NCBI GenBank assembly: GCA_902590435.1
Contig: CACIWU010000004.1
Coordinates: 1 to 53,924, forward strand
Source: an uncultured SAR324 cluster bacterium
Lineage (GTDB): Bacteria; SAR324; NAC60-12
Direction of reading: 5' to 3'
Length of the DNA: 53,924 nt
In this document: in pieces, positions 1 through 53,924 of the stretch
How the letters are laid out: each line of letters starts with the position of its first letter
Numbering within the stretch: the first letter of the stretch is position 1
The notes under the pieces: model-generated
Seen by the model: only the letters and a program-made list of their open reading frames with translations
Database searches by the model: none
What the model was told of the DNA's origin: nothing
Program-made: the position numbers and the translations under genes

Positions 1-1
1 A

Positions 2-505
2 GGTTATACCCTTTCAAAGGGTGACGCATACTGGACTTTTTCAGGAGGATTGGCTGGGATAATTGCAGCTTCTGCTGGAAACGATCTTTATCATCCACTT
101 CAGGCATTCCTAGTTGCTATTGTCGGAGTTATAATAGCCTACAAACTCCATTATTGGGTTGAACGCAAATTTAAGATTGATGATGCTGTTGGGGCTGTTG
201 CAGTCCACGGTTATGCTGGTTCTTTTGGTGTAATAATAGCTGGATTTTTACTATGGGGCTACCCCGCAGTAGCAGATGGATCTTCTACTATTAATCCGCT
301 TGGTCAAATTGGAGGAGCTATCATGATGTTTCTTGTCTTAGGATTTATTCCTGCATACATAGCTTCTAAAATTCTAAATGGTATCGGAGTATTACGGATT
401 CCAAAAGAGGTTGAATTAGCTGGACTAGATTATGTAGAAGATCAAGACTTAGAATCCGAAAGTAAGGAAATTATCAATGCCGAATTAGCCGAAGCGAATA
501 GCTAA
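2..505 (+). CDS. amt: Ammonium/methylammonium transporter (Amt family), 5'-truncated by the window edge
   Basis: The frame is open from position 2 (GYTLSKGDAYWTFSGGLAGIIAASAG...). Amt motifs are present (KIDDAVGAVAVHG, C-terminal LRIPKEVELAGLD), with multiple hydrophobic segments. Confidence 0.9.
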   Translation, partial: GYTLSKGDAYWTFSGGLAGIIAASAGNDLYHPLQAFLVAIVGVIIAYKLHYWVERKFKIDDAVGAVAVHGYAGSFGVIIAGFLLWGYPAVADGSSTINPLGQIGGAIMMFLVLGFIPAYIASKILNGIGVLRIPKEVELAGLDYVEDQDLESESKEIINAELAEANS

Positions 506-535
506 TTCTGTTACTAACTTTTAATGGAGAAATTT

Positions 536-751
536 ATGAGTACTGGACTAGAAAGCTGGAGTGCTGAATCTTTGGCGAAAATGGATGCTCTTTATCCTTT
601 TGTTGGTACAGAAGTATCTCTATCTATCATAGCTATTATCATATGGATCGGTTGGCACGTCTGGCAGATAAAGCATGAAAATAGCTCATTAGATGACCAA
701 ACTAGTAAATTGAAAGGTAATCTTTCAAAGGCTATCTCTGGTGATAAATAA
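536..751 (+). CDS. Small single-pass membrane protein downstream of amt
   Basis: GGAGA RBS precedes the ATG at 536 (the ORF track start at 524 is in frame). It has one TM segment (VSLSIIAIIIWIGWHVWQI) and is followed by a terminator hairpin. Confidence 0.7.
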   Translation: MSTGLESWSAESLAKMDALYPFVGTEVSLSIIAIIIWIGWHVWQIKHENSSLDDQTSKLKGNLSKAISGDK

Positions 752-761
752 TATTTAAATT

Positions 762-792
762 TACGTTGCCGCTGATTTTAAGCGGCAACGTA
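762..792. terminator. Probable bidirectional intrinsic terminator
   Basis: Perfect 12-bp stem TACGTTGCCGCT / AGCGGCAACGTA with a 7-nt loop, GC-rich in an AT-rich background, between convergent genes. Confidence 0.75.
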
Positions 793-865
793 TCGACCTT
801 GCCTTATTATTTAGAATTTTTCCTAAAATATTGTATAAAATTTCATGTACCAACGTATTTTATAA

Positions 866-2170
866 TTAAACATCGAGAGCGTTTGTGTGCTCCCATTCAG
901 TAAAATACTGCATGAAACTGTTCCATTCTTCCATTTTTAACTTAAAGTAAGAATCAGCAAACTCAATTCCAAGTATCTTTCGCAAATTTTTGTTTTTTTC
1001 AAATGATCTCAATGCATCAAGAAGATTCAAGGGAAGCCTAGGTGCATCTATCTTGTCTCCATCTTTGTACATATCAACATCAAGTCTTTTGCCAGGATCA
1101 ATTTTATTTTCAATACCCCACATTCCTGACCCAATAAGTGCTGCTTGAAGCAGATAGGGATTAACAGCACCATCAGCAAGTCTTACCTCAATACGATCTG
1201 AATCTGGAATTCGAATCATATGAGTCCGATTGTTACCTGAATAAGTAACTGTATTCGGAGACCAAGTTGCTCCTGAAGAAGTACGTGGAGCATTAATTCG
1301 CTTGTAACTATTTACAACTGGATTTGTAATCGCAGTCAAACTTTCAGCATTTTTTAGTAATCCTCCAATAAAATTGTAAGCAAGTTTAGAAAGCCCTAGT
1401 TCTCCATTTGCATCTTCCATTAAATTTGTTTTTCCATCGTTACTCCAAACAGAAATATGTGCATGACAACCGTTACCAGTTAAAGACGATAATGGTTTTG
1501 GCATAAAGGTTGCGCGAAATCCGTGCAATTCAGCAATAGTCTTCACCATGTATTTGAAGAATGTATGTCTATCTGCTGTTGTTAGTGCTTCAGAATAATT
1601 CCAATTCATTTCAAACTGTCCGTTTGCATCCTCATGATCGTTCTGATATGGCCCCCAGCCAAGTGTCTCCATGTGATCACAAATTTCTGCAATAAGATCA
1701 TATTTTCTCATAAGGGCTTGCTGATCATAACAAGGCTTTGTTTGAGAGTCAGTAGAATCAGCAATTGATTTACCATCTGGAGAAAGTAAAAAATATTCAC
1801 ATTCAACTCCAGAATTAATAACATATCCCTTTGTATTAGCACTTTGTAAAACTTTTTTGAGGATCGTTCTTGGTCCATGAGATACTATTTTTGTATCAAG
1901 ATATATATCACTAGGCAACCAACCCACTTCTTTATTCCATGGTAATTGAATCAGTCTTTCCGCATCAGGAAGACCAAACATATCTGAATCTGCAGGAGTC
2001 ATGTCAAGATGTGCTGCAAAGCCAGCAAACCCGGCTCCTTCTTTTTGCATTCCCGCTATTGCACTAGTTGGTACAAGCTTTGATCTAACAACTCCAAATA
2101 AGTCCGTAAAACTTATTAAAAAATAGCGGATATCTCTTTTCTTAGCTACCTCTTCAAGTCTAATATTCAT
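866..2170 (-). CDS. gmaS: Gamma-glutamylmethylamide synthetase (GlnT/type III glutamine-synthetase-like)
   Basis: Motifs YFLISFTDLFGVVRSKLVP, GAGFAGFA, GVECEYFL, KPCYDQQALMR, YQNDHEDANGQFEMNW, NGCHAH and SGATWSP. It lies next to amt and tdm. GGAGGAA-type RBS upstream. Confidence 0.85.
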   Translation of the reverse strand: MNIRLEEVAKKRDIRYFLISFTDLFGVVRSKLVPTSAIAGMQKEGAGFAGFAAHLDMTPADSDMFGLPDAERLIQLPWNKEVGWLPSDIYLDTKIVSHGPRTILKKVLQSANTKGYVINSGVECEYFLLSPDGKSIADSTDSQTKPCYDQQALMRKYDLIAEICDHMETLGWGPYQNDHEDANGQFEMNWNYSEALTTADRHTFFKYMVKTIAELHGFRATFMPKPLSSLTGNGCHAHISVWSNDGKTNLMEDANGELGLSKLAYNFIGGLLKNAESLTAITNPVVNSYKRINAPRTSSGATWSPNTVTYSGNNRTHMIRIPDSDRIEVRLADGAVNPYLLQAALIGSGMWGIENKIDPGKRLDVDMYKDGDKIDAPRLPLNLLDALRSFEKNKNLRKILGIEFADSYFKLKMEEWNSFMQYFTEWEHTNALDV

Positions 2171-2293
2171 TAGTTCCTCCTAAGTATTAAAATATATTTT
2201 CAAAAAGTATTATTTAACATGTAACAATATTTTTCATAGATTGTTATAAATCATCTTTAAAATGAAATACATAAAAAAAATTAATAATGTTAG

Positions 2294-2315
2294 GAGAAGA
2301 TATATACTTCTTCTC
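2294..2315. promoter_or_regulatory. Inverted repeat in the gmaS/tdm divergent intergenic region, possible operator
   Basis: GAGAAGA-N8-TCTTCTC, a perfect 7-bp palindrome. Confidence 0.25.
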
Positions 2316-2410
2316 TGAAAAAAGTAATAAAATTAAATTTATTGTCTTGAATTAAAAATTTTTGTAAATAATACTTACATTTTTCTTAACGCTTGGAAGA
2401 ACTGACGACT

Positions 2411-4762
2411 ATGGATCTCGCAAAAACAAGATCAACTTCTGGAATTTTGGAACCTGGTCTTTGGCAACATAAAAAGGGGACAGAGCGTTACCGTGTTCCT
2501 GCCTCCGGGATGATTTTAGTTGAGTTATACTCGGATGATGTAATAACAGTTAAAACTCCTGAAGGTGCTCAGATAGGAGAAATAATTCCCTTTACAGTCA
2601 ACGGAAACGGAGATCCAGCTCTTCTAGGTATAAACAAAACTTTACCCGCTAATGGATTAAAAGGAATTCTTGCTGGAAAATCTGAAAGTGCAATAAGAGT
2701 TCGCAATGTAATGGAAAAAATGAAACTTGATATCTCTACAGCTAAAGCCGCTTTAATTTTTTCGCCGGATTCTAAAGCCAATGAAGAGGTAAGTTATACT
2801 GCAACTTCTCAAACTTCATGTGCCATTACTGCACCAGGAATGATTATGGCAGTTGATGGAGAGAGTTTACCACCAACAGATCTAATAGTTTATGTTCAAA
2901 GAGCATCAATTCCAGAAGAAAATGAAATTGAGCTACCTGAACCACTTGCTGAACCGCGACTCGACTTCAGGATTGATCGTTGTACAGCTAAAGCATTTGA
3001 AGTAAAAGATGGTGAATTTATTCAGGTCATTGACGTAATGGGAAGGGAGTGTTCGGATTTTCAAGCATTTAATAGAAGACAATTAGATATTGGTATTGAA
3101 AGGAATATAGATGTTACAACAACCAGAACTCTTATGGGATCAGGCTATCCAAGTCCTGGTCTTTTTTCAAAATATTATGATGTAGATATGCAACCTCTTG
3201 TCGAAGTAATTCGTGATACTGTAGGAAGGCATGACACTTTTGGTTTGGCGTGTGCAGCAAAATACTACGAAGACATGGGATATTTTGGTCATATCAACTG
3301 CTCAGACAATTTTAATAATGCTCTTGCTCCTTTCAACGTTAAAGAACGCAAAGGGTGGGCTGCAGCAAATTTCTTCTTCAATACAGGTATCGACGAACAC
3401 AATGTTCTATATAGTGACGAACCATGGTCACGTCCTGGAGATTATGTTTTAATGCAGGCTCAAACTGACATAGTTTGTGTATCCTCAGCATGTCCAGACG
3501 ACACCAGTCCTGCAAATGGTTGGGTTCCAACAGATATTCACGTCCGGGTTTACCCGGCAAAAAATAATTTCACTAAAGCTATAACCACTAGAATGACTCC
3601 TGATTCCGAAGCTAAACTTACACAAGAGACCGGTTTTCACCCCAGGACATCGGCACTTACTAGAAACTATACTGAATATAGGGGGTACTGGCTGCCAACT
3701 TGTTATAGAAATAATGGTGCCATAGAAGAATATTTTGCATGTCGAGAAAAAGCCATTGTAACTGACCTTTCGCCACTCAGAAAATTTGAAATTTTAGGTC
3801 CAGATTCTGAAGCACTAATGCAATGGGTTCTAACTCGTAATGTTAGAAAATTAGCAATCGGACAAGTTGTTTATTCTTCCATGTGCTACCCTCATGGAGG
3901 GATGATGGACGATGGAACATTACTGAGACTGGGGCAAGATAATTTTCGATGGATTGGTGGCGATGATTATGGAGGGATTTGGATAAGGGAGCAAGCAGAA
4001 AAACTAGGTTTAAAAGTTTGGGTAAAATCATCAACTGATCAGATACATAATATAGCGGTTCAGGGACCAAAAAGCAGAGAAATTCTTAAGAAATTTGTTT
4101 GGACATCTCCAACTCAACCAAAATTGGAAGAGATAGGTTGGTTTAGATTCACACTTGGTAGAATTGGAGATCTAAATGGTAAACCAATAATGGTTTCTCG
4201 CACTGGTTATACTGGAGAATTAGGATATGAAATTTGGTGTCATCCGAAAGATGCTACGGAAGTGTGGGATATTGTTTTGGAAGAAGGTAAACCACATGGA
4301 ATTCTACCACTAGGCTTGGAAGCTTTGGATATGCTTCGAATTGAATCCGGACTTGTCTTTGCGGGCTATGAATTCAGCGATGAGATTGATCCGTACGAAT
4401 CAGGTGTTGGATTCACAGTCCCTCTAAAAACAAAGGAAGATGATTTTGTTGGACGAGATGCACTTGTAAAACGCAAGGAAAATCCTCAACGTAAACTCGT
4501 CGGCCTTGAACTAGAAGGGAATGAACAGAGTTCACATGGAGATTGTGTTCATGTTGGAAGGGGTCAAGTGGGAATAATTACTAGCGGTACGCGCTCTCCA
4601 ATTTTAAAAAAGAATATTGCTCTGTGCAGAATGGATGTTAATTATTCAGAAGTTGGTACAGAAGTTCAAATTGGTAAACTTGATGGACATCAAAAAAGAA
4701 TCCAGGCAGTAGTTGTTCCTTTCCCATTCTATGATCCAGAAAAACTCAAACCACGATCTTGA
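2411..4762 (+). CDS. tdm: Trimethylamine N-oxide demethylase (DUF1989 plus GcvT-like THF-binding domain)
   Basis: The DUF1989 region GRHDTFGLAC...GHINC...SSACPDD has C/H/C/C at offsets 0/+13/+16/+80, matching the recalled Methylocella Tdm metal ligands C263/H276/C279/C343. The C-terminal GcvT fold has DLSPLRKFE, SRTGYTGELGYE and LRIESG. ATG at 2411; in-frame TTG at 2393. Confidence 0.9.
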   Translation: MDLAKTRSTSGILEPGLWQHKKGTERYRVPASGMILVELYSDDVITVKTPEGAQIGEIIPFTVNGNGDPALLGINKTLPANGLKGILAGKSESAIRVRNVMEKMKLDISTAKAALIFSPDSKANEEVSYTATSQTSCAITAPGMIMAVDGESLPPTDLIVYVQRASIPEENEIELPEPLAEPRLDFRIDRCTAKAFEVKDGEFIQVIDVMGRECSDFQAFNRRQLDIGIERNIDVTTTRTLMGSGYPSPGLFSKYYDVDMQPLVEVIRDTVGRHDTFGLACAAKYYEDMGYFGHINCSDNFNNALAPFNVKERKGWAAANFFFNTGIDEHNVLYSDEPWSRPGDYVLMQAQTDIVCVSSACPDDTSPANGWVPTDIHVRVYPAKNNFTKAITTRMTPDSEAKLTQETGFHPRTSALTRNYTEYRGYWLPTCYRNNGAIEEYFACREKAIVTDLSPLRKFEILGPDSEALMQWVLTRNVRKLAIGQVVYSSMCYPHGGMMDDGTLLRLGQDNFRWIGGDDYGGIWIREQAEKLGLKVWVKSSTDQIHNIAVQGPKSREILKKFVWTSPTQPKLEEIGWFRFTLGRIGDLNGKPIMVSRTGYTGELGYEIWCHPKDATEVWDIVLEEGKPHGILPLGLEALDMLRIESGLVFAGYEFSDEIDPYESGVGFTVPLKTKEDDFVGRDALVKRKENPQRKLVGLELEGNEQSSHGDCVHVGRGQVGIITSGTRSPILKKNIALCRMDVNYSEVGTEVQIGKLDGHQKRIQAVVVPFPFYDPEKLKPRS

Positions 4763-4922
4763 CTTCTTATTTTTTTTAAGTTAGATTTGCAACCATTAAA
4801 AATTATAACATTATAAAAAATGAAAACAATAAAAACGGGCAAAATGTATTTTATTCTTTTAGCCCAATATTTCCAAATTTCATATGAAAAATCTTTCACA
4901 AAAAAAGAAATAATGAGGTAAC

Positions 4923-6389
4923 ATGACGGACTTAGAAGCATACGTTAGCGCAGATGGAAGGAATGAACTAGTAAAACAAGTTAGATCAAAAATAAATGAA
5001 CTTGGAATAACCTATATTTATTATCAATTTATTTCAGTTACAGGAAGAATAGTTGGTAAAGGTATTCCAGCTGATCACTGGGAAAGAACTGCAGAAAGGG
5101 GCTTCCAACTAGTCTATGGATCTACTGCAAATCTATTCATCGACCGACATGGAGATTACATTGGTTATGGTCCAGAAGCAATGGAGCTCGTCGGAATTCC
5201 TGATCCAGAAACATTCTGTCAATTACCATGGGATAAACGAGTTGCAAGAGTTTTTTGTGTTTGTTTTCGAAATCGTGAAGAAAGAGAGAATCCTGGCATG
5301 GCTTTAACATCTGATTGCAGGGGAAATCTCAAACGTTTCCACAAAGAATTCCAAGAAAAATACAATATGGATTTCAGAGTGGGAACAGAACCCGAAATGA
5401 TGTGGCTCAAAAAAGGTGAAGACGGAAAGCCGAATGGTGGTTTCTCTGAACCATATTGTTATCACATTGATCAGTTTGAATCTTTAAGGCCCGTTTTTAT
5501 GAAAGTAATCGAATACTGTAATGCAATGGGACTAGATATGATTCAAGGAGATCATGAGGACGCTCCAGGACAGCTAGAGTTAAATTGGACCTTCGATGAT
5601 GTAGTTCGAAATTCTGATAGACTATCTACTTATAGGCAAATATGTGCACAAGTAGCACGTGAAAACAATCTAATCGCCTGTTTTATGACTAAACCATTTA
5701 TGGGAGTTTCAGCATCGGGTTGCCATACGAATATTTCTCTTTGGAAGGGAGGAAGCCAATCAGTAAACAAACTTCACAACGATGTACTTCCTGGTATGGA
5801 GGATGTTTTTACTTACCGAAGTGGTGGAGAAAACACGTTTATGCCTGACACAGATGATCCACAAATGCCTGGTAAGATTGGCCTGCAATGTGTGGGTGGA
5901 ATAGTTAATCACTTGGGAGCTCTCACAGCTTTAGGTTGCTCAACTGTAAACTCATATAGACGTCTTTGGGACACAGGTTTCTGGGCACCTGTATTTGCAG
6001 ATTGGGGATATCAAAACCGAACAACAGGTCTTCGTATCTCAGCTCCTGGAAGATTTGAATATCGTGCAGTTGATTCAATGGTAAATCCATACTTGATGGG
6101 TGCAGCTCTTCTAAAGGCATTTGAAGATGGCATCGACAACAATATCGACCCTGGGAAACCTGAAAATCGTAACATTTATCAAGCAATGGAAGAAGGAAAA
6201 CAAGTCAAGAAACTACCTATGTCTTTGGGAGAAGCTCTTGATCGTCTCGCTAAAGATGAGGTCATTAAGTCTTCAATGCCCGATGAAATGTACAGAATTT
6301 TCCATTGGTACAAGAACGACGAATGGGAGCGGTTCATGCACACTACAACCGAATGGGATCTAGATACATATCTTGATTGTTTGCCCTAA
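4923..6389 (+). CDS. Glutamine-synthetase-like gamma-glutamyl:amine ligase (second, divergent paralog)
   Basis: GS catalytic motifs GTEPEM, DHEDAPGQLE, KPFMGVSASGCH, NSYRRL, NRTTGLRI and FEYRAVD. The glutamate flap reads GFWAP instead of GYEAP, so it is probably not a true GS. GAGGT RBS. Confidence 0.85.
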   Translation: MTDLEAYVSADGRNELVKQVRSKINELGITYIYYQFISVTGRIVGKGIPADHWERTAERGFQLVYGSTANLFIDRHGDYIGYGPEAMELVGIPDPETFCQLPWDKRVARVFCVCFRNREERENPGMALTSDCRGNLKRFHKEFQEKYNMDFRVGTEPEMMWLKKGEDGKPNGGFSEPYCYHIDQFESLRPVFMKVIEYCNAMGLDMIQGDHEDAPGQLELNWTFDDVVRNSDRLSTYRQICAQVARENNLIACFMTKPFMGVSASGCHTNISLWKGGSQSVNKLHNDVLPGMEDVFTYRSGGENTFMPDTDDPQMPGKIGLQCVGGIVNHLGALTALGCSTVNSYRRLWDTGFWAPVFADWGYQNRTTGLRISAPGRFEYRAVDSMVNPYLMGAALLKAFEDGIDNNIDPGKPENRNIYQAMEEGKQVKKLPMSLGEALDRLAKDEVIKSSMPDEMYRIFHWYKNDEWERFMHTTTEWDLDTYLDCLP

Positions 6390-6465
6390 ACGCTCTTTCA
6401 AAAAAATACTAGCAAATAAAAATTTTAAATGAAAAATATTTTTTTTAATTGAGGAGGAATTTTTT

Positions 6466-7401
6466 ATGTGTGGTATTGCAGGAATAATACACCGAGGGAA
6501 ACCTGGGAATATCGGTGGAGAAATAACCTCAATGCTCAGATCCTTGAAACACAGAGGACCAGATTCAACTGGATTAGCCGTGTATGGTATTCCGGATAAT
6601 AATCAATGTGTCATGCGATTTAAGGTTGCTGAACAGGAAGATGTTAGTAAGGGTTTCAATATCCATCAGGAAATTAAAGATCGACGTAAAGTTGTGAATA
6701 ACCGTCTTAAAGAGCTTGGTGTAAAAATATTATCTGAGGATGTAGCAACAGAATATGCTTTTCGATACACCTTAAGCTATGATGGAGATATGCATCATTT
6801 GGCAGATTACATTGAAGACATAGAAGGTACAGAAATTATGTCTTTAGGAAAAGCACTTGAATTAATTAAAGATTTAGGAGATGCGGATGTAGTTTCAGAT
6901 CAGTATGGTATTGCCAATTTCAAAGGTAGTCATGCTATCGGGCATACTCGTATGGCAACTGAGTCAGATGTTGATATTCGATCTGCTCATCCATATTGGG
7001 CATATCCTTTCAATGATGTGGCTGTCGTCCACAATGGACAGTTGACAAATTATTGGAACTGGAGAAGGAATCTAGAACACCGTGGCCATCGCTTCATGTC
7101 TAACTGCGATTCAGAGCTGATTGCTGTTTATTTAGCAGATAAAATGGATCAAAAGATTGAACTTATCGATGCCATGCATGACTCTTTAGATGAGCTTGAT
7201 GGTGTATTTACATATGTTGTAGCAACTTCTGATAAACTAGGAATGGCGAAAGATTATATGGCGGCAAAACCAATGGTTCTTCATGAATCTGATGATTTTG
7301 TTGCGCTCGCTTCAGAAGAAGTTGCCATTCGCAGCATATTTCCACATGAAATTGATACATTTGATCCATATGAAGGTGAGGTTAGAGTATGGGAACTATA
7401 G
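6466..7401 (+). CDS. Class II glutamine amidotransferase, GlxB/MgsA-like
   Basis: N-terminal MCGIAG nucleophile, HRGPDSTG, GHTRMATES, HNGQLTN and CDSE. GAGGAGG RBS. Confidence 0.85.
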   Translation: MCGIAGIIHRGKPGNIGGEITSMLRSLKHRGPDSTGLAVYGIPDNNQCVMRFKVAEQEDVSKGFNIHQEIKDRRKVVNNRLKELGVKILSEDVATEYAFRYTLSYDGDMHHLADYIEDIEGTEIMSLGKALELIKDLGDADVVSDQYGIANFKGSHAIGHTRMATESDVDIRSAHPYWAYPFNDVAVVHNGQLTNYWNWRRNLEHRGHRFMSNCDSELIAVYLADKMDQKIELIDAMHDSLDELDGVFTYVVATSDKLGMAKDYMAAKPMVLHESDDFVALASEEVAIRSIFPHEIDTFDPYEGEVRVWEL

Positions 7402-8228
7402 AAAAATCATTCGACGCTGGATTGCACACTGAACAACTTCGTGGAAGAACTCAGCAAACTTTTTTTTCATCAACCGAAGAAGAAAATTTTATTTATCCGT
7501 ACAATGGATTTGAAGTCGATATTGATAAAAAAACTGAATTTGATGCCCAAGATTTGGAAAGTTCAGAAATAAATCTAAAAATTCGTAGTCTAATGAAAGA
7601 AGGCTATGGACACATTGTCGTTAAAAATCCGCGAGCAAAACACTCAATTGGAGTTGGAATTCTCAACAGACTTTCGCTTGAATTCGAGGGTAGTCTCGGT
7701 TACTTCGGATGTGGTTTAGTTGACGGTCCAAATATTCATATTTCTGGAAGAGTTGGATGGTCATTTGGTGAAAACATGATGGCAGGGACTATCGTTGTAG
7801 AAAAGAACGCTGGATCAACATTTGGAGCTGCGATTCGTGGAGGTGATCTAGTTTGTAAAGGAGATGTAGGATCTAGAACGGGTATAGATATGAAAGGTGG
7901 TAACATTATAGTTGGTGGTCGAACAGGGACTCTATCAGGATTTATGATGCAGAGAGGCAGAATGATTGTCCTCGGAGATGCTGGTCCAAATTTGGGAGAT
8001 TCAATGTACGACGGTACAATATACATTGGGGGTAAAATTGATTCTTTAGGAGTAGATGCTGTTCAATCTGAAATTACGGATCTAGAAATAAAATGGATTG
8101 AACGTAAACTTTCTTTATATGGTCTAGAGGCACCAAATGGTGCTTCTAAATTACAAAAGATAGTAGCAGGAAAACAATTATGGAATTACGACAATCTTGA
8201 ACCTTCTGAAAAGAAGATTGTTCTATAG
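7389..8228 (+). CDS. GXGXG beta-helix protein (GltB C-terminal/FwdC-like), GlxC/MgsB-like, with an N-terminal extension
   Basis: Gly-rich repeats GENMMAG, GAAIRGG, GIDMKGG, GFMMQRG and GDSMYDG. It overlaps the upstream gene by 13 nt. Confidence 0.85.
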   Translation: MGTIEKSFDAGLHTEQLRGRTQQTFFSSTEEENFIYPYNGFEVDIDKKTEFDAQDLESSEINLKIRSLMKEGYGHIVVKNPRAKHSIGVGILNRLSLEFEGSLGYFGCGLVDGPNIHISGRVGWSFGENMMAGTIVVEKNAGSTFGAAIRGGDLVCKGDVGSRTGIDMKGGNIIVGGRTGTLSGFMMQRGRMIVLGDAGPNLGDSMYDGTIYIGGKIDSLGVDAVQSEITDLEIKWIERKLSLYGLEAPNGASKLQKIVAGKQLWNYDNLEPSEKKIVL

Positions 8229-8279
8229 GTTGAAAAATTATTTTTAATCATACACTTTAATTTAAATTAAAAGAACACT

Positions 8280-9611
8280 ATGGCAAGGAATAAATCAGTA
8301 TTGGGGAAGAGTTTCATTTTTCAGCCAGAGGTAATAGATGATATCCATATTAAGGCTGAACTAGGAAGATATAGAATGAGAGGTATGTCTTTGTTTAAAA
8401 ACATCCCGACATGGGATGATCTCACTTTTTTACCAGGAACTCTCACTAGATTTGTAATTGAAGGTTATCGAGAAAAATGCTTAACTAAGACTGTTATTGG
8501 TCCAAAAGCTAAAAGACCTTTGGAATTAGACATTCCAATATATATTACTGGAATGAGCTTTGGTGCGTTGAGCTATGAAGCTAAAACTGCACTGGCTAGA
8601 GGAGCAACAATGGCAGGTACAGCAACCTGTTCCGGTGAAGGAGGTATGATTCCAGATGAACGAAGATATTCATCAAAATGGCTATACCAATGTATACAGT
8701 CCAGATATGGATTTAATCCTCATCATCTAAGACTTGCAGATGCCTGCGAATTCTTTATTGGACAAGGATGTAAGGTTGGTCTGGGCGGTCACTTAATGGG
8801 ACAAAAAGTAACAGATCAAGTTGCAGAAATGCGTTCACTTCCAGCAGGGATAGATCAAAGATCTCCTGCCCGACACCCGGACTGGTTAGGACCTGATGAT
8901 CTAGCCTTAAAAATTCAAGAAATAAGAGAAGCAACAGACTGTCAGATTCCTATCCAGCTAAAACTTGGTGCTGCTCGCGTATACGACGACGTTCGCATGG
9001 CTTTAAAAACAAATCCGGATAGTATATATATTGATGGAATGGAGGGGTCTACTGGTGCAGGACCTCATCTCGCCACAGAAGAAACAGGAGTACCTGGAAT
9101 TGCTGCTATAAGACAAGCTCGTAAGGCATTCGACGATTTAGGCTACACTGGGAAAGTTTCTCTAGTTTATGCAGGGGGGATTCGTAATGGTGCTGATGTA
9201 GCAAAAGCTCTTGCATTAGGGGCAGACGCCATAGCAATTGGTCATTCTGCCATGATGGCACTTAATTGTAACAAAGACATACCTGAAGCAGACTACCAAG
9301 AGGAAATGGGAGTAGATGCTGGAGATTGTTATCATTGTCATACTGGTCGTTGTCCAGTTGGAGTTGCAACTCAGGATCCTGAATTAAGGAAAAGGCTTAA
9401 TCCTGATGAAGCTGCAGAACGTGTTTACAATTTTCTTCACTGTCTGACAATTGAATGTCAAATGATGGCTAGAGCTTGCGGGAAAACTAATGTTCATTCC
9501 TTAGAACCGGAAGACTTAGCCGCTCTAACAATGGAAGCTTCCGCTTTAGCCCAAGTACCATTAGCTGGATCACAACACACAGTAGGAAGACCAGATATGA
9601 ATCGCTACTAA
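8280..9611 (+). CDS. FMN-binding glutamate-synthase-family protein, GlxD/MgsC-like, retaining an Fe-S Cys motif
   Basis: Motifs GMSFGALS, SGEGG, GQGCKVGLGG, RSPARHPD, IDGMEGSTG, GGIRNGADVAKALALGAD and CYHCHTGRCPVGVATQD. Confidence 0.88.
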   Translation: MARNKSVLGKSFIFQPEVIDDIHIKAELGRYRMRGMSLFKNIPTWDDLTFLPGTLTRFVIEGYREKCLTKTVIGPKAKRPLELDIPIYITGMSFGALSYEAKTALARGATMAGTATCSGEGGMIPDERRYSSKWLYQCIQSRYGFNPHHLRLADACEFFIGQGCKVGLGGHLMGQKVTDQVAEMRSLPAGIDQRSPARHPDWLGPDDLALKIQEIREATDCQIPIQLKLGAARVYDDVRMALKTNPDSIYIDGMEGSTGAGPHLATEETGVPGIAAIRQARKAFDDLGYTGKVSLVYAGGIRNGADVAKALALGADAIAIGHSAMMALNCNKDIPEADYQEEMGVDAGDCYHCHTGRCPVGVATQDPELRKRLNPDEAAERVYNFLHCLTIECQMMARACGKTNVHSLEPEDLAALTMEASALAQVPLAGSQHTVGRPDMNRY

Positions 9612-9691
9612 GTAATTCAGAAATATTAAAAAATAGATCTTTTATTTTTTTTTAATCTTAATACTTAAAAAACATTTAGATTTTAATTAAT

Positions 9692-10072
9692 ATGACTACA
9701 AAAAACGATGAACTAGTTCCAGAAGATTTAGGAACAGAAAGAGAAAAAGAAATTGGTCAGCATATTGGTTATAGATATGATGTAAATCTTGTACCTGACT
9801 ATGAGCGTCTTACTCCTTTTCTCAAGAAATATATTGAAACGATGGGATGGGAAGACCTTAACTGGTTAGAGGATGTCCATATGGGTTACGAGGAGGATCG
9901 TGCAGCTGTATTTGATCGTAATATCAACGGATGGGTAACTGTCCCAGAAGAAATGGCATTGCCAGACAATCAACAGGATCGTGATATGATTGCCCGTGAA
10001 TTATTGATCAAGTTTCAAATGTCAAAACGACATCCTATGGTACTGCTCGAAGAAACTTATGGAAAATTTTGA
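9692..10072 (+). CDS. Uncharacterised acidic 126-aa protein closing the tdm-ligase-glxBCD-like run
   Basis: Clean ORF, co-directional, with composition like the upstream cluster. I recognise no family motif. Confidence 0.75.
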   Translation: MTTKNDELVPEDLGTEREKEIGQHIGYRYDVNLVPDYERLTPFLKKYIETMGWEDLNWLEDVHMGYEEDRAAVFDRNINGWVTVPEEMALPDNQQDRDMIARELLIKFQMSKRHPMVLLEETYGKF

Positions 10073-10127
10073 AAAAGATCTTATTATTCTTTTTCTTGAT
10101 GCTTGATTTTTTATATTTTATAGCATC

Positions 10128-10418
10128 TTAATCTGAAAGTGGCGTAATTCCTGACAGTAATTTCTTTCTTACTTTTTTTACTTTATTAGATTTTGTAATG
10201 GATTTAAATCCATCAGGTTTCTCGATTGCACTATTATCAGGTCCTACATTTTTTTTATTTTCTACTTTATTATTTAAACTTTTGTCATAATCAAATATCG
10301 ATTCTAAATCATAATCTATTTGAAAATTTTCTAGATTTGATATACCTTCCTCCTGTTTTTTGCATGAAACAAATAGGCAAGAGGAACTTATGATTAAAAT
10401 TAAAAGTTTATTTTTCAG
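10128..10418 (-). CDS. Putative small lipoprotein with a CTG start (absent from the ORF track)
   Basis: Manual translation gives (M)KNKLLILIISSSCLFVSC KKQEEG...GITPLSD*, 96 aa. It has a basic N-terminus, a hydrophobic core and the lipobox FVSC. AAGGA lies 4 nt upstream of the CTG. It fills an otherwise empty gap. Confidence 0.55.
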   Translation of the reverse strand: MKNKLLILIISSSCLFVSCKKQEEGISNLENFQIDYDLESIFDYDKSLNNKVENKKNVGPDNSAIEKPDGFKSITKSNKVKKVRKKLLSGITPLSD

Positions 10419-10474
10419 AAATTCCTTAATAATGCTTCTTTATTAGCAACACATCATACTCTAATTCTTTTCTC

Positions 10475-10693
10475 TTAACTCTTTCTGAAAGAATAATGTT
10501 GAATCATACTAGATTTTTCATTCATCATTCCTCTTTCAAAAGCTATTTCCAACAATCGATTATGGATTTTCCTTTTATCCAAAAAATTTTTAACCCACCA
10601 ACTTATTAATCCTATAGAGCACAAAACAACAAATAGGATTGTAAAAAATTGAGAAGAAAAGATTGAGAGATACGCTCCGATAGTACTTTCCAT
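10475..10693 (-). CDS. Small membrane protein
   Basis: AGGAGG RBS upstream of the ATG; one long TM segment. Confidence 0.65.
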   Translation of the reverse strand: MESTIGAYLSIFSSQFFTILFVVLCSIGLISWWVKNFLDKRKIHNRLLEIAFERGMMNEKSSMIQHYSFRKS

Positions 10694-10791
10694 TGAGAAC
10701 CTCCTATGTTTTCTAATTGAAAGTTTCTAGCAGTATAATTATTCTAATATACACCGTTTTTAAAAAATTAAAACATTATTTTATGAATACT

Positions 10792-11628
10792 TTAAAATCC
10801 AAATGGTTTGTCATTATTTAGACTCGGAATTCTAATCCTCGTCATATTAACCTCTTCTAGATTAATATTTACATTTATAAAACCTGGACTAGTCCCTCCA
10901 TCAGCAAGAATCTCTCCCCAAGGATTAATGATCAATGAATGACCATAACATTCACCACCTCCTTCTATTTTTCCTATAGAACATGGCGCTATAACAAAAG
11001 CCCCATTTTCTATTGCACGCGCTCTGTTAAGTACGTGCCAATGAGCCTTACCAGTTTTTTTTGTAAAAGCTGCAGGTACAAACAAAATTTCTGCCCCCTT
11101 TTTTGATAACTCACGAAAAAGATTAGGAAATCTCAAATCATAGCAAATTGTATGTCCTATACAGCCCCAAGATGTCTTTGAAATAACTGCTTTATTACCA
11201 CCATGTACAGTTTTACTTTCTAAATATGATTCTCTTTCTGATAATTTTATATCAAAAAGATGAATTTTGTCATATCTGCTAATGATGCTACCATAGTCAT
11301 CAATAATGTAGCTTCGATTCAATATTTTTTCATCTGGACCGCTTATTGCGATAGAACCAATAAGAATGAACTTCTTTTTATTTCTTGCAAATTCTTTTAG
11401 ACCCTTCAAAACTGGATGTGATTCTTCGGGACTAAAAGGAGGTGAAAAAGAATAACCTTCTGTTTTCAATCCTCCACAATATTCAGGAAGGGTTAGCATA
11501 TCTGCACCAGCCTCAATTGCATTTTCTGCATGACATATTGCTTCATCAAGAGAGGACTTAAAATTAGCTTTTGGACTTATTTGAAGGCAAGCAACATTAA
11601 ACTGTCTTTTGTAATTTTTTTTTCTCAC
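10792..11628 (-). CDS. Carbon-nitrogen hydrolase (Nit1/deaminated-glutathione amidase-like)
   Basis: E-K-C triad motifs LPEY, YDKIHLFD and ICYDLRFP, plus PAAFTKKTGKAHW, RARAIENG and YGHSLIINPWG. Confidence 0.9.
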   Translation of the reverse strand: MRKKNYKRQFNVACLQISPKANFKSSLDEAICHAENAIEAGADMLTLPEYCGGLKTEGYSFSPPFSPEESHPVLKGLKEFARNKKKFILIGSIAISGPDEKILNRSYIIDDYGSIISRYDKIHLFDIKLSERESYLESKTVHGGNKAVISKTSWGCIGHTICYDLRFPNLFRELSKKGAEILFVPAAFTKKTGKAHWHVLNRARAIENGAFVIAPCSIGKIEGGGECYGHSLIINPWGEILADGGTSPGFINVNINLEEVNMTRIRIPSLNNDKPFGF

Positions 11629-11719
11629 ATTAACTTTATAGAAAAAATCTACCGTCTATTTAAATATTTTACATAATTTTTTTGAATTTTGAGCACAAAA
11701 AATTTACTTTTGCTTTTTT

Positions 11720-12451
11720 TTATTCATGAAAAACTCCTTTAATATAATTACCAACTATTTTTCCAAATTTGTTGTATTCTTTACCTTCCCAAAAACCTCC
11801 CTCTTTGAAAATGCCAACCAACTTTCTACCATCATTCCAATTATAAGTGCCTTTACCATTGAAAAAACCATCTTTGTATTCTCCATTATAGTTAATTCCA
11901 TCAGGAGATGTAAATTTTCCAAACCCATTTTTTTCTCCATTTTTCCAACCTCCTTCATATTTCCAACTATTGTGCTTAATATATATTCCTTGACCATTTC
12001 TTTTTCCATTTTTAAATTCTCCTTCATATGTACTGCCATCCGGCCAGGTATATACTCCATTAAAATGTTTTTTCCCATCCTTCCATTCACCTTCATAATT
12101 TCCTCCATCAGAATATCTCCTCTTTCCATTACCATTTTCTTCATCATTTTTCCAACCTCCTTCATAGGTACTACCATCTAAGAATGTGAATACACCCTTA
12201 CCATAAAATTTACCATCTTTCCATTCTCCAACATATTTTTCACCTATAGGCGTCGTTAATATTCCTAGTCCGTTTGGTTTACCATTATCAACATCTCCTT
12301 TAAATAATGGTTGAGATTCAATGTCTCCAAATCCTTTCCACTCGATTCCAGAAGTTGTATCCCATTTAAATAATATTTCTCCTTCGAAACAATTTACTAT
12401 GTGTGGAAAAAACAAAAATATGAATAAGATTATAATTTTATTATTTTTCAA
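11720..12451 (-). CDS. Secreted MORN-repeat protein
   Basis: Signal-peptide-like N-terminus and about 7-8 tandem 23-aa YEGEWKDGK.NG.G repeats. Confidence 0.85.
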   Translation of the reverse strand: MKNNKIIILFIFLFFPHIVNCFEGEILFKWDTTSGIEWKGFGDIESQPLFKGDVDNGKPNGLGILTTPIGEKYVGEWKDGKFYGKGVFTFLDGSTYEGGWKNDEENGNGKRRYSDGGNYEGEWKDGKKHFNGVYTWPDGSTYEGEFKNGKRNGQGIYIKHNSWKYEGGWKNGEKNGFGKFTSPDGINYNGEYKDGFFNGKGTYNWNDGRKLVGIFKEGGFWEGKEYNKFGKIVGNYIKGVFHE

Positions 12452-12538
12452 ATTTTATCCTTATTAAGGATTGAAATGAACTATATTTTGGAAGGTTTTG
12501 TTGATTATTTGGGAAAACTTTTAAAATTAATAAATTTT

Positions 12539-12697
12539 TTACACTTTTTCCCTCCTAAAATTTTTCTCTTTCCCAACATCCCTTATTGATGCAGCTAAAA
12601 CGAACCAAAAAAAACGAATTCTATTCAAAAAACCTTTTTTTTTGGAAAGTTCATCAAATTTTTCTATTCCACATGTTGTTCTAATATTATTTTTCAT
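12539..12697 (-). CDS. Possible 52-aa small protein (below the ORF-track cutoff)
   Basis: MKNNIRTTCGIEKFDELSKKKGFLNRIRFFWFVLAASIRDVGKEKNFRREKV. It starts 12 nt after the upstream gene's stop, on the same strand. Confidence 0.45.
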   Translation of the reverse strand: MKNNIRTTCGIEKFDELSKKKGFLNRIRFFWFVLAASIRDVGKEKNFRREKV

Positions 12698-12709
12698 TCT
12701 CAAAATAAA

Positions 12710-13303
12710 TCAATAATTTATCTCTGGAATTGCAATTGAATTGGACCAATCTGGACGAAAAATTAATACTCGTGATTCTGGAGATATACTAGGATTAAAA
12801 AGGAGGTTGTGCCAATAAGTAAATTGATAACCTATATCCTCATTTTTTAATTCATCCACAAAACAACAAATTTTAAATGATTGCTTCTGGTAGTCAAAAT
12901 TTAGTAAAATTTTTTTTTCGTTTAAAATATGTGTTGCTGTTATAGAATTTTTTGGGAAAAGTCCTGTCATCAATCCTTCAAAATCTGCATTATGTTGAAA
13001 AAATGTTGATGAAAGAATCTCGATTACTTTTTTGTACCTTTCATTAGGATCATTAGTTTTTTTAGCTATAAATCGGAACTGTAATACACTTTCAAGTGGG
13101 TTTTTGGGTACTAAAAGTAATATAACCGAAGAATTTAATTCTTTATCGTTTGCACTCAGGACTCGAGGACAAATCCCAAGTGATGGACGCCCATTATTAT
13201 TTCTCAAAGAATATTCCCTTATACGGCACTGCCAACCAATAAAGTGCCTCTGAATATTTAAATTACTATAACTAGAATCACTTTCTTTTGATTCTGATTT
13301 CAT
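12710..13303 (-). CDS. Hypothetical protein
   Basis: 197-aa ORF directly downstream of the flavoprotein, with motif-like segments FIGWQCRIR and TYWHNLLFNP. Confidence 0.7.
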   Translation of the reverse strand: MKSESKESDSSYSNLNIQRHFIGWQCRIREYSLRNNNGRPSLGICPRVLSANDKELNSSVILLLVPKNPLESVLQFRFIAKKTNDPNERYKKVIEILSSTFFQHNADFEGLMTGLFPKNSITATHILNEKKILLNFDYQKQSFKICCFVDELKNEDIGYQFTYWHNLLFNPSISPESRVLIFRPDWSNSIAIPEINY

Positions 13304-13350
13304 AAAGTATAATTAGTTGAACCTGTTTAAAAATTATAGATGATAATTCT

Positions 13351-14682
13351 TCAACTCCATGGGAAAGGACTATTTGAAACCGGATGTAAATTACCTTTCT
13401 CAAAACGATTAAATCGAAAAGGATCTAATAACGTACTTGATTCACCCATTATTTCTTTAGAAACTAGTTTACCAACTCCTATCATTTTCCAACCATGATT
13501 TGAGTCTGCTATCACATAACAGTTTTCATGAAAAACATCAAAAACGGGAAAACTATCAGGAGCTAATGCACCGAGTCCTCCCGAGGGTTTTTCTCTGTAA
13601 AGGTTTCTACTACCTTCAAATCGTTTTTGACAGAAAGCTAATGCAGAACACCACATATCTACAAATTTTTTACCAACTACAAAGTCTGGAGATTCCGTAC
13701 CGTAAGGATCTACACTAAAATCTTCTCCTGTATTATCAACATTATAAGGTGCTGATCCACCTTGAATCCCATCAAAACTGAAATCTGGTTTATAATATAT
13801 ACCCCACATTTTATCTGTTATTAAATTACCATTCGTATCTGAGTAAAGTGGTACATCAGAATCAACATGGACAACTGGAGGCATTTTACCTTCATTTGTT
13901 TTTAGCATGTTTGGATCAACACCCAAAGTTCCTTCCTGTAAACAGTAATATCGCCACATTTCCACATCTTCAAAATATTTTTCGCCATCCTTAATTCTAA
14001 TCTTGCGCGGTAGGTTTAAAATTTTCCAAAAATTATTTATCCATGGACCTACACCGACTACTAAGTAATCTATTTTTATTTCTCCTATATTTGTAATTAC
14101 TTTAGAAATAGATTTTCCTGAATATTCAACTCCCAATACTTCCACATTGCCAATAATTAAAACTCCCTCACTTTCTGCTTTAGCTGCAAGACCCTCTAAA
14201 CACTTCCTGTTATTAGAGTAACCACCCTTTTTCTCATGCAGAACCGATGTTATCCCTTTCGCATGCCAATCATCGAAAATACCTCGCATATAACTCATTG
14301 AATCTTCACTACCCTCTATAAACTCAGAAGGATAGCCAATGGCTTTTTGTTGTTCATAAATCGAAGATACATCAGAACGCATAACTTCTGGACTAATTTG
14401 CATGTAACCAACAGGATGATAACTATAATTTTTGGGATCACTTTCCCATACCTCCACACTATGTGCCATCAATTCGCGCATAGCTGGTTGGAAATAATTA
14501 TTTCTAACCACACCGCAAGCAATTCCTGAAGCACCCGCTCCAATACCAGATTTGTCAATTACAATTATATCTTTTCCGCTTCCAAGCCCACGATTTTTTA
14601 ATTCTAGTGAAAGATGATATGCGGTACTAAGGCCATGAATTCCTGAACCAACAATTAGGTACTTTGTAGTACTAGGTAACAT
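13351..14682 (-). CDS. FAD-dependent amine oxidoreductase (DAO family, sarcosine oxidase beta/MgdA-like)
   Basis: Rossmann motif IVGSGIHGLSTAYHL, GAGASGIACGVVRNNY, PDSFPV and DSNHGWKMIGVG. Confidence 0.85.
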   Translation of the reverse strand: MLPSTTKYLIVGSGIHGLSTAYHLSLELKNRGLGSGKDIIVIDKSGIGAGASGIACGVVRNNYFQPAMRELMAHSVEVWESDPKNYSYHPVGYMQISPEVMRSDVSSIYEQQKAIGYPSEFIEGSEDSMSYMRGIFDDWHAKGITSVLHEKKGGYSNNRKCLEGLAAKAESEGVLIIGNVEVLGVEYSGKSISKVITNIGEIKIDYLVVGVGPWINNFWKILNLPRKIRIKDGEKYFEDVEMWRYYCLQEGTLGVDPNMLKTNEGKMPPVVHVDSDVPLYSDTNGNLITDKMWGIYYKPDFSFDGIQGGSAPYNVDNTGEDFSVDPYGTESPDFVVGKKFVDMWCSALAFCQKRFEGSRNLYREKPSGGLGALAPDSFPVFDVFHENCYVIADSNHGWKMIGVGKLVSKEIMGESSTLLDPFRFNRFEKGNLHPVSNSPFPWS

Positions 14683-14838
14683 ATTTTTTTCTCAAAAAAA
14701 CAGTTTTTTAAAAATATAAATAACAAGATTTATAAACAGAATTAATTTTCAATTATCGTTCCAAAAAATGCAAGATACATTAGTTATGGACATAGAAAAA
14801 TAATTAAATTTTTCATGATATAAAAAAAATAATCAAAT

Positions 14839-16407
14839 TCAGAATGAATAGCGAACCTCAAAGAAAAATCGATCATTCTCATTCAAACTCTTAAAATATG
14901 AGCTTTCACCTGATTGATATATCATAACTCCTCCTTTTACGGAAAAGGCATCAAATATGTCATATTTCAATGAAAAACGGTTTATTCCACCATCTCTGCC
15001 ACTTTTACCAATCATCATCCCCAAAATATCAAAGTGTAAAGTTTTATTAAGATAATCTTGTGCAAAACTAAATGAGTTTACATAACTTTCCTCGCGTTTA
15101 TAATCCGGGAAACCCTCTAAACGAAAATCAAAATCATTGAGATATTGTAACGCCGACTCTATTGAAACAGATGTTTCACTCAACCCAGAATATTCAATAC
15201 CAAAAAGTAAATCCAAACGTGAAAAAGTTTTGTCCGCAACAAGTGCAAACTCAAAACCGTGCAACTTAGCTGCTTCTGCTTTCAATAAGTAATTACCAGA
15301 TGGAATACTCAAAGTCATTCCAGCCATAGTTAAGCGACTATGGTGCATTTCATAGGATGGTATCACCCCTATTCCAGGAATTATCGTTATGCTACTAATT
15401 TTAAAATGGTTCGTGTCTTCAAAAAACTGTGCCCAATGTAAAGACGCATCCCATCCTTTGAATGTTCCAATCAAAGCTAAACCGTATTCTGTATTTTCCC
15501 TATTGCTTTCAGGAATTACGTCATTAATTTTTTGAGTTTCTGGATTAAAATCACTACCATATGGAGCGGATTTGTTAAATTTTATTTCGTGTACAGCAAC
15601 TGCTTCAAATTTAAAATCTCCAATATAATAATCAAACCGTGTCATATTAATTGGTATGCGCGTGTCTTCCAAATCAGTCATGCCAAATTCCCTGTTATCA
15701 GTTGGATTCAAAACATCTACAACTCTTAAGCTATTCGCCACTCCCCAAACTATAATCTGATTTCCAAGCTTGACATCTAAAAATTTAAACGGACTACCCT
15801 CAATATAAAATTCACGAAACTCTGCTTCTTCCTCAAGTTCATTAAGTACTTCATTGGAAAATTTTTCACGTTCTTTCATACCATAAGCAAAGTTGTAAAA
15901 TACTTTTCCAGAAATCCTAGTTTTCCAGTTATGACTTAGTTTAGCGTCCCATGTCAAGGAAATAAAAGGTTGTATTTTAGTAAAACCACTCCAATCTGCT
16001 TGCGTTTTATTTTCAGGCAATTCCTTGGCATAATTGTAACTCAGACTCAATCCCGTATTTCCAAATATACTGTTCCAATTTTCCTCTTTAGCTACTAACT
16101 CAACGTCTTCACTATTTTCTAATTCATCATCTTCTTCGTCATCAAATCCAGAAAGAATATCTTCAACATTGTCTTCTACATTTTGATCGTCAAATCCAGA
16201 AAGGGCTTCTTCTAAAACTACTTCTTCAGAAACTTTTTGAGCAATTGCATATTTAGTAATATAAACATTAAGTACTAAAATAGTGAAAACAATTAAAAAA
16301 AACTTAATCCTGATTTTTGAGAAAATATTTTTAAATTTTGAACCTCTGAATTTCTGAAAAAGCATTTCATTAAAAATTGGGAAACTAGTACTTCTTCGCT
16401 TTTTCAT
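14839..16407 (-). CDS. Outer-membrane beta-barrel protein, DUF1302-like
   Basis: Motifs EFREFYIE, KLGNQIIVWG and VVDVLNPTD, with C-terminal FFEVRYSF. It has an acidic N-terminal linker with a duplicated LSGFDD. The true start may be downstream. Confidence 0.75.
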   Translation of the reverse strand: MKKRRSTSFPIFNEMLFQKFRGSKFKNIFSKIRIKFFLIVFTILVLNVYITKYAIAQKVSEEVVLEEALSGFDDQNVEDNVEDILSGFDDEEDDELENSEDVELVAKEENWNSIFGNTGLSLSYNYAKELPENKTQADWSGFTKIQPFISLTWDAKLSHNWKTRISGKVFYNFAYGMKEREKFSNEVLNELEEEAEFREFYIEGSPFKFLDVKLGNQIIVWGVANSLRVVDVLNPTDNREFGMTDLEDTRIPINMTRFDYYIGDFKFEAVAVHEIKFNKSAPYGSDFNPETQKINDVIPESNRENTEYGLALIGTFKGWDASLHWAQFFEDTNHFKISSITIIPGIGVIPSYEMHHSRLTMAGMTLSIPSGNYLLKAEAAKLHGFEFALVADKTFSRLDLLFGIEYSGLSETSVSIESALQYLNDFDFRLEGFPDYKREESYVNSFSFAQDYLNKTLHFDILGMMIGKSGRDGGINRFSLKYDIFDAFSVKGGVMIYQSGESSYFKSLNENDRFFFEVRYSF

Positions 16408-17231
16408 AATCCTTTTTCTAATCTTCGGATCGTAAACAAATTCCCATTCACTTCATCTTGATAAAAACGCATGTTTTTTTCTTTTAATATAGTTTTGTGA
16501 AGGATTTTCTTTCCTGATTTTGTGGTCACATGCATTTCTGTTGAAACCCAAATCCCATCTATTTTTTCCAACTTCTTAACATCCAAATATTTATTGCGCC
16601 TTTTATTGTGAACCCAGCGTAATCCGCGAATCATTACATAATTATCCTGACGAATGAAAATAATTGATTTACTATATCCACTTTTTTTTACTTCATCTTT
16701 GGTTTTTGGAACAGACTTAATTTGCCAAACTTTTTGACCTTTTATCTCAGTTTCCTTCATCAAAGTATAATCATACAAATCAAGGTCAGGAGATGTCATA
16801 TCCGAATAATTCAAATCAGATCCCATAAAACTTCCACTCTTATCGCTTGAAGCAATTCTCTTGGTCCTTCGTAGCGCAGGGAGATACAACCATTGCTCAT
16901 CTTCCTTTCCAAATTCATCGTAATCATATGTCAGAAAACTTGTATTTCTTACATCTGCTGGTGAGATAAAAATAATCAAACTCTTAGAAAATCCTCCTTT
17001 TTTACTGCCATATGTCTTAAAATTCCTGACACGCCTTTTACCTTTTTTATCAATAAGAATCATTTCTGTTTCCGAAACCGAGTTGTCTCCTTCATCTCGA
17101 TCAATTACTTTTTTCATGATTTCTCGTCCGCTGAGGGCAAATACTTTATCATGAAGCATTATAAATCCAGAAATTATAATACTAAAGATAGTAAAATTGA
17201 TTTTGATAGAAGTTATTTTATTGAAAATCAT
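16404..17231 (-). CDS. Outer-membrane lipoprotein-sorting (LolA-like) protein
   Basis: Motifs PADVRNTSFL, QWLYLPALRRTKRI and SFMGSDLNYSD, with C-terminal FTIRRLEKGL. Confidence 0.85.
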   Translation of the reverse strand: MIFNKITSIKINFTIFSIIISGFIMLHDKVFALSGREIMKKVIDRDEGDNSVSETEMILIDKKGKRRVRNFKTYGSKKGGFSKSLIIFISPADVRNTSFLTYDYDEFGKEDEQWLYLPALRRTKRIASSDKSGSFMGSDLNYSDMTSPDLDLYDYTLMKETEIKGQKVWQIKSVPKTKDEVKKSGYSKSIIFIRQDNYVMIRGLRWVHNKRRNKYLDVKKLEKIDGIWVSTEMHVTTKSGKKILHKTILKEKNMRFYQDEVNGNLFTIRRLEKGL

Positions 17232-17269
17232 AGTGTCTTCTAATTTTTAGAGTTGGAAGGTCTATTTTT

Positions 17270-17380
17270 TTAGATCAAAGACATCATTGATCGAGCATGA
17301 AGGATGATATCCGCGAGAAGAGCAATGATATGGTCAAATCCAGTAATTAAAAAAAGTGAAATGAGGTTGTAAATCCTGGA
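17270..17380 (-). pseudogene. Degraded 3' stub of an MMPL/RND-family transporter
   Basis: The minus strand reads IYNLISLFLITGFDHIIALLADIILHARSMMSLI*, which resembles the last TM helix of MMPL proteins (..ALLAD..L.P.L). It sits where MMPL genes usually precede LolA-like/DUF1302 genes. Confidence 0.5.
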
Positions 17381-17492
17381 TTGTTATTATTAAAAAACAA
17401 TCCTATAAATTTTCTATACTTTCTGACAAAATAAACTTTTTTGATTTTTAGCTAATTTTCGCTTTATTTAATTTTTTCGCTGAAATATTGGG

Positions 17493-17690
17493 ATGGGCGC
17501 TTATTCTGAACTTCAAAAAAGAGAATTTGAACTAAATGAAACGACAGGATTCAAAGCCGTAAAGCATCAAAGTATTGTTGGGACTAGCTATTTTGAAAGA
17601 GTTCAAAATACTGTTTCAGGAGGACATTCATCAACTGTCGCGTTGAAGGAGTCAACTGAAGTAGAACAATTCAACAAAGAAGCTGCATAA
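17493..17690 (+). pseudogene. aceA: C-terminal fragment of isocitrate lyase
   Basis: GMGAYSELQKREF...AVKHQSIVGTSYF...VSGGHSSTVALKESTEVEQF matches the AceA C-terminus. An in-frame stop lies 4 codons upstream and the catalytic KKCGH region is absent. Confidence 0.85.
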
Positions 17691-17727
17691 AGATTTTTGG
17701 CTTTGCGTTCAGTCTAGATAAAAAGAA

Positions 17728-19617
17728 CTATCTTATTATTTTACGACGTTTTGTAGTTCGATGACGATAAATGATTATTCCAAAAGTTCCAACTATTAAA
17801 GGAACTAAAAGCAGATTAATCATTAATAATATTTGTCCTAATCTCTCTATATCTTGTCTCAAAATTTTGCGAACCTCTCTTAATTTTCTACGAGTTTGTC
17901 TTTCTTCATCTTTAAATTTTTGAATTTCAAGTTGAATCTCTTTAGGTAAAATTAATTCTTTCTGTTGATTCCCAGTAGAGTCGAGTAAATTGTTTAAACT
18001 TTTTTGTACTTCATCTAAATGTGCAAGAAGTAGTTTCTCTTCTTCTTGGTATCGAATTTGAGCTTGATTTTGCATAGCCAATAAACGGGTGAAAGGCCTT
18101 GAAAATCTTCCCCTAGATCTAATACTCATTAAAGCTTCATTACCTGATAGATGTTCTGCTGCATTGAGCATGAGGTTCATATTGTCATTCGTAGGCTGAA
18201 TTATTGTTTGTCCTAGAAAATTAAGTTTTTGTACTGAAAACTGATCTGACAAAAAATCCACATCGCTAAAGATCAAAATAGAATTTTGATCTTTAGCGAT
18301 TTTAAGATGCTTGTGTTTTAAAGGTGTTTGCTCCGATACCTCTTCATCTTTCTTTTTTTCTTTTGGCGGTTGCCCATTAGGAAAAGCACTTCTAAAAATA
18401 CCCTTTGTTATAGCCATAACTGCTTTTGAATCATTGTCTATAACCAAATCCCTTGATAGTTGTTTTGGTTCAGCAAATCGAAGTTGAAAAGCATCTATCA
18501 AACCACTATTTTCAGATAAAGATAGTAAAGGAAAAAATTCTGTATTACTATCTGCAATCTTTTTAAGAGAACCCGCTTCAACAAATAATAATTTTTCTAG
18601 CTGGGTAGTTATAGGATGACTCTGATCAAGAGATTCTGATCGGAATGACATCCACATAGGGAAACTCATTACTCCTTGTCCAGTATTAACTTGTGTTCCG
18701 TATAAGTGATCCCCAACAACTTTGTTTGATTTATATTCCACTCCCCAAACTTTTAGTAATTCTGGGAGATCACTTGTAAGCTGTGGTTGTTGCCCAAATC
18801 TGTTTTCTGGTGAAGTCATATCTATTCTGGCATTTGGATCAAGCAAAACAATTAACCTGCCACCTCGTAAAACATACTGATCTATTGCATACCTCAGTCT
18901 AAGGCTAAATCCTCGAGGATGTAATACTATCAACAAACTAATATTGTCTGGAATTTCTTGAGTTGTAACAGGTATAATTTCAACAGAAATAGATTTTTCT
19001 AATTCACTAAAAAAAGCCCATTTTTCCATTGGAGGCTGTCCAGGGATCATTGACCTACCTCCCTGCAGATTAAGAGCACTAAGTATTCCTACTTTAGAAT
19101 CAGAAGTTGAACTTACTTTTTGTATAGCCTGAGAAATATCATATTCCAAAAATTCCTGTCTGCGTTGGTCAAAATATGGAATAAGCATTTCTTGATCTAA
19201 CATCGAAATGACAGCTCCAAAAAAAACTTTGTTCCCCGAAGATAATGCTATAGTTTTTATACCAAATTTTTGAGCCCATTCTTCTTCCTCAGTATCAGGT
19301 TTAGGATCTGAAATTTCCAAAATCACTTTGCCACTTGAAATTTTTTCAAATTCTTCAAGTAATTCCCTAACGCGCTGAGCATAAGTCTTAAAATTTTGAG
19401 GAAGTTCTTCATTGTTTTTAGAAAAATAAAATTTAATCCTAATTGGATCTTTCAGGTTCTCTAAAATTTTTCTAGATCCTTCAGAAATAGTGTAAAGCCT
19501 ATCTTCTGTAAGATCAAATCGCAATGGAATGAAGGAAAATATAACATTAATAGAAACTAAACAAATAAGGAGCAAAATAACACTCCCTAGAGTACTAGGT
19601 AATGATAATGATTTCAT
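17728..19617 (-). CDS. GldG-like ABC transporter auxiliary/substrate-binding protein
   Basis: RFDLTEDRLYTIS, EYDISQAI, IDQYVLRGG and LMSIRSR, with a coiled coil and a C-terminal TM segment. Confidence 0.85.
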   Translation of the reverse strand: MKSLSLPSTLGSVILLLICLVSINVIFSFIPLRFDLTEDRLYTISEGSRKILENLKDPIRIKFYFSKNNEELPQNFKTYAQRVRELLEEFEKISSGKVILEISDPKPDTEEEEWAQKFGIKTIALSSGNKVFFGAVISMLDQEMLIPYFDQRRQEFLEYDISQAIQKVSSTSDSKVGILSALNLQGGRSMIPGQPPMEKWAFFSELEKSISVEIIPVTTQEIPDNISLLIVLHPRGFSLRLRYAIDQYVLRGGRLIVLLDPNARIDMTSPENRFGQQPQLTSDLPELLKVWGVEYKSNKVVGDHLYGTQVNTGQGVMSFPMWMSFRSESLDQSHPITTQLEKLLFVEAGSLKKIADSNTEFFPLLSLSENSGLIDAFQLRFAEPKQLSRDLVIDNDSKAVMAITKGIFRSAFPNGQPPKEKKKDEEVSEQTPLKHKHLKIAKDQNSILIFSDVDFLSDQFSVQKLNFLGQTIIQPTNDNMNLMLNAAEHLSGNEALMSIRSRGRFSRPFTRLLAMQNQAQIRYQEEEKLLLAHLDEVQKSLNNLLDSTGNQQKELILPKEIQLEIQKFKDEERQTRRKLREVRKILRQDIERLGQILLMINLLLVPLIVGTFGIIIYRHRTTKRRKIIR

Positions 19618-19682
19618 TATTTTTTAAAGTTCTTAGTTAATTAAATATTATTTTGTTTTTTAAAATATTTTTTCTAATTTTT

Positions 19683-20417
19683 TCAAGAGGACTTGTAAGA
19701 TTCGATTACCACAACGTTTAACATTAGAACGACAACTATGATCGAAACAAAATAAACTAAATCTCTTATGTCAATCACTCCCCTACGCAAAGCATTAAAA
19801 TGAGTCGTAAAACTAAATTGATTTATAAGATCGCTTATCCAAACTGGGAAAATAGTGTTTAAAGTTTCGTTTAAAACTCCCCAACCTAAAAATACCAAGA
19901 TTAAACAAATAACAACGCTTAGTATAAAACTTATTACCTGATTCTTTGTCATAGCAGAAGTACAACTGGCTATTGCTAAATAAGATCCTGCCATCAAAAA
20001 ACTTCCAATATAGCCTGTTATTATGGGCCCATTGTCTGGATCCCCCAAAAAATGAACTGTAATAATCATAGGAAAAGTAAGAAAAAGGGAAATACCTATA
20101 AAAATCCATCCAGCAAAAAATTTAGAAAAAACTGTAGTAGTCAATCTTACAGGGAAAGTTAACAATATTTCACCAGTACCGGCACGTCTTTCTTCTGCCC
20201 AAAGTCTCATGCCGACTGCTGGAATGAGGAACAAATAAAGCCAAGGATGAAAAAGAAAGAAAATTTCAAGACTTGCTTGTTGTGAATTATAAAAATTACC
20301 TAACATAAAAGTACATCCTGCATTTGCTACTAAAAATATTATAATAAATACATATGCAACTGGTGATCTAAAATAAGCAAATAATTCACGTTTGAAAATC
20401 GGGAAGAAACCAATCAT
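19683..20417 (-). CDS. ABC-2 permease, GldF-like
   Basis: FKRELFAYFRSPVAYVF, MRLWAEERRAGTGE and RGVIDIRD. Confidence 0.88.
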   Translation of the reverse strand: MIGFFPIFKRELFAYFRSPVAYVFIIIFLVANAGCTFMLGNFYNSQQASLEIFFLFHPWLYLFLIPAVGMRLWAEERRAGTGEILLTFPVRLTTTVFSKFFAGWIFIGISLFLTFPMIITVHFLGDPDNGPIITGYIGSFLMAGSYLAIASCTSAMTKNQVISFILSVVICLILVFLGWGVLNETLNTIFPVWISDLINQFSFTTHFNALRRGVIDIRDLVYFVSIIVVVLMLNVVVIESYKSS

Positions 20418-20485
20418 AACTAATCTCTACTTTTTAAATTAATAATTTTGGGTTAATGGCTGTATTTTTTATAAATAACAATAAT

Positions 20486-21418
20486 TTAGTTAGTAAGTTC
20501 ACGAAATACTTCATCAAGGCGACCACGATTTACATTAAATTGTTCTATTGCTATTTTTTGAGAAAATAAATACTCTTCCAGTTTTAATGCAATAGATTCT
20601 TTATTTTCTGGGAAAAGACGCATTGTAACCATATCATCTCTCTTGTTAGCAATTCTTTCAACTGAATATACAAAATCAAGCTTGTTAAATTTTTCAAGTA
20701 ATTTTGCTGGATCAGCTCCATTCACACTTACAGTAACAGAATTTCGATACATAGATTGAGCCATTAATTCATCTGGAGTTCCATACCCAACTACTTTTCC
20801 ATCAGAAATAATAATTGCACGAGAACAAACAGCATCAACCTCTTCTAATATGTGAGTAGATATCAAAATAGTTCTTTCTTCACTCATGTTTTGGATAAGA
20901 GAACGGACCTCATGTTTTTGATTTGGATCAAGTCCATCAGTAGGCTCATCTAGTATAAGTACTGGGGGATCGTGAATTAATGCTTGTGCAAGGCAAGTGC
21001 GTTGTCTAAATCCCTTAGATAGGGTATCTATCATTTGATTCTTAACATCACCAAGAGAAGTCATTTCAATAACAATACTAACCCTTTTTTTTAATTCTTT
21101 GCCCCTAAATCCTCTTACTTCTGCAACAAAATTTAAAAATTCAATTACTAACATTTCATCGTATGAAGGAGCGCTTTCGGGAAGGTATCCAATTTGCTCA
21201 CGGACTTGAAGCGGATTCTCTAAAATACTGTAACCACAAACTTCAGCTGTTCCTGAAGTGGGAGGAATAAAACATGTCAACATTTTCATAGTTGTCGATT
21301 TTCCCGCCCCGTTAGGTCCAAGGAAGCCTAATACTTCTCCTGGTTTAACCTCGAATGAAACTTGATCAACCGCCTGAATATTGTTAAAATTCTTACTCAA
21401 TGCTTGAACGCTTATCAT
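20486..21418 (-). CDS. ABC transporter ATP-binding protein, GldA-like
   Basis: Walker A GPNGAGKST, signature LSKGFRQR, Walker B LILDEPT and STH switch. Confidence 0.92.
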   Translation of the reverse strand: MISVQALSKNFNNIQAVDQVSFEVKPGEVLGFLGPNGAGKSTTMKMLTCFIPPTSGTAEVCGYSILENPLQVREQIGYLPESAPSYDEMLVIEFLNFVAEVRGFRGKELKKRVSIVIEMTSLGDVKNQMIDTLSKGFRQRTCLAQALIHDPPVLILDEPTDGLDPNQKHEVRSLIQNMSEERTILISTHILEEVDAVCSRAIIISDGKVVGYGTPDELMAQSMYRNSVTVSVNGADPAKLLEKFNKLDFVYSVERIANKRDDMVTMRLFPENKESIALKLEEYLFSQKIAIEQFNVNRGRLDEVFRELTN

Positions 21419-21546
21419 TTTTAATCCGATTTAGAAGACTAAAATTTAACTAGTGAATAAAGGTCATTATTATACAACTTCTTTAATTTTGTATCAAGGG
21501 GAAATGGTTAATTTTTTAAAAATTTTTTAATCAAATATTAAGAAAA

Positions 21547-22356
21547 ATGAAAAATTTTTTTTTATTCCCCAAAGACTTTCGCCGAAATTTAGAAAATGAA
21601 ATTCCTATGCTTAATCCAGATTTAGAAGGAGGGAGTTTTCATTGGGAGAGTGGTGAAATAGGCATATTGTTTATTCATGGTCTAACCACTACTACAGCTG
21701 AAGTTCGCCCTTTGGCTAAAAGATTCAAAGAGAAAGGATTCACAGTTTCAGGGATTCTACTTCCCGGTCATGGAACAACACCTGAAGATTTAAATAAAAC
21801 TCATAGGAAATATTGGATAAAGGAAAGTGAAAAAGCCTACTTAAAGCTTAAAGCTAAATGTTCAACTGTATTTATAGCGGCATCGTCCGCCGGATGCTTA
21901 ATTGCATTGCACCTCGCAAGCAAATATCATGAAATAAATGGACTTCTTCTATATGCACCAGCAATGAAATTAGCAATATCATTTATTAAAACTTTACTTT
22001 TGATAATTGCTTCTCCATTTGTTTTTTCAGCAAAAAAAATATACGAAAATAGAAATGGGATGCCATGGCAAGGATACAAAGTTAACCCTCTAAAAGCAGG
22101 CATTCAATTGTTAAAATTACAATCGGAAACTCAAAAATGCCTTCATAGAATTTATCAGCCAATTCTTATTATCCAAGCAAGTCTAGATAAAACTGTTGAT
22201 TTAAAAAGTGGAGAAATGATATCTAAAGGAGTACAATCACCTGTATGTGAATCTTACTGGATGTATAAATCAAATCATGTAGTTATACTAGATCAAGAAT
22301 TTGAAGAAGTTCTGGAAATAAGTTTAGATTTTATAAAGACATTAATTACTAAATGA
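21547..22356 (+). CDS. Alpha/beta-hydrolase, carboxylesterase/monoacylglycerol lipase-like
   Basis: FIHGLT, LPGHGT, nucleophile elbow ASSAG, Asp in DKTVD and His in SNHV. Confidence 0.8.
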   Translation: MKNFFLFPKDFRRNLENEIPMLNPDLEGGSFHWESGEIGILFIHGLTTTTAEVRPLAKRFKEKGFTVSGILLPGHGTTPEDLNKTHRKYWIKESEKAYLKLKAKCSTVFIAASSAGCLIALHLASKYHEINGLLLYAPAMKLAISFIKTLLLIIASPFVFSAKKIYENRNGMPWQGYKVNPLKAGIQLLKLQSETQKCLHRIYQPILIIQASLDKTVDLKSGEMISKGVQSPVCESYWMYKSNHVVILDQEFEEVLEISLDFIKTLITK

Positions 22357-22490
22357 ACAAATATAAATATATATTAAACAAAAATATGTTTTATTTTGAG
22401 TAATATCTGAAATTTTATTTTTACTTTTAAAAAAATTAAAGAATTGAAACTAACTGTACATTTAAATTTTTAACTGGTTAAGAAATTTTT

Positions 22491-24497
22491 ATGAAACCAA
22501 TTGAATTACCCAATTTTGTAGAATTAATCAAAAAAAGAGCTTTAAAACACCCCAATAGAGATTGTGTTATTTTTTTGAAGGATGGTGATAATAATGCCGT
22601 TACTATGTCATATTTAGAAAATGATTATTTCGCCCGTCTTGTCGCATCAAACCTTCAAAATAGAAAAATTAATAAAGGAGATAGAGTCCTTATTATGCTT
22701 CCGAATTCCTTAGAGTTTGTAAAAATTTTTTTTGGTTGTATGTACGGAGGAATGCTTGCTGTTCCTTTATCAGAGCCCGCTAGTCAAGAAAACATGGATG
22801 CATATCTAGAAACATTTTTACCAACATTGAAAGTTAGTAAGCCAAGTTTACTTATAGCAACAACTTACATGGTTAATTTTTTACGGAACAAATTGTCCAA
22901 TCAACTTGCAAACGTATTTTCGGATCTCAAAATAGCTTCTGATGAAGAAATTTTATCGGATAATTCACGAGAATATTCTTGTCCTCATATCAAAGAAAAT
23001 GATACTGCCTACTTACAATTCACCTCAGGAAGTACAGGCTCACCTAAAGGTATAATGATAGGTCACAATAACCTGATGGTAAATCTAGAAGAAGCAAGAA
23101 AGTTTATGCAAATTGAGGAAAAAAGTGGTACCGCTGTTTGGCTACCACTCTTTCATGATTTTGGCTTAGCTGCCGGACTGATGGGATCTATATTTTCAGG
23201 AGGTTTCACCGTTTTAATGACTCCAGCGCATTTTATTAGAAAACCACTGAGATGGCTTAAAGCAATTTCAAAATTTAACTGTGCTCATAGTTATGTTCCT
23301 CCATTTGCATTGGATTTATGTATGAAAAAAATTTCTGATGAAGAACTTAAAAAGTTGGATTTATCCTGTTTGATCTCTATTACTGAAGGGTCAGAACCTG
23401 TTCACTATTATCCTACAAAAAAGTTTATTGAGCGATTTTCAGAATGTGGTTTAAAATCGAATGTAATTAGACCAGGTTTTGGAATGGCAGAAATCGTAAT
23501 CATGTTTTCAGGTTGTAAAGAAGGGTTAAAAGGACTTTGTGTAGATAGAAAACTTTTTGAAACAGAGGGTAAAATTAAAATGTTTAGAGAAGATTCAACG
23601 GATAAAGATAAAAAGATGCTTGTTAATTTAGGTTCACAAATGGATAGTCACGAAATAATTATTACAGGTGATGGGAACCAACCACTGCCCGAAGGTAAAG
23701 TTGGTGAGTTGATGATAAGTGGTCCGTCTGTTGCTAAAGGATACTATAAAAATGCCTCTGCTACAAAAGAAATTTTTCACCAAAATATTCAAGGCAAAGA
23801 AAACTTATATTTATCGACTGGTGATAAAGCTGTAATTTGGAATGGTGATCTTTATTTTGCTGGCAGGAAAAAGGATATAATTATAATTCGTGGAAGGAAT
23901 TATTATCCACAAGATATTGAACATGTACTTTCTAAAATTGAAGAATTACGTCCAGGTTGCTTAATGGCTTTTTCCTCTGAAAATGAAAACGGATCAGAGT
24001 ACTTGTCATTAGGAGTAGAAGTACGTTCTGATTTAATTAAAAATTTGGAAGTTTTTATAAAATATATTTTAAACTCAATTGACCAGAAAATTATTGAGAC
24101 TGTAATGAAATATTTTCAAATTACTCCCATAGAACGATTATATTTAAAACCAGGATCTATAAGAAAAACATCAAGTGGTAAAATCAAACATTTGCATAAC
24201 AAAAAAATGTTTGAACAATTAAATTTCACTGGTTTGATTAAACGGGTTAAATCATCATCTGATAAAAATTTACAAAATAATGATGACAAAATTTCGACAA
24301 TTGAAGCTGAACTTTTATCTCTTTTTGAAAAAATAATTTCAATTCCACCGAATACTAATAAACCTATTTTAGATTATGGGGTGGATTCGGTTTTGATTGT
24401 AGAATTAGTTGATCAAATAGAGACTAAATTTTCAATAAATCTTGATATTCAAGACAATACAACGCTTAGAGACATTGAACAACAGATCAAAGATTAG
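22491..24497 (+). CDS. Fatty acyl-AMP ligase fused to a C-terminal acyl carrier protein
   Basis: FAAL-type motifs YLQFTSGSTGSPKG, WLPLFHDFGL, FGMAE, GRNYYPQDIE and KTSSGKI. The ACP motif YGVDSV carries the phosphopantetheine Ser. Confidence 0.88.
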   Translation: MKPIELPNFVELIKKRALKHPNRDCVIFLKDGDNNAVTMSYLENDYFARLVASNLQNRKINKGDRVLIMLPNSLEFVKIFFGCMYGGMLAVPLSEPASQENMDAYLETFLPTLKVSKPSLLIATTYMVNFLRNKLSNQLANVFSDLKIASDEEILSDNSREYSCPHIKENDTAYLQFTSGSTGSPKGIMIGHNNLMVNLEEARKFMQIEEKSGTAVWLPLFHDFGLAAGLMGSIFSGGFTVLMTPAHFIRKPLRWLKAISKFNCAHSYVPPFALDLCMKKISDEELKKLDLSCLISITEGSEPVHYYPTKKFIERFSECGLKSNVIRPGFGMAEIVIMFSGCKEGLKGLCVDRKLFETEGKIKMFREDSTDKDKKMLVNLGSQMDSHEIIITGDGNQPLPEGKVGELMISGPSVAKGYYKNASATKEIFHQNIQGKENLYLSTGDKAVIWNGDLYFAGRKKDIIIIRGRNYYPQDIEHVLSKIEELRPGCLMAFSSENENGSEYLSLGVEVRSDLIKNLEVFIKYILNSIDQKIIETVMKYFQITPIERLYLKPGSIRKTSSGKIKHLHNKKMFEQLNFTGLIKRVKSSSDKNLQNNDDKISTIEAELLSLFEKIISIPPNTNKPILDYGVDSVLIVELVDQIETKFSINLDIQDNTTLRDIEQQIKD

Positions 24498-25488
24498 ATT
24501 TTAATTTTTGTATTTGACTAAGTAACAAATTAAAATCTTTAGGTATCTTGGATACAAATTCATACCACTCTCCAGAAAAAGGATGTTTGAATCCTAGTAT
24601 TTCAGCATGTAGTGCTTGACGACTAAATTTAGAGATAGATCTTTTTAATTCAATCGGTAATAGAGAAAATATTTTTTTTGGTGTCTTACCGTATTGTTGA
24701 TCTCCTACGAGTGGGTGTCCAATCGAATTTAAATGTACCCTAATTTGATGTGTGCGCCCTGTTTCTAACCTACAAGCAAGTAATGAAAAAAAATCATACC
24801 TTTGCAATACTCGCCAATGAGTAATTGCATTTTTGCCCTTTTTTACTCTTTTACCTTGTGCTTTCGAATCATTTGTTAAAATGGCTATTTCTTTTCTACG
24901 AATAGGATGGCGACCTAATGCTGCATCAATTTTTCCAAATTCATTTTTTGGAACTCCCCAAACCAAAGCCTGATATTGTCTTTTTACTGAATGATTTTTG
25001 AATTGAGCTGACAAATCCATATGAGCTACATTGGTTTTTGCCACTACAATTAATCCTGAAGTATCTTTATCGATTCTATGTACTATCCCAGGTCTCAAGA
25101 CTTCTCCAATTCCTGAAAAATCTTTACAATGATGCATTAAATAATTAACTAGTGTACCTGTTTTGTGTCCTACCGATGGATGAACAACTATGCCAGCTTT
25201 CTTATTTACAACAATTAAATGTGAATCTTCAAAAATTATTTCTAAGTCCCCTTTTTCTGGAAGAATACTTGCAGATTTTATTGGAGGAATTGACAGTTTA
25301 ATTTCTTGTCCAGCAGAGACTTTTCTAGAAGGTGACAAAACTTGCTGACCATTTAACAATACAAATCCTGATTTTAAAAATCTTTGAGCTTGTGCACGAG
25401 AGACAACATCTGTTATGGATGACAGGACTTGATCCAATCTCAATCCATTTTCATTTTTTGAAACATAACGAAAAATATACTCACTCAT
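24487..25488 (-). CDS. rluD: 23S rRNA pseudouridine synthase RluD
   Basis: S4 domain RLDQ, RPGIVHRIDKDTSG, LETGRTHQIRVH and RQALHA. Confidence 0.92.
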   Translation of the reverse strand: MSEYIFRYVSKNENGLRLDQVLSSITDVVSRAQAQRFLKSGFVLLNGQQVLSPSRKVSAGQEIKLSIPPIKSASILPEKGDLEIIFEDSHLIVVNKKAGIVVHPSVGHKTGTLVNYLMHHCKDFSGIGEVLRPGIVHRIDKDTSGLIVVAKTNVAHMDLSAQFKNHSVKRQYQALVWGVPKNEFGKIDAALGRHPIRRKEIAILTNDSKAQGKRVKKGKNAITHWRVLQRYDFFSLLACRLETGRTHQIRVHLNSIGHPLVGDQQYGKTPKKIFSLLPIELKRSISKFSRQALHAEILGFKHPFSGEWYEFVSKIPKDFNLLLSQIQKLKSNL

Positions 25489-26633
25489 AAAAGCTTACTT
25501 TCATAAAGTTTTTTTAAAGCACGTTCTATATTCGCTATAGATTGAGCATAACTTAATCTGATATAGCCTTCACCCCCTGATCCAAAATCTCTTCCGGGAG
25601 CAATAGCAACGCCTGTTTTTTCAAGAACTTCTAAACAAAAGTCAAAAGAAGATTTTTTGTTATTTTTATATTTATACATAACATAAAAAGCTCCTGTTGG
25701 TTTGTAACCAGGATCCATACCAAGCTCTTTTAAAAGATTTAAAATATAAATACGTCTATGATCAAATTCTAATTTCATTTTTTCACAATAGTCTTTACTT
25801 TTTTGTAGAACGGAAATACCAGCTTCTTGCACAAATTCTGTTGCTGAAATCATTAAATTCTGATGCAATCGGTCTGCAGCAAAGATCCATTCCTTTGGAG
25901 AAATAAGATAACCAAGACGCCAACCCGTCATAGCGTAATATTTAGAAAAACCATTAATAGCAACAGTTTGCTGTGAAAAATTCAAAAAACTCTTAGGCTT
26001 TTCTTCAAAACTTAAATCGGCATAAATTTCATCAGATATAACAGGAATATCTAGTTCAGCAAGTTCCATCATAACTTCATTAGAAAAAACTACACCAGTT
26101 GGATTCATTGGAGAATTTATAAGAATTGCCTTAGTCTTTTTGGTTAATTTTTTTTTAAGTTCATTAACATTCAATTGGAATCCATCTTCTTGTCTAAGCT
26201 TTACTATAACAGGTACTGCACCAGCCAATCGAATTACATTTTCATAGCATGCATAACATGGATCCGTAATAATAACTTCACTACCAAATGGAGCAAGAAG
26301 ACGAATAGAAAGATAAAGCAAAAAAGATGTTCCATTAGAAACTAAAACTTGATCTGGAAGAATTTCTACACCATAATCACGTGAATATTTTTTAACAATT
26401 TCATTCCTCAATCCTTCTAGGCCTCTAGAAAAAGTATACCCTGCATCGTTATTCTTCATACTATTTAGAACAGATTTTAATGCATCTTCTGGTGCTGAAA
26501 AGTCAGGCTCTCCAAATTCAAGATGAATAATTTCATGTCCTAAACTTTCAAGTTTTTTGGCTCTAGAAAAAATTTCCATTGCCAAAAAAGATCCAATAGA
26601 GTCTAGATGTGAAGTTTGTTTAATGTTAATCAT
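25485..26633 (-). CDS. PLP-dependent aminotransferase class I/II
   Basis: GEPDF, NSPMNPTG, SDEIY and GFSKYYAMTGWRLG. Confidence 0.9.
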   Translation of the reverse strand: MINIKQTSHLDSIGSFLAMEIFSRAKKLESLGHEIIHLEFGEPDFSAPEDALKSVLNSMKNNDAGYTFSRGLEGLRNEIVKKYSRDYGVEILPDQVLVSNGTSFLLYLSIRLLAPFGSEVIITDPCYACYENVIRLAGAVPVIVKLRQEDGFQLNVNELKKKLTKKTKAILINSPMNPTGVVFSNEVMMELAELDIPVISDEIYADLSFEEKPKSFLNFSQQTVAINGFSKYYAMTGWRLGYLISPKEWIFAADRLHQNLMISATEFVQEAGISVLQKSKDYCEKMKLEFDHRRIYILNLLKELGMDPGYKPTGAFYVMYKYKNNKKSSFDFCLEVLEKTGVAIAPGRDFGSGGEGYIRLSYAQSIANIERALKKLYESKLL

Positions 26634-26713
26634 TTTTTCAAAAAACTATTTTAAAGATTAAGATATAAATCTAAAAATATATTAATTATTTTAGTAATTT
26701 GGTTAGTAAATTA

Positions 26714-27805
26714 CTAAATATTTTCCCGTTTTTTTTCTCCAAGCTTATATCGTTTAGATCCATCAAGATATTTTAAACCATCTTCGTAAGTATGAGGAAG
26801 AATATTTGGCACTAGTCGTTGTATTCGATCTATATTTTCGAGAATTTCAAATGTAAAATAACAGACGTTTGTTGTTTGCTTTTTTCCTGAATTTGGATGA
26901 ATAACCTCGTTAACTACCTCGACCATCAATTTATTTTCTTTAGTATAAACAACCGTACCTTGGATAGAAAGAATTGAACCAATTTCAACTGGTTTTAGAA
27001 AATACATATGATCCATGCTTAAAAAGTTTGGCATTTTTTTACAGAAAAGATAGGATATATTCCACGCAATCTCATAGGCTTCTTTCATTAGGAACCCACC
27101 AAATATTTTATTATGGACATTGCGAGATTGAGGCTGCATGATCAAAGTTGATTGTCTAATAGATTCTTTCATGGAGACCCCTTCAATTTCCCTATTTTTA
27201 ATTCTTAGAAAAAGATCGTGAATAAGATTATTTTCTTCCGCGGTAGGGGTTTGGATCAGATAACTAGTTTGAGCTATAGACCTTCTCTCTTTCTGCCTAT
27301 ATTTTCCCTCTTTAAACCTACGAAATTCATCTTTTTTTGTGGGTTTTATCTTATTGACAGGCTCTGCTTTCCCATTTATAAGAGCAACCATTATAAAATA
27401 TGCTCTTGCAACTCTCTTCCATTTTTCATTTTCCTTTGATGAAACCTTAATTCCAACTTCAATAGAACTTCTACCAACCCAATTAACACTCGCAAGAATT
27501 TGCAAGTCACAGTTACTTCGTAATTCATCCAACAAATCTATTCTGTCACATGCCGCTGTAACTATTGTTAATCCTCTTTCCAAGCCTTCAGTATGTTTAT
27601 ATGCCACGCGTCCAGCAATAAAATCAAGGTCCTCCAACAATTTACCCAATCTTAATCCATCAAAGAAGTTTATATAACTGTCTCTTAGCTTCAAATCTGT
27701 ACCGAAAGGTAAAATTTTTTCAAAAGCTGAGTCAGAAACAACACGAGATACTGGAGGGTTACAAAATTTACTTCTATTTTTTTTGTTGATATTTAATTTT
27801 GACAT
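26714..27805 (-). CDS. Double hot-dog acyl-CoA thioesterase, ACOT9-like
   Basis: RLGKLLEDLD, IVTAACDRI, WVGRSSIEV, RNVHNKIFGGFLM and FLKPVEIGS. Confidence 0.82.
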   Translation of the reverse strand: MSKLNINKKNRSKFCNPPVSRVVSDSAFEKILPFGTDLKLRDSYINFFDGLRLGKLLEDLDFIAGRVAYKHTEGLERGLTIVTAACDRIDLLDELRSNCDLQILASVNWVGRSSIEVGIKVSSKENEKWKRVARAYFIMVALINGKAEPVNKIKPTKKDEFRRFKEGKYRQKERRSIAQTSYLIQTPTAEENNLIHDLFLRIKNREIEGVSMKESIRQSTLIMQPQSRNVHNKIFGGFLMKEAYEIAWNISYLFCKKMPNFLSMDHMYFLKPVEIGSILSIQGTVVYTKENKLMVEVVNEVIHPNSGKKQTTNVCYFTFEILENIDRIQRLVPNILPHTYEDGLKYLDGSKRYKLGEKKRENI

Positions 27806-27883
27806 CGAAAAGATACTTAAATATTTTTTTATTATAGATACGATAAATTTTTAATAGTTGATTTTATTTTTTTTTAAATTTTT

Positions 27884-29257
27884 TTAATTTATGTCCATTG
27901 CACAGCGAAAACCTATTTGAAAAGAACGTGTCCATTCTACATACGCATATCGTTTAGATACTCTAACTCCTTTAGGAGATCCAGCATTGTTCAAACCACC
28001 CCAAGCTCCTCCCCTTACTACTCTAAGTGGATATTTTTCATCTAGAGGAAATGAAGGACCGATAGGATTATTTTGCTGTCTAAGCGAAGAAGAATAATCT
28101 TGGTTATAGTAATTTTGTACCCACTCCATCACATTGCCATGTAGGTCAAATAAACCCCATTGGTTTGCTTTTTTTCTCCCAACATTTTTTGCACCCCACA
28201 AACCAATTTCAACAGTATTTGTTTCAACCCATGCGAAATCTTCAAGTAATTTAAGATCTTCTCCAAAACCATATTCTCCTTCACTTCCAGCACGAGCAGC
28301 ATATTCCCATTCAGCTTCTGTGGGCAATCTTTTATTTTGATATTTACAAAATTTATCAGCATTTATCCAGTCAACATACACAGCCGGTTTTTCAGAATCC
28401 ATTGTATCAAAGCCACCAGTAGCTCGTTCACAATCCATACACTTATTGTAATAAAAATTTGTGACTTCATATTTATCAAGATAAAAACTCTTTATAAAAA
28501 CCAAATGATCTGGCAATTCATCTTCTCCACCATAATCGCTGCCCATTATAAATTCCCCCTCAGGTATTTTGACCATACCTTTAGGTATTTTTAAAAATTC
28601 ATCTTTTTGAGAAAGATTTTCTACAGAAGAATATTCTGAAAGAGATTCGATAGATTCATCCTCTTCCAAATTATTTTTAAAAGAACCTAAACTATTTTTT
28701 TCTTGCATAATTGGATCTTCTTCTTTACTACTTTTTACAATCGTATCCCAAATTATGTCTCCGCTATTTATATCGAAAAGCTTTAAACTAACACTAATAT
28801 GTTCAATTTTTTCTTGATAAGTTCCGGTAACTAGCCAATCAGCACCTGTAATTTTTATAATATTTTCAGTCAATTTTTCTGGTATTATTTCAGGGTATCT
28901 GTTTATCCATTCCAAGCGTAGAGAAACTATCTCAAAATATGGCACCACTTGTTCGGGAATCATTTCGAACAACAAATCTGAAAATTGTTCCTCCAATAAG
29001 TCTCCTTTTGTTTCCCGAAATTGTGTTTCAGTATTCAAAATATCAACAACAGCAATTAAAATTTTTTCATCCTCTGCAAGTACATGATTTGCAATATTTC
29101 TTGCCGCTAATTTTAGACTCGTATTAAAATAATTTGATTCTGCCATATAAAAAGTAGAGGCATAAATTCCTTTTGAAAGATCAAAAAAAAATATGCTTTT
29201 AAAAATAAAAAATATTATTATAAAAATACATATCAAGAATGGTCTAATTATATTCAT
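27884..29257 (-). CDS. FGE-sulfatase (SUMF1/EgtB/PvdO) domain protein with an N-terminal FlgO/TolB-N-like domain
   Basis: FIMGS, KYEVTN, RLPTEAEWEYAAR, NQWGLFDLHGNVMEW, RGGAW and GFRC, with an N-terminal TM/signal segment. Confidence 0.85.
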   Translation of the reverse strand: MNIIRPFLICIFIIIFFIFKSIFFFDLSKGIYASTFYMAESNYFNTSLKLAARNIANHVLAEDEKILIAVVDILNTETQFRETKGDLLEEQFSDLLFEMIPEQVVPYFEIVSLRLEWINRYPEIIPEKLTENIIKITGADWLVTGTYQEKIEHISVSLKLFDINSGDIIWDTIVKSSKEEDPIMQEKNSLGSFKNNLEEDESIESLSEYSSVENLSQKDEFLKIPKGMVKIPEGEFIMGSDYGGEDELPDHLVFIKSFYLDKYEVTNFYYNKCMDCERATGGFDTMDSEKPAVYVDWINADKFCKYQNKRLPTEAEWEYAARAGSEGEYGFGEDLKLLEDFAWVETNTVEIGLWGAKNVGRKKANQWGLFDLHGNVMEWVQNYYNQDYSSSLRQQNNPIGPSFPLDEKYPLRVVRGGAWGGLNNAGSPKGVRVSKRYAYVEWTRSFQIGFRCAMDIN

Positions 29258-29332
29258 AATTTTAGTAAAATTTTTGAACTTTAAATAAAAATATTTCCCA
29301 ATTACACAAATTTATTACAATTTTCTGTCGTT

Positions 29333-30769
29333 TCATATTTCTATAGCTCGTTTCACTAACCGTAGACATTTCTCCTTACCAAACAAATCTACAATCAAAT
29401 TTAAATCTGGTCCTTTTACTTCGAGTGTAATCGCGTATCGAAGTGGTAACCAAAGATCTGTACCGTTTAAACTAGTTTTGTTTTGAACATTTTTTACAAC
29501 AATTCCTAAATTTTCTTTGTTCAAATTTTCAAGAGATAGAACCTGTTTATAAAATTCATCTAGAACTATTTTTGATGATTTTTGTTTTAAAAGACACAAA
29601 ACCTTAGAATTTGTTGTCTTTGGATTATCGTCAACAAAATATGGCAATCTTTCAAAAAAATTATTAAGCGTGATTAAGCGTGACTGTTGAATTTGGACTA
29701 CCTTCTTAAGAAAATCAGGATTTAATTTTTTAAATGATTTACTTTTTGAAAAAGAACTTAACCTTTTAATTAAATCTTTTTGATCCAAATTTTGAATATA
29801 TTTGTGATTCATCCAATTTAGTTTTTCTCTATCAAAAATAGCTCCTGATTTATTAATTTTTTTAAAACTAAATTCTTTAACTAGTTCTTTCAGACTATAA
29901 ATTTCCCTTTTTTCTATTGGAGACCATCCAAGCAAAGTAATAAAGTTTATTAGTGCTTCTGGGATATATCCTTGATCTCTAAAATCTTCCACAGCCACAT
30001 CCATTTGCCTTTTACTAAGTTTTGAGCGGTCTGGGTTTAGAATTAAAGGCAAATGAGCAAATTTCGGACTATCCCATCCAAAATAACGATAAAGTAGTAA
30101 ATGTTTAGGAAAAGAAGGAAGCCACTCTTCACCACGTACGACATGAGTTATCTTCATCAAATAGTCATCTACAACTACTGCTAGATGATAAGTCGGGAAA
30201 CCATCACTTTTCAAAATAACTTGATCTTCTGTATTACTTGTATCAATAGAAATCCTACCTCGAATTATATCATCAAGAATCAAAACCTCTGATTTTTCAG
30301 GAATTTTCATTCTGATAACATACATTTCACCTGATTCAACTTTTTTTTTGCTTTGCTCATTGCTAAGCTTTCTACAAAATTTATCATAACGTGGAGTTTC
30401 TCCTTTTAATCTTTGTTCATTTCTTAAACTATCAAGTCTTTCTAGAGAACAAAAGCATCTATAGGCTAGATTTTTGTTAATCAATTCTTGGACGTAATGA
30501 TTATAAATGTGCAATCGCTCTGACTGACGATAAGGACCAAATTCTCCACCATCTAAAGGGCCTTCATCTATGCTAATTCCACTCCATTTCAACATTCTAA
30601 TTAAAGCGTTTTCTGAACCTTTTACCAACCGATTTTGATCCGTATCCTCTAAACGTAGTATAAACTTACCATTTTTTTGTTTTGCATACAGCCAGGAAAA
30701 AAGTGCAGTACGTAAACCTCCTACGTGTAAGTATCCTGTCGGACTGGGAGCAAAACGAAGACGAACCAT
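29333..30769 (-). CDS. gltX: Glutamate--tRNA ligase
   Basis: RFAPSPTGYLHVGG (HIGH-like), KLSKR (KMSKS-like) and PTYHLAVVVDD. Confidence 0.97.
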   Translation of the reverse strand: MVRLRFAPSPTGYLHVGGLRTALFSWLYAKQKNGKFILRLEDTDQNRLVKGSENALIRMLKWSGISIDEGPLDGGEFGPYRQSERLHIYNHYVQELINKNLAYRCFCSLERLDSLRNEQRLKGETPRYDKFCRKLSNEQSKKKVESGEMYVIRMKIPEKSEVLILDDIIRGRISIDTSNTEDQVILKSDGFPTYHLAVVVDDYLMKITHVVRGEEWLPSFPKHLLLYRYFGWDSPKFAHLPLILNPDRSKLSKRQMDVAVEDFRDQGYIPEALINFITLLGWSPIEKREIYSLKELVKEFSFKKINKSGAIFDREKLNWMNHKYIQNLDQKDLIKRLSSFSKSKSFKKLNPDFLKKVVQIQQSRLITLNNFFERLPYFVDDNPKTTNSKVLCLLKQKSSKIVLDEFYKQVLSLENLNKENLGIVVKNVQNKTSLNGTDLWLPLRYAITLEVKGPDLNLIVDLFGKEKCLRLVKRAIEI

Positions 30770-30823
30770 AAAATTAATTAGTTTTTGGTATTAAAAAGTA
30801 GGGAAATAGAAATTTTGACCTGG

Positions 30824-31927
30824 TTAATTCTTTTCAAATCGGCGCATACGTATGTTTAGTAAAAGACCAACTCCAAACATCATTGAAAGCATTGAAGATC
30901 CTCCATAACTAAAAAATGGAAGAGGAACTCCGACTACAGGCATCAAACCTGTGGTCATACCGATATTTATCAAAACATGCGAAATAATTATTGCCACTAT
31001 GCCTGTTATTAAAATAGCACTGATACGATTTTTAGATTTTAATACTTCAGCAAGTGACCACAATGTCAAAGTTAAAAAAAGTAGCAGTACCATCATCGCG
31101 CCTATAAATCCCCACTCTTCAGAAAAAACAGAAAATATAAAGTCTGTATGGTGTGCTGGTAAAAAATTAAGTTGCCCCTGCGTACCTTCTCCATATCCTT
31201 TACCAAAAACACGTCCACTACCTATAGCAATTTTTGATTGAATTATATGATAACCAGAACCCAGAGGATCGCGTTCTGGATTTAGAAAAGTTAATATTCT
31301 TCCCTTTTGATATGATTTTAAAACGTAGATCCATACTATAGGAAGAGAAGCTATAGAAAGTATAGCTAAGAAAAAAATTGTTTTTAAACGAATCCCCATT
31401 AAAAAAATAATAGGTATGAATACTATAACTAACAATAATGCTGTTCCCAGGTCTGGTTGCTTTATAATCAAGACTACAGGGACAGCCATCAAAGCCAGTG
31501 GCCATATCATCCAAACCCAATTCCCTTTTGGTTGTTCGAAATCTCTAAAATGGTGGGAAAGAGCAAGTACTAGTGTGAATTTGCTAAATTCTGATGGTTG
31601 AAAAAAAAATGGGCCCACTTTCAACCACCTTTGTACCGGCGCACCTGGTCCCCCAGTGCCATAAAAAAGTACTAAAACTAATAAAACAATAACTACCAAA
31701 TGCATCAAAAATCCAACCCTAGCCCAGTGACGATAGTGAATTAATTGGGTTAAAATAATTACTACAATTCCTCCAAGAATTCTATAAATTTGCTGTATTA
31801 GATAATCTTCCTGTCCAGGACTCCCAACTATAGCTGAAGAAAGAGCTATTAAACCAACACCTGAGATCAACAATACTAAAACACAAAGTGTCCAATCGAT
31901 ATTGGAAAACATACGTTGATCAATCAT
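30824..31927 (-). CDS. rodA: Rod shape-determining peptidoglycan glycosyltransferase RodA
   Basis: QRWL, QPSEF, KQPDLGT, GYHIIQSKIAIGSG, HTDFIF and PFFSYGGSS. Confidence 0.95.
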   Translation of the reverse strand: MIDQRMFSNIDWTLCVLVLLISGVGLIALSSAIVGSPGQEDYLIQQIYRILGGIVVIILTQLIHYRHWARVGFLMHLVVIVLLVLVLFYGTGGPGAPVQRWLKVGPFFFQPSEFSKFTLVLALSHHFRDFEQPKGNWVWMIWPLALMAVPVVLIIKQPDLGTALLLVIVFIPIIFLMGIRLKTIFFLAILSIASLPIVWIYVLKSYQKGRILTFLNPERDPLGSGYHIIQSKIAIGSGRVFGKGYGEGTQGQLNFLPAHHTDFIFSVFSEEWGFIGAMMVLLLFLTLTLWSLAEVLKSKNRISAILITGIVAIIISHVLINIGMTTGLMPVVGVPLPFFSYGGSSMLSMMFGVGLLLNIRMRRFEKN

Positions 31928-32150
31928 GGATCTAAACTTTTTCTAAATTGTTTTCTTTTTTTAAGAAAGGAATTCAATAATAATTTCAAACATAACAACT
32001 ATTTTGTCTTCAAATGTTAATACTTGGCCACAAAATCCTTAACATTAATGAATCAAGCATTGATTTTACTTTTAGAGCAAGATAGTCTAATGTTCGTATA
32101 TAATTGTAGCAGTATAATTTAATTTGCACAATCTCACAAAGAATATTGAA

Positions 32151-32543
32151 ATGTTTGGAATAGGAATTCCAGAAATGATAGTAATAGCGGCAGTAGCGCT
32201 CGTATTTATAGGCCCTGACAAACTACCAGGAGTTCTAAGATCAATAGGAAAAGGACTTGTAGAACTTAAACGCTCTACTAGTGATGTCCGTTCAACAGTA
32301 CAAAATGAAATGCAAAAAATTGAAGAGGAAATTGAACTTAACGAAGTAAGAAAATCAGCTGAAGATTTTAAGAATGATTTAGGTGGAATAGCTAATAAAG
32401 TCGAACCATTATCATTATCTAAAATGAGCGCAGACAATCCGCTAGAAAAAATGGCTGATGTAATTGAAGACTCAAATAAGGAAGAAAACATTGATAACGA
32501 GAAAATAGAATCAAAAAAAACAAAGACTAAAAAAATTGGCTAA
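32151..32543 (+). CDS. tatB: Twin-arginine translocase subunit TatB
   Basis: MFGIGIPEMIVIAAVALVFIGPDKLP followed by an amphipathic helix and a long charged tail. Confidence 0.85.
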   Translation: MFGIGIPEMIVIAAVALVFIGPDKLPGVLRSIGKGLVELKRSTSDVRSTVQNEMQKIEEEIELNEVRKSAEDFKNDLGGIANKVEPLSLSKMSADNPLEKMADVIEDSNKEENIDNEKIESKKTKTKKIG

Positions 32544-32677
32544 CCAAATATCCTATTTATAAAATAAAATATTTTTTTGAAAAACTTGAAAAATTAATTA
32601 TTATAAAAAAATAACTAATATTAAAATACAAAAAGCTTGGACATAGATCGCTTTTATGCTAATATTATTAACTAATA

Positions 32678-32702
32678 TTTTGTTAAGATTACCTTAACAA
32701 AA
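32678..32702. promoter_or_regulatory. Perfect palindrome upstream of the 84-aa gene, candidate TF operator
   Basis: TTTTGTTAAG-ATTAC-CTTAACAAAA, 10-bp arms. Confidence 0.35.
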
Positions 32703-32780
32703 AATAATTGTGCAGGATTCTCTTAAATAATTTTATTTAATAATTTACAAGTCTAAAACTTCAAAATAAAAGGTAATAAT

Positions 32781-33035
32781 ATGACTAGCCAAGTTAATTT
32801 GGAGAAGGAATACAGAGAGAATGAGATAGAAGATCAGGATAAACGAAAGGTAAGTATAAAAGATGGGGAAGAATTAGACAAAAATATTAAAAACCGAATG
32901 AATGCGGGAGAAATTGGTGTATCGCATGGAATTGATAATCATATTGGTATAATTATGTTTGTCACATCAACACTAGTTACTTTGCTCGCTCTTTATTTCA
33001 TTTTCGGAGTAGTTCCTGATCGTTATTATAGTTGA
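32781..33035 (+). CDS. Small C-terminally anchored membrane protein
   Basis: AAGG RBS, charged N-terminus and a single C-terminal TM segment. Confidence 0.65.
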   Translation: MTSQVNLEKEYRENEIEDQDKRKVSIKDGEELDKNIKNRMNAGEIGVSHGIDNHIGIIMFVTSTLVTLLALYFIFGVVPDRYYS

Positions 33036-33084
33036 TTTTTTGCATAAATAAAAATTATTTTTTCCCAAGATTTTTTTTGTTTCC

Positions 33085-33840
33085 CTAATATTTTTTCATT
33101 TTAAGGATTTTTTCTACAAGTTCTATATCTTTCGGTACATCAACACTCATACTATCGTATTCAGCCTCAACACAAAGAATAGTCTCTCCGTTTTCTAGGA
33201 TTCTAAGCTGTTCTAGTTTTTCTATTTTCTCTAGCAAAGTTTGGGGCCATTTATAAAACTTCATTAAAAAATCATTTTTGAAAAGATAAACCCCCAAGTG
33301 ACGCCAACTGAAAATAGTTTTCTTATTGATAGTATTAGGAAATGGAATCAAGGATCTAGAAAAATAAAGTGCCTGCATTTTTTTATTTAATGTAACTTTA
33401 ACCACATTTGGGTCTTTTAGTAAAACTTCATCATATGTTTTATGAACCATTGTTGATACTTTAGTTCCATTTGTTTTTTGTGTTTTTTTTATTAACCTTT
33501 CTAAATCGGAAGATGATATCAACGGTTCATCTCCCTGAATATTTAGTACCCAATCATACGAAACCCCAGCAAGTGCTTCAACAATTCTATCTGTTCCAGT
33601 TTTATGATTAGGATCAGTTAAAACTACTTTACCTCCAAACTTGATAACAGAATCGAAAATTCTCTGATCGTCTGTTGCTACAATAACCTCATCTATTACT
33701 TTAGTATTTGTAACATTTTCCCAGACACGTTGAATCATTGATTTCCCGTCAATTTCAGCCAAAGGTTTTCCTGGGAATCTTGAAGAAGAGTATCTTGCAG
33801 GGATAATAGCTATTGTTTTTTGAGGAGATTTTATTCTCAA
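33085..33840 (-). CDS. kdsB: 3-deoxy-manno-octulosonate cytidylyltransferase
   Basis: IPARYSSSRFPGKPL, VATDD, GTDRI, NIQGDEP, ALYFSRS and LEQLRILE. Confidence 0.96.
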   Translation of the reverse strand: MRIKSPQKTIAIIPARYSSSRFPGKPLAEIDGKSMIQRVWENVTNTKVIDEVIVATDDQRIFDSVIKFGGKVVLTDPNHKTGTDRIVEALAGVSYDWVLNIQGDEPLISSSDLERLIKKTQKTNGTKVSTMVHKTYDEVLLKDPNVVKVTLNKKMQALYFSRSLIPFPNTINKKTIFSWRHLGVYLFKNDFLMKFYKWPQTLLEKIEKLEQLRILENGETILCVEAEYDSMSVDVPKDIELVEKILKMKKY

Positions 33841-33869
33841 AATATTTTTTTGTTAAATCATGAAAAGAA

Positions 33870-34514
33870 TTATTTTTTTGTGATTTTAATTACTCTCTCC
33901 AACATTCTATCCAATCCTTTTTTTCGAAAACGTTCATCAATAATATCGATCGTTTCCAAAAGTTGTATATTGCCGTGCTTGCTAAAAATATTTTTTACTT
34001 CAGAAAAAGGGACACTATAAGGAGGTCCATACATCTGATTCTGGTCATACTCTAAAATAATTAATAAAATTATTCCATCTTCAGTAAGTAAATCTATGAG
34101 ATGATCCGCAAATTTTCTTCTTTGTTCTGCTTCTATTGCAACAATTGAAGCACGGTCATAAATTGCATTAAATTGTCCTATTTTATGATTTTTTAAATCA
34201 AAAAAATCCCCATGATAAATTTCAATAGAGTCACTCTTAAAAAGTTCAAGTTGATCAACATTTTGTATATTGTATTTTAAATTATTTTCTATAAAAAATT
34301 CTTCAATCGGTTGTCTAACATAGTCGATTCCAACCACTTTTTTTATTCTTCTTGATAACCATAATAGGTCTAATGATTTTCCACAGAGAGGAACAAATAT
34401 TTTTTTTACTTTCTGTTTTAATAAATGTTCAGAATGACGTATCAAATATGAATTTACTTCTGAAAGATGGAATCCAATACGCCCTTCTTGCCATCGTAAT
34501 TCCCATTGATCCAT
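33870..34514 (-). CDS. tpm: Thiopurine/selenium S-methyltransferase
   Basis: W..RWQEGRIGFH, FVPLCGKSLD, GDFF, YDRAS and GPPYSV. Confidence 0.9.
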   Translation of the reverse strand: MDQWELRWQEGRIGFHLSEVNSYLIRHSEHLLKQKVKKIFVPLCGKSLDLLWLSRRIKKVVGIDYVRQPIEEFFIENNLKYNIQNVDQLELFKSDSIEIYHGDFFDLKNHKIGQFNAIYDRASIVAIEAEQRRKFADHLIDLLTEDGIILLIILEYDQNQMYGPPYSVPFSEVKNIFSKHGNIQLLETIDIIDERFRKKGLDRMLERVIKITKK

Positions 34515-34538
34515 AACTAAAGTATTTTTAAAAGAATT

Positions 34539-35243
34539 CTATATTCCTAACTTCCCACGATCAATTTGATTTGACTTTGTAGTTAAGTGGTTATATCTCC
34601 ATTGATGCCAAGGAATAATAAACCCTCTAGCAAATTCATTAACTATTTCATTGCTTGCTTTCAAAGCTAAATTTTTGTAATATTCTGTATTTTTTTTGCC
34701 TTCAGAAATTTCATGCTTTTTTCTAGCCCAAAAAATTAAATCTCCACTTCGTGATTCTATAAGTTTTAATCGAACTAACCATTGATGATTTGAAGAACAA
34801 TCTATTGTACAAGGATATGATAATACTTCGAAAAATAAAAAATATTGTATCCCAAATTTTTTTTCAAGTTTCAAAGCTATTTCTTTATCCGAAATACCCG
34901 TCAATGAGAGTGTATTTATGTATGTCTTGAATTTTGATTTTAGTTTAGGATTCATGTTAAATTTTTGTTCTTGCTCATTATAACCAACAACTTTACCTAG
35001 AAAGGGCAAATTTTTTAGCTTTTTTTCCAAACTATTAATTATTTCTTTCCAAACACTCTTTAATTTACTAGGAGGATTTACTGAAATAAAAGCTACAGGT
35101 TTGAATACATGCATAGACAACTCTGGCTCAGCATTTGTATCAATTGTTTTACATGCAATCAATGAAAATATAATTCCGGAGATAAATGCTATAAAAAATC
35201 TTTTTCTTAAAAAAGACTTCCTTTTAAAATATTTTTTTTTCAT
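34539..35243 (-). CDS. Hypothetical lipoprotein
   Basis: Basic N-terminus, hydrophobic stretch and lipobox LIAC. Confidence 0.7.
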   Translation of the reverse strand: MKKKYFKRKSFLRKRFFIAFISGIIFSLIACKTIDTNAEPELSMHVFKPVAFISVNPPSKLKSVWKEIINSLEKKLKNLPFLGKVVGYNEQEQKFNMNPKLKSKFKTYINTLSLTGISDKEIALKLEKKFGIQYFLFFEVLSYPCTIDCSSNHQWLVRLKLIESRSGDLIFWARKKHEISEGKKNTEYYKNLALKASNEIVNEFARGFIIPWHQWRYNHLTTKSNQIDRGKLGI

Positions 35244-35323
35244 AAGTAAAACAAAATGGAATAATTAATTTATTATCAACTAGAGTAAACCCATGCTTAA
35301 AAGATTTCAACTTGTTATTTATT

Positions 35324-35352
35324 TTGAAAAACAATAAAATTAAGGCTATCTT
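35324..35352 (+). promoter_or_regulatory. Candidate sigma70 promoter for prfB
   Basis: TTGAAA-N17-TATCTT, ending 32 nt upstream of the prfB ATG. The AT-rich background lowers specificity. Confidence 0.3.
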
Positions 35353-35384
35353 TTTTTACTATTTATTTAAAAGGATTTGATCCA

Positions 35385-36489
35385 ATGCAATCTGAAGATA
35401 TCAATACTAGGATTGATGATCTAGCTAATAGGTTGGGCGACCTAGAAGGATTTCTTTGAAATCAAATTAAAACAAGAAAACTTAAATAATTTGGAAAAAG
35501 AAACTTCTAGTGACGGTTTCTGGGAATTGCCAATTGAGAAAAGGACCGTATTACTAAAAAAAATCTCACGTCTTGGCGAATCAATAAAATTTTGGAATGA
35601 ATTGAATTCCTTATGTGACAATTTGAAAGCTGCAGCAGAATTGTATCAAGAAGAAGATGATGATGAGTTGCTAGCAGAAATCACGGACTATTTTGCAAAG
35701 ATTGACAATAGTTTGGAGTCCCTTGAAATTACAGGCCTTTTTAATCCTGACATAGATGACAGGAATGCAATAGTTTCAATTCATCCAGGAGCAGGAGGAA
35801 CAGAATCAACTGACTGGGCTTCAATGCTATATGAAATGTATCGAAGATGGATTACAGAGGAAGATTTAAAATTTAAACTCCTTGATTATATCCCAGGAGA
35901 TGAAGCGGGGATTAAATCCGTAACTTTTTCTGTGACTGGGCCTTTTGCTTTTGGTAAACTCAAAGCTGAAATTGGAGTTCATAGATTAGTTAGGATATCT
36001 CCTTTTGATTCACAAAAAAGGCGTCATACTTCTTTCGCATCGGTTTTTGTCTTCGCTGAAATTGATGAGGATGTTGAAGTAGAAATTTTAGCTGATGATA
36101 TCAGAGTAGATACATATCGTGCTAGTGGAGCTGGTGGACAGCATGTAAATACAACTGATTCAGCCGTAAGAATTACACATACTACAACAGGAATTGTAGT
36201 ACAATGTCAAAATGAACGTTCCCAACACAAAAATAAAGCCACTGCAATGAAAATGTTAAAATCTCAACTTTTTGATTTACAGCAAAAAGAATTGAATAAA
36301 GAGAAAGATTTGGAGAACAGTAAGAAACAGGATAATTCCTGGGGAAGTCAGATAAGGAGTTACGTATTACACCCTTATCAAATGGTAAAAGATCATAGAA
36401 CAAACTGGGAAGTTGGAAACACCAGAGCAGTTCTAAACGGAGAAATAAATGAATTTATAAAAGCTGCTCTTTCACAAAAAATATGTTAA
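35385..36489 (+). CDS. prfB: Peptide chain release factor 2, join(35385..35456,35458..36489) via programmed +1 frameshift
   Basis: ORF1 MQSEDINTRIDDLANRLGDLEGFL ends in CTT TGA. The +1 frame continues EIKLKQENL... into the RF2 body, which has the SPF and GGQ motifs. AAGGA RBS upstream of the ATG. Confidence 0.95.
35445..35460 (+). other. RF2 +1 frameshift cassette
   Basis: GAAGGA TTT CTT TGA A: an SD-like element 3 nt before the CTT-TGA slip site. Confidence 0.85.
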
Positions 36490-36523
36490 ATACATAGGTA
36501 ATAATTAAGAATTTAAAAATAAA

Positions 36524-37010
36524 ATGGCTTCATTTGATATAGTTTGCGAAATTAACATTCAGGAATTAAACAACGCAATTGATCAAGCTCGAAAAGAAAT
36601 AAAAAGTCGTTATGATTTTCGAGATTCAAACTGTGAAATCGACTTTGACAAAAAAAAACCTGCTTTAAATGTAACTGCTGATGATGAATATAAAATGCAA
36701 ACTACAATAGACATCTTGCTAACTAAATTGATCAAACGTTCTGTACCAGTAAAGTCTCTAGTATTTGGTAAAACAGAGTCTAGTGGCAGACTCCAAAAAA
36801 AAGAAATAACTATTCAGCAAGGGTTGTCTAAAGAACAATGCAAAATAATACAAATTTTCATAAAATCTTCCAAATTAAAAGTCCAGACACAAACCCAGAA
36901 TGACTCAGTAAGAGTGAGTAGCAAAAAGAAAGATGATTTGCAGATTATAATTAGTTCCTTAAAGAAAAAAAGATTTTGACTTTGACATACAGTTTACAAA
37001 TTATCGTTAA
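36524..37010 (+). CDS. yajQ: YajQ-family nucleotide/c-di-GMP-binding protein, with the C-terminus out of frame
   Basis: MASFDIV, NAIDQA, RYDF, KLKVQ and VRVSSKKKDDLQ. The 0 frame stops at 36979; the conserved DFDIQFTNYR* lies in the +1 frame and ends at 37010. Confidence 0.9.
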
Positions 37011-37063
37011 GAAAAAAATTACTTCTTTAAATCATTTTTTAAAAAAAATATTTTTTAAATTTT

Positions 37064-39808
37064 TCATTCGCTAAAAAATATTCTTTTTCTTCGCTCAGAT
37101 ATAGTTCCTTGAAAATTTCTGGCAAATACTGATATTTCATTTTTTCCATTTCTCAATTTAATCTTAGTACTAAAACTAAATCCTTTCTTAAAAAATAAAT
37201 CCTCCTCATAATTGTCAACTTTTTTATCATTCTCAATATAAAAAACTTTCTTATCATTTAAATGTACATACAAATCTCGTAAATTAGAAGAGTTTTGAAC
37301 TTGACCGTTTAAAACAACTGTTTGTGAGTTTGTTACTCTACTTAAAATATTTCCATCATTGTCATTTAGATTTAACAAATTTATGATGGGTATCATTTCT
37401 TCTTTTTCAGAAAATTCTTCATTCAAGTTCCACTTCTTTACAATTATTGGATTGCCTGACTTCATGTCAACTATTTCGAGTTTTATTTTTCCAAGATTTT
37501 TGGAATTATTAATTGGTTGAAAAAGGAAAAAATCACTTTTTTCAGTACCTGGCAATAAATTTTTTAAAATAATTTTTCCTCTATTTATCCTGAATAAACC
37601 TTCAGATCCTCTAATTTTCAGCAAAACTTCTGGAAGTATTTTTTCATCCTGATTGATTAAATTAAATCTCAAGGCAATTATTTCACCTTTTTGTGTTTTA
37701 GTATCACCGTTACCTTTACTTCCATACTCTCCATTGTCATACATTTTAGTAGTAAATCCAAAAGATGGATTTGTTTTGGGTAAGAAGTTTAAATTTTTAC
37801 TTTCTGACTTTAACTGATTCATTTTATTATCAAAAAGTATAACCTCAACTAATTCTGCCTCCTCCATGTCTCCAATATTATATTTTAAATTTAATTGTTG
37901 AGAACGAGTTTCTCCAGGTAAAATTTTTCCCAAAGGGAATTCCAATCCATCTAACAAAACATTACTTGCTTTTGTAACTGCAAACAATCTATTTGCTTCC
38001 TGATTCCCAAGATTATGAATTTCAACTTTTATAACCAAAATTCCATCTGAAATTTTTTCTGATTCCCATTTAAAATTAATATCTTCAGGAAAAGGAGTTT
38101 GTGTAAACTCACTCAAGCTCCAATCAACTCCTAACTCATTAAGTTTACGATGTATTTTTCTACTTTGTACTATCTCAAATTCCCTAAATATTTTTTTAAA
38201 ATCAAAAATTATATTTTCTGGATTCCAACTCTCTAAAAACTTTATAGAAGCTTTAACAAAAATATCAGATTTTAATTTATCAATGTAAGATTTATAGCTT
38301 ATTATTTCCGATAATTTTTTGCTATTATTGCTCAAATAATTTATTCTGTAAGACACTGAATTAAGTGAGTTATTAACCAATTTATTTGCTTCGAAAAATC
38401 TAAATCTTACATCACCTAAATTTTTACCATTTTCAACAATTTCTTTTTCCAAATTATTGACATTTTCAGAAATATAAATTGGGACTAAAATAAGGGATGG
38501 CTCTACACCAATATTATGAATTGAATTGCCTGAAGGAGTTAAATATTCTCCGATAGTTAGCTTCAATCCTGATCCGTCTTTCAAATCCCAGAGTGTTTGT
38601 ACTGTACCTTTTCCGAAGCTTTTTTCTCCAATTAATATTGCCCGTTGATTCTGTTTTAAAGAAGCAGCAACTATTTCTGACGCGGAAGCACTACCTTTGT
38701 TTATAAGTACAACAAGTGGAATTTTTTCTAAAGTTTCTTCTAAAAACAATTTTTTTGATTCATGTATTTTTGAAACAGAAGGACCTATGGTGCTAACAAT
38801 TAGTTGTTTCCCAGGCAAAAATAAATCACTAACTTTGACTGCTTCTTCTAGTAAACCTCCGGGATTATTTCGTAAATCAAGTATTAATCCATCAATACCT
38901 TTCAAATCTTTTATTTTGTTTTTAACTTCTTTAGAAGTTCCTTTTTGAAAATTTTTTATTCGTATGTATCTGAAAGTTTTTTCAGCATTAACCAAATCAT
39001 ATTTAACAGCGCTTTCAACCTTGATTTCTTCTCTTAAAAGATTGAAATTTAATGTATTTGTATTACCTTTTCTAAAAACACTTAACTTCACTGTAGTCCC
39101 CAAATTACCACGTAACCTATGGAGAATTTCTTCAAGAGTCAAATACTCCGTTTTTTCATTATCAACTGCTACAATTCGATCAAGTGGTTGAAGTCCAGCT
39201 TTTGCGGCAGGACTTCCATCCATCGGCGATATTACAGTAAGATATCCATCTCTCATACCTACCACAAGTCCGACACCAGCAAAATGTCCTTCTATATTGA
39301 TATTAAAATCTCTATATATTTCACTAGGTAATAAAACTGAATATCCGTCCAATCTATTCAAAATTCCACGAACAAACACATGTTCAATTTGCAACTTTGA
39401 TAGATTGAGATTATTTTCCAATAGTATTTTCAACAATCTTTGTAATACATCCTGCAAACCTAAAATTCCATCCAATTCAGATATAGGAAGTAATATGGTT
39501 TCCTTTCCAAACACTATATTTAATTTTTGTGCGTTACCATCTGGATTAAATTTTGGAGAAATCCAGACTTCTGGAACAATTCTCTCGAGCTCGGTTAGGG
39601 CTCCACTAAGTAAAATTTTCGGATCTAATTTTTCTTGTTTTAAATAATCCAATTGTAAATGCATTAAAACCTCCGCAATCAGTAAGGATTCAGGATCATG
39701 CAATGGTGAGATGTAATTTTCATTATAACTTAACGAAGATTTGCAACCATTCAAAAGAATTGCAAAAAAAAATAACAAACTGATAAGACTATATTTTCGA
39801 GGGATCAT
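37064..39808 (-). CDS. S41 carboxyl-terminal protease (PDZ) lipoprotein with a long C-terminal Ig-like extension
   Basis: Lipobox LNGC, PDZ FAGVGL, LDLRNNPGGLL, SASASEIV and SFGKGTVQ, plus ~400 aa of extra beta-rich C-terminus. Confidence 0.88.
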   Translation of the reverse strand: MIPRKYSLISLLFFFAILLNGCKSSLSYNENYISPLHDPESLLIAEVLMHLQLDYLKQEKLDPKILLSGALTELERIVPEVWISPKFNPDGNAQKLNIVFGKETILLPISELDGILGLQDVLQRLLKILLENNLNLSKLQIEHVFVRGILNRLDGYSVLLPSEIYRDFNINIEGHFAGVGLVVGMRDGYLTVISPMDGSPAAKAGLQPLDRIVAVDNEKTEYLTLEEILHRLRGNLGTTVKLSVFRKGNTNTLNFNLLREEIKVESAVKYDLVNAEKTFRYIRIKNFQKGTSKEVKNKIKDLKGIDGLILDLRNNPGGLLEEAVKVSDLFLPGKQLIVSTIGPSVSKIHESKKLFLEETLEKIPLVVLINKGSASASEIVAASLKQNQRAILIGEKSFGKGTVQTLWDLKDGSGLKLTIGEYLTPSGNSIHNIGVEPSLILVPIYISENVNNLEKEIVENGKNLGDVRFRFFEANKLVNNSLNSVSYRINYLSNNSKKLSEIISYKSYIDKLKSDIFVKASIKFLESWNPENIIFDFKKIFREFEIVQSRKIHRKLNELGVDWSLSEFTQTPFPEDINFKWESEKISDGILVIKVEIHNLGNQEANRLFAVTKASNVLLDGLEFPLGKILPGETRSQQLNLKYNIGDMEEAELVEVILFDNKMNQLKSESKNLNFLPKTNPSFGFTTKMYDNGEYGSKGNGDTKTQKGEIIALRFNLINQDEKILPEVLLKIRGSEGLFRINRGKIILKNLLPGTEKSDFFLFQPINNSKNLGKIKLEIVDMKSGNPIIVKKWNLNEEFSEKEEMIPIINLLNLNDNDGNILSRVTNSQTVVLNGQVQNSSNLRDLYVHLNDKKVFYIENDKKVDNYEEDLFFKKGFSFSTKIKLRNGKNEISVFARNFQGTISERRKRIFFSE

Positions 39809-40064
39809 TATGTAACACTTATTAAAGTTATTTTTTAAAAAATGTAACTTTTTAATAAAACAATTAAAAATACTAACACATTTTTTAAAATGTTTTTATA
39901 TTCAATACCTAATTTAAGCTTTAGATGATTCGAAAAAGATTTTTTTAAAATTAATCTTAAAAAGTCGAGCTTTGGCTTGATATTGAATAATCCTCATGAT
40001 AGTAAAAACGCCTAATCTTAGTATTACTAGAAAATGGAATAAAAAATCACCTTATCTAATAAAC

Positions 40065-41606
40065 ATGAACATCGGTTCTCTACTTCAAAGACATGCCCTT
40101 TTTCGCTCTAATCACCTTGCTTTTGTAATTGGGAAAGAACGTTTAGACTTCTTTGAATTAAATCGTCGTGTTAATAAACTCTCAAACGCACTTCTATCTT
40201 CAGGCATTACTAAAGGTGAGAAAATGGCGACCATTCTTCCTAATTGTGAGGAATTAATGTTGCTATATTGGGCCGCTGCAAAAACAGGAATCGTTATAGT
40301 ACCTGGAAGTACCTTACTTCTTGATTCAGGGATAAAAAAGATGCTAGAAGATTCTGAATCAGTAATTGTGTTTGCTGATTCAAAATTTGAGAATACATTA
40401 AATAAGGTAAAAAAATACTTACCAAGTATTAAAAAGGAACACTGGATAATTTTAGGAGATGTAAACAAAAATTCGAAATTTCAAAATTTCAAAAATTTTA
40501 TCTCAAAATCTAATACTAAAGAACCTCCAGATGCAGAATTAAAAAATGATGATGTCTACAACATTATGTATTCAAGTGGAACAACTGGTGAACCAAAAGG
40601 AATAGTGCATACTCATTATGCGCGATCAAATTACTGCACTCACTTTGCTTCAGCTTGGCGAATGACACCAGAAAGTATAGTCCTTCACGCCGGTGCAATT
40701 GTATTTAATGGAGCTATGCTTGATTTAATGCCTTGGATGTTTCTAGGGGCTACTTACATATTGCACAAAAATTTTGAAGAAGAAAATGTTTTAAAAACTA
40801 TTGAGAAAGAAAATGTTACACATATTGTAATGGTTCCCTCTCAAATAATTAAATTGCTAAATCATCCGAGTTTTGAACCAAAAAAAATTAAATCTTTGGA
40901 AATGCTTTTAAGTGTTGGTGCACCATTATTATTTGAATATAAACAAAAAATTAATGACCTTTTGCCAGGAATTTTTTATGAACTTTATGGTGTTACAGAG
41001 GGGTTTTTTACATATTTAGATCGTGAAGATGCAATGCGCAAAATTGGTTCTGTTGGAAGCTCTCCACCATTTATTGATATTAAAATTTTTAAAGAAAACG
41101 GAAAAGAATGTAAATCAAGAGAAATCGGTGAAATATGTGGTCGTGGGCCAATGATGATGACTGGATACTATAAAAAACCTGAATTAACAAAAAAATCTAT
41201 CATTAATGGTTGGATGCATTCAGGTGATTTGGGTTATCTCGATGAAGATGGTTTTTTATATTTAGTAGATCGTTTAAAAGATATAATAATTAGTGGTGGA
41301 GTAAATATTTTCCCAAAAGATATTGAAGAAATAATAATAAATCATCCAGTAATATCTGAAGTTTCAGTATTTGGGGTCCCTCACAAAGATTGGGGTGAGA
41401 CACCAGTAGCTGCTGTTATTTTTCACCGAGGTAAAATAATTTCTAAAGAAGAATTAATTAAATGGACCAATGAAAGAGTAGATGCAAAATTTCAAAAAAT
41501 TACAGATATAAAAATATACGACTCATTCCCACGAAATATTGCAGGAAAAACACTCAAAAGAGAAATGCGTAAGTCATATTTAAAAAATAAGTTTAAACAT
41601 TTTTAG
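40065..41606 (+). CDS. AMP-forming acyl-CoA synthetase
   Basis: YSSGTTGEPKG, YGVTE, SGDLG, DRLKDIIISGG and PRNIAGK. Alternative start at 39996. Confidence 0.9.
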   Translation: MNIGSLLQRHALFRSNHLAFVIGKERLDFFELNRRVNKLSNALLSSGITKGEKMATILPNCEELMLLYWAAAKTGIVIVPGSTLLLDSGIKKMLEDSESVIVFADSKFENTLNKVKKYLPSIKKEHWIILGDVNKNSKFQNFKNFISKSNTKEPPDAELKNDDVYNIMYSSGTTGEPKGIVHTHYARSNYCTHFASAWRMTPESIVLHAGAIVFNGAMLDLMPWMFLGATYILHKNFEEENVLKTIEKENVTHIVMVPSQIIKLLNHPSFEPKKIKSLEMLLSVGAPLLFEYKQKINDLLPGIFYELYGVTEGFFTYLDREDAMRKIGSVGSSPPFIDIKIFKENGKECKSREIGEICGRGPMMMTGYYKKPELTKKSIINGWMHSGDLGYLDEDGFLYLVDRLKDIIISGGVNIFPKDIEEIIINHPVISEVSVFGVPHKDWGETPVAAVIFHRGKIISKEELIKWTNERVDAKFQKITDIKIYDSFPRNIAGKTLKREMRKSYLKNKFKHF

Positions 41607-41762
41607 TACATAAAAAAAATCTTTTAAAGTATTTTTGAGCCTCTGTCCATTTTTTTAAAACATAAAAATTGGTTAGAGGTTTTTAATTGTACATTTACAT
41701 ATAATCTCTGATAGACTGTTTTGCTAATTTGATACACTTGTATAATTATTTGCAGAGGAAAT

Positions 41763-43085
41763 TTGAACGAAAATAGATTATTCAAAAATTGGGAAAGAGC
41801 TTTAATCGTATTATTACATTTACCAAACAGATCAACCTCTGATATTAAGAATGCGATTAGTGAAATGACATCTCTGACATATTCGTTGGGTGGAAAAGTT
41901 ATTGGTAAAATTATTCAAACACGTACACAGATTGATCCTGCTTATTTTTTTGGTAAAGGTAAAATAAAAGAAATAAAGAATACAATAAAAAGAAAATCGG
42001 TAGATGCTGTACTAGTGGATAATCTTCTAGGCCCTAAACAAATACAAAATTTAGAGAAAATTTTAGAATGTGAAGTTTTGGATCGCACACAAGTAATTTT
42101 AGAGATTTTCGCAAAAAATGCTAGGACACGCGAAGCTAAACTCCAGATATATTTAGCACAATCGCAATATTTGTTACCTCGCTTAGTTGGCTTGTGGAAG
42201 CATTTGGATAGAGAGCGTGGAGGAATTGGAGCTTCTCGAGGTACAGGAGAAAAACAAATTGAGAAAGACAGACAATACCTTCGACATAGAATTACTCATT
42301 TAAAGACTCAGATAGAGCGTGTAGAGAGGGAACGCAATACTCAAAAACGTAGAAGGACTTCTTGCCTTAGAGTTAGCCTTGTTGGTTACACAAATGCTGG
42401 CAAATCAACCATTATGAATGCTTTAACAAATTCAAATCTAGTTGTAAAAGACCACTTGTTTGCCACACTTGATTCCACAACTAGACTCTTAGAAGAAGAG
42501 AGTAGACCAAAGGTGTTACTTTCTGATACGGTTGGTTTCATTGATAACCTACCACACGAATTAGTTGCAGCTTTTAGATCTACTTTATCTATAATTAGAG
42601 ATGCTGACTTACTCCTTCAAATAATTGATGCAAGCGAAAATATTGAAAAACATATAAAAACATCGGAGAATGTTTTAAAAGATCTAGAAGCACGAGCAAT
42701 TCCAATACTAAAGGTGTTTAACAAAATAGATATTATTTCAACTGAGAGATTACTATTATTGGAAAAATTATATCCAGAAGCATTTTTTGTTTCAGCATTA
42801 CAAGGTGAGTTTCTTGGCAAGAAAAATAAGTATGATTTAGTCGAAAAATTGAGAAAAAAGATACTTATATTTTTTGATGATCGCATGCAAACGAGAAGGA
42901 TTCGGCTTGACTACAAAAACTCTCAGAAATTATCCAGTATATACGAATGGAGTAAAGTAGACAAAATTGAATTTCAAGAGGAAGGTATTTTGATGACAGT
43001 AACTACAATCCCGGGAAATTTTGATCGATTACGTCATGACTTAGGTGATAAATTCACTGAATTGCAACAAAACATTAATGCATAG
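41763..43085 (+). CDS. hflX: Ribosome-splitting GTPase HflX
   Basis: GKGK, ILEIF, GYTNAGKST, LFATLD, DTVGFI and NKID. TTG start with an AGAGG RBS. Confidence 0.95.
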   Translation: MNENRLFKNWERALIVLLHLPNRSTSDIKNAISEMTSLTYSLGGKVIGKIIQTRTQIDPAYFFGKGKIKEIKNTIKRKSVDAVLVDNLLGPKQIQNLEKILECEVLDRTQVILEIFAKNARTREAKLQIYLAQSQYLLPRLVGLWKHLDRERGGIGASRGTGEKQIEKDRQYLRHRITHLKTQIERVERERNTQKRRRTSCLRVSLVGYTNAGKSTIMNALTNSNLVVKDHLFATLDSTTRLLEEESRPKVLLSDTVGFIDNLPHELVAAFRSTLSIIRDADLLLQIIDASENIEKHIKTSENVLKDLEARAIPILKVFNKIDIISTERLLLLEKLYPEAFFVSALQGEFLGKKNKYDLVEKLRKKILIFFDDRMQTRRIRLDYKNSQKLSSIYEWSKVDKIEFQEEGILMTVTTIPGNFDRLRHDLGDKFTELQQNINA

Positions 43086-43220
43086 GTTAATTGAAAAACA
43101 TTTTTATTAATTCCCCTCCTTGGAAAGAACTATCTAATTTTAGATTTATCTTTGAAAAAATTTTTACATTGAATAAAATTTATTAAGTACGTCATAATTA
43201 TTTAAATTGAGAAATTTTTT

Positions 43221-44507
43221 ATGCAAAAATTTATAGTAAAAGGAGGGAATCAACTTTCTGGAAGTATAACTCCATCAGGCAATAAAAATGAAGCCTTACC
43301 AGTATTAGCAGCAACTTTATTAGCACAGGGACCAGTTATTTTAAAAAACTTACCTGATATTCTAGATATTTCTATAATGCTTGAACTCATTAATAGTCTT
43401 GGAGTAGTTGTAAAAAGAATTGATAAACATAGTTATAGTTTTGACTCAAGTCGTCTTATATCTTCAAAACCAGATCCAGATCAAGCTGAAAAAATTAGGG
43501 GATCTTTTCTTTTAGCAGGACCATTGTTAGCTCGAAAAAATTCAATTGATTTACCTGCACCTGGAGGTGACCGAATTGGTTTAAGACCCGTAAACACGCA
43601 CCTTCTTGCTCTTGAAAAACTAGGAGCTTCTATAAGCCAAAAACCAAATGGAATCTACAAGATGCGAACTTCTGGCTTGGTAGGAAATGAAATATATTTG
43701 GACGAAGCTAGTGTTATGGCTACGGAAAATTCAATTATGGCTGCAGTTACTGCGAAGGGAAAAACCATAATCTATAATGCTGCATGTGAACCGCACGTCC
43801 AGGGACTATGTAACTTTTTGGTAATGCTAGGAGCATCAATTAAAGGAATTGGAAGTAATTTATTAGTCATTGAAGGAGTAGATGAACTTTCAGGAGGTAA
43901 CTACAACATTCAACCAGACCATACTGAAGTCGGTTCATTTATTGGGTTAGCTGCTGTGACAAAAAGTGAAATACGAATTGAGAATGCAGGAGTCAAGTAT
44001 TTGCGTATGACTTGTCTGATGTTTGAGAAACTTGGTGTAGAAATAATAATTGATGGAGATAATTTATTAATTCCGAAAAGTCAAAAACTTACTATATCAA
44101 AAAATATATCAGGAGGTATTCCAAAAATAGATGATTCACCTTGGCCTGGATTCCCGGCAGACCTAACAAGTATTATGACTGTAGTTGCAACTCAATGTAA
44201 AGGAGCTGTTTTAATATTTGAAAAAATGTTTGAAAGCCGGTTATTTTGGGTAGACAAATTAATTGAAATGGGTGCACAAATTATAATATGTGATCCTCAT
44301 CGAGCAGTTGTGTCTGGACCAACTCCACTAAGAGGGGCAAAAGTTTCTTCTCCAGATATTAGGGCTGGAATGGCTTTGTTAATAGCAGCTCTGGGTGCAA
44401 AAGGAACTACAGAAATTCAAAACATTGATCAAATTGACAGAGGTTATGAAAATATTGACCAAAGATTGAAAAGTTTGGGCGCAAAGATTGAAAGGGTAAG
44501 AGATTAA
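43221..44507 (+). CDS. murA: UDP-N-acetylglucosamine 1-carboxyvinyltransferase (Asp at the Cys115 position)
   Basis: [37 protein letters not shown] and IDRGYE. Confidence 0.95.
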
Positions 44508-44515
44508 AAATAGTA

Positions 44516-46969
44516 ATGACAAAAGAAAAAATATTATCCGAAGAACAGTTAAAAGTTTTGAAGGAAGAAAAAGAGATCCTATTAAAAGTTAAGCAAGGTC
44601 TTCTAATACTTGCCGCAGAGAATAAAAAAAGTGATATAGGTAACTTACAGTTCGAAAACATTATAGAATTGAGAGACTCTCTGTCTGATACCTTGCCAGA
44701 GGACATCCCAGCATTAATGGCTCAAATGGAGAGGATGGTTTTATTACATACTCATCAAGATAAAAACAAATTTTCTTCTAATTATAATTTAAACAACCCA
44801 TATTTTGCTCATATTCGTCTCGGTGAAGAAAATAGAAAGCGTGATTTGCTGATTGGAAATCAAAACTGTTTTTCAACTCACTTACCATGTCCAATAGTTG
44901 ATTGGAAAAATGCTCCTATAAGCAAAATATTTTATCGCTATAGAGAAGGAGATGAATATGTTGAAGATATAGGTGATCGAGAAATTGAAGGGAAATTGGT
45001 AATAAGGAGAATGTTACTTATAGAAAATGGGAATTTACTCAGAATAAATTGGCCAGGAGGATTTTTAGAAAATATCTCAACAAGAAAAGAAGAAAAAAAC
45101 AATTGGCATATAGTCAATATCAATAAACCAAAGCTAGAAATTGGACCAGAAAAAACCTTGAATGAACTTAACTTGTCTGAAAATGATGACTTTTATTCTG
45201 GAAAAAAGTCAAATTTAAATTTTTCTGGATACAGAATTGATAAACATCTTAGACAAATAACTGCGCTGGTAGATCCACAACAGTTTGAACTAATAACTCA
45301 TTCAGAATCTGGAATAGTTCTTATTCAAGGTGGTGCTGGCTCTGGGAAAACAACTGTCGCACTTCACAGACTTGCCTATTTAATGTCAAAAAAACCACTA
45401 CTATTTAAACCTAAAAATGTACTTCCTGTAGTTTTTGGTCCTGCACTGGCAAACTACATGTCAAAAGTTTTACCTGCATTAGGTGTAAATGGAGTAACCC
45501 CCAAAACTTATCATAAATGGGTGTCAGTTCTACGCCGAAATGTATTGCCAGAGCTACCTTCTAAATATTCTGAAAATACACCTATGGATGTGATAGAACT
45601 AAAAAGGCATCCACTTTGGTTAAATTACTACAAAGAAGAAATTCAAGAACGTACAAAAAGTTCCCGCAAATTGTTTATAGAAAATCTTTCAACCATTGAG
45701 GAGTTTGACTTAGTTCTCGATGCGTGGGATTTTTTGGATAACTTACCTCTGATCGCTAGATTATTGAGTTTGATTAGTTGGTCAAAAGGAGAATATTTAA
45801 TAAATTCTATAAATAAACTTTCTAGTACAAGAATGAAAAAAAGACTTCAAAATATTTTAGAAAAATCTTTTCCTGAATTGTTTATAACTCCTCATTTATT
45901 AATCCCTCAAATTTGGAATGACTGCCTTGTAAACAAAGAATTACTATATAAAACTGTAGAAAATCTTGCACCTGGAGAATTCAAAGAGAGTCAACTTAAT
46001 AGTGTTTGGACTTGGTCCGTAAGGCAGTATCAAAAAAGGTTGGAAAAAACAAATCTATTAGAAAAAGATAGGGTAGAAATAGATGAGCATGGAGATGGTT
46101 TAGAAAATAAAAAACAAAATTTGTCTGATGAAAAAGCTTTTTTGGACGAAGAAGATGATACACTATTACTTTTACTATATCAATTAATTATGGGGCCCTT
46201 AAAGAGAAAAAATAACCAGATACTTAAATATTCTCATTTAATGCTAGATGAAGCCCAAGATTTTGGAGCTCTAGAATTTCAACTTTTAGTAAGTTTAACC
46301 AATGAAAATCAACCAAGTGTAACATTAGCAGGAGATTTAGATCAAAGAATAATGCTTGGTAGAAAAAATGAAACATGGGAAGAATCACTATCTCATTTGA
46401 CTTTACCAAATGGGAAAAAACCAGATGTTACTGCATTAGAACCACTAAAAATTGGATACCGTTCAACTGCTGAAATAATGGAAATTGCAAAAAATATAAT
46501 TGGCACATATAGTGTAAATACTGAGTGGAACTCTGCTCGTAATGGAGTCCCAGTTGAATTATTTAGATTCAGAGAAAGAGGTACAATGATAGCATTTCTT
46601 TCAGAAATACTTGAAGATTTAACTATTCGAGAACCTCTTGCTAGTGTAGCTGTTTTAGTTCGTTCTCAAGAAACTGCTTTATCACTATATGAAGGCTTAC
46701 AACGAACAGATATAGCTAATATTCGCCTAATTAGAGATCAAGAATTTTCATTCACACCGGGAATTGATGTGACAAATATTGCCCAAACAAAAGGACTAGA
46801 ATTTGACACTGTAATCATAGCAGATGTTGACGCGTCAACATATGGCCCTGATATTCGGTCTAGACAATTGTTATATGTTGGAGTTACTAGAGCATCTCAT
46901 CAATTGTGGCTTTTACATTGTGGCAATAAATCAAACTTGATAGCAGGAATAAAAGAAAATTCTTATTAA
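44516..46969 (+). CDS. SF1 helicase-like ATPase, HelD-like
   Basis: HelD-like N-terminus (NPYFAHI, VDWKNAPISKIFY), QGGAGSGKTTVALHRLAYL, LDEAQD, GDLDQRI, YRSTAEI, KGLEFD and LYVGVTRA. Confidence 0.8.
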   Translation: MTKEKILSEEQLKVLKEEKEILLKVKQGLLILAAENKKSDIGNLQFENIIELRDSLSDTLPEDIPALMAQMERMVLLHTHQDKNKFSSNYNLNNPYFAHIRLGEENRKRDLLIGNQNCFSTHLPCPIVDWKNAPISKIFYRYREGDEYVEDIGDREIEGKLVIRRMLLIENGNLLRINWPGGFLENISTRKEEKNNWHIVNINKPKLEIGPEKTLNELNLSENDDFYSGKKSNLNFSGYRIDKHLRQITALVDPQQFELITHSESGIVLIQGGAGSGKTTVALHRLAYLMSKKPLLFKPKNVLPVVFGPALANYMSKVLPALGVNGVTPKTYHKWVSVLRRNVLPELPSKYSENTPMDVIELKRHPLWLNYYKEEIQERTKSSRKLFIENLSTIEEFDLVLDAWDFLDNLPLIARLLSLISWSKGEYLINSINKLSSTRMKKRLQNILEKSFPELFITPHLLIPQIWNDCLVNKELLYKTVENLAPGEFKESQLNSVWTWSVRQYQKRLEKTNLLEKDRVEIDEHGDGLENKKQNLSDEKAFLDEEDDTLLLLLYQLIMGPLKRKNNQILKYSHLMLDEAQDFGALEFQLLVSLTNENQPSVTLAGDLDQRIMLGRKNETWEESLSHLTLPNGKKPDVTALEPLKIGYRSTAEIMEIAKNIIGTYSVNTEWNSARNGVPVELFRFRERGTMIAFLSEILEDLTIREPLASVAVLVRSQETALSLYEGLQRTDIANIRLIRDQEFSFTPGIDVTNIAQTKGLEFDTVIIADVDASTYGPDIRSRQLLYVGVTRASHQLWLLHCGNKSNLIAGIKENSY

Positions 46970-46997
46970 TTTTTTTAGAAAATTTTTCAGGTATTTC

Positions 46998-48272
46998 ATG
47001 AATACTAGAATTAACAAACAAATATTCAATTTAAAAGAGTCTGCTACTTTATACATTAACCAGTTAGCACTTGATTTAAGAGATAAAGGACAAAACATTT
47101 GCCACCTTGGATTTGGTGAATCTCCTTTTCCGGTTCCAAAAGCAATGCAAGATGAATTAAGCAATAATGTTCATAAAAAACATTATATTTCTGGAAATGG
47201 ACTACCTAAATTAAGAAAAGCAATTGCTAAATTCTTTAATAATAAATTTGGATACAACTACTCTTATGAGAATATTTTTATAGGACCAGGAAGTAAAGAG
47301 TTGATTTTTCAACTTGTATACTTGTTAGATGGTCCTTTGATGGTGCCCGCGCCAAGTTGGGTTAGTTACGGTCCTCATGCAACTATTAGGTCTAAAAAAT
47401 TCATTCCAATAAAAACTGATTTCGAGAATGGTTATCGTTTACAGGCTTCAGAATTGGAAAAAATTTGCAAACTTCAAAATAATAGACAAAAGATTTTAAT
47501 TCTTAATAATCCTTGCAACCCTACAGGAAGTGTACATAAGCCAGGTGAATTAAAGGATATTTCTGAAGTTTGTAGAAAACATGGTGTTATAGTTATTTCT
47601 GATGAAATATATGCACTGATAAATTTTGGAAATGAAATTTTTGAGGGAATTGCAAAATATTATCCTGAAGGTACAATTACTACTAGCGGTGTATCGAAAG
47701 CTTTTTCAGCAGGAGGGTGGCGTCTTGGCTTTGCAATGATACCAAAAGAATTAAGTATAATTGCAAAACCATTTTCAGCTTTTATCAGTGAAACTTTCAG
47801 CTGTGTAAGCGCACCTATTCAGCATGGAGTACTTCCAGCTTTTGAAAATTATGAATTAGTAAAAAATCATGTAGAAAATTGTAGAGATATTCATGGTATC
47901 GCAGGAAATTTTTTATATAAAAAATTTAAAGAAATAGGATTAAACTGTCCCAAACCGGAAGGAGCATTTTATTTGTTCCCAGACTTTGAGAATTTTAAAG
48001 AACTTTTAAATTCACGTGGGATTGTATCAAGTAATGAATTATGTAAAGTACTTTTAAAAGAAGCCCACGTCGCGCTTCTTCCTGGATCTAATTTTTATAT
48101 GAATGAAAATTTTTTTGCTGTTCGTGTAGCAAGTGTAGATTATAATGGGGCAAAAGTATTAAAGGATTTTTTAAAATATGATAAATTTAACGAAGAAACA
48201 TGTTTAAAAATATTTCCTAACTTATCAAAAGCATGCGATAATATCGATTCATGGTTGAAAAATAATGTATAA
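46998..48272 (+). CDS. PLP-dependent aminotransferase class I/II
   Basis: GFGESPFP, GSKE, NNPCNPTG, SDEIY and SKAFSAGGWRLG. Confidence 0.9.
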   Translation: MNTRINKQIFNLKESATLYINQLALDLRDKGQNICHLGFGESPFPVPKAMQDELSNNVHKKHYISGNGLPKLRKAIAKFFNNKFGYNYSYENIFIGPGSKELIFQLVYLLDGPLMVPAPSWVSYGPHATIRSKKFIPIKTDFENGYRLQASELEKICKLQNNRQKILILNNPCNPTGSVHKPGELKDISEVCRKHGVIVISDEIYALINFGNEIFEGIAKYYPEGTITTSGVSKAFSAGGWRLGFAMIPKELSIIAKPFSAFISETFSCVSAPIQHGVLPAFENYELVKNHVENCRDIHGIAGNFLYKKFKEIGLNCPKPEGAFYLFPDFENFKELLNSRGIVSSNELCKVLLKEAHVALLPGSNFYMNENFFAVRVASVDYNGAKVLKDFLKYDKFNEETCLKIFPNLSKACDNIDSWLKNNV

Positions 48273-48321
48273 AAACATCATTACATAATTCAAAATATAA
48301 TTTTTTTTAAATTACCATCTG

Positions 48322-48654
48322 ATGAAATTAATTACAGGTTATTTAGGTCAAGATTTACAACTTGAAGCGAGCCTTTCAACTAGTGAAAGCCTTCGGATTG
48401 ATTGTACTTACGTGGGAAATATTTCAAGTGAAAACATAATTATTGTTGGAGAATTTGGTAATATAAGAGGAGATATTAAAGCACCTGTAGTTAGAGTTGA
48501 TGGTCAGGTACATGGTAATTTAAAAGCTAGCAAACTAGTGGAACTAATGAAAAATGCAAGAATAAAAGGGAATATTTTCACTCCAGTTGGTGGTTTAGAA
48601 ATGAGAATAGGAAGTAACTTTGAAGGAAATTTTATAATGGATACATCTGGATAA
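48322..48654 (+). CDS. Bactofilin (polymer-forming cytoskeletal protein)
   Basis: LRID, IIVGEFGNIRGDI, VDGQVHGNL, ARIKGNI and FEGN beta-helix pattern. Confidence 0.88.
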   Translation: MKLITGYLGQDLQLEASLSTSESLRIDCTYVGNISSENIIIVGEFGNIRGDIKAPVVRVDGQVHGNLKASKLVELMKNARIKGNIFTPVGGLEMRIGSNFEGNFIMDTSG

Positions 48655-48675
48655 TATTTTTGAAAGACTTGTGAA

Positions 48676-49239
48676 TTAAGCAATGGATTGTTTTTGATTT
48701 GATTTTGGGATGTCCAACACACTAATCTCAGATTCTTTTTTTATGGGAATGTTTGGTGCTAACTTCGACGAATAAGTTTTAGAAGCTGTATTACTTTCTG
48801 CTTGCATTAATTCGGCAAATTTAGGCAATTTTAAAAACTTGAATAATCTTGGTAATTCTTCTTCATTTCTTATTTTTTCTTTAATTATTTCAGGAAGATT
48901 ATCTATATTTTTTAATTCTATACTTTCAGCTTCCGGCTGTTTCAAAAGCATCTTTCTGTCATCTTCTCCCATTAATTCAATTTGATTTTTTACTGCACCA
49001 ACAAATCCATCAACAGCTGCATCTGGTAATTTTTGTTGAAAAATTAAATTTTCGATTCTTGAGAGTACTTTTAAATATTGAGAAGTTTCATTTCTCTCAG
49101 CTCCTTTTACAAAATTTTCATTTTCATGAATTTTTAAGTTGTCTGAATTGTTAATTTTTGAAGAAGTTTTATCATTACCCGCTACTTGTCTCTCCAAGCC
49201 TGATTGTTTTTGAGGAATTGTTTTTGAAGAGACTTGCAT
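48676..49239 (-). CDS. Hypothetical protein
   Basis: 187-aa ORF with low-complexity termini that fills the gap; no recognised motif. Confidence 0.65.
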   Translation of the reverse strand: MQVSSKTIPQKQSGLERQVAGNDKTSSKINNSDNLKIHENENFVKGAERNETSQYLKVLSRIENLIFQQKLPDAAVDGFVGAVKNQIELMGEDDRKMLLKQPEAESIELKNIDNLPEIIKEKIRNEEELPRLFKFLKLPKFAELMQAESNTASKTYSSKLAPNIPIKKESEISVLDIPKSNQKQSIA

Positions 49240-49442
49240 AACTAAATTATTCTTAATAAGATTTTTTAAGATTTTAAAGTTACAATCCCGGCATTCAAGT
49301 ATTGAGCCAATTTTTAAGTTTTTTAATTAAATTCCAGCTTGATTTAAAATCAAATTTTCTTGAATATTAGAATGAGATTTTGATAATTTTTTTGATTCTG
49401 AATTAAACAGTTAAATACAATTTAATAGATTTAAACTAATTT

Positions 49443-50162
49443 ATGCTAATTATTCCAGCTATTGATTTGAGTGAGGGGCGATGTGTTAGGCTAATTCAGG
49501 GTAAAGCCAACTCAGAAACTGTATACTCTAAAAATCCCACTGCCATGGCCATGAAATTTGAACAGGCTGGTGCAAAAAGAATACATTTAGTTGATTTAGA
49601 TGGAGCTTTCAAGGGTAAATCCGTCAACAAAGATTGTATCAGAGCTATAGTTAAAAACGTATCAGTTCCAGTACAAGTGGGAGGAGGAATTCGTAAAGAA
49701 GAAGATATTGAAAGAATGTTTGATCTTGGAGTTAAATCAGTAATTGTAGGAACTTTAGCAGTTAAAAAACCTAAAATTTTGGAAAATTCTATAAAACGTT
49801 ATCCAGGAGAAAAAATTATTCTTGGGATTGATATGCTAAAACGTAAAATTGCAATACAAGGATGGCAAAAAGAAACTTCAATTGATGATGTAGAATTTGC
49901 AAAAAGATGGAGAGAGACTGGTATACAAAGAGTTGTTTTCACAGATATTTCGCGAGATGGCATGCTTAAAGGTACGAATATTTTAGCACTGAAAGATTTT
50001 GCAAATCGTTCTAAATTAAAAGTTGTAGCGTCCGGAGGAATCTCTTCTATTGCCGATCTTAATCAAATTAACCATCTGAAAGATTATGGAGTTGATCAAG
50101 TAATAATTGGAAAAGCTATCTATGAAGGAAAAATCCATCTAGAAGATATATTTGAATGTTAG
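49443..50162 (+). CDS. hisA: ProFAR isomerase
   Basis: IIPAIDL, CVRL.QG, HLVDLDGA, QVGGGIR, TDISRDG and ASGG. Confidence 0.96.
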   Translation: MLIIPAIDLSEGRCVRLIQGKANSETVYSKNPTAMAMKFEQAGAKRIHLVDLDGAFKGKSVNKDCIRAIVKNVSVPVQVGGGIRKEEDIERMFDLGVKSVIVGTLAVKKPKILENSIKRYPGEKIILGIDMLKRKIAIQGWQKETSIDDVEFAKRWRETGIQRVVFTDISRDGMLKGTNILALKDFANRSKLKVVASGGISSIADLNQINHLKDYGVDQVIIGKAIYEGKIHLEDIFEC

Positions 50163-50950
50163 CTCGCAGAATAATTCCATGTCTCGATATTAAGGAGGGA
50201 AGAGTAGTAAAAGGTATCAATTTTTTAAATTTACGTGATGCTGGTGATCCTGTAGAACTTGCACAACGTTACAACAGGCAATCTGCTGACGAACTTGTAT
50301 TTCTTGATATCAATGCGACTAAAGAAAATAGAGGAACAACGATTTCTCTCGCTACTCGTTTGGCACGTGAATTGTTTATACCATTTACTATAGGGGGTGG
50401 AATTTCATCCATCGAGGATATTCAAGCTCTTGTGACTGCTGGGGCAGACAAAGTTTCAATAAATTCGTCAGCTATAAGAAATCCTAATTTAATTACAGAA
50501 GCGGCAAAGCGCTTTGGTTCTCAGTGTATTGTGCTTGCAATTGATGCAAGAAAACGTAATCATATACATCCCAAAAATAAATCTAGCATACAACAATCTA
50601 CTTGGGAAGTATTTAGCCACGGTGGAAGTCGTCCTACAAACATAGAAGCATTGGAATGGGCTAAGGAAATGGAGAATCGTGGTGCAGGAGAAATTTTGCT
50701 AACTAGTATGGATAATGATGGAAAAAAGGATGGATTTGATATAGAATTAACTTCTACTATAAGTGAAAATCTAAATATACCTGTCATTGCATCTGGTGGC
50801 GCAGGATATTTAAAACACTTTAGAGATGCATTCAGCCAAGGGAAAGCAGATGCTGTTCTTGCAGCTTCAGTATTTCACTATGGGAAATATACTGTTTCGC
50901 AGGTTAAAGAATATCTGAGTAAATACGATATACCAGTGCGTATTGTTTAA
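50156..50950 (+). CDS. hisF: Imidazole glycerol phosphate synthase cyclase subunit
   Basis: [43 protein letters not shown] and IASGGAG. Confidence 0.97.
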
Positions 50951-50972
50951 AATATATTTTTTAAAATAAATT

Positions 50973-51560
50973 ATGTTTTTAGGTATAAAATACAATAGAT
51001 TACATGAATTTTTTTCATTTATATTATTTGCAATTTTATTTGAAAGTTCTGGTTTTGTTCTAGCAAATGATGAAAGTCACAGTCGAAATGTGAATAAGAG
51101 AGTTCAATCAATTGCTAGTGGTAAATTAAAATTAGATAAATCATCATACTCTGTTGCTAGAGTTAGATTTTCCACACCTAACCCAGAATTGCTTACACCT
51201 CAATCCTCTTCCAAAAACTATGAGACAATATCTCCTAAAACACTCGTAAAGTTAAGATTTTCTCCTCTTTATTATCAGCAAAAAAAGTTTGGTAAGCAAA
51301 TTATACGAGGTACATATGCATCTAACTCAAAAGGACGTGCAAAATCATTTAATGTAGACACTAATGGTGTAAAAAGATTTTGCAACACTAATGCTACTAC
51401 ACATTTTTGTATCAGAGAAGGAGCAAATACTATACGATACATGGGGAACACTCCACGAAAACATGCCAGAAATATTGATTTCAGTGATAAAAACATCTTC
51501 CACAAAAGACAAGAATCAAAAAATTTTGCACAGCAATTATTAAAGCAGTCTAATCGCTAA
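50973..51560 (+). CDS. Hypothetical exported basic protein
   Basis: N-terminal signal-like segment; tightly spaced between hisF and nnr. Confidence 0.65.
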   Translation: MFLGIKYNRLHEFFSFILFAILFESSGFVLANDESHSRNVNKRVQSIASGKLKLDKSSYSVARVRFSTPNPELLTPQSSSKNYETISPKTLVKLRFSPLYYQQKKFGKQIIRGTYASNSKGRAKSFNVDTNGVKRFCNTNATTHFCIREGANTIRYMGNTPRKHARNIDFSDKNIFHKRQESKNFAQQLLKQSNR

Positions 51561-51564
51561 AATA

Positions 51565-53157
51565 ATGCAAAAAAATCATAAAAATTTAATTAGACTAGCA
51601 GACACATTTACAATGCGTGAAATGGACAAACGCGCAATTGAAAAATTTGGGCTCAATGGATTGGTTTTAATGGAAAATGCGGCTCGCAGTGTAGCAGATT
51701 GGCTGGAACGAAATAAATTAAAAAATGAATCTGAAACACTTGTTGTCGTTTGTTGTGGTAAAGGTAACAATGGTGGAGATGGCTTTGCAATCGCAAGACT
51801 TTTGACCAACAGAGGTTATAATGTTTCTGTAGTTGACTCTGGCATAGCAAAAAAACAAAATGCAAGAGAGAACCAAATTATCTGGGAGAAGTTTGGCGAA
51901 AGCGCATCTTTCCCAGATTCAAATGCCACTCGCTTGATAGAAGAAGCAGATGTCCTTATAGATGCTATATTTGGAATTGGGATAGACCAGAATGTTGAGG
52001 GTGCTTACCGAGAATGGATTGAAATTTTCAACCTCAACAAAAAAGCCTTAAAGATTGCTGTTGACATTCCTTCAGGAGTTTCGACTGATGATAGTAAAAT
52101 TTTCGGTATAGCGGCCGAATGTGATCACACTATTACTTTTCAAAAAGGTAAACCTGGTTGTTACCAATATCCAGGGTTGCATTACTGTGGATTTATACAT
52201 ATAGCCGACATATCAGTTCCCGAATATTGGCCCGAATTTAATAATTCGAAAAAAGATGAAGATAACCAAATTATATATCAACCAAAGACATTTTTGTTAA
52301 CTAATAAATTTGTCAGGAATCTATTGCCAAAAAAACTTCCTGATTCCCACAAAGGTTCTTCTGGTAATTTGTTAACTATCTGCGGCTCTATTGGTATGAG
52401 TGGAGCCGCAAGCCTTGCAAGTATGGGAGGACTAAAAAGTGGTGCAGGTGTGGTAAAAGCATGTGTTCCAAATGAATTAAGAGACAACCTTCCAGGTCAA
52501 ACTGGAGAAATTATAACAACTAGTCCAAAAAATGCCTCTGAATATTTTTCTGAAGAACATGCAGATTTCGTCGAACAACTTGCATTAGTTAGTGATGCTG
52601 TTGTTATGGGATGTGGACTAGGAGTCAATTCCCAAACAGCAAAATTTGTTCAAAAACTTTCAAAACATATAAAGGGGCCCTTGCTAATTGACGCAGATGG
52701 ATTAAACAATTTGGAAAAGACTAATCTGTCTGAAAGACTCGATATTTCAATTATAACTCCCCATCCCTTAGAATTATCACGACTCTGTGGAAAAAGTGTT
52801 ACAGAAATCCAAGAAAATAGAATTGCAACAGTTAGGAAATTATCAAGAGAATGGAATGTAGTTTTATTGTTAAAAGGAGCTTATTCAATAATAGGAACTC
52901 CTGAATCAGAAATTTTTATAAATCCTACAGGTAATCATGCTCTTGCGACAGCAGGCTCTGGAGATGTGTTAAGTGGTTTTATTGGAGGTTTTCTCGCACA
53001 GGGGCTCTCACCTTTGAATGCAACTCTTATAGGTTCTTATATTCATGGTCTGGCAGCAGAATGTTTTACTGAAAAAACAAATTCAGACCAAATGGTTGCA
53101 AGTGATCTATTTGAAGGGCTGAAAATGGCAAAGAATTTAATAAAAAATGAAAAGTAA
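51565..53157 (+). CDS. nnr: Bifunctional NAD(P)HX epimerase/dehydratase (NnrE-NnrD)
   Basis: LMENAA, GKGNNGGDG, DAIFGIG, AVDIPSG, SHKG, IDADGL, TPHP.E and ATAGSGDVL. Confidence 0.95.
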   Translation: MQKNHKNLIRLADTFTMREMDKRAIEKFGLNGLVLMENAARSVADWLERNKLKNESETLVVVCCGKGNNGGDGFAIARLLTNRGYNVSVVDSGIAKKQNARENQIIWEKFGESASFPDSNATRLIEEADVLIDAIFGIGIDQNVEGAYREWIEIFNLNKKALKIAVDIPSGVSTDDSKIFGIAAECDHTITFQKGKPGCYQYPGLHYCGFIHIADISVPEYWPEFNNSKKDEDNQIIYQPKTFLLTNKFVRNLLPKKLPDSHKGSSGNLLTICGSIGMSGAASLASMGGLKSGAGVVKACVPNELRDNLPGQTGEIITTSPKNASEYFSEEHADFVEQLALVSDAVVMGCGLGVNSQTAKFVQKLSKHIKGPLLIDADGLNNLEKTNLSERLDISIITPHPLELSRLCGKSVTEIQENRIATVRKLSREWNVVLLLKGAYSIIGTPESEIFINPTGNHALATAGSGDVLSGFIGGFLAQGLSPLNATLIGSYIHGLAAECFTEKTNSDQMVASDLFEGLKMAKNLIKNEK

Positions 53158-53222
53158 TTATAAATTAAATAGTTATTTTTTTGACAAAATCTATTTTAAA
53201 AAAATTAATTATAAAAAATATT

Positions 53223-53924
53223 ATGTCTCTTGAATCTAATACTTCTGAACTACATTTATTAGGAAGCCAGAATTTTTTGCATCCTTTCACTGATCCTAAA
53301 TCAATACTTAAAGATGGCTCAAGAATAATTTCTCGAGCAGAAGGTATATATCTTTGGGATTCAGAAGGGGAAAAAATACTCGATGCAATGGCTGGACTTT
53401 GGTGTGTCAATGTTGGTTATGGTCGAGAAAAACTTGCAAAAGTAGCATTCGAACAATTAAGAATCTTGCCTTATTATAACAGTTTTTTCAAAACAACAAC
53501 ACCACCAACAATTTCTCTCTCAAAGAAATTAGTTGAAATTACACCTGAAAACTTCAACCATGCTTTTTTTACAAACTCTGGTTCAGAAGCAAATGACACA
53601 GTAATCAGGACAGCAAGAAGATATTGGCGTTTATTAAACAAACCTAAAAGGCGAGTGATTATAAGTCGTAAGGAAGCCTATCATGGAAGCACTATAGCTG
53701 CTGCTAGTTTGGGTGGACAAAGTTTTGCTCACGAAATGGATGGGCTTCCAATTCCGGACATTGTTCATATAGACTGTCCATATTGGTATAGACAAGGAGG
53801 AGATTTAACTCCTGAAGAGTTTGGAATTAAAAACGCACAAAATTTGGAAAAAAAAATTAATGAAATAGGATCAGAAAACGTTGCTGCATTTATTGGAGAA
53901 CCAATTCAAGGGGCAGGAGGATTG
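53223..53924 (+). CDS. Class III (omega-amine:pyruvate, SpuC-like) aminotransferase, 3'-truncated by the window edge; absent from the ORF track
   Basis: MSLESN...FLHPFT...DAMAGLWCVNVGYGR...LPYYNSFF...TNSGSEAND...AYHGST...AFIGEPIQGAGG; open to the window end. Confidence 0.92.
   Translation, partial: MSLESNTSELHLLGSQNFLHPFTDPKSILKDGSRIISRAEGIYLWDSEGEKILDAMAGLWCVNVGYGREKLAKVAFEQLRILPYYNSFFKTTTPPTISLSKKLVEITPENFNHAFFTNSGSEANDTVIRTARRYWRLLNKPKRRVIISRKEAYHGSTIAAASLGGQSFAHEMDGLPIPDIVHIDCPYWYRQGGDLTPEEFGIKNAQNLEKKINEIGSENVAAFIGEPIQGAGGL

Follow-up and report, generated by a model that had tools for sequence, protein, structure and literature searches.

A second gamma-glutamyl ligase and synthase gene set behind tdm in a SAR324 bacterium: a possible route for dimethylamine

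A contig from an uncultured SAR324 cluster bacterium (CACIWU010000004.1; the 53,924 nucleotides analysed are here called the window) encodes a canonical gamma-glutamylmethylamide synthetase, GmaS, and, directly behind the gene for the trimethylamine N-oxide (TMAO) demethylase, a second ligase together with a set of glutamate-synthase-domain proteins. This raises the question of which amine the second set acts on. A sequence-only reading of the DNA had proposed dimethylamine (DMA), the product of Tdm, while assigning monomethylamine (MMA) to GmaS. Open reading frames (ORFs) and searches against Pfam and NCBIfam confirmed the gene order described there, from gmaS on the minus strand through tdm, the 488-aa ligase and three synthase-domain genes to a 126-aa gene, and defined the following features:

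2..505, plus strand: 3' end of a gene for an Amt-family ammonium/methylammonium transporter, cut by the contig start (PF00909 at 2.3e-20)
866..2170, minus strand: gmaS, canonical gamma-glutamylmethylamide synthetase, 434 aa (TIGR03105, 621.9 bits against a cut-off of 469.6)
2411..4762, plus strand: tdm, TMAO demethylase with DUF1989 and GcvT domains (NF053776, 1198.9 bits against a cut-off of 1100)
4923..6389, plus strand: lig2, predicted 488-aa gamma-glutamyl-amine ligase of the glutamine synthetase (GS) fold, Gln-synt_C only, orthologue of SAR11_1305
6466..7401, plus strand: gatA, class-II (Ntn) glutamine-amidotransferase subunit of the second synthase set (PF13522/PF13537)
7389..8228, plus strand: gxgB, GXGXG-motif subunit of the GltB C-terminal domain type (PF01493 at 2e-18)
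8280..9611, plus strand: fmnC, FMN glutamate-synthase-domain subunit, Glu_synthase (PF01645 at 3.2e-90)
9692..10072, plus strand: u126, conserved 126-aa protein
12710..13303, minus strand: u197, 197-aa protein, possibly module-associated, no Pfam match
13351..14682, minus strand: DAO-family FAD amine oxidoreductase, orthologue of SAR11_1304 (PF01266)

The GmaS of the window matches RhGmaS (PDB 7cql) with an E-value of 3.7e-177. As the earlier reading had noted for dmm, tmm and DMA dehydrogenase, none of the 44 ORFs in the window gave a Pfam or NCBIfam match to FMO/Tmm, HODM/DmmA, a DMA-dehydrogenase-like protein or a sarcosine-oxidase-type operon.

The lig2 protein scores 296 bits against the GmaS family (TIGR03105), below the cut-off, 242 bits against GS (TIGR00653, cut-off 429) and 213 bits against PuuA (NF045547, cut-off 650). 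Its identity to the GmaS of the window is 25.6%, and its best PDB sequence matches are archaeal and Gram-positive GS (8ool, 9.2e-56). The orthologue set consists of 80 loci, retained from 595 confirmed stretches and titled as Pelagibacter or gammaproteobacteria, at 78-93% identity, and the identity to SAR324-named proteins is about 81%. The nearest full-length representatives are 41-61% identical, and the relatives at 41-51%, from Streptomyces and other taxa, are named only "glutamine synthetase family protein". A quick tree recovered a separate lig2 clade (SH-aLRT 99), while the product of the window gmaS falls inside the GmaS clade. Both the tree and the HMM scores thus place lig2 outside GmaS, in line with its earlier description as a paralogue, and judged by these comparisons it is a discrete orthogroup.

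The active-site residues are nevertheless alike. Both lig2 and GmaS have the catalytic Asp, Glu and Arg, and they share the Asp of the QxDHED motif, the Glu of the GQxE motif, Asn188, Tyr147, Lys30' and the flap Trp. The QxDHED motif is confined to lig2 and GmaS among the sequences compared, and the flap Trp occurs in these two plus three other GS-like ligases; none of E. coli PuuA, GlnA or three other GS-like ligases matches the combined signature. In lig2, the proposed methylamine-pocket residues of RhGmaS are all kept, following the residue roles given in the available text of Wang 2021. The lig2 protein also contains two insertions, one of 24 aa after SLWKGG and one of roughly 10-15 residues in the Asp50'-loop region.

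The proteins of the second synthase set are likewise diverged, with 29-54% identity to the gmaS-linked set. The gatA product begins with MCGI, so that Cys1 is present; where a SAR11 locus has both copies, gatA and its gmaS-linked counterpart share 29-32% identity. The fmnC clade is sister to the gmaS-linked MgsC and not nested within it, and the three Cys of the FMN domain in GltB line up with Cys columns retained in fmnC. Besides GltB, the complete SAR11 genomes G001-G003 have gxgB as their sole GXGXG gene. At cut-offs as loose as E<=1, u126 matches nothing in Pfam or NCBIfam; its mean column identity is 77%, and its gene always comes after fmnC. The synthase set and u126 follow downstream of lig2 in all 62 SAR11-titled loci and in six of the seven other loci with room for them. 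Two loci (L012 and L014) have lig2 without the second synthase set, and u126 is missing there too; u126 may be a fourth synthase subunit.

That gmaS already covers MMA, as the sequence-only reading assumed, is not established for this genome, because a second, gmaS-linked mgsABC set was found neither in the window nor in the rest of the assembled genome, which is 54% complete. In two genomes from the same genus (G025 and G028), gmaS is closely followed downstream by a second GXGXG gene. In SAR11, a second MgsC-type gene is mostly missing: 44 of the 56 SAR11-titled loci with gmaS in view have none in the locus, and there is none anywhere in three complete SAR11 genomes of that type. The N-methylglutamate synthase that does the work may thus simply be the second set.

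The module reaches beyond positions 2411-10072, as the DAO gene, and possibly u197, travel with it in other genomes. The DAO gene is located directly upstream of lig2 in 65/65 SAR11-titled loci and in 4/12 other loci, and homologues of u197 (33-49% identity) adjoin the module in L008, L010, L015 and L069. The PDB relatives of the DAO protein are distant (sarcosine oxidase beta, 1.4e-12; DMG oxidase, 7.5e-5), its match to PuuB is confined to the FAD motif, and its orthologue SAR11_1304 carries the annotation "monomeric sarcosine oxidase". Enzymes of the DAO family usually act on N-substituted amino acids, not on free small amines.

The block SAR11_1304-SAR11_1309 of "Candidatus Pelagibacter ubique" HTCC1062 (annotated sox, glnT, gltB2) is orthologous and has the same module gene order, with identities to the window of about 79-80% for lig2, 80% for fmnC and 76% for u126. 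The arrangement around the module differs, however. In the SAR11 block, tdm and lig2 are separated by the DAO gene and a 116-aa ORF, and u126 is followed by amt and gmaS. In the window, lig2 comes straight after tdm, gmaS is located upstream in divergent orientation, and the DAO gene is 3 kb downstream on the other strand. The locus tags appear in Sun 2011 and Smith 2013, the available text of which assigns no function to SAR11_1305-1309. That the pathway had been called undescribed calls for a qualification, as the genes themselves have long been known in SAR11, SAR11_1305 as "glnT" and SAR11_1308 as "gltB2" (Smith 2013).

Among 64 genomes of the window's order, tdm is located directly upstream of lig2 on the same strand in 10 of the 11 lig2 carriers. 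Of 151 SAR11-order genomes, 102 encode both tdm and lig2, three only lig2, two only tdm and 44 neither; four of the five discordant genomes contain an fmnC orthologue, which lies near the contig start in two. GmaS is also present in 102 of the 105 lig2 carriers of this order, and another 10 genomes have gmaS without tdm and lig2. Functional coupling is overstated by these counts, given that tdm lies next to lig2 and that related genomes do not count as independent cases. Furthermore, none of the five non-SAR11 lig2 carriers examined (G082-G086, for which genome completeness is not given) contains Tdm at E<=1e-100, so the module is not dependent on Tdm. The co-occurrence with tdm proposed earlier is thus seen in the order and in SAR11, but not in these carriers. 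GmaS above the cut-off is lacking in G082 and G085, and in the SAR11-order lig2 carriers G106, G203 and G205.

The neighbourhood of lig2 always consists of methylamine and C1 genes, namely gmaS, mgs, mgd, amt, tdm and a TmoX-type OpuAC protein. In L014 and L012, lig2 is located beside mgdABCD, mgsABC and gmaS, and it adjoins mgdABCD in L010, too. An amt gene adjoins the module not only in SAR11 but also in several gammaproteobacterial loci. Genomes with the module also encode an ordinary GlnA and a 1500-aa GltB.

One comparison for DMA removal downstream of Tdm is DmmDABC of Ruegeria pomeroyi (HODM family), which has only this proposed role in common with the module and no homology to it. The Dmm reaction requires O2 and NAD(P)H, and its product is free MMA. 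DmmA (PF11927) was found in none of the 151 SAR11-order genomes, in none of the 17 genomes of the window's genus and not in the 54%-complete assembly of the genome itself. The search works, since 13 of the 64 genomes of the window's order gave a DmmA match, and only one of the 11 lig2 carriers among them (G063) has a DmmA-like gene, in agreement with the predicted anti-correlation. The available text of Lidbury 2017 likewise gives dmmDABC as missing from SAR11. Nevertheless, TMAO is a sufficient sole nitrogen source for growth of HTCC1062 (Gao 2022, as available), and the DMA route was expressly termed unknown in the accessible part of Smith 2013. The same source reports that under nitrogen limitation SAR11_1305 and SAR11_1308 fell slightly in the proteome (0.67 and 0.66), while SAR11_1304 went up and GlnA was induced.

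Taken as a parts list of ligase, amidotransferase, GXGXG and FMN domains, the module matches the GmaS/MgsABC/MgdABCD pathway of Methylocella silvestris, Methyloversatilis universalis and Ruegeria pomeroyi, and its genomic company (gmaS, amt and mgd-type genes) is alike. It differs in its diverged lig2 and sister-clade synthase subunits, in the added 126-aa protein and in the link to a single DAO flavoprotein instead of the four-subunit Mgd. The homologies and conserved residues make it likely that the genes behind tdm encode a conserved paralogue of the first two enzymes in the N-methylglutamate pathway, operating by a generic ligase, synthase and DAO scheme. Here, lig2 would form a gamma-glutamyl-alkylamide by ATP-dependent chemistry of the GmaS type, with the QxDHED Asp deprotonating the alkylammonium and the flap Trp taking the place of the GS flap Glu. 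The gatA, gxgB and fmnC proteins, probably with u126, would constitute a split GOGAT-like enzyme, in which the Ntn-Cys amidotransferase would free the amine from the gamma-glutamyl amide and pass it to the FMN subunit, where it would be fixed onto 2-oxoglutarate as N-alkylglutamate. The linked DAO flavoprotein would then strip N-methyl groups as formaldehyde.

As the amine, we tentatively favour DMA, from Tdm or from seawater. It would be converted via gamma-glutamyl-dimethylamide and N,N-dimethylglutamate to N-methylglutamate, a route that would stand in for the Dmm monooxygenase missing from these genomes and make the module, also in SAR11, a conserved candidate for the long-missing DMA-consuming step of the ocean. 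However, we know of no GS-family enzyme with a specialisation for secondary amines. The Km values of RhGmaS are 16 mM for DMA and 27 uM for MMA (Wang 2021, available text). The carriers without Tdm, the kept methylamine pocket, the company of lig2 in L014 and L012, the many SAR11 loci without a second MgsC-type gene and the absence of induction under nitrogen limitation also count against DMA. The sequence-only reading is thus supported in the distinct clades, the tdm link and the lack of DmmA, but not by the Tdm-less carriers or the pocket.

The main alternative, which we consider possible but doubtful, is a self-contained second MMA route, in which lig2 would produce gamma-glutamylmethylamide, the second set N-methylglutamate, and the DAO protein would be a monomeric N-methylglutamate oxidase; GmaS and its own MgsABC would be a parallel system, perhaps for imported methylammonium. 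The conserved pocket, the amt neighbour in many loci, the adjacency to mgdABCD in L010, L012 and L014, the occurrence of the module without tdm and also without GmaS above the cut-off, and its status as the sole synthase set in most SAR11 all suit this route. However, streamlined SAR11 genomes retain both ligases at about 26-28% identity, which argues against plain redundancy, and the module is gained and lost with tdm, whereas gmaS can stand alone. The route would also leave the DMA use of HTCC1062 unexplained, unless the DAO protein first demethylated free DMA to MMA. The SAR11 gene order of tdm, the 116-aa ORF, dao, lig2 and the synthase set would mirror such a pathway, but the substrate preference of the DAO family speaks against it.

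It is unlikely that the substrate is another small amine, such as ethylamine, ethanolamine, hydroxylamine or an aminoalcohol, with tdm as a neighbour in a general "organic amine nitrogen" island. GS-like ligases do multiply in such islands, with four in the L014 cluster and a third one in the genome studied here (on C86, with an alpha/beta hydrolase and an EutQ-like cupin as neighbours), and both the relatives of lig2 in Streptomyces and other taxa and the module in tdm-less genomes would fit. Yet two distant lineages show the same tight adjacency to tdm, the company is always methylamine and C1 genes, and the catalytic motif is common only to lig2 and GmaS among the ligases compared. That lig2 is a true glutamine synthetase in an alternative GS-GOGAT pair for ammonia, with the three genes as a split glutamate synthase, is very improbable: the GS fold, all three GltB-type domains, the archaeal and Gram-positive GS matches, the GltB Cys columns in fmnC and the SAR11 names agree with it, but lig2 has Trp for the flap Glu, DHED for the HHE motif and a GS score far below the cut-off, three or four small proteins make up the GOGAT-like enzyme, with no GltD-like partner, the same genomes have ordinary GlnA and GltB, and nitrogen limitation induced GlnA and not SAR11_1305 (Smith 2013, accessible part).

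The Puu pathway of E. coli follows the same logic, in that a GS-fold ligase (PuuA) makes a gamma-glutamyl amide and a DAO-family flavoprotein (PuuB) is linked to it. However, the QxDHED motif is missing from PuuA, where the flap residue is Tyr, and the module contains no PuuC- or PuuD-type genes. In the window, the Amt fragment and gmaS are convergent, and tdm starts with ATG at 2411, with an alternative TTG at 2393.

The ORF list and the Pfam and NCBIfam scans bore out the gene map of the sequence-only reading, which comprised gmaS, tdm, a ligase, three synthase-domain genes and a 126-aa unknown. We refer to the genes from lig2 to u126, usually together with the DAO gene, as the module or block.

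Genes of the window discussed in the text
866-2170, minus strand: gmaS (TIGR03105, 621.9 bits against a cut-off of 469.6; PDB 7cql, Rhodovulum GmaS, E 3.7e-177)
2411-4762, plus strand: tdm (NF053776, 1198.9 bits against a cut-off of 1100; ATG at 2411, alternative TTG at 2393)
4923-6389, plus strand: lig2, 488-aa GS-like ligase
6466-7401, plus strand: gatA, class-II amidotransferase, begins MCGI
7389-8228, plus strand: gxgB, GXGXG protein
8280-9611, plus strand: fmnC, FMN glutamate-synthase-domain protein
9692-10072, plus strand: u126, 126-aa ORF without a family match
12710-13303, minus strand: 197-aa ORF without a family; homologues 33-49% identical to it adjoin the module in four loci of other genomes (L008, L010, L015, L069)
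13351-14682, minus strand: DAO gene (DAO-family flavoprotein), orthologue of the DAO genes upstream of lig2 in other loci

Next to gmaS lies an amt gene convergent with it. The remaining 31 scanned ORFs of the window are housekeeping genes, with no tmm, dmm, mgd or DMA-dehydrogenase gene among them, in agreement with the earlier statement that dmm, tmm and a DMA dehydrogenase are missing from the window. The window, contig C4, belongs to a 1.51-Mb assembly of 106 contigs that is 54% complete, so any absence from this genome is weak evidence. Within the assembly, there were 0 matches to an HODM alpha-subunit-like gene (PF11927, DmmDABC), and no second, gmaS-linked synthase set is assembled in either the window or the genome. 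A CN-hydrolase gene at 10792-11628 was rejected as a member of the module, since a homologue occurs in 0 of the 80 loci with lig2 that were compared.

The lig2 protein is 25.6% identical to the GmaS of the window and scores below the cut-offs of the GmaS (TIGR03105, 296 bits in two stretches against 469.6), GlnA (TIGR00653, 242 bits against 429) and PuuA (NF045547, 213.5 bits against 650) families. The identities of the GS homologues in all fetched loci to lig2 are bimodal, with 81 at 70-100%, 64 at 20-39% and none between. In a phylogeny of 24 sequences from a quick IQ-TREE search, lig2 and its relatives form a clade of 13 sequences (SH-aLRT 99) on a stem of 2.74, its internal branches measuring 0.02-0.16. 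This clade is separate from the GmaS clade (five sequences, SH-aLRT 99), and E. coli PuuA, the GlnA of the window's own genome and three other GS-like ligases all fall outside it. By this quick tree and the TIGR03105 score, the ligase does not nest in the GmaS clade; nesting there would have spoken against the earlier reading. The nearest full-length representatives in a library of 1.84 billion are 61%, 51%, 49% and 41-43% identical to lig2, and among these the 24-aa insertion of lig2 is present only in the 61%-identical one. Named relatives, from Streptomyces and a Sulfitobacter MAG, are called “glutamine synthetase family protein” only.

The residues known from RhGmaS, numbered and assigned roles as in the parts of Wang 2021 (PMC7948447) available to us, include the catalytic Asp177, Glu186 and Arg312, the flap Trp and the proposed amine-pocket residues, all of which are found in lig2. 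The lig2 motifs are QGDHED...GQLELN, CYH, GKGIP with its conserved Lys, GFWAP and QNRTTGLRI. The equivalent of Asp177 lies in QGDHED in lig2 and in QNDHED in GmaS, and Glu186 of GQxE, Asn188, Tyr147, Lys30' and both Arg of NRTxxxR are also present. The QxDHED site differs in PuuA (AVAEA), GlnA and the other GS-like ligases compared. The flap reads GFWAP in lig2, with Trp for the Glu of GS, and TWSP in GmaS; the own GlnA, on contig C23, has the flap Glu (GxEAP, here GFEAP) and the HHE motif, whereas lig2 has GFWAP and DHED. Asn176, Tyr174 and Phe185 are replaced by Gly, Ile and Leu, respectively, in four aligned lig2 sequences, which also have an insertion of about 10-15 residues near the Asp50' loop of GS. 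The catalytic signature is thus that of GmaS, but lig2 differs in family score, clade and sequence identity. Judged by its sequence, lig2 is a predicted gamma-glutamyl-alkylamide synthetase that works in a GmaS-like manner and stands outside the GmaS family.

The gatA, gxgB and fmnC genes overlap or are closely spaced at 6466-9611 and have the MgsABC layout, with an adjacent N-terminal-Cys class-II amidotransferase, GXGXG protein and FMN glutamate-synthase protein. The MCGI start of gatA provides the catalytic Cys1. The FMN subunit shares 51-54% identity with the gmaS-linked MgsC (14 loci), and the two represent sister clades (SH-aLRT 99 each, 92 for their join), the MgsC reference being gmaS-linked copies, none of them characterised. 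Both clades exclude GltB, a 527-aa paralogue encoded on contig C3 and the fused MgsBC type. Hence, the FMN subunit does not nest in the gmaS-linked MgsC, and the module set is not orthologous to the gmaS-linked set (SAR11_1313-1315 type). Taken as a whole, the block appears to be a new variant of the GmaS/Mgs system and not a member of the characterised clades, with gmaS-linked rather than characterised MgsC as the reference in the Mgs tree.

A second MgsC-type gene is present in 12 of the 56 SAR11-titled loci with gmaS in view, where both sets coexist, and the GXGXG proteins of three complete genomes without the second set (G001-G003) are GltB and the module gxgB only. The module set is therefore the sole Mgs-like enzyme in most SAR11, where it may serve both ligases. 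The FMN subunit contains four invariant Cys (C330, C350, C353 and C358), three of which align with Cys of the GltB FMN domain that we take to be ligands of the 3Fe-4S cluster. The gmaS-linked MgsC lacks these Cys in two loci (L023 and L014) and has them in a third (L018), and the two synthase types may differ in taking electrons from an outside partner. Arenicellales-type genomes encode a fused GXGXG and FMN glutamate-synthase protein of 650-660 aa that is 39% identical to fmnC (L013:2694-4646 and L092:754-2736, both on the minus strand). It makes up a third Mgs-like lineage, placed outside the module and gmaS-linked clades.

The u126 protein is 67-85% identical to its orthologues and occurs only where the second synthase set does. 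It has no family match in Pfam or NCBIfam even at E<=1, a search of a protein atlas gave unnamed clusters only (best score 0.86), and its AlphaFold2 model, from an alignment of 12 rows, had a mean pLDDT of 55.9, too poor for a fold search. The predicted complex of fmnC and u126 scored 0.04, against a mark of 0.32, which speaks neither for nor against an association. Longer u126 homologues also contain PF01645 in 16 of 42 cases, all 16 with fmnC followed by u126 in one frame. These fusions were rejected as independent evidence and attributed to read-through, since all are singleton clusters and one linker (P0124) looks frameshifted.

When one genome per GTDB species was scanned, 599 stretches came up, of which 595 were confirmed relatives, and 80 loci were kept, all 78-93% identical to lig2 over the full length. 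By title, 68 of these are from Pelagibacter or Pelagibacteraceae and 12 from gammaproteobacterial or unclassified MAGs, including Arenicellales, Granulosicoccaceae and Acidiferrobacteraceae. A search of 5.8 billion proteins also recovered many SAR324-named proteins about 81% identical to lig2. Where the locus has room, the gatA-gxgB-fmnC-u126 genes are directly downstream of lig2 in 62/62 SAR11-titled and 6/7 other loci. The DAO gene is immediately upstream of lig2 in 65/65 and 4/12, and tdm is within 5 kb upstream in 54/58 and 4/11, respectively. The gene order in SAR11 is an OpuAC-type binding protein gene (divergent), tdm, a 116-aa ORF, dao, lig2, gatA, gxgB, fmnC, u126, amt, an optional second Mgs-type set and gmaS. 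The block is conserved, very slowly evolving, and larger and far more widespread than the window alone shows.

In the portions of Sun 2011 and Smith 2013 at hand, the genes of HTCC1062 are named as an aminomethyltransferase (SAR11_1303), “monomeric sarcosine oxidase” (SAR11_1304), “glnT” (SAR11_1305), “gltB2” (SAR11_1308), amt (SAR11_1310), glxBCD, a proposed N-methylglutamate synthase (SAR11_1313-1315), and glnT, which is gmaS (SAR11_1316); these portions assign no function to SAR11_1304-1309. The SAR11_1313-1315 type is the best match of the M. universalis NMGS according to the same portion of Sun 2011. Orthology, gene order and these tags together identify the block in the window as the “gammaproteobacterial” version of SAR11_1304-1309. 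In two genomes of the window's genus (G025 and G028), a second GXGXG gene is located directly after gmaS, so that both systems flank tdm there.

Two loci, L014 and L012, lack the second synthase set and u126. In both, soxBDAG-type (mgdABCD-like) genes come after lig2 instead, with mgsABC and gmaS behind them in L014. The gammaproteobacterial L014 (4469-21106) contains four GS-like ligases in one cluster (531 aa, 449 aa, lig2 and gmaS) with a single mgdABCD-like set and a single mgsABC set, an arrangement that suggests several amine-specific ligases supplying a common downstream pathway.

Co-occurrence was scored in the window's order, the SAR11 order and five further carriers of lig2. In the window's order, lig2 was identified in 11/64 genomes, including G039 (stops), G034 (split) and G035 (partial), and tdm in 12/64. 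Both are present in 10/64, and in 10/10 of these the two genes share contig and strand and tdm directly precedes lig2. A DmmA-like gene (PF11927) was found in 13/64 genomes (genera g8, g10 and g11), which shows that the search works, and in 0/17 genomes of the window's genus; G063 is the only genome in the order to combine it with tdm and lig2. Twelve genomes of the order have a DmmA/HODM-like gene and no tdm at E<=1e-100 (G050-G052, G054-G061 and G064), and the substrate of their HODM-family enzymes may be exogenous DMA or another N-methyl compound. Copies of lig2 are decaying in the window's genus, with in-frame stops at G039:C2:169312-170776 and a split copy at G034:C128:22653-24274.

In the SAR11 order, 151 genomes with a requested completeness of at least 90% contained lig2 in 105, tdm in 104, GmaS above the cut-off in 113 and DmmA in 0 cases (104, 103, 112 and 0 of 150 if G152, flagged as unpublished and positive for lig2, tdm and gmaS, is left out). 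Of the 151, 102 have both tdm and lig2, 44 have neither of the two, three have only lig2 and two only tdm, counts that come from neighbouring genes in related genomes that are not independent. The fmnC orthologue is kept in 4/5 of the discordant genomes, near the contig start in two (G215 and G226), and we suspect assembly gaps in the discordant set. Eleven genomes have gmaS without lig2, 10 of which are also without tdm, and three have lig2 without GmaS. Gain and loss of the block thus go hand in hand with those of tdm in SAR11, and gmaS varies independently. Two SAR11 genomes (G111 and G170) have a tdm with stops and an intact lig2. Eight genomes of the order (G090, G098, G100, G102, G108, G110, G112 and G225) have a lone GmaS above the cut-off, with tdm, lig2 and the Mgs-type FMN subunit of either kind all absent.

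Among the five further carriers (G082-G086, behind L008, L010, L011, L013 and L014), genomes of unstated completeness, Tdm at E<=1e-100 and DmmA were each found in 0/5 and GmaS in 3/5. The suggestion that the module co-occurs with tdm and is anti-correlated with dmm consequently stood in part: tdm and lig2 are linked and DmmA is scarce (0/151 in SAR11; 1/11, G063, in the window's order), but all five further carriers are without Tdm.

These data point to a pathway in which lig2 would couple glutamate with a small alkylamine, the Ntn-amidotransferase/GXGXG/FMN enzyme would move the amine onto 2-oxoglutarate to give an N-alkylglutamate, and the DAO flavoprotein, or an Mgd-type enzyme, would then demethylate it. 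On grounds of homology, we consider this generic route quite probable. The amine that we tentatively infer for the module, well short of an even chance, is DMA. It is favoured because the block is repeatedly placed behind tdm in two distant lineages and is gained or lost as a unit with tdm, with gmaS independent, and because the carriers are without Dmm, one of them demonstrably getting nitrogen from TMAO. It is also favoured because streamlined genomes retain two very different ligases, and because the chemistry seems feasible: by our own reasoning, the GmaS mechanism removes two protons, exactly the number on a secondary ammonium ion, and the iminium formed with 2-oxoglutarate should be reducible like an imine.

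Against these arguments, the RhGmaS pocket residues are conserved in lig2, carriers without tdm exist, lig2 resides inside an ordinary mgd-mgs-gmaS cluster in some loci, and we know of no GS-family ligase specialised on a secondary amine. All four points fit MMA or another amine. A second MMA route, including a variant in which DAO demethylates DMA first, is the main rival and about as likely as DMA or slightly less so; another amine is unlikely, and ammonia very unlikely. If DMA is the substrate, lig2 could be the first GS-family enzyme specialised on a secondary amine. With the split GOGAT-like enzyme and DAO, it could then convert DMA to N-methylglutamate, with gamma-glutamyl-dimethylamide and N,N-dimethylglutamate as intermediates. 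We put this forward as a speculative proposal for the DMA step that is missing in SAR11, SAR324 and the abundant gammaproteobacteria of the ocean. The DMA route behind tdm first put forward from the sequence agrees with the separate placement of the clades, the link to tdm and the scarcity of dmm, points on which it could have failed, but it is not established, and the tdm-less carriers and conserved MMA-pocket residues are real counter-evidence.

The fate of DMA after Tdm in SAR11 and other abundant bacterioplankton has been called unknown since 2013-2017 in the parts of Smith 2013, Lidbury 2017 and Gao 2022 at our disposal. In the excerpts consulted, no SAR11 representative has dmmDABC, and a DMA bottleneck was proposed on that ground (Lidbury 2017, PMC5520151), and the DMA pathway in Pelagibacter is “in question” (Smith 2013, PMC3870248). 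The same excerpt of Smith 2013 lists SAR11_1304 as the second most induced protein under nitrogen limitation, with SAR11_1305 at 0.67 and SAR11_1308 at 0.66. The Km of RhGmaS is 27 uM for MMA and 16 mM for DMA in the accessible part of Wang 2021 (PMC7948447). In literature searched to November 2026, no title among the papers listed concerned microbial gamma-glutamyl-dimethylamide, dimethylglutamine or dimethylglutamate, and no title or abstract gave the block a function or proposed this DMA route.

The idea that DMA builds up and is lost to the atmosphere as a precursor of aerosols rests on this gap in DMA metabolism. The block fits this gap in that it is conserved, tracks tdm in SAR11, occurs in carriers without Dmm and has the right predicted chemistry for a small alkylamine, and an open biogeochemical question is now tied to a few assayable, named genes (SAR11_1304-1309 and their orthologues in the window). 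Should the tentative choice of DMA be true, the “DMA bottleneck” of marine methylated amines would be an annotation gap and not a metabolic one. Should the substrate be MMA or another amine, the block would still be an uncharacterised, globally abundant nitrogen-acquisition module.

The GC content is 0.37-0.39 over positions 1-10000 and falls to about 0.30 from 10001, at the end of the module. Recent horizontal transfer, prompted by this step, was rejected, as the GC3 of the module genes (0.23-0.29) is barely above the 0.16-0.28 measured elsewhere in the window; with GC3 nearly equal on either side, the step comes mostly from amino-acid composition. An Rfam scan of the whole window gave 0 matches, and over positions 1-15000 the counts of promoters (56 vs 56.3 in shuffles) and terminators (8 vs 9.3) were no higher than in shuffled sequence and thus marked no operon boundaries. 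Short pieces of the contig were found in four marine metatranscriptome runs from four studies, a few of them without mismatch (e.g., 4971-5298, 6409-6653, 6701-7000 and 8313-8614), and none in the four runs spanned two genes. They indicate only presence, not co-transcription, and DNA carry-over is possible.

Many copies of MORN-repeat proteins are encoded in this small genome, at 11720-12451 (minus strand) in the window and on contigs C57, C20, C69, C29, C35 and C22. The genome also encodes a third GS-like ligase on contig C86 (G000; L002:1-2244), which has a VTWAP flap, is cut by the contig end and is about 32-40% identical to lig2 over the C-terminal half, depending on the aligner. Its gene is followed by genes for an alpha/beta hydrolase and an EutQ-like cupin, and it probably represents another gamma-glutamylation route.
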